Shown piece by piece: positions 1 through 64,000 of a stretch of DNA of 64,000 nucleotides. The notes under the pieces were generated by a model. It made no database searches. It was not told where the DNA came from and saw nothing but the letters and a program-made list of their open reading frames with translations. Positions within the stretch are counted from its first letter, which is position 1; each line of letters opens with the position of its first letter. The stretch is from Macrostomum lignano (taxonomy: Eukaryota). The stretch lies in assembly GCA_002269645.1 (NCBI GenBank), contig NIVC01003171.1, forward strand, positions 1 to 64,000, given 5' to 3'. The translations under genes were made by a program, and so were the position numbers.

Positions 1-2817
1 TTTCACGCTGGACATCGACGAGAACTGCGGCAGAACGCGTCTCTGGTTGAGATGGCCGTGTACCTGGACAACGAGTGAGCCCGGAGCATTTCTATTGCAC
101 CGACTGCTACCTGCAGGTGAGCTGCAGGCTTGAAGATCTATGTTTGACTACGAGACTAGACTAGTTAGATTGCAGACTGATTCGATTGCAGACTGATTAG
201 ATTGCAGACTGATTAGATTGCAGACTGATTAGATTGCAGACTGATTAGATTGCAGACTGATTAGATTGCAGACTGATTAGATTGCAGACTGATTAGATTG
301 CAGACTGATTAGATTGCAGACTGATTAGATTGCAGACTGATTAGATTGCAGACTGATTAGATTGCAGACTGATTAGATTGCAGACTGATTAGACTGCAGA
401 CTGATTAGATTGCAGACTGATTAGATTGCAGACTGATTAGATTGCAGACTGATTAGATTGCAGACTGATTAGATTGCAGACTGATTAGATTGCAGACTGA
501 TTAGATTGCAGACTGATTAGATTGCAGACTGATTAGATTGCAGACTGATTAGATTGCAGACTGATTAGATTGCAGACTGATTAGACTGCAGACTGATTAG
601 ATTGCAGACTGATTAGATTGCAGACTGATTAGATTGCAGACTGATTAGATTGCAGACTGATTAGATTGCAGACTGATTAGATTGGCAGACTGATTAGATT
701 GCAGACTGATTAGATTGCAGACTGATTAGACTGCAGACTGATTAGATTGCAGACTGATTAGATTGCAGACTGATTAGACTGCAGACTGATTAGACTGCAG
801 ACTGATTAGATTGCAGACTGATTAGATTGCAGACTGATTAGATTGCAGACTGATTAGACTGCAGACTGATTAGACTGCAGACTGATTAGATTGCAGACTG
901 ATTAGATTGCAGACTGATTAGATTGCAGACTGATTAGATTGCAGACTGATTAGATTGCAGACTGATTAGATTGCAGACTGATTAGATTGCAGACTGATTA
1001 GACTGCAGACTGATTAGACTGCAGACTGATTAGATTGCAGACTGATTAGATTGCAGACTGATTAGATTGCAGACTGATTAGATTGCAGACTGATTAGATT
1101 GCAGACTGATTAGATTGCAGACTGATTAGATTGCAGACTGATTATATTGCAGACTGATTAGATTGCAGACTGATTAGATTGCAGACTGATTAGATTGCAG
1201 ACTGATTAGATTGCATACTGATTAGATTGCAGACTGATTAGATTGTACACTGATATGATTGTACACTGATTAGATTGTACACAGATTAGATTGTACACTG
1301 ATTAGATTGTACACTGATTAGATTACAGACTGATTATATTGCAGACTGATTATCCGGATCGATTGCAGGCTGATCGAGAGTGGCTTAGGTGACAATAGGG
1401 GATCTCCAACACAAATAGCAAATGAGGGATATGAAACATTATCTTTTGCCTTTCATCGGTCTGAATTATAAATTGGCCGGTACGCTTCCGTCTTTATTGT
1501 TTTGCCTTCATGCTGCAAGTCATTCCGAGCACTTAGCGGGTCCGCAGCGCAAGTCTGCAATAAATGATGCACAGTTTGAAGCCACAAGCATCAACTGCGC
1601 CCGTCTGCACCAGAGGCTTTGCTAGACAGATGACCGCGGTTCAGATGATGCCTTTGAAGTTGAGCAAAGCTGAGGTGCCGCCTCTCAATAAGGCATTGAG
1701 GACTCGATTCCTGGCTCGCCCCGCCCGCAGGACATCAACACGCAGCTGTCTGGCGCGGTGCTGACCATTCATTCCGGCGACACGCACCCGGATGTGAACA
1801 ACAACGCGTGCACCTGAAGTCCGGCTCGCTCACTGAGGTCAAGCTCAAGCACGTGCTGAACGTCCAGAAGCAGCCGCCGTACGGGCGCTGCTCGCCGGAT
1901 ACCCCGCAGTCGCTGGGGCTGCAGGGCAGGGAGTACAGCTACAGCGAGGACGCCTGCAGGCAGATGACCATCCAGATGGACATCCGCGCCTCCTGCGGCT
2001 GTCAGGTGACCTCAGCGGCTCCCTGCTGACCCTTTGTTTCTTAGAAAATTCACCAAATCCTGACGGATCATCACAACTCACTAAAACCGCCAATAAAAGA
2101 TCACCCGCTTGCTCACCTCAGTTACTTGAACCACCGCAACAGGCCATCGAGTACCCGCTGGTGCCCGAGGAGGCTGGCAGCAACATCACCTACTGCACCG
2201 GTCTCCAAGAATTTCTGCCCCTGGGCGCCTGCACAGCCGGCAACAGCAGCAGCAAAGTTTGCGAAGCGGCCCTGGATAGGGCGTACGAGCACATCCGCTG
2301 CAAGCAGGCCGTGATCTCCAAGTACTCCAAGGACGTGGTGGAGAGTTGCAGCATTCCGTGCGCCTTCTACAGCTACCAGACCGAGCGGTCGACCTCCGAC
2401 TGGCCCACCAAGGCGTGGCAGCTGTACCTGCTGCAGACCCGCGTCTACAGCCGCCTGCAGCAGCGGCCGGAGATGCAGATCTACGCGAAGGCCATCGAGC
2501 TGGAGCGCGCGGGCCGACTGGACTCCGCTTTCCAGCTGGTGCAAAATGTCAGCATCCTGGAGCGGAACCTGCTGTCCATCCAGCTCATCCGACCGAACTT
2601 CGACCTGCACCAAGTAGAGGAAAAGGAGGTCCTGTCGCTGACATCATTTCTTAGCCAGGTCGGCGGCCTGCTGTCGATCTTTGTCGGCCTAACGATGATC
2701 TTCATCGTGGAGCTGATCGACTTCCTGGTGCACTGCTGCGACGTCTACGCCGGCCGGAGAGGCGGAGAAGGTAACAATGATGCCGAAGGCGGCCCCGGGG
2801 CCGCTCGGGGGCCCTGA
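1..2817 (+). CDS. DEG/ENaC (ASIC/FaNaC-like) sodium channel, 5'-truncated by window edge; exons <1-116, 1731-2005, 2143-2817
   Basis: Spliced translation gives GAVLTIHSGDTHPDV..HLKSGSLTEVKL..PPYGRC..YSEDAC..CGCQ|AIEYP..CSIPCAFYSYQTERSTSDWP..SFLSQVGGLLSIFVGLTMIFIVELIDF, the ENaC Cys-rich thumb plus TM2 pattern. GT/AG junctions are phase-compatible. Needs 1-bp corrections near 75 and 1805. Confidence 0.9.
163..1352. repeat. 16-bp minisatellite (AGATTGCAGACTGATT)n in ENaC intron
   Basis: About 70 tandem copies are directly visible, degenerating at the 3' end. Confidence 0.97.
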
Positions 2818-3730
2818 ACCTAATCGACTCCGGCAAGCAGCTCAGGAACGAAGACGGGACAGCTGACTGCGGCTGAGTCAAGGCGTCGATCTGCGAACCC
2901 GTGACTTACTTCAAAAGTTGAAGCCGCCCTGAGGGCTGCAAGCTACGAGCTGACTTGAATGAAAACAGGCTGAGCAAATCTCATTGGTTGATAGGCTAAA
3001 GAATGTTGCTATTTTTAGAATTTTTGTGACAGCACCCTTTTTTGCCCCCACCACCCCAGCACGTGACTTCCCTGGGCCAATCAGAGCCCGGGCCCTATTT
3101 CTAAGCAAAAACTCTTATCCGTTCAAATGAATTCCGGATGCAAACTACGAGCTAAAACGGCTAGGGTGGAATGGCCGGTTTTCTTCCGGTTTCAATTCCA
3201 GCACTTTTCCGTAACAGCCCGGACCAAAGTAAAATAATTACAAGCGCAGCCTCACGTGTGTAGCGCATTCATTTTCATACCTAAGAGAAAGCTTAGTTTA
3301 TAGTTTTGTATAATTTTGTTCCCTCTAGTCCACTCAAGGACCTTCTACGTTATACAGCAGGAACCGAACGGGTATCATCTTGCGGGGTCGATGCGAAATT
3401 GCTGCCTGCATGAGCTGCACCGCTTCATCTAAAGAGTAGTTGCTTTACTCAGCTAATTCTTGCAGATGACTGAGTCGGGGTTTACAGCCTCTGCCTTAAC
3501 AGTTCTCTGAACTCTGAAGATCTGCTGTTCTCCCATCAGCTCTCCGAATTATCCCCCATTGCCGGCGCGTGTCCGATCTGGGCAGGCGAGCTCACCTGCT
3601 CTACCTGAGCGTCTCTCGGCTTTCACGCAGTTTTGGCAAGGAAAATTTCAAAGAACTTTCTCAGTGAGGAAACTTCATGCAGACTGGCTGATAGCTTGAG
3701 TGCGACAGCTGCGCATGCTCAGGCGACACA

Positions 3731-4310
<580 letters not shown>

Positions 4311-5535
4311 GCTCTCATCAGCCCGGTAGAGGCAAGCCGGTCGCCAGTCCCAGAAATCTCCGATTTCCGCTCCTGGAAGCAGCGGGCCTGAGACTGTCAA
4401 GTCGTGCCGCCGAGGCTGCAGCCGGCCCGATGCGGGGCTGCCAGAGTCCATGAATCGCTAATTAATTAAGTGAAAGCAATTGGCAGGCAGGGCTGCAGGA
4501 AATAAAAATTTCAATGAAATGCGGAGCTCCGCAATTGGAGGCGCAGCTTCAACACGCGAGTAAATTTTTCCCGCAGATATTTTCTGGGATTAAAACAAAA
4601 CCAATCTGCTCCTGGGCCGATCAATCCAGTTCAGGGCCCAGAGATCTCGGGATTTCACTGACTGGCGCAGATTCCACGGGAGAAATTCTTCTGAATCCGG
4701 GGAGACCCCCGGGCTGTTTGCCAAATTGAATCCCTTCGGCTTTGCTTTGGTGAGGCTTGAGCGGAATCTCCGCTACAGAAAGCTGGCCATTGTTGCACTC
4801 AGTTTGGCGTTTTTAGGAGAAACTTGGGATCAGGGGAGAAAAATGACTGGTTTCAAAAAGATGAAGATAACAAAAACGGGGCCAGACCCGCGGTGGCGCA
4901 CTGCAGCCTATTCATCCAGTGCTAACCGCGGCCAACTCTGCTTAACTTAGCTTTGCTCTGATTTCTGAATAGAGAGAAAAAAAGGAAAATGGATGAGGAG
5001 AAAAGGGAGATGAGGAGAGGAGCTGGCAGATAAATAATGGGTGGAGAGCAATCGGGGGCGGGGTGGGGCTGATCCCATGGAACTGCGTTGCCGGATTAGT
5101 AAAACAGGAATGGGATGAAGATGCGAATCTCCTGAGAATTAAAACTGCCGGGTGCAAAGGCGCCAGAAAGGAAAGCAAACAGCGGGCGGCAGAGCCGGCA
5201 AGGCCGCGGTTTTTTTCTAAGAAATCTGCGTGCCCCGTTGCTGCGCTTCGCAACTGGCTGCGGGAGGCAGGCAGCCCGCTGTATCGGAAAGATCAATAAA
5301 AACATTGCTGTGTCTCTGTGATCTTCGGAAAGTCGTCTGCTTGGCGGCAGGAATAATTTCCTGTGAAATTTCCTGTGAAAGGTGACGAGAAATGCTGGAA
5401 TCGACATTGCCAATTAATTCTCGGAAGGGGGGCTTGCCGAGTTTTAACCTTGACTGGGAGCCGGATCGCAGCTGGTTGCGAACCTGCTCGACTCGGGCGC
5501 GTTCAGAGCATGCATTCTAGCAAATATGCCGATAT

Positions 5536-5858
<323 letters not shown>

Positions 5859-7537
5859 GACAGCAGAAACCGAGAATTCAACAGTTGTATAAAATGTTAA
5901 AGCTGTCTATAAAGCCCATTAGTCACTCCTGTCTGCACTTTCAAATCCCAGAACAAAAAATTTATCTGCTCTTCGCTCCCAAGACGGTTCTGGTCAACAA
6001 TGAGCCCGCTGGGTGCGGGAGCAGAGTGGCATCAAAGACCTGCGGTGGCTGCAGCCCAGCATTTGGCAATTACGTTCTGCCCTGAATTTCGCGCATGAAT
6101 CATGCAGGAACTGCTGCTGACATCTGCAAAGAAAGCTTTTCTCACTCGTCTTCTGCAGCGCTTTCGGCCGCTAAATCGCAGCGATCGATCCAATTCCCAG
6201 CATTAAAACTGCAGCAACCTGCAGCAGGCCAACAAAAAGTACGAGCTAACTCGTACAGTTTCCCGACAGCAGCTCAAAGCTGCCTCATCAATAAACAAAA
6301 AATCGAATTAATGTTGTTTTAGCTTGTAGCACAGACGCTTTCGCAAAAAAATATAAATAAATAAAAATTGAGTTTGAGCAACTTAATTTCAAGCTAACTG
6401 CGGACTTTCTTTGCATTTCTGGCATCTCAATTGGTCTCTTAAATGCAGCTCCGGTCGGCAGGATAAAGTGCAATCTGATTGCTGATTTAGGGACCGCTTA
6501 CGCGAAAATTCATATCAGATTTTTCTGCATGTTCTCCTTTTCTAATTAAATTCTAGATACGCTACTGTTTGCAAGTAGAATAGTATGGTTTTTATTGCTG
6601 GACTCATTTTCAGGGACTTGCATGCGTTTGCTTGGAGGTGCGTTCAAAAGTTCATTGAAAGAATTGTCCTTTGAAAAAATACAACTGTGAACTGGAGAGG
6701 GGGTTTCTTATCAATCTTCTCGAGCTCAAAAGGTATAAGAATAATTAGCATTAATATAATAAGCACAAGCACTACTTTAATTTTAGAAGCCCAGAATGTG
6801 AATGTACTAGCCGTGGTTCTTGATACGAGTGAATGCTATTGCTAAGGTTAGGATTGAACTTTTGAGGGTGCTGTTTTAATTGAACAATTACAATTACAAT
6901 ATTTTTCGAGGGCGACCAAAGTAGACTCTGTTTTGCTTTCAGGAGCAGCAAAAAATCGAAATTATATGTTTGAAGTATTTTTCTTAAGGTTTAAAAACTG
7001 ATAAAAAAAATCAGTACTTTAAGCTTTTAATTTGATAAAAAAGATATCTGGCCATAGCACTGCGGGCATTGGAGAACGTCGACCAAGAGAGAATTGTACA
7101 CTTCTCTATAGTGTACATTCATTACTGTATGTACACTTGGGAAGTATGTACATTGGGGGGTGTTGTCGCGGAACAGAGGGGTCGGGTAAGAAACTCCGCC
7201 CGCCACAATTAAACACGAGTCGGCCCTCCCCCAGCTCTTTGGGTTAGACTAGACCGAGAGAGGTTCGCGTGTATAGATAGTGTTGTTGCGTGTGTGCGTC
7301 CTATTAACCAAAACCAGTTCAGAGCCAGGTCAGGAGTCAGTTACAGAACACTAAACCACTTTGACTTTTCGAAACAATTTTATAGCATTTATTTACCTTT
7401 GCCTTGTGCTTAGTAAGTACGAGTATTAGACACTCAGTTTAGCATTATAAAATAGTGCAATAATAGGTCAGGCAAACTAATGTTAGTGCACAGAGTACTT
7501 CGCTCAGCTGCACAGCACTGATAGCACAACACAGCGA

Positions 7538-10500
7538 ATGATGGCGGTCAGCCAGCGCGCTCTGCTATGCGTGCTCAGCTTCATGGGCTTCGCCATCGTG
7601 TACATGCTGCGCGTGAACCTCAGCGTAGCTCTGGTTGCCATGGTAAACGCAACGGGGAGGATATCGCCTGCGAGTTTGAATCAGCGATCGCCCAGCGCCC
7701 AGCGATGACGAGGTCTGCCCGCCTGACTCTGCTTCAAATGACACATCGGCTGCGAGGGTAAGCCGAGGGATTTGGCTCGATTTCTTTTGTTGCTTCTAAG
7801 CTATTCGAGTTCATCATATTTTGCTCAACTGATGCATTCTGACCTCCCCCGATACATCCCCCCATGCATTTGCCCCTCATGCATTTTGCCCCATGCATTT
7901 TGCCCCCCATGCATTTTGCCCCCCATGCATTTTGCCCCCCATGCATTTTGCCCCCATGCATTTTGCCCCCCATGCATTTTGCCCCCCCCCATGCATTTTG
8001 CCCCCCATGCATTTTGCCCCCCCCATGCATTTTGCCCCCCATGCATTTTGCCCCCCATGCATTTTGCCCCCCATGCATTATGCCCCCCATGCATTTTGCC
8101 CCCCCATGCATTTTGCCCCCCATGCATTTTGCCCCCATGCATTTTGCCCCCCATGCATTTTGCCCCCATGCATTTTGCCCCCCATGCATTTTGCCCCCCA
8201 TGCATTTTGCCCCCCATGCATTTCCCCCCATGCATTTTGCCCCACCCCATGCATTTTACCCTCCCCCCATGCATTTTCCCCCATGCATTCCCCCCATGCA
8301 TTCCCCCCATGCATTTTACCCCCCCCATGCATTTTCCCCCATGCATTTTGCCCCCCCATGCATTTTGCCCCCCCCATGCATTTTCCCCCATGCATTTTAC
8401 CCCCCCCATGCATTTCCCCCCATGCATTTTCCCCCATGCATTTTACCCCCCCCCATGCATTTTCCCCCATGTATTTTACCCCCCATGCATTTTCCCCCAT
8501 GCATTTTACCCCCCCCCATGCATTTTGCCCCCCATGCATTTTACCCCATGCATTTTGCCCCCCCCATGCATTTTACCCCCCATGCATTTTGCCCCCCATG
8601 CATTTCCCCCCATGCATTTTGCCCCCCCATGCATTTTGCCCCCCCCATGCATTTTGCCCCCCCCCATGCATTTCCCCCCATGCATTTTGCCCCCCATGCA
8701 TTTTGCCCCCCCATGCATTTTGCCCCCCCCATGCATTTTGCCCCCTACCGGTGCATTTTGCCCCTCCCATGCATTTTGCCCCCCATGCATTTTGCCCCCT
8801 ACCGGTGCATCCCTGATCCGACGTTGGCCCCGCAGGCCGGGCAGTTCAGCTGGGACGAGCAGACCCAGGGCCTGATTCTGGGCTCATTCTTCTGGGGCTA
8901 CATCGTCACGCAGATCCCCGGCGGCCTGCTGGCCGAGCGCTTCGGCGCCAAGTGGGTGCTCGGCATCGGCATTCTGTGGACCGCGGCCCTGACGCTGCTG
9001 ACCCCCCTGGCTGCGCACTGGGGCGTGGCCGCCCTAATCTGCCTGCGCGTGCTGGAGGGCGTCGGCGAGGTCAGCGAGGGCTCTGAACTTCTGCATTTTT
9101 TTTCAAAAATCCGTACTCATAACTCTAAGTTCATCCCGATCTCGACAGGGCGTTACGTTTCCCTCCTTGAATGCCATGCTGAGCCAGTGGGCGCCGCCGG
9201 TCGAGAGAACCACCATGGCCGTCTTCATCATTTCAGGTACGCGAAAGTTTAAAAGTTAGTCTTAAGCACCCGCATAGCAACCGTCAGCATAGCTATCATC
9301 CACATAGCAATCATCCTCATAGCAACCATCCGCATAGCTACCATCTGCACAGCAACCATCCTCGTAGCAGCTATCAACATAGCAACCATTTGCATAGCAA
9401 CATCCGCATAGCAACCATCAACATAGCAACCATCGGCATAGCAACCATTCGCATAGCAACTATCCATATAGCAACTATCCGCGTAGCTACTATGCGCATA
9501 GCAACCACCATTCCCCACCAACAGCAAACATCCGCATAGGCATAACAACCGTTAGCAAAGGAACCATCCGCATAGCAACCCTTAGCAAAGTAACCATCCG
9601 CATAGCAACCCTTAGCAAAGCAACCATCCGCAATCCGCATAGCAACCCTCAGCAAAGCAATCATCCGCGTAGCAAACATCTGCATACCCTGTAGCAGTCA
9701 TCTACTAGTAAAAACCCAGTTACTACGCAGTTGCGTAGCAATCATCCGCATAGCAACTAACAGGAAACCAATCGCCAAATGATTCCTACTCGAGCAGGCA
9801 GCCACATGGGCACGGTGATTGGCCTGCCGCTCAGCGGCTACCTGTGCTCCACCGATTTCCTTGGCGGCTGGCCAGCAGTGTTCTACACGTTTGGTGAGTT
9901 CCCAGGGCCATCGGCATAGCAACAGTTCCAATAGCAGCAATCACGCATAGCAACGCTCGCAAACGATTATCATACTCCAGGTGCATCCGGCATCGCATGG
10001 TTCATCGCCTGGAGCATTCTGGCGCACAGCTCGCCAGCCGCCAATCCCTGGATCAGCCGGGAGGAGCTGACCTACATTCAAGAGAGCCTCAAGCACCAGG
10101 TGTTGGTGCGCGGGGGCGGCCAGCCTGCTGACAGGGTAATCCGTTTCTTCATCTGCTTGGCTTGGCTGACAGCTAACATGGTTTAAATAATTGCATGAGC
10201 GACAGATAGAAATACGCGGCAGATATGGGATAAAAATAACCAAGGACTACTCAAGTAGCACGGTAAACTATTGATTCTTGGAAACTTTAAGGAGGCCGGT
10301 TTTACCGAGAAAAGCACAAAAATTGTTATTGCTTTTGATAGGAGGCGGACCCCAGAGTGCTCTATCGATAGATGAACACCGGGCCTTCCTTAATTAACCA
10401 ATTTTTGTGCAGAATAAAGGGAAAAAGTCCCCGTTGTCGGTAAAACTGCCTCCAGTTTTTTTATAAACGTTTCCCGAATCCCGTCCTTTTATTGTATTCG

Positions 10501-13142
10501 AGTAGTCCTTGAAATTAACATGGTGAATTTTAGTAGGCGACAAATAAGAGATAAGTGACAGATATGGGAGAAAACTAAGATGGCGAGTTTTAATAATTGT
10601 AAATTGTATAATTGGCAGATAAAAGTAAGCGACAGATTAGAGACGAGTGACAGATAAGAGACGAGTGACAGATAAAAGACGGGTGACAGATGTCGTGACA
10701 GATAAGAGATAAGTGACACATGGAAGAAGTGACAGATAAGAGACAAGTGACAGATAGGAGAGTGACAGATAGGAGAGTGACAGATAGAGATGAGTGACAG
10801 ATATAAGTGACAGATAAGAGATACGTGACAGAAAAGAGATACGTGACAGATAAGAGTAACAGATAAGATATGAGTGACAGATAAGTGACAGATAAGAGAT
10901 ACGCTCGTAAGTGACTGCTAGTTTCAGGGCAGTGCGGATGTCGCTAATTACCTGGCCTGAGTGAGGCCAAAAATTAAACTAAATTTACTAAATGATTAGA
11001 ATCAAGTTTTATTTTATGCCTAAATGTATGAGCTTAACTCTTACTATCAAGTAGACAATCTTTGAAAATCATTGCCATTCCTAGCGCGGATTTGCCGCGG
11101 TGCCGCTGAAGGCGATGCTGACCTCTGGACCGGTGCTGAGCATGATCGGCATGCACATGGCCTACAACTGGCAGTTCTACACCCTGCTGACCTGCCTGCC
11201 CACCTTCTTTGCCGATGTTCTGAGCATACCGCTGACCGAGGTGAGTCACGAATGCACCGAACGTTTGTAGTCAGTGTCTGCCATTTACCGGAAAGCAAGC
11301 AAGAGGCAGTGACAGAAAACCGGAGCAAACAGGAGTTCTACACGGAAAGCTTAAAGACAGGTCATATTGTCAATTCGTGAGGGCGTGAGGGGTGTCAAAA
11401 CAGGTGTTAGGGGTCCAAAACAAGTGTAAGGTGTGCCAAAACAGGTGTTAGGGGTCCAAAACAAGTGTAAGGTGTGCCAAAACAGGTGTTAGGGGTCCAA
11501 AACAGGTGTAAGGTGTGCCAAAACAGGTGTTAGGGGTCCAAAACAGGTGTAAGGTGTGCCAAAACAGGTGTTAGGGGTCCAAAACAAGTGTAAGGTGTGC
11601 CAAAACAGGTGTTAGGGGTCCAAAACAAGTGTAAGGTGTGCCAAAACAGGTGTTAGGGGTCCAAAACAGGTGTAAGGTGTGCCAAAACAGGTGTAAGGTG
11701 TGCCAAAACAGGTGTGAGGGTGCCAAAACAGGTGTTAGGGGTCCAAAACAGGTGTGAGGGTGCCAAAACAGGTTTAAGGTGTGCCACAACAGGTGTGAGG
11801 GTACCAAAACAGGTGTAAGGGGTGCCAACCAAAACAGGTGTGAGGGTGCCAAAACAGGTGTAAGGGTTGCCAACCAAAACAGGTGTGAGGTGTGTCAACC
11901 AAAACAGGTGTAAGGGGTGCCAAAACAGGTGTGAGGGGTCCAAAACAGGTGTAAGGGGTGCCAAAACAGGTGTAAGGTGTGCCAAAACAAGTGTGAGGGT
12001 ACCAAAACAGGTGTAAGGGGTGCCAAAACAGGTTTGAGGGTACCAAAACAGGTGTGAGGGTGCCAAAACAGGTGTGAGGGTACCAAAACAGGTGTAAGGG
12101 GTGCCAAAACAGGTGTGAGGGGTCCAAAACAGGTGTAAGGTGTGCCACAACAGGTGAGGGTACCAAAACAGGTGTAAGGGGTGCCAACCAAAACAGGTGT
12201 GAGAGTGCCAAAACAGGTGTAAGGGGTGCCAAAACAGGTGTGAGGGTGCCAAAACAGGTGTGAGGGTGCCAAAACAGGTGTGAGGGTGCCAAAACAGGTG
12301 TGAGGGTGCCAAAACAGGTGTGAGGGTGCCAAAACAGGTGTGAGGGTGGGTGCCAAAACAGGTGTGAGGGTGCCAAAACAGGTGTGAGGGTGCCAAAACA
12401 GGTGTGAGGGTGCCAAAACAGGTGTGAGGGTGCCAAAACAGGTGTGAGCGCATTAAAACAGGCGAGGGGGGCTTAAAAACCAGTGAAATAAAGGGCGCCA
12501 AAAATGCACACGCCCAGCACAGCGACCCTCCACATCGTCGGCATCCGCGCCCCGCAGGACGGCCTGGTCTCCGCCCTGCCCTACCTCGTCCTGTGGGCGA
12601 CCTCCAACCTGACGGCTCTCCTGGCCGACGCCACCCGCAGCCGCGGCTGGCTGGGGGTGACGGCCATTCGCAAGCTGAGCATCGCGCTGGGCGCGGTCGG
12701 CGGCGCGGCCGGCATCGCCCTGGTCGGCCACCTGGGCTGCCGCCGCGGCCCGGCCATCGCCGTGCTGACGGCCGCGGTCGGCCTGTCCGGCTTCATCGTC
12801 AGCGGCTTCGGGCCGAACCAGCTGGACCTGGCGCCGCGCTTCGCCGGCACCCTGCACGGCCTTAGCAACACCCTGGCAACCGTGCCGGGCATGGTGGCCC
12901 CCGTGATCGTCGGCGGCTTCACCAACCACGCCAGTGTGCGCTCCAACTGGCTGAAGGTGTTCTACCTGAGCGCCGGCATCGTGCTGGCCGGCTGCCTCGG
13001 CTACCTGGCTTTCGGCTCCGCCCAGGTGCAGCCCTGGGCCTCGGCAACTGCGGCTGAGGAGCAGCAGCGGCTGCTCGACGGCGAGGAAGAATGGACCGAT
13101 GATGATGGAGGAGAGGATGCTGTGAGAATCCAGACCGGCTAG
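7538..13142 (+). CDS. SLC17-family MFS anion transporter (sialin/VGLUT/NPT-like); exons 7538-7757, 8836-9069, 9149-9236, 9798-9893, 9981-10099 (or -10135), 11085-11240, 12558-13142
   Basis: Motifs [52 protein letters not shown]|[62 protein letters not shown]. Canonical GT/AG junctions in phase. One frameshift near 7698. Confidence 0.93.
7855..8812. repeat. C-rich 15-18-bp minisatellite (CCCCCATGCATTTTGC)n, SLC17 intron 1
   Basis: Directly visible; unit length varies with C-run length. Confidence 0.96.
9270..9762. repeat. Degenerate 15-bp minisatellite (CATAGCAACCATCCG)n, SLC17 intron 3
   Basis: Recurrent CATAGCAAC core with ~15-bp spacing. Confidence 0.9.
10620..10905. repeat. Degenerate (GTGACAGATAAGA..)n repeat, SLC17 intron 5
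   Basis: Recurrent GTGACAGATA motif. Confidence 0.85.
11388..12462. repeat. ~20-bp minisatellite (GGGTGCCAAAACAGGTGTGA)n, SLC17 intron 6
   Basis: Directly visible, with higher-order variants. Confidence 0.96.
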
Positions 13143-13271
13143 AATTTGCCAGTATTATACTTTAAATACGCTCGCACTGCAATCTCGTCGATAGTTGGAC
13201 TTCTGAGCTTTAAGATCATTTTTAGACTAAGATTTCTGTCAAAAAACGCATTGGATTCCAGTTCCAGCTGT

Positions 13272-13530
13272 GAACACAAACCCAGTGGTCAGAGCGTCGT
13301 ACTCAGGACTTGAAGGTCGGGGGTTCGATTCCCGATCCCAATGGAACAATTTGTGTCCATGAGCAAGACACTAATAACTCTGCATTGCTTGTTCACGCAG
13401 CTGTATAATGCAGGAATTAGCACAGGTAATTGAAGGTGTGTGGCGACCCCCCAGTCGTTGGAGTGAACAGCCGTACGCAGCCTTCAGATTGCACTATTAG
13501 GGCAGGTGTAATCAGTTATTATCATTATTT
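13272..13530 (+). mobile_element. tRNA-derived SINE with V-domain-like core
   Basis: A-box-like TGGTCAGAGCG and B-box GGTTCGATTCC. They are followed by GTGTCCATGAGCAAGACACT..TTGCTTGTTCACGCAGCTGTATAATG, resembling the V-SINE core as I recall it, and a short (ATT)-like tail. Confidence 0.65.
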
Positions 13531-14269
13531 AATATCTTTTAAAGCAACTTCTCGATATTTTTTTCAATTTCAACTCCTGTAGCTCCAGTTGGCCGGGACT
13601 GAAATCTGATGCGCTTTTTGACAGGTAAAATTATCGATTTTTTATCGATATGCAGTGTAGCCTGGAGAGACAGTGCTAAATTTAGTATCCCAATAGATTT
13701 GCATAATATTTTCCCTCTGTTAAAACTGATTCACTCATTCTGGCGCTTTCAACAAATAAATTCACTCTTGCGATCGTCTCAGAGAAAATCTTTTGTATAT
13801 TTCTAAGCTGCATTATTATGGTACAGACGCGAATATCGCAGTGTTTACTAATATTGTATAATCAGAGTTTGCAATAATAAGCATTACTGTAAGTAGCATG
13901 TGAGAGCGTATAACTCGGCATGTTCACCTGAAATCTACAGCAGAAAAGTATGCCAGCTCTGGGGGTCTTCAATCCATTGACACGGACAGCGCGCGACTTG
14001 GCACCAACAAGGAGTACTTTCTTAGCCAAGGACTTCAACTGGCCTGGATCTGTTAATTTAAATTGATATAGACAGGCTGACTGGCCATAGAAAGGCTATA
14101 AAATAAAATATTTGCTAATCAGCTACGGTATTCAGTTCCTGACCGTAAACTGTCAAAACTACATAGTAAAAAGAACGCACTACTGGCAAACAAGAACTGG
14201 TACATAACTTTATCCATCAAATATGAATAAAGAAATAAAATTTGATCACTGATGCCCTGAAACTGTCGG

Positions 14270-15130
14270 CAGTTGCTAAGCCAAAATATAGATTGTTACT
14301 AAGCTGTTGCTAAGCCAAATCTAGCTTGTTGCTATGCTGTTGCTAAGCCAAATCTAGCTTGTTGCTATGACTGTTGCTAAGCTAAATCTACCTTGTTGCT
14401 ATGCTGTTGCTAAGCCAAATCTAGCTTGTTGCTATACTGTTGCTAAGCCAAATCTAGCTTGTTGCTATACTGTTGCTAAGCCAAATCTAGCTTGTTGCTA
14501 TGCTGTTGCTAAGCCAAAATCTAGCTTCTTGCTATGACTGTTGCTAAGCCAAATCTAGCTTGTTGCTATGCTGTTGCTAAGCCAAATCTAGCTTGTTGCT
14601 ATGCTGTTGCTAAGCCAAATCTAGCTTGTTGCTATGACTGTTGCTAAGCTAAATCTACATTGTTGCTATGCTGTTGCTAAGCCAAATCTAGCTTGTTGCT
14701 ATACTGTTGCTAAGCCAAATCTAGCTTGTTGCTATACTGTTGCTAAGCCAAATCTAGCTTGTTGCTATGCTGTTGCTAAGCCAAAATCTAGCTTCTTGCT
14801 ATGACTGTTGCTAAGCCAAATCTAGCTTGTTGCTATGCTGTTGCTAAGCCAAATCTAGCTTGTTGCTATACTGTTGCTAAGCCAAATCTAGCTTGTTGCT
14901 ATGCTGTTGCTAAGCCAAAATCTAGCTTCTTGCTATGACTGTTGCTAAGCCAAATCTAGCTTCTTGCTATGACTGTTGCTAAGCCAAATCTAGCTTGTTG
15001 CTATGACTGTTGCTAAGCCAAATCTAGCTTCTTGCTATACTGTTGCTAAGCCAAATCTAGCTTGTTGCTATGCTGTTGCTAAGCCAAATCTAGCTTGTTG
15101 CTATGCTGTTGCTAAGCCAAATCTAGCTAT
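14270..15130. repeat. 33-bp minisatellite (GCTATGCTGTTGCTAAGCCAAATCTAGCTTGTT)n
   Basis: About 25 tandem copies visible. Confidence 0.96.
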
Positions 15131-15264
15131 GCGACAACAAAGCTTAAATTTTTGCTATTCTAAATTTGTTTATACTGAAATAATTCCCTAATAAATCCAG
15201 TTGCTATGCTGCCTATTACAAATAACTGCATCGAGTTTCATGCAAACAATCCGTTGCTGTGATT

Positions 15265-17431
15265 TTAAAGTCTGCCGGAGTTCTTCATTGCGCGAGCCTG
15301 GTGCCGCCGGTGTCGCGCCGCTGCCGCCAACGACGCCGCTTTTTCTGTCGAAGCCGCTTTTGCGGATGCCGACGAAGCGGCCAGCTTCGGCTTTCGCAGC
15401 GCCTGCGGATCGTCGGCGCCAAGGGTGGCGGAGCCATTGAACCGGCGCCGACTGCTCAGACGGACGGCCGTGTCCCTCAGCGAGTAGGACGGGCGCCGGC
15501 GCGGCGCTTCAGCAGCGGTTGTGGCGCTGCCGTTTAAGCACTGTTGGTGACTCGCTACCGGAGCTGCCGACTGCGGCAGCGACGCCGGCGGCACGGGCAG
15601 CACCGCAGCGGGCGAACAAGTCGGCGCCAGGGGCGGCGAGGCAGACGGGGGTGCCGGCTTGCTGGCAGCCGCGGCTGTTCGGGCGAAGGCGCCGCTGCCC
15701 CGCAGCTCGCAGGTTTCGCACTCGCACTGCAGGGAGGCGGGGGAAGCGGGTGAGACTTCTCAAGCCAAGCTGCACTCCAGATCCTTCAGGGGAGGGTCAA
15801 GCTGCACTCCAGATCCTTCAGGGGAGGGTCAAGCTGCTCTCCAGATCCTTCAGGGGAGGGTCAAGCTGCACTCCAGATCTTTCAGGGGAGGGTCAAGCTG
15901 CACTCCAGATCCTTCAAAAATGGGTCAAGCTCCTTCGGGAATTCAGTATCTCTCTGGATCCCACGGACAGCCATTCGTTCACCTGACAGTTGCCGGGGCC
16001 GAAGAAGTCGGGTCCATAGTATAGCAGCACCTCCTGGCCCCGCTTGATCGGCCGGATGGTTCTGTAGAAGTGCAACGCGGCGCCGCTGCCAGTCGCAGGC
16101 TGCAGCGCCAGCTCCACGTTGGGCTCGCAGTCGTGGTTGATGTAGGCGGCAGGGCCCAGCCACAGCTGCGAGCGCTGCCTCCTGCTTGAGTAGATCACTG
16201 AGAAATCGTTAACGCCCGGGCGCAGGTAGTGCAGCTCCTCGTCAGGCGTGAGCTCGGCCGCGCAGCCAATCAGCATGGAGACGGACTCGCCCGCCTGCCA
16301 GTCTCGGGTGGACACGATGCGAGCGCCCATGCCCTGCTCATGGCGGTAGCTGGCGGGGAGATTTATATTTGGGAGATTTCTGTCACTTTGGTCCCCTAAA
16401 TTGGGAGATTTCTGTCACTTTGATCCCCTAAATTTGGGAGATTTCTGTCACTTTGATCCCCTAAATTGGGAAATTTCTGTCACTTTGATCCCCTAAATTT
16501 TGAAATTTGTCACTTTGATCCCCTAAATTGGGAGATTTCTGTCACTTTGATCCCCTAAATTGGGAGATTTCTGTCACTTTGGTCCCCTAAATTTGGGAGA
16601 TTTCTGTCACTTTGATCCCCTAAATTGGGAGATTTCTGTCACTTTGATCCCCTAAATTTGGGAGATTTCTGTCACTTTGATCCCCTAAATTGGGAGATTT
16701 CTGTCACTTTGGTCCCCTAAATTTGGGAGATTTCTGTCACTTTGATCCCCTAAATTGGGAGATTTCTGTCACTTTGATCCCCTAAATTTGGGAGATTTCT
16801 GTCACTTTGATCCCCTAAATTGGGAGATTTCTGTCACTTTGGTCCCCTAAATTTGGGAGATTTCTGTCACTTTGATCCCCTAAATTGGGAAATTTCTGTC
16901 ATTATGATCCCATAATTAGAAATTTTCTATCACTCTGTTCTTCCAATTGGACACCGCTGCCATATCAATACCCAATGGGAAATCTGCGATTTTTATCCCA
17001 AATTCTGAGGCCAACTCTTATTAGACTCACCGGTCGCACCGCTGGATCTGCACCCCGGAACGGGGGTCAAACAGGTGCAAATAGCGGAACAGGTGCAGCC
17101 GGAGGTTGGGATCCCGCTGAGCGGCCTCGTCCAGGCAGCATTTCTGGCCGCTGATGGGGTCGCCGAACACCAGGCTGTGGTAGGCGGCGTCGTAGTCGGT
17201 GTCGCAGCAGAACCGCTCGATCACTTTGCGCCAGTAGCGCCGCAGATGGCGGGAGCTGCGGAACCTGTCGGACATTTTGTGACTGTCGATGTCCAGGTAG
17301 GCGTCAACCACCATCGAGTTGGCCAGGTCGTCCAGGTCGCCCAGCTGCCGGGCCGACAGACCGCCAGTGTACAGGCAGGGCTGCGCCGGCCGCCGATGGT
17401 CCAGCTGGATCGGAGTGAGGCCCGGCTGGCA
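15265..17431 (-). CDS. Suv4-20: Histone H4K20 methyltransferase Suv4-20/KMT5B-C homolog; exons ~17431-17031, 16349-15983, 15726-15265; start codon not located
   Basis: [30 protein letters not shown] (Suv4-20 N-helix), [93 protein letters not shown]. Junctions are in phase. Confidence 0.93.
15765..15915. repeat. 32-bp tandem repeat (~4.5 copies), Suv4-20 intron 2
   Basis: Unit ATCCTTCAGGGGAGGGTCAAGCTGCACTCCAG. Confidence 0.9.
16370..16915. repeat. 32/33-bp minisatellite (GGGAGATTTCTGTCACTTTGATCCCCTAAATT)n, Suv4-20 intron 1
   Basis: Directly visible. Confidence 0.96.
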
Positions 17432-18647
17432 ATGCGAAATGGGGTGGGACTTGGAACTGGGGTGGGTAAGCGCCAATTGCACTGACTGACTGCTGAGCGC
17501 ATGCAAGCATGGAGATGCATGCGCAACAGTCGGCCGATGCGGCCGACCGATTTGGCGGCCAACCAAGGTAAGTCGCAAAAATACCCACTAGTAGGAATAC
17601 AGACGTAGTACTAATTAGATGACGAGGCATTTAGCCTTAATAGAACAGTAATAGTTACACCTGCCGTTTACCCAAAATTGCGTTAAGTTTGCTTTAGTTT
17701 CTTTTACAGGTAAGTCGCATTTTTGGCCCAAAACTACGTCGCATTTTTTGTTAAAACTAAGTCGCACGGCCGACCGAATTTTGGAGGTTGCGCATGTATG
17801 TGGAGATATGATGCAGGCTCTTACTCATTCAATACACAGTCACAGGTTGTATAACAGCTCTGAGTTTCTAATTGCATGAACATTCTCTGTACCTTAAGGG
17901 TCTGCCTGACTGTTTGTGAATTTCATAACCTTAAAAATTAAGTAATCCAAAACATTGGTGCTAAACTATACTCAGCAACATTAAAAAGTGACCACCCTTT
18001 GCCCCAGTGAGCAGTGTCTTTCAACCAGCATCTATAACCTGGCCAACCATTTTGATATTGAAAAATGCTTGAAAAAAACAATGAAAACTGGGCAGAAGCT
18101 TCTATCCCATCCGATCTTTGCACTCCACTTTTCCCAATCCCTCCTTATCCAGCCCAGCTCTGCATTGTGTGGTGCAAGTTGTTGCATCACTCAAAAGTAA
18201 ATACTGAGCTAGAATTTCCTGTGCACCCTCAAAGGTGGCAACTTTTTAATGTTGTTGAGTATATATCATTTTATTTAAAAATGAAAAAAGTCTCTATCAG
18301 TCATGCAATAGCATGTATATGTCTTTGAATCTATCATAGTCATATGCTCATAGTAGTAGTAGTGTAGTAGTAATAGTAGTAGTATAGTCATAAAGATAGA
18401 ATCTTTTGATGCTATTTTGGTTTTGGTTTTTGTTTTATATAGACACTTGTACTTTTATTTAATTTAAACATGTGTTTTCATACTGTGTATTTTATATATT
18501 TTTTATTTATTTTATTATTAGATAAGAATGGTCGAAGGGGTAAAAAAGTTATAAGTAATAGTAATGGGACCCAGAAAAAGTAATGCAAAAGTAATGATTA
18601 TTATCACTTTAGTAAAAAATAATAAGCAAAGCACTTAACATTGCTTA

Positions 18648-19518
18648 TGAGGTAGGCCTTATCTTAGCGATTGCTTGTTTCTTAGAAAATAGTACGTTTG
18701 AAATTAGACTATTTTTGTTTTAATGCGTATAGTATTAGTAGTATTGTAAATATTATGAATATTATGAAATGTTTTTTGTTTAAAACGAACTAAGAGAAGA
18801 GTATAAATACACGAGCTGAAACTGAAGGAGAGCAACTCGCCTCGTTGCATGGCTTCAAAGCTTAAAACTGTTCTAGTATCCTAAAATTGAAGCTTGATTA
18901 ATACTTATTGACTTAGTTATTTAGCAGCATTAGGATCCCCAAATTGGGAGAAACTTAGTCCGTTCTCAGAGAACGAGAAATCCTAGACTTAGAAGTCTAG
19001 TAACCCGCCTTTAGAAAGGCAGAAATCCTACCACAGGGTAGAGAAATCCAGGCTTAGAGTCTGAGAAACCCGCCTCAGGGCAGAATACCCAGCGAAGTGC
19101 GCTGTGACCCTCTGATCCCGGCAACGCCCGGACTGAGAGAAACCCTCCTAGAGGAGTGAATTGGGGATACATAGAGTTAGAGGATTAGTGCCAGGAGACC
19201 GCTCAGGCCAATAAAAGTACATACGCTACCAATAGAAGTACATGCACTACGAGTAAAGGTCAAGTAATAACCAGCAATATTAACAAAAAGGAATAACCCC
19301 TGCAACAGCTTGGTGGCAGCTAGTAAGGCTAGCAAAAGAATAAGTAGGAGCCCTGGGACAGCTTTTGGTGTCAGCGGTTGAAATTGTATAGAGAGATGGA
19401 GCCCTACGACAGCTTTTGGCGGCATAACGGTGGAATTCTTATATAGAGCCAAAAGGCCTGTAACAACTTGGTAACAGCAGTGGGATATTATTAAGAAGGA
19501 AGCAAAACCCCTAGCACA
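18648..19518 (+). repeat. 5' LTR (871 bp)
   Basis: Matches 23730 onward at offset 5082 with five substitutions seen before the terminal unit. AATAAA at ~19210. Confidence 0.93.
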
Positions 19519-19522
19519 ACTT

Positions 19523-19540
19523 TGGTGGCAGCGGTGGGAT
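19523..19540 (+). promoter_or_regulatory. Primer-binding site for tRNA-Leu (AAG/TAG type)
   Basis: TGGTGGCAGCGGTGGGAT is the exact complement of the conserved metazoan tRNA-Leu 3' end ..ATCCCACCGCTGCCA-CCA (vertebrate sequence used as proxy). Confidence 0.9.
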
Positions 19541-19645
19541 CAGAGAAACGGCGCGACTTAGCACCTAGATCAGAGAAACGGCGCGACTTAGATCAGAGAA
19601 ACGGCGCAAATTAGATCAGAGAAACGGCGCGAATCAGATCAGAAA
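19538..19645 (+). repeat. Leader repeat GATCAGAGAAACGGCGCG(ACTTA) x4 between PBS and gag
   Basis: Copies start at 19538, 19568, 19591 and 19614, with a partial copy at 19637. Confidence 0.85.
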
Positions 19646-19677
19646 CAGAGAAATAGCAGAACCTGACAAGATCAGAG

Positions 19678-20268
19678 ATGGCCAACGCAAATGATGCGAT
19701 TGCGATGCTAGCTGAAGAGCTAAGAAACAGGTTAGAACTAGGATCACTAAAGCAGGTAGAAGTAGAAAAGTACACGCCTGACAAGAACATCAGGCAGTGG
19801 CTCAATGCATTCGAGCAGCAATGCAGGATGCAAGGATTTAACGGAGAAGAGCGGAAGGAAGCCCTCTTCGCCAATCTGGATATCCCAGAAGGACTGAAGC
19901 GGAGGATGAGCCATAGGAAAGATCAGCAGCATTATCAGGAGATTAGGAGGCAGATCATTGAGGAGTTTGAGCCAAAACAGCAGAACCAGAAAGGAGGAAC
20001 TGAAGCCCTAGTGGAGTGCTTGGTCACCTTGATAACTATCTTCACTAGTATCAACGTGAACTCAAACCCGGAACGGCAGCAGCAGTTTCAGCAGCCAATG
20101 CCAAAGCCGCGTCCCCAGTTCAGGCACCGATTTAGTGGCGCCAGACCTGAGCCAAAACCCGGCCATTGCTTCTTCTGTGGGCAGCCAGGATCGATAAGAC
20201 CACAGGCAGGCCACAAGTGTAGGATAGACTTCAGAAAAGCCAGACAGCGAGCTCAGGAGAAAGGATGA
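19678..20268 (+). CDS. Gag-like protein with degenerate zinc knuckle
   Basis: First ORF after the PBS. Has a capsid-like IRQWLNAFEQQC segment and C-terminal CFFCGQPG...GHKC. Confidence 0.75.
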   Translation: MANANDAIAMLAEELRNRLELGSLKQVEVEKYTPDKNIRQWLNAFEQQCRMQGFNGEERKEALFANLDIPEGLKRRMSHRKDQQHYQEIRRQIIEEFEPKQQNQKGGTEALVECLVTLITIFTSINVNSNPERQQQFQQPMPKPRPQFRHRFSGARPEPKPGHCFFCGQPGSIRPQAGHKCRIDFRKARQRAQEKG

Positions 20269-21559
20269 GAGTTGAGTCTGTAAAGCACGATTCAGTTAAA
20301 GCTCAGAAAAGTGTACATAGTATCCATAAAAAATATAAAAATTTATAAAAGCTTCGAAAAAGAAAATAAAAATGTTTAAATTAGCACTGTATAATGTATA
20401 AAAAGCACCCAATTGCTTACTGGAACCCTTAGAAGGGCCGTTTTAACGAAAAATACCCTATGCAAGCCGCTAATGCATAAGAATGTTCGATCTAGCACTA
20501 TACTATGTAAATAGCACATCAAATTGCTAAAAGTGAATACCTTAGAAGAGTTGTTATAATAAAATATCTGATAGAAACCTTAAAAGGGCCGTTTTACTAA
20601 AATTCAGATATAGGCTTAATTTGGGATAGTGAAGTTGCTCAGAAAATAGGAAACCTAACTAATTAGCCAAAGTCCTTCCAGAATATTAATAAAAGGCTCT
20701 GCGGAAAGAAATAATTGAGAATAACTCTGACAAACAGGAATAGAAGCGAGATAAGAGTTGTGAAGTTGAGAAGTTTTGAAGAGAGAATTGAGACAAGAAG
20801 TGAAAATCGAAGCAAGTGTACTAGAAGCAGAGGTAGACTAGGAAAAGCCTAGCCGCACCCTCGAAATGCTGATAGGCACGAAGCTGTTGTAGAAGTGAAT
20901 TCGAGAGAAGAATTCAGGAGATATTGAGACGAGAAGAGAATTTGGAGAAAAGTTGAGAATTTGATGAAGAAAATTGAGAAAATTCTGATCAGCTATCTTC
21001 GTGTGTCCCTCTTTAGATAAAGACTTCATTGCTTTCTAAAAGGATGCGATAGACTGAGAAGAACAAAAATAGAGCAGAGTTTGAGAAGATTGTGTAGATA
21101 GAAGCTCGAAAATGTCAAAGGCACTACTGAGTGACCGAACTAAGTAGAGCATGATGAAAATCGTTGTGAGAAATTGATGAAAAGACGTAAACGAGGAGAT
21201 TCCGCATCGAGAAATTAGCAGCTAGAAAACGTTGTGTGCCACTACTGAGTAGAAATGAGAGAAAGTCGAAGTGAGAAATTGTCAGAGATAATTTAAAAGT
21301 CCTCTTTTAGAAAGAGAGATAATTTAATTAAATTGAGAAAACCAAGAATGAAATTTCTTGATCCCGCTTAGAAAGGCATGATTTAATCATTTAAAGTCCT
21401 CTCTCAAGGATCTTGAAAGCTGAAAGAGAAATTTGATAGATGGAACTACTGAAAGAGTACTCTGCCTAATGGTGAAAGCAAGGTAGCCCATTGGCAGCCA
21501 AATTTCAGCCTGATCCTAAGAGCAGCGTAATTTCGGAAGGTAGAGGATTGAAAATTACT

Positions 21560-21998
21560 TAATTTAATAAATTACCAAATTAAAGAGACGGAACTTACAA
21601 ATAGGGGAAGGCAGAAAGAACAACAGACAAAGAGAGAGCCAAAAAGTAAGGAAAGGCAACAACAACAGAAGTTAGGAAAGAAAGAAAACATTGTAGAACC
21701 AGTAATACTAGACGACAGTTCAGAGGATGAGAGAATCCTATGGAGAGCGCGAGAAATCGAACAGAACGAGCCAAATGAGGAAGGAATTGAGCAGAATGAA
21801 GGAGAGTTGGAGCATGAATCATTAGACAGTGAGAGAGCCGAGCCAACCGAAATAGGTGACACATCAGAGCCAAACCAAGATAGGAGTGAGAACGAAAGAG
21901 CCGAACAAAGGCATCACTATAATCTGAGACCACGGAGTGAAAGCTTAGTCACCACAGGCTTTGTTCCCCGGAGGCGCTATTCTCACTATCGAAAGTAA
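21560..21998 (+). pseudogene. Remnant of pol/integrase C-terminal tail
   Basis: Acidic low-complexity frame ending HHYNLRPR, typical of Gypsy Pol C-termini. Upstream DNA is stop-ridden. Confidence 0.4.
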
Positions 21999-22389
21999 AG
22001 ATGACGTAATCAGCGAACCAAAACCCCATTAGAATCAGTGTAAAATTGTTTCCATTTGTAAATAGACTCTACAAAAAAAGCTCAATAAAATAAAAACTAT
22101 AAAAGCTACAAAAAATACAAAAACATCATAATAATCTGTAAATAGTTATCTATAAAATGGTATATTGCTCATCATTGTATCTATTATATTAAGAAAGTTA
22201 TATGCATGTGAAAAATGACTCAAAGTTCTCAGCGGAGCCAAAGTGTCAAGAGTGAAGCCCAGACCCCTCCCCGAGAGCGAACACGAAGATGCGGTCCAGT
22301 TTTCCGAATATATAAACAAAACCCCTGAGGCTCCTCAGACCCGTCAATCACACCTTGCTAAGCCAAGAGTCAAACCGCTAGAAATTCTA

Positions 22390-23242
<853 letters not shown>

Positions 23243-23729
23243 CAGATGGACCAGCCAGGGCACCGGCAGTTGATTAACATTGAGCTGCGGTGGATGCTCA
23301 CGCAGTTCGACTGGCCAGCATTTCGAGACGTACATGCACCTTGCGAATTTTAACTAATTGAACTGATAAAGGAATGAACTTTAAGTGTTTTTCTATTATG
23401 CTTTTACTATTCTTTACATTAATTCTTACTTAGCATTTAATGTTGTGAACTGTGCTTTATCTTGCGTAGTGAGTATGCTTTTTATCTTTGTATCTTAGTA
23501 TCCATACCATAGTGAGTATGGTTTTCCTTTTTTGTGTGCTTTGCATATAATTGTAGCCTAATTTTGTCAATTGCTTTGCTTCCGTGTACTGCTTGATTTT
23601 ACTTTTGCCTTATTATTGAAATGTCATTCTATCACTTTACTGCCATGTTTGTACTTATATTTTGACAATTTTACTCACGTCAAATTTTTGTAAATTTTTG
23701 TTCATAAATATTGTCTTAGGGAAGGCAGT

Positions 23730-24654
23730 TGAGGTAGGCCTTATCTTAGCGATTGCTTGTTTCTTAGAAAATAGTACATTTGAAATTAGACTATTTTTGT
23801 TTTAATGCGTATAATATTAGTAGTATTGTAAATATTATGAATATTATGAAATGTTTTTTGTTTAAAACGAACTAAGAGAAGAGTATAAATACACAAGCTG
23901 AAACTGAAGGAGAGCAACTCGCCTCGTTGCATGGCTTCAAAGCTTAAAACTGTTCTAGTATCCTAAAATTGAAGCTTGATTAATACTTATTGACTTAGTT
24001 ATTTAGCAGCATTAGGATCCCCAAATTGGGAGAAACTTAGTCCGTTCTCAGAGAACGAGAAATCCTAGACTTAGAAGTCTAGTAACCCGCCTTTAGAAAG
24101 GCAGAAATCCTACCACAGGGTAGAGAAATCCAGGCTTAGAGTCTGAGAAACCCGCCTCAGGGCAGAATACCCAGCGAAGTGCGCTGTGACCCTCTGATCC
24201 CGGCAACGCCCGGACTGAGAGAAACCCTCCTAGAGGAGTGAATTGGGGATACATAGAGTTAGAGGATTAGTGCCAGGAGACCGCTCAGGCCAATAAAAGT
24301 ACATACGCTACCAATAGAAGTACATGCACTACGAGTAAAGGTCAAGTAATAACCAGCAATATTAACAAAAAGGAATAACCCCTGCAACAGCTTGGTGGCA
24401 GCTAGTAAGGCTAGCAAAAGAATAAGTAGGAGCCCTGGGACAGCTTTTGGTGTCAGCGGTTGAAATTGTATAGAGAGATGGAGCCCTACGACAGCTTTTG
24501 GTGGCATAATGGTGGAATTCTTATATAGAGCCAAAAGGCCTGTAACAACTTGGTAACAGCAGTGGGATATTATTAAGAAGGAAGCAAAACCTCTAGTACA
24601 ACTTAGTGACAGCGGTGAAATCATTTGTAGGGACAGAAGTTAACCCCTAGCACA
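23730..24654 (+). repeat. 3' LTR (925 bp, one extra 54-bp unit)
   Basis: Ends CCCCTAGCACA and is followed by TSD CTTA. Confidence 0.9.
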
Positions 24655-27000
24655 CTTAGAACAATTACAAATAGATATTAAGCCCTATGCTAAGCCCTAT
24701 GACCATATTCATATCAGCTTATTTAGTCAAATCTTAGTGGCAATGGACTAGTCTATAAAGCCTAACTATATTGAACCCAAAATATACTGACTAATGAAGC
24801 ACACTTAGGCTTATTTATTATAAGCTAGTTAAATATTATTTAAGTAGCTTAAGCTAGTATTATACACTTAGACTATTAATTTATTATAAATTTGCAAAAG
24901 AATTGTTTAATAACTTTATGCTATATTAACTTTTTTTAAAAATACTAAAATTTTTATAACTTTAATATATTATTTTTTGTACTCATACAAACAATAATAG
25001 TATGGCATAGGCTTTTCCAAGTCAATAATAAGTGTATGTGTGTTATATAGTACATGCTATATACCAAAATTTAGGCCTTTGTGCACCATAAGACTTTTTT
25101 ATACTCAGTGTGCATTAGCTAGTATAAATATATACCAGAAATTTTTAGCACAAATGACATGATCCTGAGTATGACTAATAGATAAATATAGAAAAAATCT
25201 AAATGTTGTAGATATCTAAGTATTAGGCCTATGCTTAGAATTATATTCGACTTTATAATTAAGCCTTAGGCCTCATCCATTAATATTACGAAACATGTTA
25301 TTATTACCAACATGAATATTATTAATATACAATATATATTAATAAGCCTAGTGGTCTATATATTAAACAATATTATAATAGAGCCCAACCAAGATCTTGA
25401 TCTTGATCTTCTTGAACTTTTAAGAATTGGCCTTTTTGGGTCATTTTGAAAAATTCTCAAAATTTCAAGAATGATCTGGAAATTTCTACTAGAAGATACT
25501 ACTAGCATTTGGCATCCTACTAGTCTTAGGCTAACACTTATGAGGCCCTGAGCTACTAAGAACCAGAGGCTACTATTGCTAGAGCAATATACTATGGCTA
25601 CTAAATAATGAGTAAAATACAATATAAGATAAGAAAAGATATATAATACTTATTAACTTATACTATAAGCTAAATTTTATGACTTTTTCATAAGTATTAT
25701 TCTTACTAAGCTATATAAATTCATAATTGCAGCCTGATCTTTAATTCTTGATTGATTTATTCTTGATCTCAATTTTTAATAAAAATTCTTGCTCATGCTT
25801 GATCTTGCTTAAAAACAAAAATCTAATCTTGGTTGGACTCTAATAGTAATAAGTAAATAGGCCTATTTATGACTATGATCACTACTAGGCCTGAGGGCCT
25901 AGCCTATGGCTCAACATAAGGCTTAAGCTATAAGCTAATCAGGTCAGCTATGAATATAATCTAGTAGCTAGTACACCATAGTAGGATCTAAAAATAAAAA
26001 ATAAGAGCAGGCCTTGGCCAAATAAATAATGTAATGATTTATAGGCCTATCATATTTTATGCCTAGAATTCTTAGGGGCTAGGTCAAACTAATGTCAATA
26101 ACTAGGATAAGTATAGGACCTATTTTTATTATAGTATTAAAGGTATGCCTATGGCTACATGCTATGATGATAATTTTTTTCTGGAATTTTTAAAAAAGAA
26201 CATTTCTGCACATTCATATACTGATAGTAGTCCAATTCTATAGGCCTACCATACCATATCATACAAGCGTACTATCACAACCTAAGATTTGTTACTTCTC
26301 TCTGCTCTGCTAGCTGATTTAAATAGGCATAAAGCCTCTCTGCACATACAAGTGTTTTAAATTCCTAATTTTATCTTACTGATTATGAATTGTGTCGAAA
26401 TAATGATTGAAAAAACTATGTAACATAGGCCTGTATCAAGGCGTCAAGCTTTAAGTTTAGTCTTTGGTTTGGGTTTGGCTTTAGTAGTCAGAACATTGGC
26501 TATCCTTCAGAACATTCGTTAAATTACTGTCTCATTTTTAACTGATTCTTAGCGTTTATTAGGACGTAGAATTAGTAATAGTATAGATAAAGTTTTATGA
26601 CGCAGAATTAAAAACCTAATTGAAATTGGTCCAAACCTCTATCTAACCACTATGTGGCATCATGCTGCTAACGACAATAATATCATAGCCAGAAATACAT
26701 GTTTAACTAGTGACGAAATTCTAAATTAAAAAAGTGATGCATATAGCTCGTAACTTCCAAATTTCACTAAAAATAAACTAGGTTGCTGACAACTCATTTT
26801 TGTTAATAATTTCAGCTTCTAATTGTGTTAATTCAAAATGGGTGTTTAGGTTGAATTATTATGTATCTAAATTATTAAATCTTATTTGTAATTGTACGTT
26901 AAAAGAAACAAAAAAGAAGTCGCCTGTCGTCTGCACAAGCTACTCGTGTTTTTATTTTTCTTTGATCCTTTTATTTGAAAATTCGATTTCAAGGGCTACC

Positions 27001-29806
27001 ATGCCCGGGCATCTTCTTCTTTCACTTCTTTTGGCAAGTGTTCTTGCTACTAGCGAAGTTTTTTCCCATGACCTTCTCTACAAGCCAATTCGACGACCTC
27101 TTTTTGACGACGAATTGCCTGACACGATTCCGATCTTTAAAAAGATCCCTGCCATCAAAAGATCTCAACCATTGCACCTACCAACACTGATGTCATCGAC
27201 TTCACACAGTAATAGATGTTCTAACGAAGAGAGCAAGTGTTCTCTAAGCACCGGGCAAGAAGGCTGTTGTCCATACAAAAATGGAACCTGCTGTGTTGAT
27301 AAGTTAACTTGCTGCCCATTCGGACACCAATGCAATATTAAAGATGGAACTTGCATAGTTAAGCAAGACAAAGAAGTCAACGCTGTAGTGTGCCCCGACG
27401 GTCAGAGCCAGTGCCCAGACGGATCGACGTGCTGCAAGCTTCAGTCAGGTCAGTATGGCTGCTGTCCATTGGAGAAGGCCACATGCTGCAGGGACGGAGT
27501 CCACTGCTGCCCCAACGGATACAAGTGCGATGTGTCTGCTGGTACCTGCTCCAAAGGAGGCATTGTCCACGCTCTCACCAAGACTAAGACCAAGACCGAC
27601 GCCGTAGTGTGCCCCGACGGTCAGAGCCAGTGCCCAGACGGATCGACGTGCTGCAAGCTTCAGTCAGGTCAGTATGGCTGCTGTCCATTGGAGAAGGCCA
27701 CATGCTGCAGGGACGGAGTCCACTGCTGCCCCAACGGATACAAGTGCGATGTGTCTGCTGGTACCTGCTCCAAAGGAGGCATTGTCCACGCTCTCACCAA
27801 GACTAAGACCAAGACCGACGCCGTAGTGTGCCCCGACGGTCAGAGCCAGTGCCCAGACGGATCGACGTGCTGCAAGCTTCAGTCAGGTCAGTATGGCTGC
27901 TGTCCATTGGAGAAGGCCACATGCTGCAGGGACGGAGTCCACTGCTGCCCCAACGGATACAAGTGCGATGTGTCTGCTGGTACCTGCTCCAAAGGAGGCA
28001 TTGTCCACGCTCTCACCAAGACCAAGACCAAGACCGACGCCGTAGTGTGCCCCGACGGTCAGAGCCAGTGCCCAGACGGATCGACGTGCTGCAAGCTTCA
28101 GTCAGGTCAGTATGGCTGCTGTCCATTGGAGAAGGCCACATGCTGCAGGGACGGAGTCCACTGCTGCCCCAACGGATACAAGTGCGATGTGTCTGCTGGT
28201 ACCTGCTCCAAAGGAGGCATTGTCCACGCTCTCACCAAGACCAAGACCAAGACCGACGCCGTAGTGTGCCCCGACGGTCAGAGCCAGTGCCCAGACGGAT
28301 CGACGTGCTGCAAGCTTCAGTCAGGTCAGTATGGCTGCTGTCCATTGGAGAAGGCCACATGCTGCAGGGACGGAGTCCACTGCTGCCCCAACGGATACAA
28401 GTGCGATGTGTCTGCTGGTACCTGCTCCAAAGGAGGCATTGTCCACGCTCTCACCAAGACCAAGACCAAGACCGACGCCGTAGTGTGCCCCGACGGTCAG
28501 AGCCAGTGCCCAGACGGATCGACGTGCTGCAAGCTTCAGTCAGGTCAGTATGGCTGCTGTCCATTGGAGAAGGCCACATGCTGCAGGGACGGAGTCCACT
28601 GCTGCCCCAACGGATACAAGTGCGATGTGTCTGCTGGTACCTGCTCCAAAGGAGGCATTGTCCACGCTCTCACCAAGACCAAGACCAAGACCGACGCCGT
28701 AGTGTGCCCCGACGGTCAGAGCCAGTGCCCAGACGGATCGACGTGCTGCAAGCTTCAGTCAGGTCAGTATGGCTGCTGTCCATTGGAGAAGGCCACATGC
28801 TGCAGGGACGGAGTCCACTGCTGCCCCAACGGATACAAGTGCGATGTGTCTGCTGGTACCTGCTCCAAAGGAGGCATTGTCCACGCTCTCACCAAGACCA
28901 AGACCAAGACCGACGCCGTAGTGTGCCCCGACGGTCAGAGCCAGTGCCCAGACGGATCGACGTGCTGCAAGCTTCAGTCAGGTCAGTATGGCTGCTGTCC
29001 ATTGGAGAAGGCCACATGCTGCAGGGACGGAGTCCACTGCTGCCCCAACGGATACAAGTGCGATGTGTCTGCTGGTACCTGCTCCAAAGGAGGCATTGTC
29101 CACGCTCTCACCAAGACCAAGACCAAGACCGACGCCGTAGTGTGCCCGACGGTCAGAGCCAGTGCCCAGACGGATCGACGTGCTGCAAGCTTCAGTCAGG
29201 TCAGTATGGCTGCTGTCCATTGGAGAAGGCCACATGCTGCAGGGACGGAGTCCACTGCTGCCCCAACGGATACAAGTGCGATGTGTCTGCTGGTACCTGC
29301 TCCAAGTCGGGTTCCATTGCTAGCCGTGTTAAGTTGTCCAGCTGTTGCACGTTCTTCTCTGGCTCAGTGCTGTGCTGCAAGAACGGCCTTGTGTGCGACC
29401 CAAAGACGTACCAGTGCATGGCTCCTGTGTCGGAGGTTGACCAAGTGGCCACTACTGAGCCTGTTCACTCAGCTGATTATCCATCACAGTCTGTTGGATC
29501 AGCTCACTTGTCTATGTTCGGTGCACAGAGGCGCTTGGTGGCTTGCGCTGCGGGCCTTAACTGCGGCAGCAAGTCTACCTGCTGCATTACTGACTCCGGC
29601 AGTCCCAAGTGTTGCAGCCATTCTGACGTAAGTTCCTTGGTAGCTTATATAGATCTTAATGTTTCAAAACTCTCTGATATTGTATTATAATTGTTTCTCA
29701 ACCTTTAGGGCGTTTGTTGTTCCGGCGGCTCCCACTGTTGCCCCGCGGATTCGCCTGCGCCGCCAACGGCAAGTGCGCCATCGGCGCCGGCTTGTCGCAG
29801 CCGTGA
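27001..29806 (+). CDS. GRN: Progranulin: signal peptide, 1 unique plus 9 tandem near-identical granulin modules, then C-terminal modules; exons 27001-29627, 29709-29806
   Basis: Signal-like [16 protein letters not shown]. Repeated [53 protein letters not shown] with the 12-Cys granulin pattern. 1-bp deletions near 29145 and 29745. Confidence 0.95.
27385..29305 (+). repeat. 219-bp coding tandem repeat x9 (73 aa)
   Basis: Unit starts at 27385, 27604, 27823, 28042, 28261, 28480, 28699, 28918 and 29137. Confidence 0.97.
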
Positions 29807-31305
29807 AACTCAACTGGTGACATGGTTATATTCAAGCTCCGCTGATTCTTTCTTAATCAATAGCAGTGGTACAACAGAACTCGGAAGAAATTACAACTGT
29901 TTTTCGGATATTGCTTAGTTAAACATAAATTCGTAGCGTTTTGCTAATCCTGAACCGTTTTATAATGGCCTTTTGTTCAGACTATATATTCAGAATTTTG
30001 TAACAAACAGTACTTAATATTGAAACTTTAAATCCAGTTCTTATTGTGCCACAAGTTGAAAACGAAACGATTTTTGTCAATTTATTGTTTTTTACGGAAT
30101 TTTCACATCGATTCGGCATGCTTAAACTCGAGTGACGATTTTTCATGATTTTATGCTGTATCAATTTCTTCTGATTGCCACGTTCCCCCCTGACCGGTTT
30201 CATAAGGTACCTGTATGAGCAGACTATTCTATGCTGGAGGTTATGGCAAACTTTCCAATAATTGTTTTCCATTACAGCATTGATATACCAGCTCACTTCT
30301 AACATATTTATTCCGACAGTTGAGCCAGGACGCTGCTCTGCCAGAGTCCTGCCGCATCTGCTTTTAGGTACAATGAAATTTAGCCGAAAAGAAAACAACT
30401 AATAACCAATTATTTTCAATTGCTGTGACTGTAGGCATGTTATTGATCATGTACTTGCTCAACCCCTAGCTGCTATTTTCTGTCTGATCTGCACCAAAGC
30501 CAAGTACCTTCAATATACTGCACCGGCCTTCAATAATCCAGTTTGATTATTTAATAGATTAAACCATTGCTGTTTAGTACTTTGATTCGTTGTCAAAACA
30601 TTCAGTCACACGCCATTCAATCTATAGACGAAAGAAAATTGGATTAAACTCTGAAGCAACACTCCCGTAAAAACTCGATATAAATCAAAAGTTGCTTACA
30701 CGCTTCCGGTACAGCAACGAAATGCAAATGTATTATCTATCTCTACCTATAAAAATCAAAACTTAAAATTATATTTGCAAGAGGGTTTGAGGGGCAGCCT
30801 ACCGCAACGCCTTTGGCGACATCCGATGACCAGCGTAAGGCAACAACAAAATACGCTGTCAGCCAGTCAAGAGAGGCAAGTACAACGTACGTCGATCACA
30901 GGGCGTGTTTCAGGGTCTGGGCGCGAACGTAACACCGCCGGCATCACCGCCGGTCGACGAAAAGCCAAGTGCCATGCCCGCTTGTCCTCGCCGGTAAGGT
31001 GCCCGTAGGGGCGGTAAGACTCGGCCAATGGCTATTAGGCTGACTCCTTAGCACATGCACTCAGCAACATGTTAAAGTTTCCACCCAGAAACCTGTGATT
31101 GACAATTATACATGTACATGTAAGTGCGGCATTATCCAGCTCTAGCCATAAACTCTCCACTTTCTCCTCACCAGCCTGAGCTACATGTACATGTTTTAGG
31201 GCCTTGTGATGCGAATTGCACCACTCACAGTTGAGACGAGAACCGAAGCGCGATATATGAATTCATCACTTAGGGGCTTTAATATCATTGGATTTCGGGT
31301 TGAAG

Positions 31306-31658
31306 CTTTTATTTTTTTTATTAAAGGCAGGGGGTTGTGTGCACCCTGGCGCACTTTAAGCAACATAGGCACACAACCGGCGAGAGGCATTACTGCCCAT
31401 TCCGCCGACTCCCCTGAGCAGGCGGCACACAAGCGCGCGGATACGTACGCAGGCACACACTCACACAGGAGTGTACAGCGGCCCTAACTTTATATTATCG
31501 TTAGGCATGTACACTTCACTGCGCCTTGGGGGGTTGGCTCTCAAGGCCGTTAATTGCACGAGCAGAGCCAAGCCGAGATTAATGTGACTGCACTTGGAAT
31601 CGAGCCTGGGTCGCTGGCACACCAGAGCAGCTGCGCTACCGCTGGGCCACGGCCCCCC
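31306..31658 (-). mobile_element. tRNA-derived SINE, family A, copy 1
   Basis: tRNA-like head GGGGCCGTGGCCCAGCGGT..GGCTCGATTCC, poly(A) tail, TSD TTCGGGTTGAAG on both sides. Confidence 0.92.
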
Positions 31659-33870
31659 TTCGGGTTGAAGTTTTGTCATGTTGTTGAGTGTACGAGCGCA
31701 CGGATCGACGCGGGCATGCCACCCATTACACACACGCTCTCAAACATGCGCAATCCAGCTGGGAATACTCAATAAATAGGACGGGAAATTACGAAGTTGG
31801 AGGCTGATGTATTTAATTAATAACTTAGTCTTGGATTTCTTGGATTTCATGGATAGGTTTTTACCACAGACGCAAACTCACTGACTACAATTGCTAAAAC
31901 CTATCTAGCTCGTATAAGTAATGCTTTTCGAGACTAAATTATTAATATATCGGCCTCCAACTTTTTTAGTTTCCCGTCCCGAATACTGAGTAGTCCCTGG
32001 CGCAAGCTCTTCCATTTACACCTGCCGAGCGGCTTAGTTCTCTCCTACCTTACCTGCTACCCTCGTACTACCTTTTTCGTTTTCTTCTTTTCTTTTTGTG
32101 TTTTTTTGTTTCTTGCAATTCTTTCTCTTCACTTGATGGACGAGAGAGTAATGCTTTAATTACAACATATGTACAGTATTATAAAATTAGTACAAGCAAT
32201 CTCATCACATGATCATAATCGGCGCTCTTTTCCGCGTGTACATGCATATACGAGTCAAGGACCACTGTAGTAACAGGGTAAGTATGTAAACTCAAAGATC
32301 ATGTACAGTTAAGAGAACGCATAGGTACAATGCAAAGCATTTAATGAATCTCGATATGGTTTCAGCGGGTAGGGTTAGCGCTTGAGCAGTTTCTCTCTGT
32401 TGCCGCGTTTAGTTACGAGCTACATTTAGGCAACCTTCAACTCCCGGGCCACCCCCAAAGCATTTGCTGGGCGAGGCTTCTATGTGGCACACGTTTACAG
32501 CAGGTTGCTGGCTCGGCCCTCAAACCTCAGCTTCGTTATTGTCCTAATTGTGCATTGAGGCCGGCTGGCCTAGAGCTGGTCACACTGCACACTGAATCAA
32601 TCAAAACAGTTCAAAACATTAGCAAAGCACAGCAACAGGTCGACCTTGAGGTTGTCGGTGTAGGTGCACATGTCATAGAAGCGCCTGGACTGCTGACTGC
32701 TGAATGGCAGACTTGGATCGCGTCCGGTTGAACACCTTCAGTGGCGGCAACACAACACAGACGCTTCGGCTGGGGTCACCTGGCGCCATACAAAACCCTC
32801 TGCCGAGTGTCCCGGGTGACTCGTACATAAGCCTCCTGACCTGGGGGATTTTTATGCCTGTGGACCCGTATCTATCAATTGAGTGCCAGATTATAAAGTA
32901 CATGATGGTGCAGCTTGCATAGCACCGCTATCAAATCACAGCACTGATGTACAAAGCTTACACAGATCTGTGTACTGTACGTCGACTCTTTCCATGGAAA
33001 GCCATGAAAAGTTATGCATAAGTGAAGCTACACCTAGTCAGCCATATTGTATTGAAGCAGTTGAAGGTTAAATGTGACTCGCTGCGATGAGATGTCTATA
33101 GAATACATTCGATCTTGGTGTTTAAATGTTACCACATTGATATAAATTCTGTATTGGAAAGAATAACAAAAAACCAGCATTCTGCACCAGCCATGTAGAT
33201 TCGGTTAGCTTCCCATCGAGGCTGCAAAATGTGAAGCAATTAACTCTTCTACAGAACATGTAAGACATAAAACATTTGCTTACTCCATATTGATCTTCAA
33301 CGGTTAGGGCATTCTGAAGAGCTTGCCCAGTGCGCGTACATGTTTATAGCGAAATGGTTGTGCGTCACAGAGCAAACGGGTTATAATAATAATATACATG
33401 TACATGTACATGTAGCAGGTCTTATCTGACCCAGCGACCCTCGACCCATGCCAAAACAGAATATCAAGCTGGCCCATGCGAATTGCCAGCAAAATGTGTC
33501 CATGCGATATCTGGGGACTGCCAGAGCCGAACTGTGTCATAAAAGCGCAAGGTGCCGATGAACCTGCTGAATGCATATGCGAACTACATGTAAATTAACT
33601 ATTCAAGTTTTCGCTTTCGCTTATAGTTTCTCAGTGTGAACTGCATGCGTTGGTTGGAGAGCTGGACAGATAAATCGCAGACCCCACCTGCAACTTTGCA
33701 CTTGCAGGCCCTAGCGAAGCACATGAAAATGTTAATTGCAAATAACACAGTAGTCCAAGTCAGAGTAGTGTCTGCTAGCACGGGTCATGCATCAGATCAA
33801 TTAGGTACTTTTAAGTTTGCTGTGCTCAACCCACAGCAGATACACTGTGATACATTCGGAATGAAATATA

Positions 33871-34590
33871 CAGGGTGGTCCAGAAAGGTCTCCCGGATTA
33901 CAAACAGAGTTTCTCTGCACTGGATTGATGGATTGGGCTGAAACTTGACCTGCTTAAACTTTATTCTAAATAGTTTTTTTGTCTAAAAATCTTAGCAATT
34001 GCTAAAAAAATCATGAAGTTACAGCAGTTTTTCTAAAAAACACCGTTTTTTTGTTAAATCAGTTGGGTTTTAGCACAATCTGATATGCAGCTGTTAGTCA
34101 GTGCTCCACATTATGACCTTTGTTGTCAATACAAGTCTGCAGGCGCTTCATAAAAGCTATTATAAGGCTGTTGACAGCAAAGTCCACTGGTATATCCGGC
34201 ATTACCTGCGTTATCCGTGCCTTAAGCTCATCCAGGCTGTCCACTGGCTGTCGGTAGACATTGTCTTTCACCCATCCCCAGACACTCACGATACCATCGC
34301 CGCTGGAACAACAGTGGACTCTTCAATTCATCCAGCCAGGATGCCATTTTAAATCTTTCAACTAGCATGTAAGTCATAAAGCTGGAATGAAATGTGCACA
34401 TCAGTAAGTGAAAATGGTGTTTTTTTAGAAAAACTGCTGTAACTTTATGATTTTTTTAGCAATTGCTAAGATTTTAAAAAATATATATACTCAGAATAAA
34501 GTTTAAGCAGGTCAAGTTTCAGCCCAATCCATCAATCCAGTGCAGAGAAAACTCTGTTTGTAATCCGGAAGACCTTTCTGGACCACCCTG
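33871..34590 (-). mobile_element. Internally deleted Tc1/mariner (Tc3-like) DNA transposon with ~175-bp TIRs
   Basis: CAGGGTGGTCCAGAAAGG... inverted at both ends, flanked by TA. Minus-strand remnant WGWVKDNVY..DELKARI..RLQTCIDNKGHNVEH is the transposase C-terminus. Confidence 0.9.
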
Positions 34591-36520
34591 TACTACGCTA
34601 TCACAGATACTAAATACCCTTGATGGCTATTATGTTTATGTGCCAACTTGGCAATTGCTATATTCTCTGCCCCAGTGACATATATTTGCTTTATTTTGTG
34701 TCTTGATTATAGAAAAAATATTAGGAGAAAATGACGGTCAAGCGCGCGTGCAACTTTGCTGCTTCCAAATATTTTATCGACTGTAGCTATGGTCAGACTG
34801 GGCTGGGCAGTGAATCAAAATACACTAGTGGAGTTAGTTGAATAAATAAATGTTGCTTTATACGTTCATACATGCACCGTTGAACAGAAAGTAGTTTTGA
34901 TGGCCTAAGTGAACTATCAAGTGTATTTAGTATCTGTGTGTTTATTCATTAACTTCCTTTTCGTGTTTACTGTCGTAACATCAATTGGTGTCCTGGGGAA
35001 TGAGTTCGTCCCGAATCGGGAATACCGCGGCTGAGTCCGGGTCCTCTTGCTCCTTGTGCCCCTTCCCGCCCCCTTGGCCTGGCCTCCAATATAGAGCTGG
35101 ATAGGCGATACCCTTGGGTTTGTAGCCGGTAGACGGTCTTCCTGCCTGGAGACTCGCCCTCGGACACAAGCCTTCCAGACTCGCTCCAATAGTTAAGCCA
35201 TTTCCGTAGACTTCGGGGTTTCCCCGCTCTCGAACCGCTTTCAGTAGTAACCCAAGCTTTTTTCGCTTTTTCCAATTTTTTCTGCGCACTCCCGAGGACT
35301 TGTCTGCTGGGTGGTGGCCTGGGTGGACTCGGTCCTTGTACCGTCCCTGATTCCACTAATATTGGGTTGGCGGTGTCTTGTACCGTAGGTTTGGGTTAGT
35401 AGCACCAATACACATGCTCTCACCAGAGTCCTGAGCTCTGGTCCCAATCGTGGCCTCTCGGGCTACATGCCCCTGGCAGTATGGCCCAGTCAGATCTCTG
35501 CGGTAGAGCCCCCTTTCGGGCTGATCCGCGCCAAGCCCCTGGCTTTCCACTCCCGTTTAAGAAGAACATCAAATCATGACTTTAACGCGACTCTGATATT
35601 TTGCATTTAATATTGGAAATGGGTATAAATGCATGCACACGCTCTCACACGTACACTTCACAGGAGTCCGTAAGTCAGCAGGCAAAAGCCGCTGTACATG
35701 TAATTTCCGCAATGCCCGCATCGCTTACAGTGTCTGGCCCAGCCTGTGCAAACTTTTTGACAGTTTGGAAAGGTGAAAAAACTTTATAAACACCAGTTTG
35801 ATCTGTTTATCCTGAGTGCACACATTTCTAGCCTGTAAATTATGTTTATCTTCCGTCCTCTTCAATGCTGGCCTGCAACACTACCCATGTAGGTTTGAAT
35901 TGGCTTCCATGATTGCCAAGACAGACACGTTTTATTCGAAGTTTATCTTAGCTTGCAGTGTCCAGCAAGATGCCATTGCAGAAGAGTAGTGTAAGAGCCA
36001 AAATCTTGAGAGGCCTCCACTGCCCCACTGTCCCTCACGGGAGCTGATGGAACTATATTCAACCCGCGGTGTAGAGACTCAAAGAGTGGGGTCTAGCGAA
36101 AAAAATAGTGAGGTGGAAAAAATCCACTTCACATTGCAGCCCCGCGCGTATACTTCGGTTTTCAATTGTTCGGGTCCCTTCATTGATTCTGTGCACTCGC
36201 GTGAACCCGAACTGTCTGGACTGCGCCGTTGTCTGGCACAGTGACCGCACTGACCCTTGCATCTGACTGGCTGGGAGACAGTGGACTGCATCTGTCTGTC
36301 TGCACCTGGCCTCAGTTGTACTTAATCTATGCAAACAGGCAAGCTGAGACACAATGGCACAATGGATACGCAACGCCCGGGGGGGGTCGCAGCTGGCAGG
36401 CATTGGGCGCTTGGCTGCAGCTAAACTCCTGCAAACGCTGAGGAAATTGCGAAGCTAAGCGACTGCAGCCGATTGCACCGAGTGGACTCGCGGCGCCCCA
36501 GAGTCCCTGGCGGGTCTGTG

Positions 36521-36527
36521 TATAAAA
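36521..36527 (+). promoter_or_regulatory. Candidate TATA box of the dynein light chain gene
   Basis: TATAAAA ~95 bp upstream of the ATG in a GC-rich context. Confidence 0.45.
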
Positions 36528-36618
36528 TGCAGTGGCTGGTGCAGCTCCCCAGCTCAGCTGCAGAGAGCAAGCGTCCAGCAAAACAGTTCATCTCAGAGCT
36601 CAAAGCCCAGTAGCAAGC

Positions 36619-36978
36619 ATGAGTCTTACTTTCGTCAAGGGTGACATCAGCGACGAACTGCGCCGCAACCTCCAGGGGGTGATCGGCACCGTGGCGGCCG
36701 AGAATCAGGACAACCAGGAGGCCATGGCCCGCGCGGTCAAGCAGCGCCTGGACAGCAGCCTGGGCAGCGGCTGGCAGGTGGTGATCGGGCGCAGCTACTC
36801 CTGGTGAGAGTCCGGGCACTGAGTTCACTGACTGGCAAATTACCTCAATGATGATCCTCAAATTCATTGCTCCAATACCGCTCTTCCCAAATCCAGCCAG
36901 GTGATCCACGAGAAGGGCAGCTTCGCCAATTTCTCCATCGGGCCCTACGTCATGGCGGTGTGGCGGGCTGGCTTTTAA
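36619..36978 (+). CDS. Dynein light chain LC8-type (divergent), 88 aa; exons 36619-36803, 36897-36978
   Basis: AMARAVKQRLDSSLGSGWQVVIGRSYSC|QVIHEKGSFANFSIGPYVMAVWRAG aligns to the LC8 motif (IA..IK..FD...G..WHCIVG..FGS.VTHE..F..F..G...IL.FK.G). Confidence 0.88.
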
Positions 36979-37541
36979 CATGCCATAGAAAACTGTCTTA
37001 GCGAATACGCCAAACTAGGATGTCTATTTTGTATCAAATTTAATACATGTACAATCACAACTAATCGAAAACAGGATTCGGGATTAGCAATCATCTTCAA
37101 GTTTGTTTCTGTGATAAAAAACTTTATTGCTAATCCTGTTGCGCGTGAGTCAAATACACGAATCATCAGATAAAAACTAAGTAGTTGTTGAAATAAAAAT
37201 GTTAACTATTAATGAATACAATTTTTAATTTTTTCGAACGAATACCCAACTATACTACTGATATAGAGGGCAAAAGAACTCTTCAGCACAAATAAAGTAC
37301 ATGTAAAGTACATGTATCTAATGTCAAGGCAGAATTGAAATCGTCAGCGGCCATTCATTCACATTGTAATTTGCAAGCAGCCAAACTGTTTCCGAAAGCA
37401 ATTGTCAAATTTATAAAAGCCATACTTAATATTGAACGTTTAATGCTTTCAAACGTATCAAAGATGCTGGCTAGGTCGTGCGCTTGCCAGTGCCGCGGCC
37501 AGTTGGTCATAGACGCTGAGGAGCCCAGCTGATGAAGCGGC

Positions 37542-38192
37542 TCAGTCGAAGATCTCGTAATATTTCAGCGGTGCCTCTCCGGGGGTGAACAGGGTGCACG
37601 GCAGGATCCAGCCGTACGGAGTGAAGCCTTCCCTGTGCAGGCGGCTGCTGAAGGTGCGCGAGTCCTGGAACGGCCTCGACGGGTTCAGCTTCACCTGGCC
37701 AAACTTTGCCATGTCCTCCCGGCGGGCCGCTTTCGGCAGTTGAAACTTCGGCGGCTGCCTTTGGCTTTGATCCGGCGGCTGTCTTTGATCTGGCGGCTTC
37801 TTTTGATCTGGCGGCTGTCTTTGATCTGGCGGCTTCTTTTGATCTGGCGGCTGTTTTTTATCTGGCGGCTGTCTTTGATCTGTCGGCTGTCTTTGATCCG
37901 GCGGCTGCCTTTGATCTGGCGGCTTCTTTTGATCTTGCGGATTCTTTTGATCTGGCGGCTGTTTTTTATCTGTCGGCTGTCTTTGATCCGGCGGCTGCCT
38001 TTGATCTGGCGGCTTCTTTTGATCTTGCGGATTCTTTTGATCTGGCGGCTGTTTTTTATCTGTCGGCTGTCTTTGATCCGGCGGCTGTCGTTGATCTAGC
38101 GGCTGCTTTGCACTGGCGCCAGCCTTGCTTTTGCCAGAGCTTGCTGGCGCGGTCTGCTTGCTGGCCTTGTTGGGCCTGGCTTTGTCAGCCAT
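37542..38192 (-). CDS. Uncharacterised protein with DQ(R/K)(Q/K)P(P/T) hexapeptide repeats and a unique C-terminal segment
   Basis: Uninterrupted 216-aa ORF from ATG GCT GAC. The 18-bp repeat preserves frame. An AG acceptor lies just upstream of the ATG. Confidence 0.7.
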   Translation of the reverse strand: MADKARPNKASKQTAPASSGKSKAGASAKQPLDQRQPPDQRQPTDKKQPPDQKNPQDQKKPPDQRQPPDQRQPTDKKQPPDQKNPQDQKKPPDQRQPPDQRQPTDQRQPPDKKQPPDQKKPPDQRQPPDQKKPPDQRQPPDQSQRQPPKFQLPKAARREDMAKFGQVKLNPSRPFQDSRTFSSRLHREGFTPYGWILPCTLFTPGEAPLKYYEIFD

Positions 38193-39032
38193 GACCTGCA
38201 AATCCAACTGGATGGCTTTGAGTTAGCGATTTGATCTTCGGGTTAAATCATATATCTCAGCAGCTACTGATATAAAATATAAATACTTATTTAATTCCTT
38301 CAATTATCTGAATCCGTAGTCTATGGAAAAAGTCGTCATTTTTGAGTAGAACCGGCAGCACGAAAATTGCCTGCGCGAAACAGCCTGCACGACAACTGCC
38401 TGCGGCAACAACTTTGTTTGTGCGTGTGTGCTCCCTGTTGCTTTTGTTCAATTTAATAACTAGGTGAGCCAGTGTACTGTAGTATAGTAGCAAATAGTTT
38501 GTCGATTTAGAATTGTACAGTTAAATAAAAAATATATAATAACATATACTTTTGAATTCAGTACACTAAAACCTGCTTTTCATTTCTCTGTTTAGTAATT
38601 TATATTTTCTTCTAATTACTAATAATAACTATGATGTTGCGCTCTGAGTTGCTGAACAAGCTCAGCTAGCAGTCATGGTTGTCTCCACAGTCAGCTGTCG
38701 CCGCAGGCAGTTGTCGCGCAGGCAATTGTCATAGAACCAATGGAAACTGATGCCAAGAGCATTAAACAATTAATTTTCGTAAGTACGAGTAAAAAGTATT
38801 TTAACTACTTTTTACCATAGACTAAGGACTTCTCACTCACAATTCAACCCTCAAGTTACGCAACTAAGCCGCCGCGAGGGAAAGTTTATTGAACCTGTGG
38901 CGGCCAGACCTGCACGCAGCGTGATATCTGGTGAATTGGTACTCAAACCCCCTGGCCCGCATAGCTGGGGTGGGGGGGGGGTGGGTGCACCCAGCCCTCC
39001 GGCTCTTTAAGCCAGTGGGGTATTGTGTGATT

Positions 39033-39392
39033 TTTTTTTTTTAGAGGCAGGGGGGTTGTGTGCACCCTGGCGCAATTTAAGCGTCATTGGCACACAACCG
39101 GCGAGAGGCATTACTGCCCATTCCGCCGACTCCCCTGAGCAGGCATACAAGCGCGCGGATACGTTACGCAGGCACACACTCACACAGGAGTGTACAGCGG
39201 CCCTAACTTTATCAATTGTTAGGCATGTACACTTCACTGCGCCTTGGGGGGTTGGCTCTCAAGGCCGTTAATTGCACAAGCGAGCCAAGCCAAGATTCCA
39301 ATCCAGCCCCAAATTAATGTGGCTGCACTTGGAATCGAGCCTGGGTCGCGGCACACCAGAGCAGCTGCGCTACCGCTGGGCTACGGCCCCCC
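39033..39392 (-). mobile_element. tRNA-derived SINE, family A, copy 2
   Basis: Near-identical to 31306-31658; TSD GGTATTGTGTGATT. Confidence 0.92.
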
Positions 39393-40577
39393 GGTATTGT
39401 GTGATTGACTCGCCTCGTTGTGCGCACCTCCCCATGCTCTAAACTATAAAAATAGCAGATTGAAAAATAAAAACTTTTTTTACCTCTCTTTTGCATTGCC
39501 ATTTTGCGAGACACTAAAAATCATTAATAAACGCCAGTCGCACAAAATTAGGTCCAAATGGGCTGTAAAAAGCTATGCAAAAGGTAATACCAGTATATAA
39601 TACAGCTTTTATAAGGTTTGGCCATAGAATAATGCTTTTAAACGAGCCTCGTACTTTTTTACACCATATTACTGTAGAGTTTACAGTCGTGAGTGATTAA
39701 CTAGGGCTGTGACTGTAAGGTATTGCCATAGAGCCTTTTCCATAATGACAATTGGCAGCAAGTACGATATTATAATAGGTAGTTGACCCTGCAACTCACT
39801 CAGGTTACTCGCCACTGTATGTAATTGTCACTGCAGTCAGCTATCGTGGAACCGAAGGAGACCAGCAAACGAAGGGCATCAGTCAATTTCATCAGTAGCG
39901 CTAGTTACGCCCGTGAATCTAATATCATCGTCAATCGATAGTCGTAACCCGATGTGGCATCGGGGACGTGTTAAAGCAGACATAATATGCATTTTAGCGT
40001 GAGCTATTAAGTTGTGTACAAGAACGAGAAACAGATACTAGGAAACCTTTGGAGGCTGACTGACACTCACGACGAAAGAGGCATGATTTTATGCGATATG
40101 CAGACCTGGAAATGCACACGAGTACATACGCATGTACATTCTCTCTAACGCTTTTGGATCTTACTCGCACTTGCTTCAGCGCATCCTGCTTTCATGTTTG
40201 TTACCTGCGAACAAAGTTAAACCACAGTTAATGTGTTCATGCCCATTGCACATCCCACAGAGCTCATCCTGTCTCACCTATTCGCAAGTAATAAAACTCA
40301 ATTAAGACAACGGAAATTTTCGACATTGAAGGTTAAAACTTTGCTCATCTAAACGGCATAAAGCGTAAGTATATTTTAAAGACGCATGCAAGTACAAGTT
40401 GGACTCTGCAAGCTGATTAGGCGATACAGTTACAAAAAGTGAGGCGAATACCAATTCCAGCTTCTCCAGGTTCCACGTGACCGGCCGGGAGCTGAAATGT
40501 ATTTTTAATATATCTGATTCAGTACGAAGGCTGCTTCGAAAGTACTGCAACGGGAATTTCTAGACTAAAGGGTAAAA

Positions 40578-41369
40578 AATCAGAGAGGGCAAGTTAGTCG
40601 TCACTTGGGGTTGCCATAGCGACGGGTAAACGATAAACATCATTTGCGCATAAAGTCAGCATTCTATAGTAAAGTAATTCTCATTAGACTCACCTCAGCA
40701 CCAATGCCAATTTGCTCACACCAGACCGAGCTCAGAGCAGTTCTTCCTGAAAAAATAATTTGCTTCAATCAGCTCCAACAGCACAAGAGAGACAAATGCA
40801 CACAATGAGATGAAGCTCTAATCAGAGAGGGCAAGTTAATCGTCATCTGGGTGTTGCCATAGCGACGGGTAAACGATAGACATCATGGATAATGGATAAA
40901 ATCGAGCAGCTGAGCTCGCACTGGGACTCACAGAAAAATCCGTGGGTTATGAGCGACCACCTCTGCCCACGGCTGGCTCTGAAAGGGTGAATGGGAAGCA
41001 GATAATCAAGAATACAGTTTTGTACATCACACAGCGTTTCACTTTTGATTTTTTAGCAAGAAATCAGAGAGGGCAAGTTAGTCGTCACTTGGGGTTGCCA
41101 TAGCGACGGGTAAACGATAGACATCATTGATAGTGGATAAAATCGAGCAGCTGAGCTCGCACTGGGACTCACAGACAAATCCGTGGGTTATGAGCGACCG
41201 CCTCTGCCCACGGCTGGCTCTGAAAGGGTGAATGGGAAGCAGATAATCAAGAATACAGTTTTGTACATCACACAGCATTTCACTTTTGATTTTTTAGCAA
41301 GAAATCAGAGAGGGCAAGTTAATCGTCATCTGGGGTTGCCATAGCGACGGGTAAACGATAGGCATCATT
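40578..41369 (-). ncRNA. C/D-box snoRNA copies 1-4 (40578-40644, 40820-40886, 41062-41128, 41303-41369)
   Basis: Minus strand reads ATGATG(T/C)..GTGACGA/ATGACGA..ACTTGCCCTCT-CTGATT: box C, C'-like, guide, box D and terminal AAT/ATT pairing. The guide is complementary to 18S GGAGGGCAAGU. Confidence 0.85.
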
Positions 41370-41536
41370 GTCAGGTCGTCGCACAGAACGCAAAGCTCAA
41401 ACATACCTGCAAGAGTTTCGGTGCGGAAATGCGGGCTGTGGCAGTCCTGAAGGTGGCGATTCTGAACACCTGCGAGCACAGCCAACTGGGGCTGAAATCA
41501 CCGGTAAGTGGGTTTAATCATGTCCAGTCACGGTCT

Positions 41537-41855
41537 TGGATCCCTGCATTCCTAAACCTTGCATCCCTGCATTCCTTAACCTTGCATCCCTGCATTCCTT
41601 AACCTTGCATCCCTGCATTCCTTAACCTTGGATCCCTGCATTCCTAAACCTTGCATCCCTGCATTCCTTAACCTTGCATCCCTGCATTCCTTAACCTTGG
41701 ATCCCTGCATTCCCGACCTTGGATCCCTGCATTCCCGACCTTGGATCCCTGCATTCTTTAACTTTGCATCCCTGCATTCCCGACCTCGGGTCCCTGCATT
41801 CCCGACCTTGGACTCCCTGGATTCCTTAACCTTGGATCCCTGCATTCCCGACCTT
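41537..41855. repeat. 22-23-bp minisatellite (TTGCATCCCTGCATTCCTTAACC)n
   Basis: Directly visible. Confidence 0.93.
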
Positions 41856-41930
41856 TAATATCTGAATTACCGACCCTAATTTTCGGGCTAAATAATAAGT
41901 GATAATAGACACTAGAAATTCATCGCTCTA

Positions 41931-43246
41931 CGAGGGGTGATCAAAAAGTTCCGCAACCTTTTGTTATAGCTTTTAGTTATAGAATCGGAAAAAGCCAAAA
42001 ACTTACACATGCGGCTATATCTGTTGCTATATTTATATGCATTTTTGGCTTTCAAATGTGCTCCAGTCAAATTTCACAGCCATATATTTCCCATGTGTTT
42101 TCATTAGCTGATGGAACCATCAAAATCAAAAGACAATGTTCGCTTCTATATCTTTATGTGCATGCAACTTGGTTGCAGTGACTGAGATTCATACCGATCC
42201 GGTGAATGTTTTAGCTGACTCTGCTCCATCATTTGACACGGTTGCCCGCTGGCTGCGCCATTTCTTGGAAGGCTGGGACAGCTTCAACTATGAACCGAGG
42301 TCTGGCCGACCCCGGACATCCGTGACCGAAGATGTCGTGGCCCATGCCGATGCAATAATTCGTGAGGATTGGAGCATTACGCTAAGATTCCTTGCCTATG
42401 AGCTTGGTGTCAGCTATGGAAGTGCTCATAACATCATGCATGAGCAACTGCGCCGCACAAAGACCTGCGCTCGGTGGGTACCCCATCTTCTCACTCCGGA
42501 GCAGCAAGCAGAGAGGGTGCGCATCTGTCTCTTGTGGGTGCAAATGTTTGAGCCCCACGGCCCACGACGACTGTCGGATGTCATCACAGGAGACAAATGT
42601 TGGATCTCCTTCTTTCACCATGAAGGATAAGCAGTCCAACATGGTCTGGCTGGCAGATGAGCCCGAGGCCCAAGGTGCTGAAGACCGGATTCCGCAGTTG
42701 GAAGCGGATATTCACCATTTTTTCAACTCTCAGGGTGTTGTATCGGTAAACATCCTTCCAGCGGGTGCCACAGTGACTGCCAGGTACTACACAGACACCG
42801 TTCTGCCAGGCGTACTGCAGGAGCGGCAGGAATGTGCGCGAACCAGGCATGGACCTCGACTCCTGCTGCACCATGACAATGCGGCACCGCACAGAGCGGC
42901 CTCAACCATGGCGTACCTGGAGCAGCAGGGGGTCCGGCTGCTGCCCCATCCACCCTACTCTCCAGACCTAGCATCATGCGACTTTTGGCTGTTCCCGAGG
43001 ATCGAATTCGTCATTTCTGGGAGGCCGTTTTCACGCATACAAGACCTTGCCCAAGCGGTACATTCAGCTCTACAGGGTATACCAACTTCGGAGTACCATG
43101 ACTGCTTTCAGACACAGTGCATACGCATTGCGATGGTGCATAGATAGTGGTGGAAAGTACTTTGAGGGAATGACACTGATTAGACGCCGTGGTTGCTGTA
43201 ACACTGAGTTGTGAGGTCACTTGCAAAACTTTTTGACCACCCCTCG
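41931..43246 (+). mobile_element. Mariner (DD34D-type) transposon with frameshifted transposase (~42136-43147)
   Basis: TIRs CGAGGGGTGATCAAAAAGTT / AACTTTTTGACCACCCCTCG, flanked by TA. Motifs WVPHLLT, VITGD, LLHHDNAAPH, HPPYSPDLASCDFWLF. Confidence 0.95.
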
Positions 43247-43306
43247 TAAATGTACAATTTAATGGGAAACGAAAAAACTGCTAAACAATTTTATTGAAAA
43301 TGATTG

Positions 43307-44625
43307 AATCAGAGAGGGCAAGTTAGTCGTCACTTGGGGTTGCCATAGCGACGGGTAAACGATAAACATCATTTGCGCATAAAAGTCAGCATTCTATAGT
43401 AAAGTAATTCTGATTAGACTCACCTGAGCAGCAATGCCAATTTGCTCACACCAGACCAAGCTCAGAGCAGACTTTCTTCCTGAAATAAAAGAATTTGCTT
43501 CAATCAGCTCCAACAGCACAAGAGAGACAAATGCACACAATGAGATGAAGCTCTAATCAGAGAGGGCAAGTTAGTCGTCATCTGGGGTTGCCATAGCGAC
43601 GGGTAAACGATAGACATCATTGATAGTGGATAAAATCGAGCAGCTGAGCTCGCACTGGGACTCACAGACAAATCCGTGGGTTATGAGCGACCACCTCTGC
43701 CCTCGGCTGGCTCTGAAAGGGTGAATGGGAAGCAGATAATCAATAATACAGTTTTGTACATCACACAGCGTTTCACTTTTGATTTTTTAGCAAGAAATCA
43801 GAGAGGGCAAGTTAGTCGTCACTTGGGGTTGCCATAGCGACGGGTAAACGATAGGCATCATGGATAGTGGATAAAATCGAGCAGCTGAGCTCGCACTGGG
43901 ACTCACAGAAAAATCCATGGATTATTAGAGACCACCTCTGCCCTCGGTTGGCTGAAAGAATGCATTGGAAGCTGAAATCTAATTACAGATGCACTTTAAA
44001 CAAACGTCTAATGAAGACTTGACCAGTTATTAACAGACAACAAAATCAGAGAGGGCAAGTTGGTCGTCACTTGGGGTTGCCATAGCGACGGGTAAACGGT
44101 AGGCATCATAAAAATAGCAGAGTTCAGGAAAATGTGTCATAAAAGGCATCGCTGAAAATTACAGCTATAAAGTGTTCAACTCCTGCGGCACTGCTACAGA
44201 TCTACAAGACCGAGCCTGGAAGGTTAATTTAAGCGGACAGACTAATAAGACAAGTAGTATATAAGAGTATTTTATTTGTATTTTAATAAAATATATTGAG
44301 TCAGAGAGGGCAAGTTGGTCGTCACTTGGGGTTGCCATAGCGACGGGTAAACGATAGGCATCATGTTCTTTAAATGCACAAAAACACTCGCAGGTGCAAC
44401 ATAGCAATCGAACTTGACTCACCGATATTCGCTATCCGTATGAGCAGGCAAGCTGCGAACTCCATGGGTGGCCCTGTCAATGCAATCAGTTCGATACGTC
44501 AGTAATGAATCAAATTCCAGGTCTTTGTGCCACTAGTTCTGCACTTTTGACAGACAGAATCAGAGAGGGCAAGTAAGTCGTCACACGGGTAACCATAGCG
44601 AATAGTAAAAACAATAAACATCATT
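43307..44625 (-). ncRNA. C/D-box snoRNA copies 5-10 (43307-43373, 43555-43621, 43796-43861, 44044-44109, 44299-44364, 44558-44625)
   Basis: Same C/D architecture and D-adjacent guide as copies 1-4. Copy 10 is diverged in its 5' half but keeps the D guide. Confidence 0.85.
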
Positions 44626-44804
44626 TATTTATAGACTAAACACCAAATAGAAATGAAAACTTATACATGCACACCAACTCACCCACACAGATCCGCAGTT
44701 TGAGAGTCAGAGAGCGAGAGATGGCGACTGGCATTTTACTCGGCTGTCAGCTGAAACACGCATTTTGAGTCAGCTGATGGTGAATCGGAGATCTCGTTTA
44801 GTCA

Positions 44805-45420
44805 TTTAACACTGGAGATGGGATCTCACTTCATTAGTTAACACTGGAGATGGGATCTCACTTCATTAGTTAACACTGGGGACGGGATCTCACTTCATTA
44901 GTTAACGCTGGGGATGGGATCTCATTTCATTAGTTAATACTGGGAATGGGATCTCACTTCATTAGTTAACACTGGGGATGGGATCTCACTTCATTAGTTA
45001 ATACTGGGGAGGGGATGGGATCTCACTTCATTAGTTAACACTGGGGATGGGATCTCAGTTCATTAGTTAACACTGGGAATGGGATCTCACTTCATTAGTT
45101 AATACTGGGGAGGGGATGGGATCTCAGTTCATTAGTTAACACTGGGGATGGGATCTCACTTCATTAGTTAACACTGGGGATGGGATCTCACTTCATTAGT
45201 TAACACTGGGGATGGGATCTCAGTTCATTAGTTAACACTGGGGATGGGATCTCACTTCATTAGTTAACACTGGAGATGGGATCTCACTTCATTAGTTAAC
45301 ACTGGGGATGGGATCTCACTTCATTAGTTAACACTGGAGATGGGATCTCACTTCATTAGTTAACACTGGGGATGGGATCTCAGTTCATTAGTTAACACTG
45401 GGGATGGGATCTCAGTTCAG
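44805..45420. repeat. 32-bp minisatellite (TTCATTAGTTAACACTGGGGATGGGATCTCAC)n
   Basis: Directly visible. Confidence 0.95.
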
Positions 45421-45890
45421 CACCCGACCCTGGGATGGGAATGGCACTTCAGCAGAATTATGATAAATGAGATATTAAAGTCAACAAAACAACAGGTGAA
45501 ATCAGCAAAATAATACTTGTATTTACTTGTGGCGGCATATTGGTGCGACTTGATGCACAATATTCATGCATCACCGATGCCTTTATTGTGTCTCAAAAAC
45601 AAGATAAGTGACTTGTTGAGACAAGTAGCAAAATTTTGAACTCAATCATATAATTAGGAGACAAGCCGGAGCTAGGCTATTTATGCAGCACATAGCAAGT
45701 ACTGCAGATCTGTACACGGATGTGCAGGCAGCCGAGCGGACCGAAGGCTCTGCCACCCGGAAAGCAAAACGTACAAATACAAAACATATCGTGCAAAGTA
45801 CGAGTATATTTTAAATCGAGCAGAAAGTTTGGCAAAATAGCAAATGAACAAATTGCCTTGAGGACTGGGAGGCAGACAGACAGGCAGGCG

Positions 45891-52205
<6,315 letters not shown>

Positions 52206-54283
52206 GGCAGCCTGGGTAGGCACACTGTTTATTTAAATGGACAATATATGGCTTGTTAGTATTAGTAGGATACAAAAAACGAACAATATAACGCATAAAT
52301 GCATATCAACTCTGAAGTGCATCATTTCTTATTTTGATCACAGATATACTGATAAAACCATATTGAGCCCAATAAAAGACTGTCTAGGCGTCTGCACCAT
52401 GTTTTAATTGCAATTAAAAACTATTTGAAACTCATACTTGTAGACCAGCTGCAGATTTTGCTACTTTTTATTCAAGTTGTGATTGTCAAGAAACTGGAAT
52501 TTATAAAGTGAATTGCACTTGTACTTTTCACTTCAAGCTTGCAGCTAGTTATAGCTTGCAATTATATTTTATTTGAAAATTTATATTAAATGAGTCTCAA
52601 TCTATTTTATTATTCATATAGATATAATGGGTCTTTAGCCCTAATAAAGGCAATGGATATTTTGAAGATAAACATAAATTTATGGCTTGTTATAGTTTGA
52701 TATTAACTAAGGCTTTGGCTTAGTCAGACTTTACTTTGAAACATTGTGCAAAGCTTATAAGATAACAGTGCCTTGCAATACAAACATTCAGCCTTGCTTA
52801 AATTGGCTATTAACTTGTGGTTAATAAAGAGTCAATAAATTAATTTGAAGCCACTAAAGTTTGGTGGTAAAAGATATAAGACCATAGAACAATGTTTACA
52901 ACTGATATTATTTTCAATTTATAGTAATAGTTGAAAAATATAAAAAATTACTATTCTAATCTAATTATCAAACAAATTGAAAAGTTTAATTCATAATCAT
53001 TAATAAAAAATTATTTATCATGCCCTATCTTATATTGAAGTGTCTGAAGTGTTTGAAGTCTAAAGTATCTTAAGTATCTGAAGTATTATATATTTTAGTA
53101 GGTTTTGTATGCAAATTTTCTTTTTAAATTAAAAATTGATCATTACTACTAGTACTATTATTGCCTTAACCTTGAATTCAAAAATTAAAGCAAGCAAAGA
53201 AGGCATTTTAGTTTTTGTATTAATTTAATCTCATAGTTTGGATCATGACAAGCATATACCAAAATGAAAATTCTTCAATTTTATGCCAACATAATTTTTT
53301 TATACTAAGCATAAAATTATTTATACTTTTTAAATATTTTTTTTAAATATGATTTATTAAACTTTAAAATGTCTGTTTTTTCTAAAAACTATTATTCTTT
53401 GTTCTATTTTTTCCTTATAAATTGCATTGTTGTTATCTATTTTTGTTTTTGATTATTATTAAAGGAATTTTCTTTTGATAATATTAAACTACACCATATA
53501 CACTAAACCTAAACTAGGCTATTTTTATATATCAACTGTGTACACTATGTTGAACCTAAAAATTCTATGTACCATTACCGAGTATACACCAAGTTGGTCA
53601 ACAAGGGCAAAATATACCTAAATTTTCTAATATAAAGGCTATTTTCTAGACTAAAAAATTAATAAAAAATACTTTTTTAAACTGAATAACTTTTAATAAT
53701 AATTAATACCTAATATAGTTTCTGCTTATTTTTATTTTTATCAAGAGATATTGCTTTTTGAACTTGCTTAGCCTTAGGACTTGGTTTCTTTATATATTAT
53801 CTATATTGCAAAAGGTTTTCTGTGTATGCCGGACACATTTTTATTGAATTTTCAATTGTACACCAACAGATTTTAAATGTATGCCAACTTAAAAATGGTT
53901 TAAAAAATCAATGAATATTTAAATTTAAATTTAAACTACAAAAAATTGATAATGACATGACGATTATCGTGACAATTCCGGAAATTAAAATGATTGGTAA
54001 ATGAGAAAATAGTAGTAGAAAAAATGGCTTTTGAAATAACTTAATATAGAAAAAGCAGGAAAAATTCTTTATATTAATTTCTACACTAGTTGCTATACAC
54101 CACACTGTATGCCACACTATACACAGCCAAGAAATGTACGCTGGTGTACACCATGGAAATCAAGTGTATGCCGGAATTCTTTGGTGTACACCCTACCATC
54201 CGCAAAATGGTATATTATTTTTGGTCAAAAAGTAAGTTGCATTAGGCCTACTACTGCTAATATAAATCAGAGGGAGGCTAGGT

Positions 54284-55554
54284 GGTAATCTTTCCTTACC
54301 CAACCGTAAATTATTTTCGGCTTCCTGTTTCAGTTTCTTTTAATTTTTTTGGCTGAAGTTGTGTATATATGTGGGGCGCACATTTTAAGAAAAGAAAAAA
54401 ATGTTTTTAATTTTAGATTTTTTAATTTTTTAATAATTTTTTCTCAAAAATTATTTCTCATGTCTTTAATGTGTTTTCTGCATCCTTTCAGCAATGGCTG
54501 GTCGACCTCAAGCCCCAACAACCATTGTACCCCAGAATTCGGTCATTCCGGCTGACCAGCTGCTGCAGGCCCTGGCCCTGAAGCTGCAAGATGTCCACAG
54601 GAGGACGGACACAATGGACGATACAATAAACTGGCTGGCAACCCTTGGCCTGCTCCATAACACCATGCAGTGCTGCCACACGCCTATGGGCTTTGTCAAT
54701 CGCGCACGCAATACAATGGATGGCCATGCTTGGTACTGCAAAGAGTGCAAGGGGTACAAGTCATTGCAACAAGACTCATTCTTCTATAATAGTCACCTGC
54801 CACTGGACAAGATCATCCAGCTAATGTACTGGTGGACACTTGATGTCAAGTACGACGTTGTCATGCGAGAGGTTGGCATAGGTTCAACTGAGACAATAGT
54901 TGACTGGTTCAACTATTTCCGCGATGTCTGTTGCCAGTGGGCAATCGACCATCCCCAGCAGCTGGGTGGTCCCGGACATACTGTGGAAATTGATGAGTTG
55001 AAATTCATGCACCGCAAGTACCATGTTGGCCAGTACCGAAAGCCGGCGAGAGGGTCACTGGGTACTCAGCATGATTGAGCGTGACTCAAGAAACTTTGTC
55101 ATGACGACAGTCGAGTCCCGGTCAGCTGCCGTTCTACTGCCTCTAATTTAACAGCACGTGCTACCCGGCACACGCATCCTAACTGACCAGTGGGCTGCGT
55201 ACAACCAGCTGCCGAACCCTGCCACTGTCAACCACTCCCTCAACTTCATCAACCCTGCGGACCCAACTGTGCACACCCAGAACATCGAGGGAATGTGGGG
55301 TCATGTCAAGGCCAAGCTAAGACAGATGCGTGGCACGTCAGGCGCACTCTTTGACACATACCTCCAGGAATTTATCTGGAGGCGCCATTGGGGAGGAGAG
55401 CATCATTTTGAAAATTTCATTTACTGGGTCCGGCACTACTACCCATGCTGACTTTTAGCTTTTATCGTAAGCCTGTAAAAATATTTACATTTTAAATATA
55501 AAAAATTCGAAAAAACTTAGAAAATAATTTACAGTTGGGTAAGGAAAGATTACT
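54284..55554 (+). mobile_element. Merlin-superfamily DNA transposon (ISXO2/IS1595-like transposase, disrupted, ~54494-55451)
   Basis: ~35-bp TIRs GGTAATCTTTCCTTACCCAAC.GTAAATTATTTTC. 8-bp imperfect TSD GGCTAGGT/AGCTAGGC. Motifs WYCKEC, DSFF, TIVDWFNYFRDVC, GGPGHTVEIDE, ILTDQWAAYN, VNHS.NF, HTQNIEGMW, YLQEFIWR. Confidence 0.92.
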
Positions 55555-57219
55555 AGCTAGGCTGGGAGGAGATGCCAATTTCACATATATAAGATTAGCT
55601 ATTTAAGCTAGAAACTTACCTAAATCCAGTTGCAGCAGTTGGATATCCAAAATAGCCACTCATGTTACAATATAACTCTTATATGACTTATTAAATTTTA
55701 AGGCAGATTAATAATTTGATTTTGACTAGGCCTATCTACCTATCAAGCTAAAACTAATAAAAGTTAGAATTTCTTATTTGCTTTTGTATAGGCCTATTAT
55801 TACTTTAAACCTTAGTCCAATTCCAAGCTCAATTTTTTGACTAGGTCAAAAAATACAAAATATAGGCCTATTGCCAAAGTTAGGCCCAAGATTAATTAAG
55901 TTGGTATTTTGTGTCTTTGCATTTGAAAAGTAGGCCCTTGTCTAGGCTAGGCCTATTATCAACACTATTATTTATTAGGCCTAATTGTTTTAGGCCCTAA
56001 TTAAAATTTTATATTAATATCCAGTTATTATTGAATATCAAATATTTAGTAGGCCTATATTAATATCTATAGCTGCCAGTATAAGGCTCAGTTGATTATA
56101 CTCTATAGGCCTAAATATTTTATCTATAGTATATGTATTTTTCAATAGACTCGTGCAAAACTAGAGTAGGGTAGGGGTCTACAGCACAGCAAGCCAAGGC
56201 ATAGCGCCAAGGCTAGGGCCTAGTCTATTGGTTGGAAGAAAGCCTTACTCCTAATGTAGGACTAACACTGGAATAAAATGCGATTTTCCAACTATTATGG
56301 CTTAAATTGCACCGGATTTACTTTTGTATGCGATTTACGAAAAGGCTACGGCCTAGTCGGTCGGATAGTCTGGTCTGCGCTAAATTAAGCACCACTCAGA
56401 CTGCTCATTGACTTAACCTTAAGCTAGATTAGGCTTATTGGGTATTGCCTTGAATTGTCAAGTAATTTTTGTGTCCTTTCAACTAGTCATTAACATAGGT
56501 TTTAAGATTTAACCTGGATTAACTAAATTTATAAACACTGAAAAACCAGCTCCAGTTCCGTGCCGGGCGAATGCTGGCCAGTTTTAGCATGCGACGAGCG
56601 CGAGTGTGATTTAAGTGAGAATTAATCAAGACAATTTAAACTGTTTTTAACTGTCATGTTAAACAAAGTTGTTCTTGTTTGTTTTTTTTCTGCTAAAAAA
56701 CATAAAATAAATTCTTGAAATTCAAGATTTTTACTCTTAATTGTTGATAAGCAGATAAAATAATGCTCACACCGGTGCTGCTCACACCGACGAGACGGCC
56801 GGGCCGTCTCAGCCTTTGAGTGAGATGCAAACTGACATCTTCGGGGAGCTGACGGTTCCGGCACCACAGAGACCTGTCGGTTGCTTTGGCAGTTAACGAT
56901 TCGCACTTCAAGTGGCCACCCTAGAAGACATTGACTTGTTGATTCTTAGATCTTATCTATCTTCTTGGGTTGCTGCGCAAGTACTTGCAAGAACGTGCAA
57001 GATCTTTGCAATGATATAACTTTGCTATTGCTCAGTTGCCGCGTCTGGACCAATTAGATAGGCACTGAATGCGCATTGGCTCTGAAATCCACCTCACCGC
57101 CAAAATCAACGAATTCTGCGCGTTAAGTTGTCGCACTGCAGCTTGCGACACAGGCAGGAAGGACAGAGACAGACAACTGAGACAGACAACAATAACTCCA
57201 CTCCAGGACAGTCAATGCA

Positions 57220-58804
57220 ATGAGAACTAACCAAAATTTAGTACTTGTGGCATTGCGAATGTGTACTAATCACTGTGGCGTATCTACTTCGGAAACAAAA
57301 CTGGACCCATTCAAAGTGTACTAATATCACTGTGGCGCATTTACTTCGGTAACAAAACTGGACCCATTCAAAGATGCAACTGCTTGGGAGAAAAAATTTG
57401 GTAGCTTCAGAGTCACTGCCAACAAGGCCCAACAATTTGACCGCTTCAAAAGTACATCTCATTCGAAACAAAGGCCTGACCGCTGCAGAGTCGCTGCCAA
57501 CGCTGATCGATGTCGAAATGATCAAGAACTGTCCTCCGTTCAACGAGCTCCACAACGTCGACTTCACGAACCCCAGCCTGCGGCACCGGCTGTGTCAGGA
57601 GACGCTGGCCTACCAGTTAGTCAGGGGCAAGTTTCCTCTGTGCGAGCTGAACAGGAACTTACCGCAGCAGATGTACACCATTGTCAGACAAGGGTCTCCT
57701 CTAGCCAATGTGGCCCGAGCGATGGGCGGCGGCCGAATGCCGATATTCACATTCGGCAAGTTAAGGAGGACATGATTTCCAGACTATTGATAAAAAACGG
57801 CGCATGGGAAGCTGACTCTATTCGGACGATGCTCAACCTGTTACAGAAGCTTCCGAAAAACTCTGCGACGTTCCTCGATATCGGCAGCAACATTGGCATC
57901 TACAGCCTGCAGGCCAGAGAGCTCGGGTATCCCGTGGTGGCCATCGATGCAAACATTCGCACACTGGTCAGGCTGCAGATGTCAGCGAAGCAGCTGAACT
58001 TGCTTGACGACAAGCTGAGGCTCTTCTGGGGCTTCATCAGAGCGACGACGTGGCAGTCAAGCGGATCAGTTGGGACGCTGACAGCATGAATTGCAATGTT
58101 GGAGGCGGCTCGGGCGGATCGACTGACTGGAAATGGCAGGCCACGAAGTTAATCGAGGACACGATTTCCGTGACCACTGTTAAAGCGGACGAGCTTCGAG
58201 CGCACATCGGCACCAAGAATGTGGTCATCAAGATGGATATCGAGTCTGGTGAGCACCTGTTCATGAAGACTGGTGAGAAGCTGTTCAGAGAGCGATCAAC
58301 ATCATGGCGCTGCAGATGGAGTTCTGGAGGAAAAAAATCAGTAACCGACCGCAATTGTCCGAACATTACGAGTTTGTGACTCACTTCATGACCTCGAGGA
58401 ACTTCTCTCTGCTGTCCATGAGCTTCCAAGTGCAGAACATCGCTATATTCAACGAATGGGACGGACTGTGGGTCAGAAACGAATTTCAGCAAGACACGGA
58501 GGCCAGATCTCAGATTTCTATGGCTCAGCCGAGACAATTGCAGCAAGACACGGAGGCCAGATCTCAGATTTCTATGGCTCAGCCGAGACAATTGCAGCAA
58601 GACACGGAGGCCAGATCTCAGATTTCTATGGCTCAGCCGAGACAATTGCAGCAAGACACGGAGGCCAGATGTCAGAATTCTATGGCTCAGCCGAGACAAT
58701 TGCAGCAAGACACGGAGGCCAGATGTCAGAATTCTATGGCTCAGCCGAGACAATTGCAGCAAGACACGGAGGCCAGATGTCAGAATTCTATGGCCATAGA
58801 CTAA
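57220..58804 (+). CDS. FkbM-family (Methyltransf_21) SAM-dependent methyltransferase, intronless, with several frameshifts; C-terminus runs into the 54-bp repeat
   Basis: DMISRLLIKNGAWE, FLDIGSNIGIYSL..GYPVVAIDAN, VVIKMDIESGEHLF..LFRE.NI..LQMEFW are spread over four frames (shifts near 57765, 58045, 58295). Possible N-terminal signal anchor near 57220-57320. Confidence 0.8.
58487..58796. repeat. 54-bp minisatellite, left block (~6 copies; encodes QQDTEARSQISMAQPRQL)
   Basis: Unit CAGCAAGACACGGAGGCCAGATGTCAGAATTCTATGGCTCAGCCGAGACAATTG. Confidence 0.95.
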
Positions 58805-58869
58805 AAAATGGAATATCAAAATGAGAATAAGACGCATTTTATCAAAATGATATAAGAATAAAATGAGAA

Positions 58870-60041
58870 TCCGCCTGGGTTACCAAAGACTGTGTTCAAA
58901 AAGTTGTTAGGCTTCGCTACCTCTGGCATCTTCATGTTTGATGACAAATATTATCGCCAGATTGATGGTTGTGCCATGGGAAGCCCGCTTGCTCCTACTC
59001 TGGCCAATGTTTGCATGGCGCACTGGGAAACGGAGTGGATGTCGCTTGAGTGTGCGCCAACTTTCTACAAGCGCTATGTTGATGACACTTTTGTCATTTT
59101 TGATGACCGGGCTAAGTACCAAGAGTTTTTTCGGGCTCTGAATTCAACCCACAGCAACATCCAATTCACCGTTGAGATGGGAGGTAAAAAACTTCCGTTT
59201 CTCGATGTTGAGGTTGATCTGAGCAGTGGCCAAGTCTCTACTCGGGTTTATCGCAAGCCCACGTTTACTGGTTTACTGTTGAATTTCAATGCCCTCTGTC
59301 CGAAACAGTGGAATATTGGCCTGATCCATTGTATGCTGCACAGAGCTTACTCTCTGTGTAGTTCCTGGGCTGCGTTTGATGAGGAGGTGACAAATTTGAC
59401 TAGGATTTTCAGTATGAACGGATACCCAAAAAATCTCATTAGTCGGTTGATTTTCAAGTTTGTCACTGATAAGGTTACTGGCAGACTGCAACAGAATCAT
59501 AGTAAAAAGCCGGATGACCCCGTGATGATCTTGCCGTTCTATGGTATCCGTCTATCTTGTTGAAAAAGAAGCTTGAGAGATCTTTTCGGAAATGGTACAA
59601 CACTCCGATTAGGATTGTCTTTCGCACTGCCAAGGTGGGTCAATTTGTCAGCAATCTCAAGTCCCATGTTCCTCGTGCTCTAGTTGCAGGTGTCGTCTAT
59701 AAATTTTGTTGTTCTGAAGATCAGAATATCTCTTACGTGGGAAAAACCAAAAGACACCTGCACACCAGAGTTAGGGAGCATTGGCTGAAAAAATCTGCTA
59801 TCCAGGACCACCTTCTGGAATGCAAGGGCTGCTGTGACAGAGAACAGATTGAATTGTTTAAAATTATCGACCGTGCTAACTCTGAATTCAAGCTTAGCAT
59901 TCTTGAAGCGCTGCACATCAAAGCTCAAAATCCCAGTCTCAATGTGCAATTGCTACATAGTGGTGCGGGCCACCTTCTTAGGGTGTTTTGAGTTTGACTA
60001 TTTTTTGTTGCGCGTACATTTTGTTTTTTTACATCTGTTTG

Positions 60042-60078
<37 letters not shown>

Positions 60079-60260
60079 TTCTCGCTTAACTCCAACCCCT
60101 AGTTTTTTTATGTTTTTCGTACATTGGTTACCCTCCCGTTTTCAATTTGACACTTGAGATAGTACAATCGTTTGCTTATTTATATTGAGTGTTTCGTTCA
60201 GTGATAAAATATACCCTGACGACGGCCCTAGTGGGTTGAAACGCGTTGGTTTTCGCCTTA
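58870..60260 (+). mobile_element. 5'-truncated Penelope-like element (RT C-half plus GIY-YIG endonuclease)
   Basis: YRQIDGCAMGSPLAPTLAN, YKRYVDDTF, LPFLDV, VYRKPT, then GVVYKFCC..SYVGKTKRHLHTRVREH..LEALHIK..PSLN. One frameshift near 59560. Confidence 0.95.
60213..60250 (+). ncRNA. Minimal type I hammerhead ribozyme in the PLE 3' region
   Basis: ACC-CTGACGA-C-GGCCC-TAGT-GGGTT-GAAA-CGCGTT-GGT: conserved core, stem II, palindromic short stem III, stem I ACC/GGT. Confidence 0.75.
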
Positions 60261-60482
60261 AATGTTGATCTTAAGCTTTATTTAAAATCGTTGTTAAACT
60301 AGATATTAGACGTTAGACTGATGAACTGCATAATTTATATATTTTGCTTTCAAACTTGTATACATGCGAATGCGAATAACCGTCAAAAAGTTGGAGTAAA
60401 AACGGTTTTTGTCAAACTGCTAAACTGCAATATTTCAGTATCAAATTTTTCACTGACTGGCTTTATATTGGCTAGCAAATTT

Positions 60483-60670
60483 TGGCTGGCAAACTTCCGG
60501 CAGGCAAACGTCGGCTGGCAAACGTCCCGCAGGCAAACGTCCGGCAGGCAAACTTCGGCTGGCAAACGTCCCGCTGGCAAACGTCGGCTGGCAAACGTCG
60601 GCTGGCAAATGTCGGCTGGCAAACGTCCCGCAGGCAAACGTCGGCTGGCAAACGTCCCGCAGGCAAACGT
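60483..60670. repeat. 14-15-bp repeat (GGCTGGCAAACGTC / CCGCAGGCAAACGTC)n
   Basis: Directly visible. Confidence 0.9.
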
Positions 60671-60677
60671 CGCTATC

Positions 60678-61047
60678 CCCAGAATTATATGGCTTAGCCG
60701 AGACAATTGCAGCAAGACACGGAGGCCAGATGTCAGAATTCTATGGCTCAGCCGAGACAATTGCAGCAAGACACGGAGGCCAGATGTCAGAATTCTATGG
60801 CTCAGCCGAGACAATTGCAGCAAGACACGGAGGCCAGATGTCAGAATTCTATGGCTCAGCCGAGACAATTGCAGCAAGACACGGAGGCCAGATGTCAGAA
60901 TTCTATGGCTCAGCCGAGACAATTGCAGCAAGACACGGAGGCCAGATGTCAGAATTCTATGGCTCAGCCGAGACAATTGCAGCAAGACACGGAGGCCAGA
61001 TGTCAGAATTCTATGGCTCAGCCGAGACAATTGCAGCAAGACACGGA
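60678..61047. repeat. 54-bp minisatellite, right block (~7 copies)
   Basis: Same unit as 58487-58796. Confidence 0.95.
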
Positions 61048-63119
61048 AAGACTTAAAAACAATACGTGGTCGAACTGCACACACCAACTTGCCTCCCTTC
61101 CCACTCCACTCACCAATTCGCACACATTTTCCATAGCTTAGCGGCACTGGGCAAGCGAGTGAATGGCAGACTGTGTTCCAATCATAGTTCTAATCGATAA
61201 CTGTATCCGTACAGTCTGGTGGCGTGAAACTCCAATTCTTGTTCTCCATGTTAGACACCCAATAATATGTAGGCAGCTGCAAGTTTCCCGCTTGGACAGC
61301 TGTTTCCAGACGTTTAACAGACGGATCAACTCATCCGGGAATTCTCCCAACTCCATTTTCCAAACTGCGTCCGCACTTTCAATTGCAGCCCAGTTACTCG
61401 TATTCCATTTTCATTCCGTGTCCTCCCGTGCTTTATGAAGAAATTGCCCCGACTTCTGGGACACCTCTCGAAGTTTAAATTTAAAGCATATTTCAAATGA
61501 GTAATTTTAATTGCTGGAGGGAAAGCTTTTCACGCGGATGAAAGCGGGTCAATGAAACGTTTCAATCGCTTTTCGTTCGAGCTACCGCGTGCAGTGAGTT
61601 TTGTGTCTTAACTATTTTGTACACCTGCCTTGTTGTTTTTATTCTGCTGAAGCTTTTTGGGTGTTCATTTTACTGCTTTTGCTTTCCTCAAATAATGTGT
61701 GCTCGTCACTTGCCGGGGCGTTTAGCTCGAATTCTCGTCTCGTTCGGCAGCCTGCAGTCTGATTTCCTCCTATCGGTGAGTGCAGTATACGGATAAATAT
61801 AAAATTGCACAGTGCACGAAATAACAATAGAGGATTAAATGTCGCTGTACAGTTCAGATCAAAATGGGCCGGGAGGTGGTGAGCAAATCGAGGGCAGTCA
61901 GAGTCCAAGAGTCGCAAATTTAGGAATAGAAATATATCAAATGTTGATTTTAAGCTTTCTTGGCAGATTTGACCACGCTCACGGGGCGGCGGCCCCGCTA
62001 GGAGCTGGTCAATGAGCGCAGCATCGATGGTGCTCCAAGTCCAGACACTGTCGAGCTCATCGGCAGCGAGGTCTTGCTCTTCCCCGAAGACGATGACCAC
62101 CGGTTGGAGCTTGATCGCCGGTTGGAGCTGCACCTTTGAGGCGTTGTTGATTGCGGCGGTTCCCGAAGGCCCGGCCGCGCTGGCTCACCAGCGGGGTTAT
62201 ATCCTGGGGGCAGGGGTCACTGTGGCTCCTTTCGGCCCAACAGCAGCCTCGCCTCCCTTGGTTCCCCCTCCGCTGGTGGCCGGCTTCCCGTTGACGCCGT
62301 CGCCGCTCATTGTGGCGTTGGTTGCGGCAGCACGCCCGCGGTGCGCGTGTGGGCTTGTCGCCAGACGAGCCGGCGGCAAGCCCATCTGTGCAGGTGGGCG
62401 GCGGCGCTGGCTCCAGAATCACCGGCCGGAGTTGCCGGGGTCCCAGCTTCAGCGGGATTTTTAGAGGCGGAGGATGCCATAGCTGAAAGCGGGAAGGAGT
62501 GAGCTGAGTCACAAAAGAATGAGGAAAGAAGAGAAGAGAGAGAAGGACCGCTAGCGACCGGACAACCCCCCCCCGGCCTTCCAGCCCATCGGCACGGTCA
62601 AACACCTTAGGCATTTGGGGGTATGTTTAAGCAGTACCACGGCCTGCAGGCTGGCAAGCCAGACCCGCATACCAAGTTCGGCAAAAGCCACTGGATGGGT
62701 CCCAGCGCCGGAGCCCAGTCTGTCCAGCAGCCTAGGGTCTGCCTTGAACACACGCGGGGACGAGTACCCCTGGTCGACTTGCGAGACAGCGTGGGGGAGT
62801 CTGCGGCTGCCAGAGGCAAATACCGTAGAGGGTGCAGACCTCCCACCAGCCTTGACCTGCTGAAGATAGGGGCAGGCGTGAAGCATCGTAGATCTTAGCC
62901 CATAGGCCTGGTCTGTCTCATACTTCACTGGCGTGCTGAATACACCTTTGCATGCTTTTTAGCTTTTTGTTACTACATTATTTTTCGATACTTTTGTACA
63001 CATATGAGCTAGTGCCCTTATTTTTAAAACTACCAGGTAGCTATCCCAGTACAATACTTTTATATACAATGCTCTTATGTCTAGAATTCTAGAGTACAAA
63101 ATCTTCACTGCGATTCCAC

Positions 63120-63405
63120 CTCGAGGCCAAGTTCCTTTCAAAACTGGCCTCCGCTGATGGCCAAATTCTTTCAAAACTGGCCTCCGCTGATGGCCAAATT
63201 CCTTTCAAAACTGGCCTCCGCTGAAGGCCAAATTCCTTTACTAACTGGCCCAACTGAGGCCAAGTTCCTTTACTAACTGGCCCCAACTGGAGGCCAAGTT
63301 CCTTTACTAACTGGCCCCAACTCGAGGCCAAGTTCCTTTGCAAACTGGCCCCAACTCGAGGCCAAGTTCCTTTGCAAACTGGCCCAACTCGAGGCCAAGT
63401 TCTTT
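63120..63405. repeat. 33-34-bp minisatellite (AGGCCAAGTTCCTTTGCAAACTGGCCCCAACTCG)n
   Basis: About 8 diverging copies visible. Confidence 0.9.
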
Positions 63406-64000
63406 CCTCAGCTGGCCTTCGCTCGCTAAATCTCTCTCCCAGTAGCGTAGCTAGGGGGGTTAGACGGGGGTAATATCCCCCATTTTGATGATTTATAGAA
63501 ACGAAAGTGAGGTTTTTTTTAAAAATGCAAAATAAGCGGCTCAGACTTAGCAAAATTGCCAAAACGGGCCTATTTCACTCGTAAATTGCTACGCTCGTAA
63601 TAAAATGTTTTAAACGATATTTCCGCAAATCCCTAGTTACTAAACTGCCCTAGTCAGGACAGACGTCTGCCGGCTTTATTCTGATTTTAACAAAAGTAAA
63701 GTTTTTTTAGCCTAAAAAACATAATTTTGATACTTTTTAAATGCATTTTTTTCAGGAAAAAATGAAAAAAACTATTTTATCAGTCAATTGTTTTGTCCCT
63801 AAAAGTTATCCCCCCTTTTCAAAATCCTAGCTACGCCACTGCGTCTCTCCCCATGCACGCGTCCCCCGCACGTCCCGCATTTGTTCCAGGCAGCCCTATA
63901 GGGATGCTGGACTGATTCAGCTCGCGGCGGCAACATCCTCGCCGTGACCTTGCATGGTTTGTCTTGGTCGTGTTGTGGGTACATGTGCAACATGCCGGTT

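What the first reader, a model, noticed from the sequence alone, without database searches (positions are those of the whole stretch)
40578..44625. CRISPR-looking array is a ten-copy intronic C/D snoRNA cluster in a non-coding host gene
Seen: ten ~67-bp conserved repeats separated by ~175-190-bp spacers, of several unrelated types. On the minus strand each repeat has box C (ATGATG), box D (CTGA) and the guide ACTTGCCCTCT. Each spacer contains one tiny AG..GT exon, and the D box lies ~70-85 nt upstream of the next acceptor in the units I measured. Known: the guide pairs with 18S GGAGGGCAAGU, and the D+5 rule selects the middle G of GGG, equal to human 18S Gm601 (yeast Gm562). About 70-80 nt spacing is the optimum for splicing-coupled C/D snoRNP assembly in mammals, and hosts are often 5'TOP RNAs; a pyrimidine tract is present at ~44720. 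Inference: a whole lncRNA dedicated to amplifying one guide by exon-intron unit duplication (spacer types A-B-B at 40.6-41.3 kb recur at 43.3-43.9 kb), with snoRNAs homogenised while exons diverge.
Basis: partly seen in the sequence, partly recalled or inferred. Interest (0 to 1): 0.8.

Follow-up and report, generated by a model that had tools for sequence, protein, structure and literature searches.

The report
Ten-copy intronic C/D snoRNA array
A flatworm-like animal genome carries ten near-identical copies of a small RNA predicted to guide methylation of one ribosomal RNA base, each copy inside its own short intron of a non-coding gene; this is a clear but fairly ordinary example of a known arrangement in a poorly studied animal group.

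Summary
Ten 64-65-nt repeats lie on the minus strand between 40580 and 44624. Each has box C (AUGAUG), a C'-like box (RUGACGA), box D (CUGA) and an invariant 11-nt guide flush against box D. Conservation starts at box C and ends 1-2 nt after box D, while the spacers fall into about five unrelated classes.

Each spacer holds one 40-85-nt mini-exon with consensus splice sites. GTGAGT always sits 45-58 nt before a C box, and the acceptor lies 75-94 nt after the D box. The spliced RNA is non-coding.

By the D+5 rule the guide selects the middle G of 18S GGAGGGCAAGU. Neither yeast nor Drosophila is reported to methylate it.

There is no Rfam match, no relatives were found, and no expression data could be consulted. 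The host gene's ends are unresolved.

Verdict: an intron-encoded C/D snoRNA array in a UHG-like host, from a Macrostomum-related genome. It is a new member of a known kind.

The parts
44560..44624 (-). snoRNA copy S1. It is divergent in the 5' half; boxes C, C', D and the D guide are intact.
44301..44364 (-). snoRNA copy S2
44046..44109 (-). snoRNA copy S3
43798..43861 (-). snoRNA copy S4
43557..43620 (-). snoRNA copy S5
43309..43372 (-). snoRNA copy S6, identical to S10. It lies 1,817 nt from the next acceptor because of the insertions.
41305..41368 (-). snoRNA copy S7
41064..41127 (-). snoRNA copy S8
40822..40886 (-). snoRNA copy S9 (one extra A)
40580..40643 (-). snoRNA copy S10
44683..44750 (-). 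Mini-exon E1 with donor GTGAGT at 44682. Its 5' boundary is uncertain: there is an acceptor-like tttcag at 44755-44751, and it contains the pyrimidine-rich tract.
44423..44473 (-). Mini-exon E2 (51 nt), donor GTGAGT
44163..44215 (-). Mini-exon E3 (53 nt), weak donor GTAATT
43907..43951 (-). Mini-exon E4 (45 nt; an alternative acceptor would start it at 43971)
43666..43712 (-). Mini-exon E5 (47 nt)
43424..43479 (-). Mini-exon E6 (56 nt)
41407..41491 (-). Mini-exon E7 (85 nt), donor GTATGT
41173..41219 (-). Mini-exon E8 (47 nt)
40932..40978 (-). Mini-exon E9 (47 nt)
40694..40746 (-). Mini-exon E10 (53 nt)
40452..40491 (-). Exon E11. The acceptor is clear. The 3' boundary is uncertain: the donor GTATTC is weak, so this may be the start of a longer terminal exon.
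41929..43248 (+). Mariner-family DNA transposon inserted in intron 6, antisense to the host. It has 28-nt TIRs and TA flanks, and the transposase is split by a frameshift.
41535..41848 (.). 23-bp minisatellite (13.8 copies) in intron 6

Best explanation
This is a tandem array of ten intron-encoded box C/D snoRNA genes in a multi-exon, non-protein-coding host gene on the minus strand of an animal genome, probably a flatworm related to Macrostomum.

Proposed mechanism (inferred unless marked as shown):
- RNA polymerase II transcribes the host.
- Each short intron (185-211 nt) carries one snoRNA. The snoRNA sits 38-58 nt after the 5' splice site and 75-94 nt before the 3' splice site, about 52-60 nt before the likely branch point. 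This geometry is shown.
- The C/D core proteins (Snu13, Nop58, Nop56, fibrillarin) assemble during splicing.
- After debranching, exonucleases trim the intron back to the protected snoRNP of about 65-70 nt.
- The invariant 11-nt element ACUUGCCCUCU next to box D pairs with 18S rRNA (G/A)GAGGGCAAGU at the 5' side of helix 18, just upstream of the 530 loop (pairing shown).
- Fibrillarin then 2'-O-methylates the nucleotide paired to the fifth guide position, the middle G of GGG. This equals human 18S G601.

The ten copies raise the dose of one guide. They arose by duplication of exon-intron units, including a recent three-unit block (shown). Their variants were shuffled by gene conversion (inferred). 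The spliced exons have no coding capacity (shown) and are probably a by-product.
For: - Motifs and boundaries: boxes C, C'-like and D and the guide are intact in 10 of 10 copies. Conservation starts at the first base of box C and stops 1-2 nt after box D.
- Spacers: the embedded element is 89-100 % identical across spacer classes that are otherwise no more alike than shuffled sequence.
- S1: its 5' half has drifted, but the boxes and the whole D guide are untouched.
- Target: the guide is complementary to GGAGGGCAAGT, found in 36 of 44 environmental eukaryotic 18S genes at the expected place and in the Rfam SSU consensus. The helix is flush with box D.
- Site numbering: the D+5 nucleotide maps to human G601, the annotated SNORD103 target. 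The numbering is anchored by Yang 2015 and by the Drosophila Nm table.
- Splice signals: there are eight GTGAGT donors 45-58 nt before a C box and none on the other strand, against about 1-1.5 expected. TTCAG acceptors lie 74-94 nt after the D box. Candidate branch points lie 52-60 nt after the D box in seven introns, matching the published optimum of about 50 nt (PMC8162545).
- Coding capacity: the spliced 576-nt RNA has stops in all frames and a longest ORF of 38 aa.
- No shared sequence lies upstream of the copies that could act as individual promoters.
- All four combinations of two variant sites occur among the copies, as expected from gene conversion.
Against: - No RNA evidence of any kind could be consulted.
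- No Rfam family matches, even at E <= 10.
- No related locus was found: 0 hits in metagenome contigs.
- A terminal stem outside boxes C/D is nearly absent (0-2 bp).
- No canonical D' box exists.
- On pairing strength alone the guide-target match is only modestly unusual: 16 of 400 shuffles reach it somewhere in the conserved rRNA core. The argument therefore leans on position, the D+5 coincidence with a known human site, and invariance.
- The site is not reported as methylated in yeast or Drosophila.
- The species' own 18S was not available.
- The host gene's 5' and 3' ends are unresolved.
Confidence: 0.78

Rival explanations
1. The architecture is the same, but the host is not an independent lncRNA. 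The mini-exons would be 3' extensions (spliced 3'-UTR exons or read-through) of the DZF-domain protein gene that ends 1.1 kb upstream on the same strand, or the transcript would start further upstream or be SL trans-spliced at the acceptor in front of 'exon 1'.
For: A DZF_C-domain ORF lies on the minus strand and ends at 45891. The sequence gtgtttcag|C forms a good acceptor at about 44751, just 5' of the putative first exon. No promoter could be identified.
Against: An AATAAA lies about 300 nt after the DZF stop codon (45587-45582, minus strand). A 600-bp minisatellite separates the two units.
Confidence: 0.12
2. The array is a decaying or silent set of snoRNA pseudogenes, or a tandem duplication carrying a snoRNA-derived sequence along, and produces no functional snoRNP.
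For: There is no expression evidence, no terminal stem, no Rfam match and no D' box. The locus tolerates a transposon and a minisatellite in one intron.
Against: All ten copies keep every box and the full guide, while unrelated flanks have diverged to the level of shuffled sequence. Splice sites are kept at fixed distances in unrelated spacer classes.
Confidence: 0.06
3. The snoRNAs are real, but their main role is not methylation of the 18S G601-equivalent. They could be orphan or regulatory guides like SNORD115/116, or could act through the 5' half on 28S.
For: The 5' half pairs with two conserved 28S stretches: GCGGGUAAACGG (12 bp) and (C/U)CAUAGCGACG (11 bp). The known large tandem C/D arrays all encode orphan snoRNAs (PMC11028025).
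Against: The 28S matches are at chance level (35 of 400 shuffles). They lack any CUGA-like D' box, and the first is lost in S1. The invariant CGCUAUGG is better explained as one strand of an internal hairpin with the C' region, which S1 preserves with changed bases. The only guide in canonical position is the 18S one.
Confidence: 0.04

Closest known systems
Human/vertebrate SNORD103 (U103), guide for 18S Gm601
   Same: Box C/D snoRNA, intron-encoded. The guide upstream of box D selects the same 18S nucleotide, the middle G of GGAGGGCAAGU.
   Different: No detectable sequence or covariance-model similarity (no Rfam hit at E <= 10), so homology cannot be claimed. From my own knowledge, SNORD103 copies sit in a protein-coding host, not a ten-copy array in a lncRNA.
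Non-coding snoRNA host genes of the UHG/GAS5 type, including the seven Drosophila Uhg genes
   Same: Multi-exon RNA with short, ORF-less exons and one C/D snoRNA per intron. The same snoRNA can occur as lettered copies (a, b, c) (PMC11014333; PMC11028025).
   Different: Those hosts carry several different guides. Here all ten introns carry the same guide. A TOP-type start could not be tested.
Eutherian tandem C/D arrays in repeated introns of lncRNAs (SNORD115/116 at the PWS locus, SNORD113/114 at 14q32, rat Bsr)
   Same: The exon-intron unit carrying one C/D snoRNA is repeated in tandem in a non-coding RNA gene, and copies evolve by unequal recombination and gene conversion (PMC11028025; PMC8162545).
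   Different: Those arrays are eutherian-specific, imprinted, orphan (no rRNA target), and number tens to hundreds of copies. This array has ten copies and a canonical rRNA guide, sits in a non-mammalian genome, and has several unrelated spacer types.
Yeast snR40 / 18S Gm562
   Same: A C/D guide acting on helix 18 of 18S.
   Different: A different nucleotide, 10 nt downstream: G of CUGG*U, human G611 (PMC4344503).

Membership tests
Box C/D snoRNA | Box C (RUGAUGA) near the 5' end | tested here: met
   AUGAUG(C/U) in 10 of 10 copies, matching 6 of 7 consensus positions
Box C/D snoRNA | Box D (CUGA) near the 3' end | tested here: met
   CUGA in 10 of 10 copies, 64-65 nt from the start of box C
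Box C/D snoRNA | Guide of at least 10 nt directly upstream of box D, complementary to rRNA, with the fifth position opposite the modified nucleotide | tested here: met
   11 bp (10 Watson-Crick pairs plus a terminal G-U, or A-U in some taxa) to 18S GGAGGGCAAGU. The D+5 nucleotide equals human Gm601. Pairing alone reaches p of about 0.04.
Box C/D snoRNA | Terminal stem bringing boxes C and D together (stem I of the k-turn) | tested here: inconclusive
   Only 0-2 complementary base pairs flank the boxes, and the folds show no terminal helix. From my own knowledge, short or absent stems occur in some invertebrate snoRNAs.
Box C/D snoRNA | Internal C' and D' boxes | tested here: inconclusive
   C'-like RUGACGA is present in 10 of 10 copies. 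No CUGA-like D' box lies between C and C'. An internal hairpin pairs CGUCGCU-A-UGG with CCA-AGUGACG.
Box C/D snoRNA | Stable RNA of about 60-100 nt bound by fibrillarin/Nop56/Nop58/Snu13 | not testable with these tools
   No expression or CLIP data available
Rfam SNORD103 (or any curated snoRNA family) | Covariance-model match | tested here: not met
   No snoRNA family matched any of the ten copies at gathering score or at E <= 10
UHG-type non-coding snoRNA host gene | One snoRNA per intron, at a fixed distance from the 3' splice site or branch point | tested here: met
   Ten introns with ten snoRNAs. The D box lies 75-94 nt before the acceptor in 9 of 10 introns and 52-60 nt before candidate branch points.
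UHG-type non-coding snoRNA host gene | Spliced exons lack a conserved ORF | tested here: met
   Stops in all three frames; longest ORF 38 aa
UHG-type non-coding snoRNA host gene | 5'TOP transcription start | tested here: inconclusive
   A pyrimidine-rich tract is present at about 44724-44702, but the start site is unknown and an acceptor lies upstream of it
Eutherian-type tandem C/D arrays (SNORD115/116-like) | Tandemly repeated exon-intron unit in a lncRNA | tested here: met
   Spacer classes B'-B-A and B-B-A, with a three-unit block duplicated at 94-98 % identity
Eutherian-type tandem C/D arrays (SNORD115/116-like) | Orphan guides (no rRNA/snRNA target); imprinted locus | tested here: not met
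   A canonical rRNA complementarity is present. Imprinting is not testable.
CRISPR array | Short (23-47 bp) identical repeats, unique spacers of similar length, prokaryotic context with cas genes | tested here: not met
   The repeats are 64 nt and the spacers 177-195 nt. The spacers themselves are repeated in classes. The window is an animal genome carrying granulin, SET, DZF and mariner sequences and spliceosomal introns.

The most novel reading that the evidence does not exclude
A non-mammalian lncRNA has independently evolved into a tandem 'snoRNA factory' of the kind so far described only at eutherian imprinted loci. Here it is devoted to a canonical rRNA guide whose target, the equivalent of human 18S Gm601 next to the 530 loop, is not methylated in yeast or fly. 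Copy number at this locus would then set the level of a lineage-variable methylation near the decoding centre, giving a handle on ribosome heterogeneity in a regenerating flatworm. The divergent copy S1 would be a first step towards a new guide.
Probability: 0.25. Interest if true: 0.55.

Novelty: new member of a known kind. Interest (0 to 1): 0.4.

Why it matters
Intron-encoded C/D snoRNAs, non-coding host genes and local snoRNA duplication are textbook. Arrays in which one guide fills every intron of a lncRNA have so far been described as a eutherian, imprinted, orphan-snoRNA speciality. A recent review explicitly expects more of them in understudied genomes (PMC11028025).

This locus would be a compact invertebrate example with a clear predicted rRNA target. 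It would show that the same architecture arises for ordinary ribosome-modification guides. It also predicts a specific, testable 18S methylation that is present in human but absent from the yeast and fly lists.

It also gives a clean natural experiment on the spacing rule. One copy, S6, has been pushed 1.8 kb from its acceptor by a transposon.

Tried and rejected
- Rfam at gathering score and at E <= 10: none of the ten copies matched any family.
- Search of metagenome contigs for C'-box + guide + D-box: 0 hits. Cross-species covariation was therefore not possible.
- Exact-protein look-up to locate the source contig: nothing on record.
- A second guide in the 5' half. Two attractive matches to conserved 28S were found (GCGGGUAAACGG and CAUAGCGACG). 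I rejected them as evidence because 35 of 400 shuffles do as well, no D' box follows either, and one is lost in S1. An internal hairpin explains the invariant CGCUAUGG better.
- The yeast Gm562 equivalence: rejected from PMC4344503.
- Retroposed snoRNA copies: no poly(A) tails or target-site duplications flank the copies.
- Individually transcribed genes: no shared upstream motif.
- Other C/D snoRNAs in the window or the same host. A simple C...D plus rRNA-complementarity scan gave only hits at chance level. These include GCUGUUGGAG|CUGA in the type-A spacers and a 73-nt candidate at 45574-45502.
- A crude consensus-score splice test was only moderately discriminating: 6-9 % of shuffles pass. 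The GTGAGT count is the stronger statistic.
- CRISPR: rejected on repeat and spacer sizes, repeated spacers and the eukaryotic context.
Full report
**1. What is there**

On the minus strand between 44624 and 40580 there are ten copies of a 64-65-nt element. The consensus is AUGAUG(Y)CUAUCGUUUACCCGUCGCUAUGGCAACCCCA(AG/GA)UGACGAYUAACUUGCCCUCUCUGA.

A profile built from the ten copies finds only these ten in the 64-kb window, all on the minus strand. Copies S2-S10 are 89-100 % identical. S1, the most 5' copy, is 76-83 % identical to the others.

When the copies are lined up with their flanks, agreement jumps from noise to near-unanimity at the first base of AUGAUG. It falls back to noise 1-2 nt after CUGA.

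Eight of the nine spacers are 177-195 nt. They fall into these classes:
- {sp4, sp7, sp8}: 97 % identical
- sp3: about 77 % identical to those
- {sp5, sp9}: 94 % identical
- sp1, sp2, sp6, sp10: no more alike than shuffled sequence (50-63 % against 55 +/- 2.6)

The order B'-B-A ...

It contains two insertions:
- A 1.3-kb mariner-family element with 28-nt inverted repeats at 41929-41956 and 43221-43248 and TA flanks. Its transposase is split by a frameshift, and it lies on the plus strand.
- A 23-bp minisatellite at 41535-41848.

**2. Box C/D anatomy**

Every copy has these features:
- Box C, AUGAUG(C/U).
- An internal C'-like box, (G/A)UGACGA. Its only variable position is the purine position of the consensus.
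- Box D, CUGA.
- Directly upstream of box D, the invariant ACUUGCCCUCU.

S1 has drifted through most of its 5' half but keeps all boxes and the whole D guide. This is the pattern expected if the D guide is the selected function.

Two canonical features are weak:
- The flanks offer only 0-2 bp of terminal stem.
- No CUGA-like D' box lies between C and C'.

Folding predicts an internal hairpin instead (CGUCGCU-A-UGG / CCA-AGUGACG). It joins the invariant CGCUAUGG to the C' region. S1 keeps an equivalent hairpin with different bases (AA changed to GU, with a shifted bulge).

The plus strand has no box arrangement of this kind.

No Rfam family matches any of the copies, at gathering score or at E <= 10.

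**3. The target**

I fetched 120 environmental eukaryotic rDNA loci using the 18S 3'-end sequence.
- GGAGGGCAAGU, followed by CUGGUGCCAGCAGC, is present in 36 of the 44 loci that contain enough 18S. It lies about 1,220 nt from the 3' end. Two of the 36 have AGAGGGCAAGU, which would make the guide's last U a Watson-Crick pair.
- The same sequence is in the Rfam SSU consensus.
- The helix is 11 bp and flush with box D.
- The fifth guide nucleotide from box D is the middle C of CCC, so the selected nucleotide is the middle G of GGG.

Numbering of that nucleotide:
- Yang et al. 2015 state that yeast Gm562 is followed by U563 and equals human G611. Gm562 is therefore the G of CUGG*UGCC, ten positions downstream.
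- The middle G of GGG is then yeast G552 = human G601.
- The Drosophila Nm table gives the same offsets: Am549 = human A590 = yeast A541, and Um586 = human U627 = yeast U578. That puts the site at Dm G560.
- Established numbering of the decoding-centre G (E. coli G530 = yeast G577 = human G626, from my own knowledge) agrees.

Human G601 is the annotated target of SNORD103. The site is not among the yeast Nm sites or the Drosophila sites.

**4. How strong is the pairing argument**

A shuffle test against the conserved core of 11 complete rDNA units shows that pairing alone is only modestly unusual. 16 of 400 shuffles of the 14 nt upstream of box D reach the same score somewhere.

The weight comes from three further facts:
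- The helix abuts box D.
- The D+5 nucleotide coincides with a known Nm site.
- These 15 nt are invariant in ten copies whose surroundings are unrelated.

The 5' half also pairs with two conserved 28S stretches. However, 35 of 400 shuffles do as well, no D' box follows either match, and one match is lost in S1. I do not count these as a second guide.

**5. The host gene**

Each spacer contains one candidate mini-exon of 40-85 nt, bounded by a pyrimidine tract + CAG and by a GT donor.
- Eight of the ten donors are the full consensus GTGAGT.
- Those eight account for 8 of the 22 minus-strand GTGAGT hexamers in the whole 64-kb window.
- They fall inside 4.4 kb, each 45-58 nt upstream of a C box, and none is on the plus strand there.
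- The acceptors, mostly TTCAG, lie 75-94 nt after the D box in nine introns.
- Candidate branch motifs (CTGAT, CTGAC, TTGAT, CTTAT) lie 52-60 nt after the D box in seven introns.

This matches the published rule that intronic C/D snoRNAs sit about 50 nt upstream of the branch point (PMC8162545).

Nine introns are 185-211 nt. Intron 6 is 1,932 nt because of the insertions, which leaves S6 1,817 nt from its acceptor.

The 576-nt spliced product has stop codons in all three frames and no ORF above 38 aa.

A cruder consensus-score test was less discriminating: 6-9 % of shuffles pass, and sp1 and sp2 fail the strict version. Splicing is therefore well supported but not proven.

**6. Ends of the host**

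Upstream on the same strand a DZF_C-domain ORF ends at 45891. An AATAAA follows about 300 nt later, at 45587-45582. Then comes a 32-bp minisatellite at 44806-45419, then the putative first exon.

It is also preceded by a good acceptor, gtgtttcag|C, at about 44751. The exon could therefore be internal, trans-spliced, or the true start. The 5'TOP idea cannot be judged.

Downstream, exon 11 has a clear acceptor but a weak donor. The next minus-strand AATAAA is at 38890. The 3' end is open.

**7. Evolution of the array**

The three-unit block duplication is recent: spacers are 94-97 % identical and snoRNAs 96-100 %.

Between older units the spacers are unalignable while the snoRNAs stay at least 89 % identical.

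Two variant sites, C/U after box C and AG/GA at the C' box, occur in all four combinations among S2-S10. S7 also differs from S4 and S8 more than its 97 %-identical flanks do. This points to gene conversion among copies (inference).

No poly(A) tails or target-site duplications flank the copies, which argues against retroposition.

**8. Organism**

The window is an animal genome rich in minisatellites (63 TRF rows).

Two conserved exons, a Suv4-20/KMT5-type SET domain and an SLC17-like MFS transporter, each have Macrostomum lignano as their best relative by a wide margin, at 65 % and 59 % identity. The next-best SET hits are 51-54 %.

The source is therefore probably a flatworm related to Macrostomum but not well represented in the protein collection. 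I found no paper describing snoRNAs of this group.

**9. Comparison with what is known**

Functionally this is the counterpart of vertebrate SNORD103, because it selects the same 18S nucleotide. There is no demonstrable sequence homology.

Architecturally it combines two known arrangements:
- The UHG/Drosophila-Uhg type of non-coding host, with one snoRNA per intron.
- The tandem repetition of an exon-intron-snoRNA unit known from eutherian SNORD113-116 and rat Bsr.

Unlike those eutherian arrays it has only ten copies and carries a canonical rRNA guide.

It is not a CRISPR array: the repeats are 64 nt, the spacers of about 180 nt are themselves repeated, and the context is eukaryotic.

**10. 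Verdict**

The central interpretation is supported by sequence evidence at several independent levels, with one factual correction (the yeast site), one omission (the 1.9-kb intron) and several untestable additions (TOP start, 'dedicated' lncRNA).

It is a new member of a known kind in an understudied lineage. It is of moderate interest, mainly as a non-mammalian example of a single-guide tandem array and as a specific methylation prediction.

Noticed in passing
window 26800-29700 (+), repeat 27380-29305: Progranulin-like gene in one long ORF with nine Pfam Granulin domains. Eight to nine of them are encoded by a 219-bp tandem repeat that is 99 % identical, which indicates a very recent domain amplification.
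   Followed up: partly
window 41929-43248 (+): Dead mariner-family transposon inside intron 6 of the snoRNA host, antisense to it. It has 28-nt TIRs and TA flanks, its transposase is frameshifted, and its best relatives are 68 % identical. A 23-bp minisatellite sits next to it.
   Followed up: yes
window 44806-45419: 32-bp minisatellite (about 19 copies) lying directly between the 3' end of the DZF gene and the first recognisable host exon. It may be promoter-proximal or intronic.
   Followed up: partly
window 45891-46358 (-): Exon encoding a DZF C-terminal domain (ILF2/ILF3/ZFR-type protein) on the same strand as the snoRNA host. Its stop codon is at 45891 and an AATAAA lies at 45587-45582.
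   Followed up: partly
window 43504 and 40769 (-), type-A spacers: GUGCUGUUGGAG followed by CUGA is complementary to 18S CUCCAAUAGC, just 3' of the 530 loop. No C box precedes it, and the CUGAU is also the likely branch point of those introns. By my estimate this is at chance level. A weak Rfam sR4 hit (E = 0.53) lies immediately 3' of it.
   Followed up: partly
window 45502-45574 (-): A 73-nt stretch with GUGAUGC ... CUGA just after the DZF poly(A) signal. Its rRNA complementarity is weak (3 G-U pairs) and it has no terminal stem. It is probably chance.
   Followed up: no
window 58892-59991 (+): Adjacent ORFs with a reverse-transcriptase domain and a GIY-YIG nuclease domain. This is the combination typical of Penelope-like retroelements. 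They are flanked by 54-bp tandem repeats at 58482-58794 and 60680-61047.
   Followed up: partly
window 19208-19257 and 24290-24339: The same 21-bp repeat (CCAATAAAAGTACATACACTA, 2.4 copies) occurs twice, 5.1 kb apart. It brackets ORFs without Pfam hits at 19678-20268 and 22243-23242. These may be the terminal repeats of a retroelement.
   Followed up: no
window 39330-39400 (-): A tRNA-like stretch (GGGGCCGTAGCCCAGCGGTAGCGC ... GGCTCGATTCC) that ARAGORN does not call as a tRNA. It may be a tRNA-derived SINE.
   Followed up: partly
whole window: Very high density of micro- and minisatellites (63 TRF rows, many of 15-54-bp period and hundreds of bp long), several of them inside long spurious ORFs. 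AATAAA is twice as frequent as in shuffles.
   Followed up: no
window 15914-16330 (-) and 12504-13142 (+): A Suv4-20/KMT5-type SET-domain exon and an SLC17-like MFS transporter exon. Both have Macrostomum lignano proteins as their closest relatives (65 % and 59 %), which is the only clue to the source organism.
   Followed up: yes
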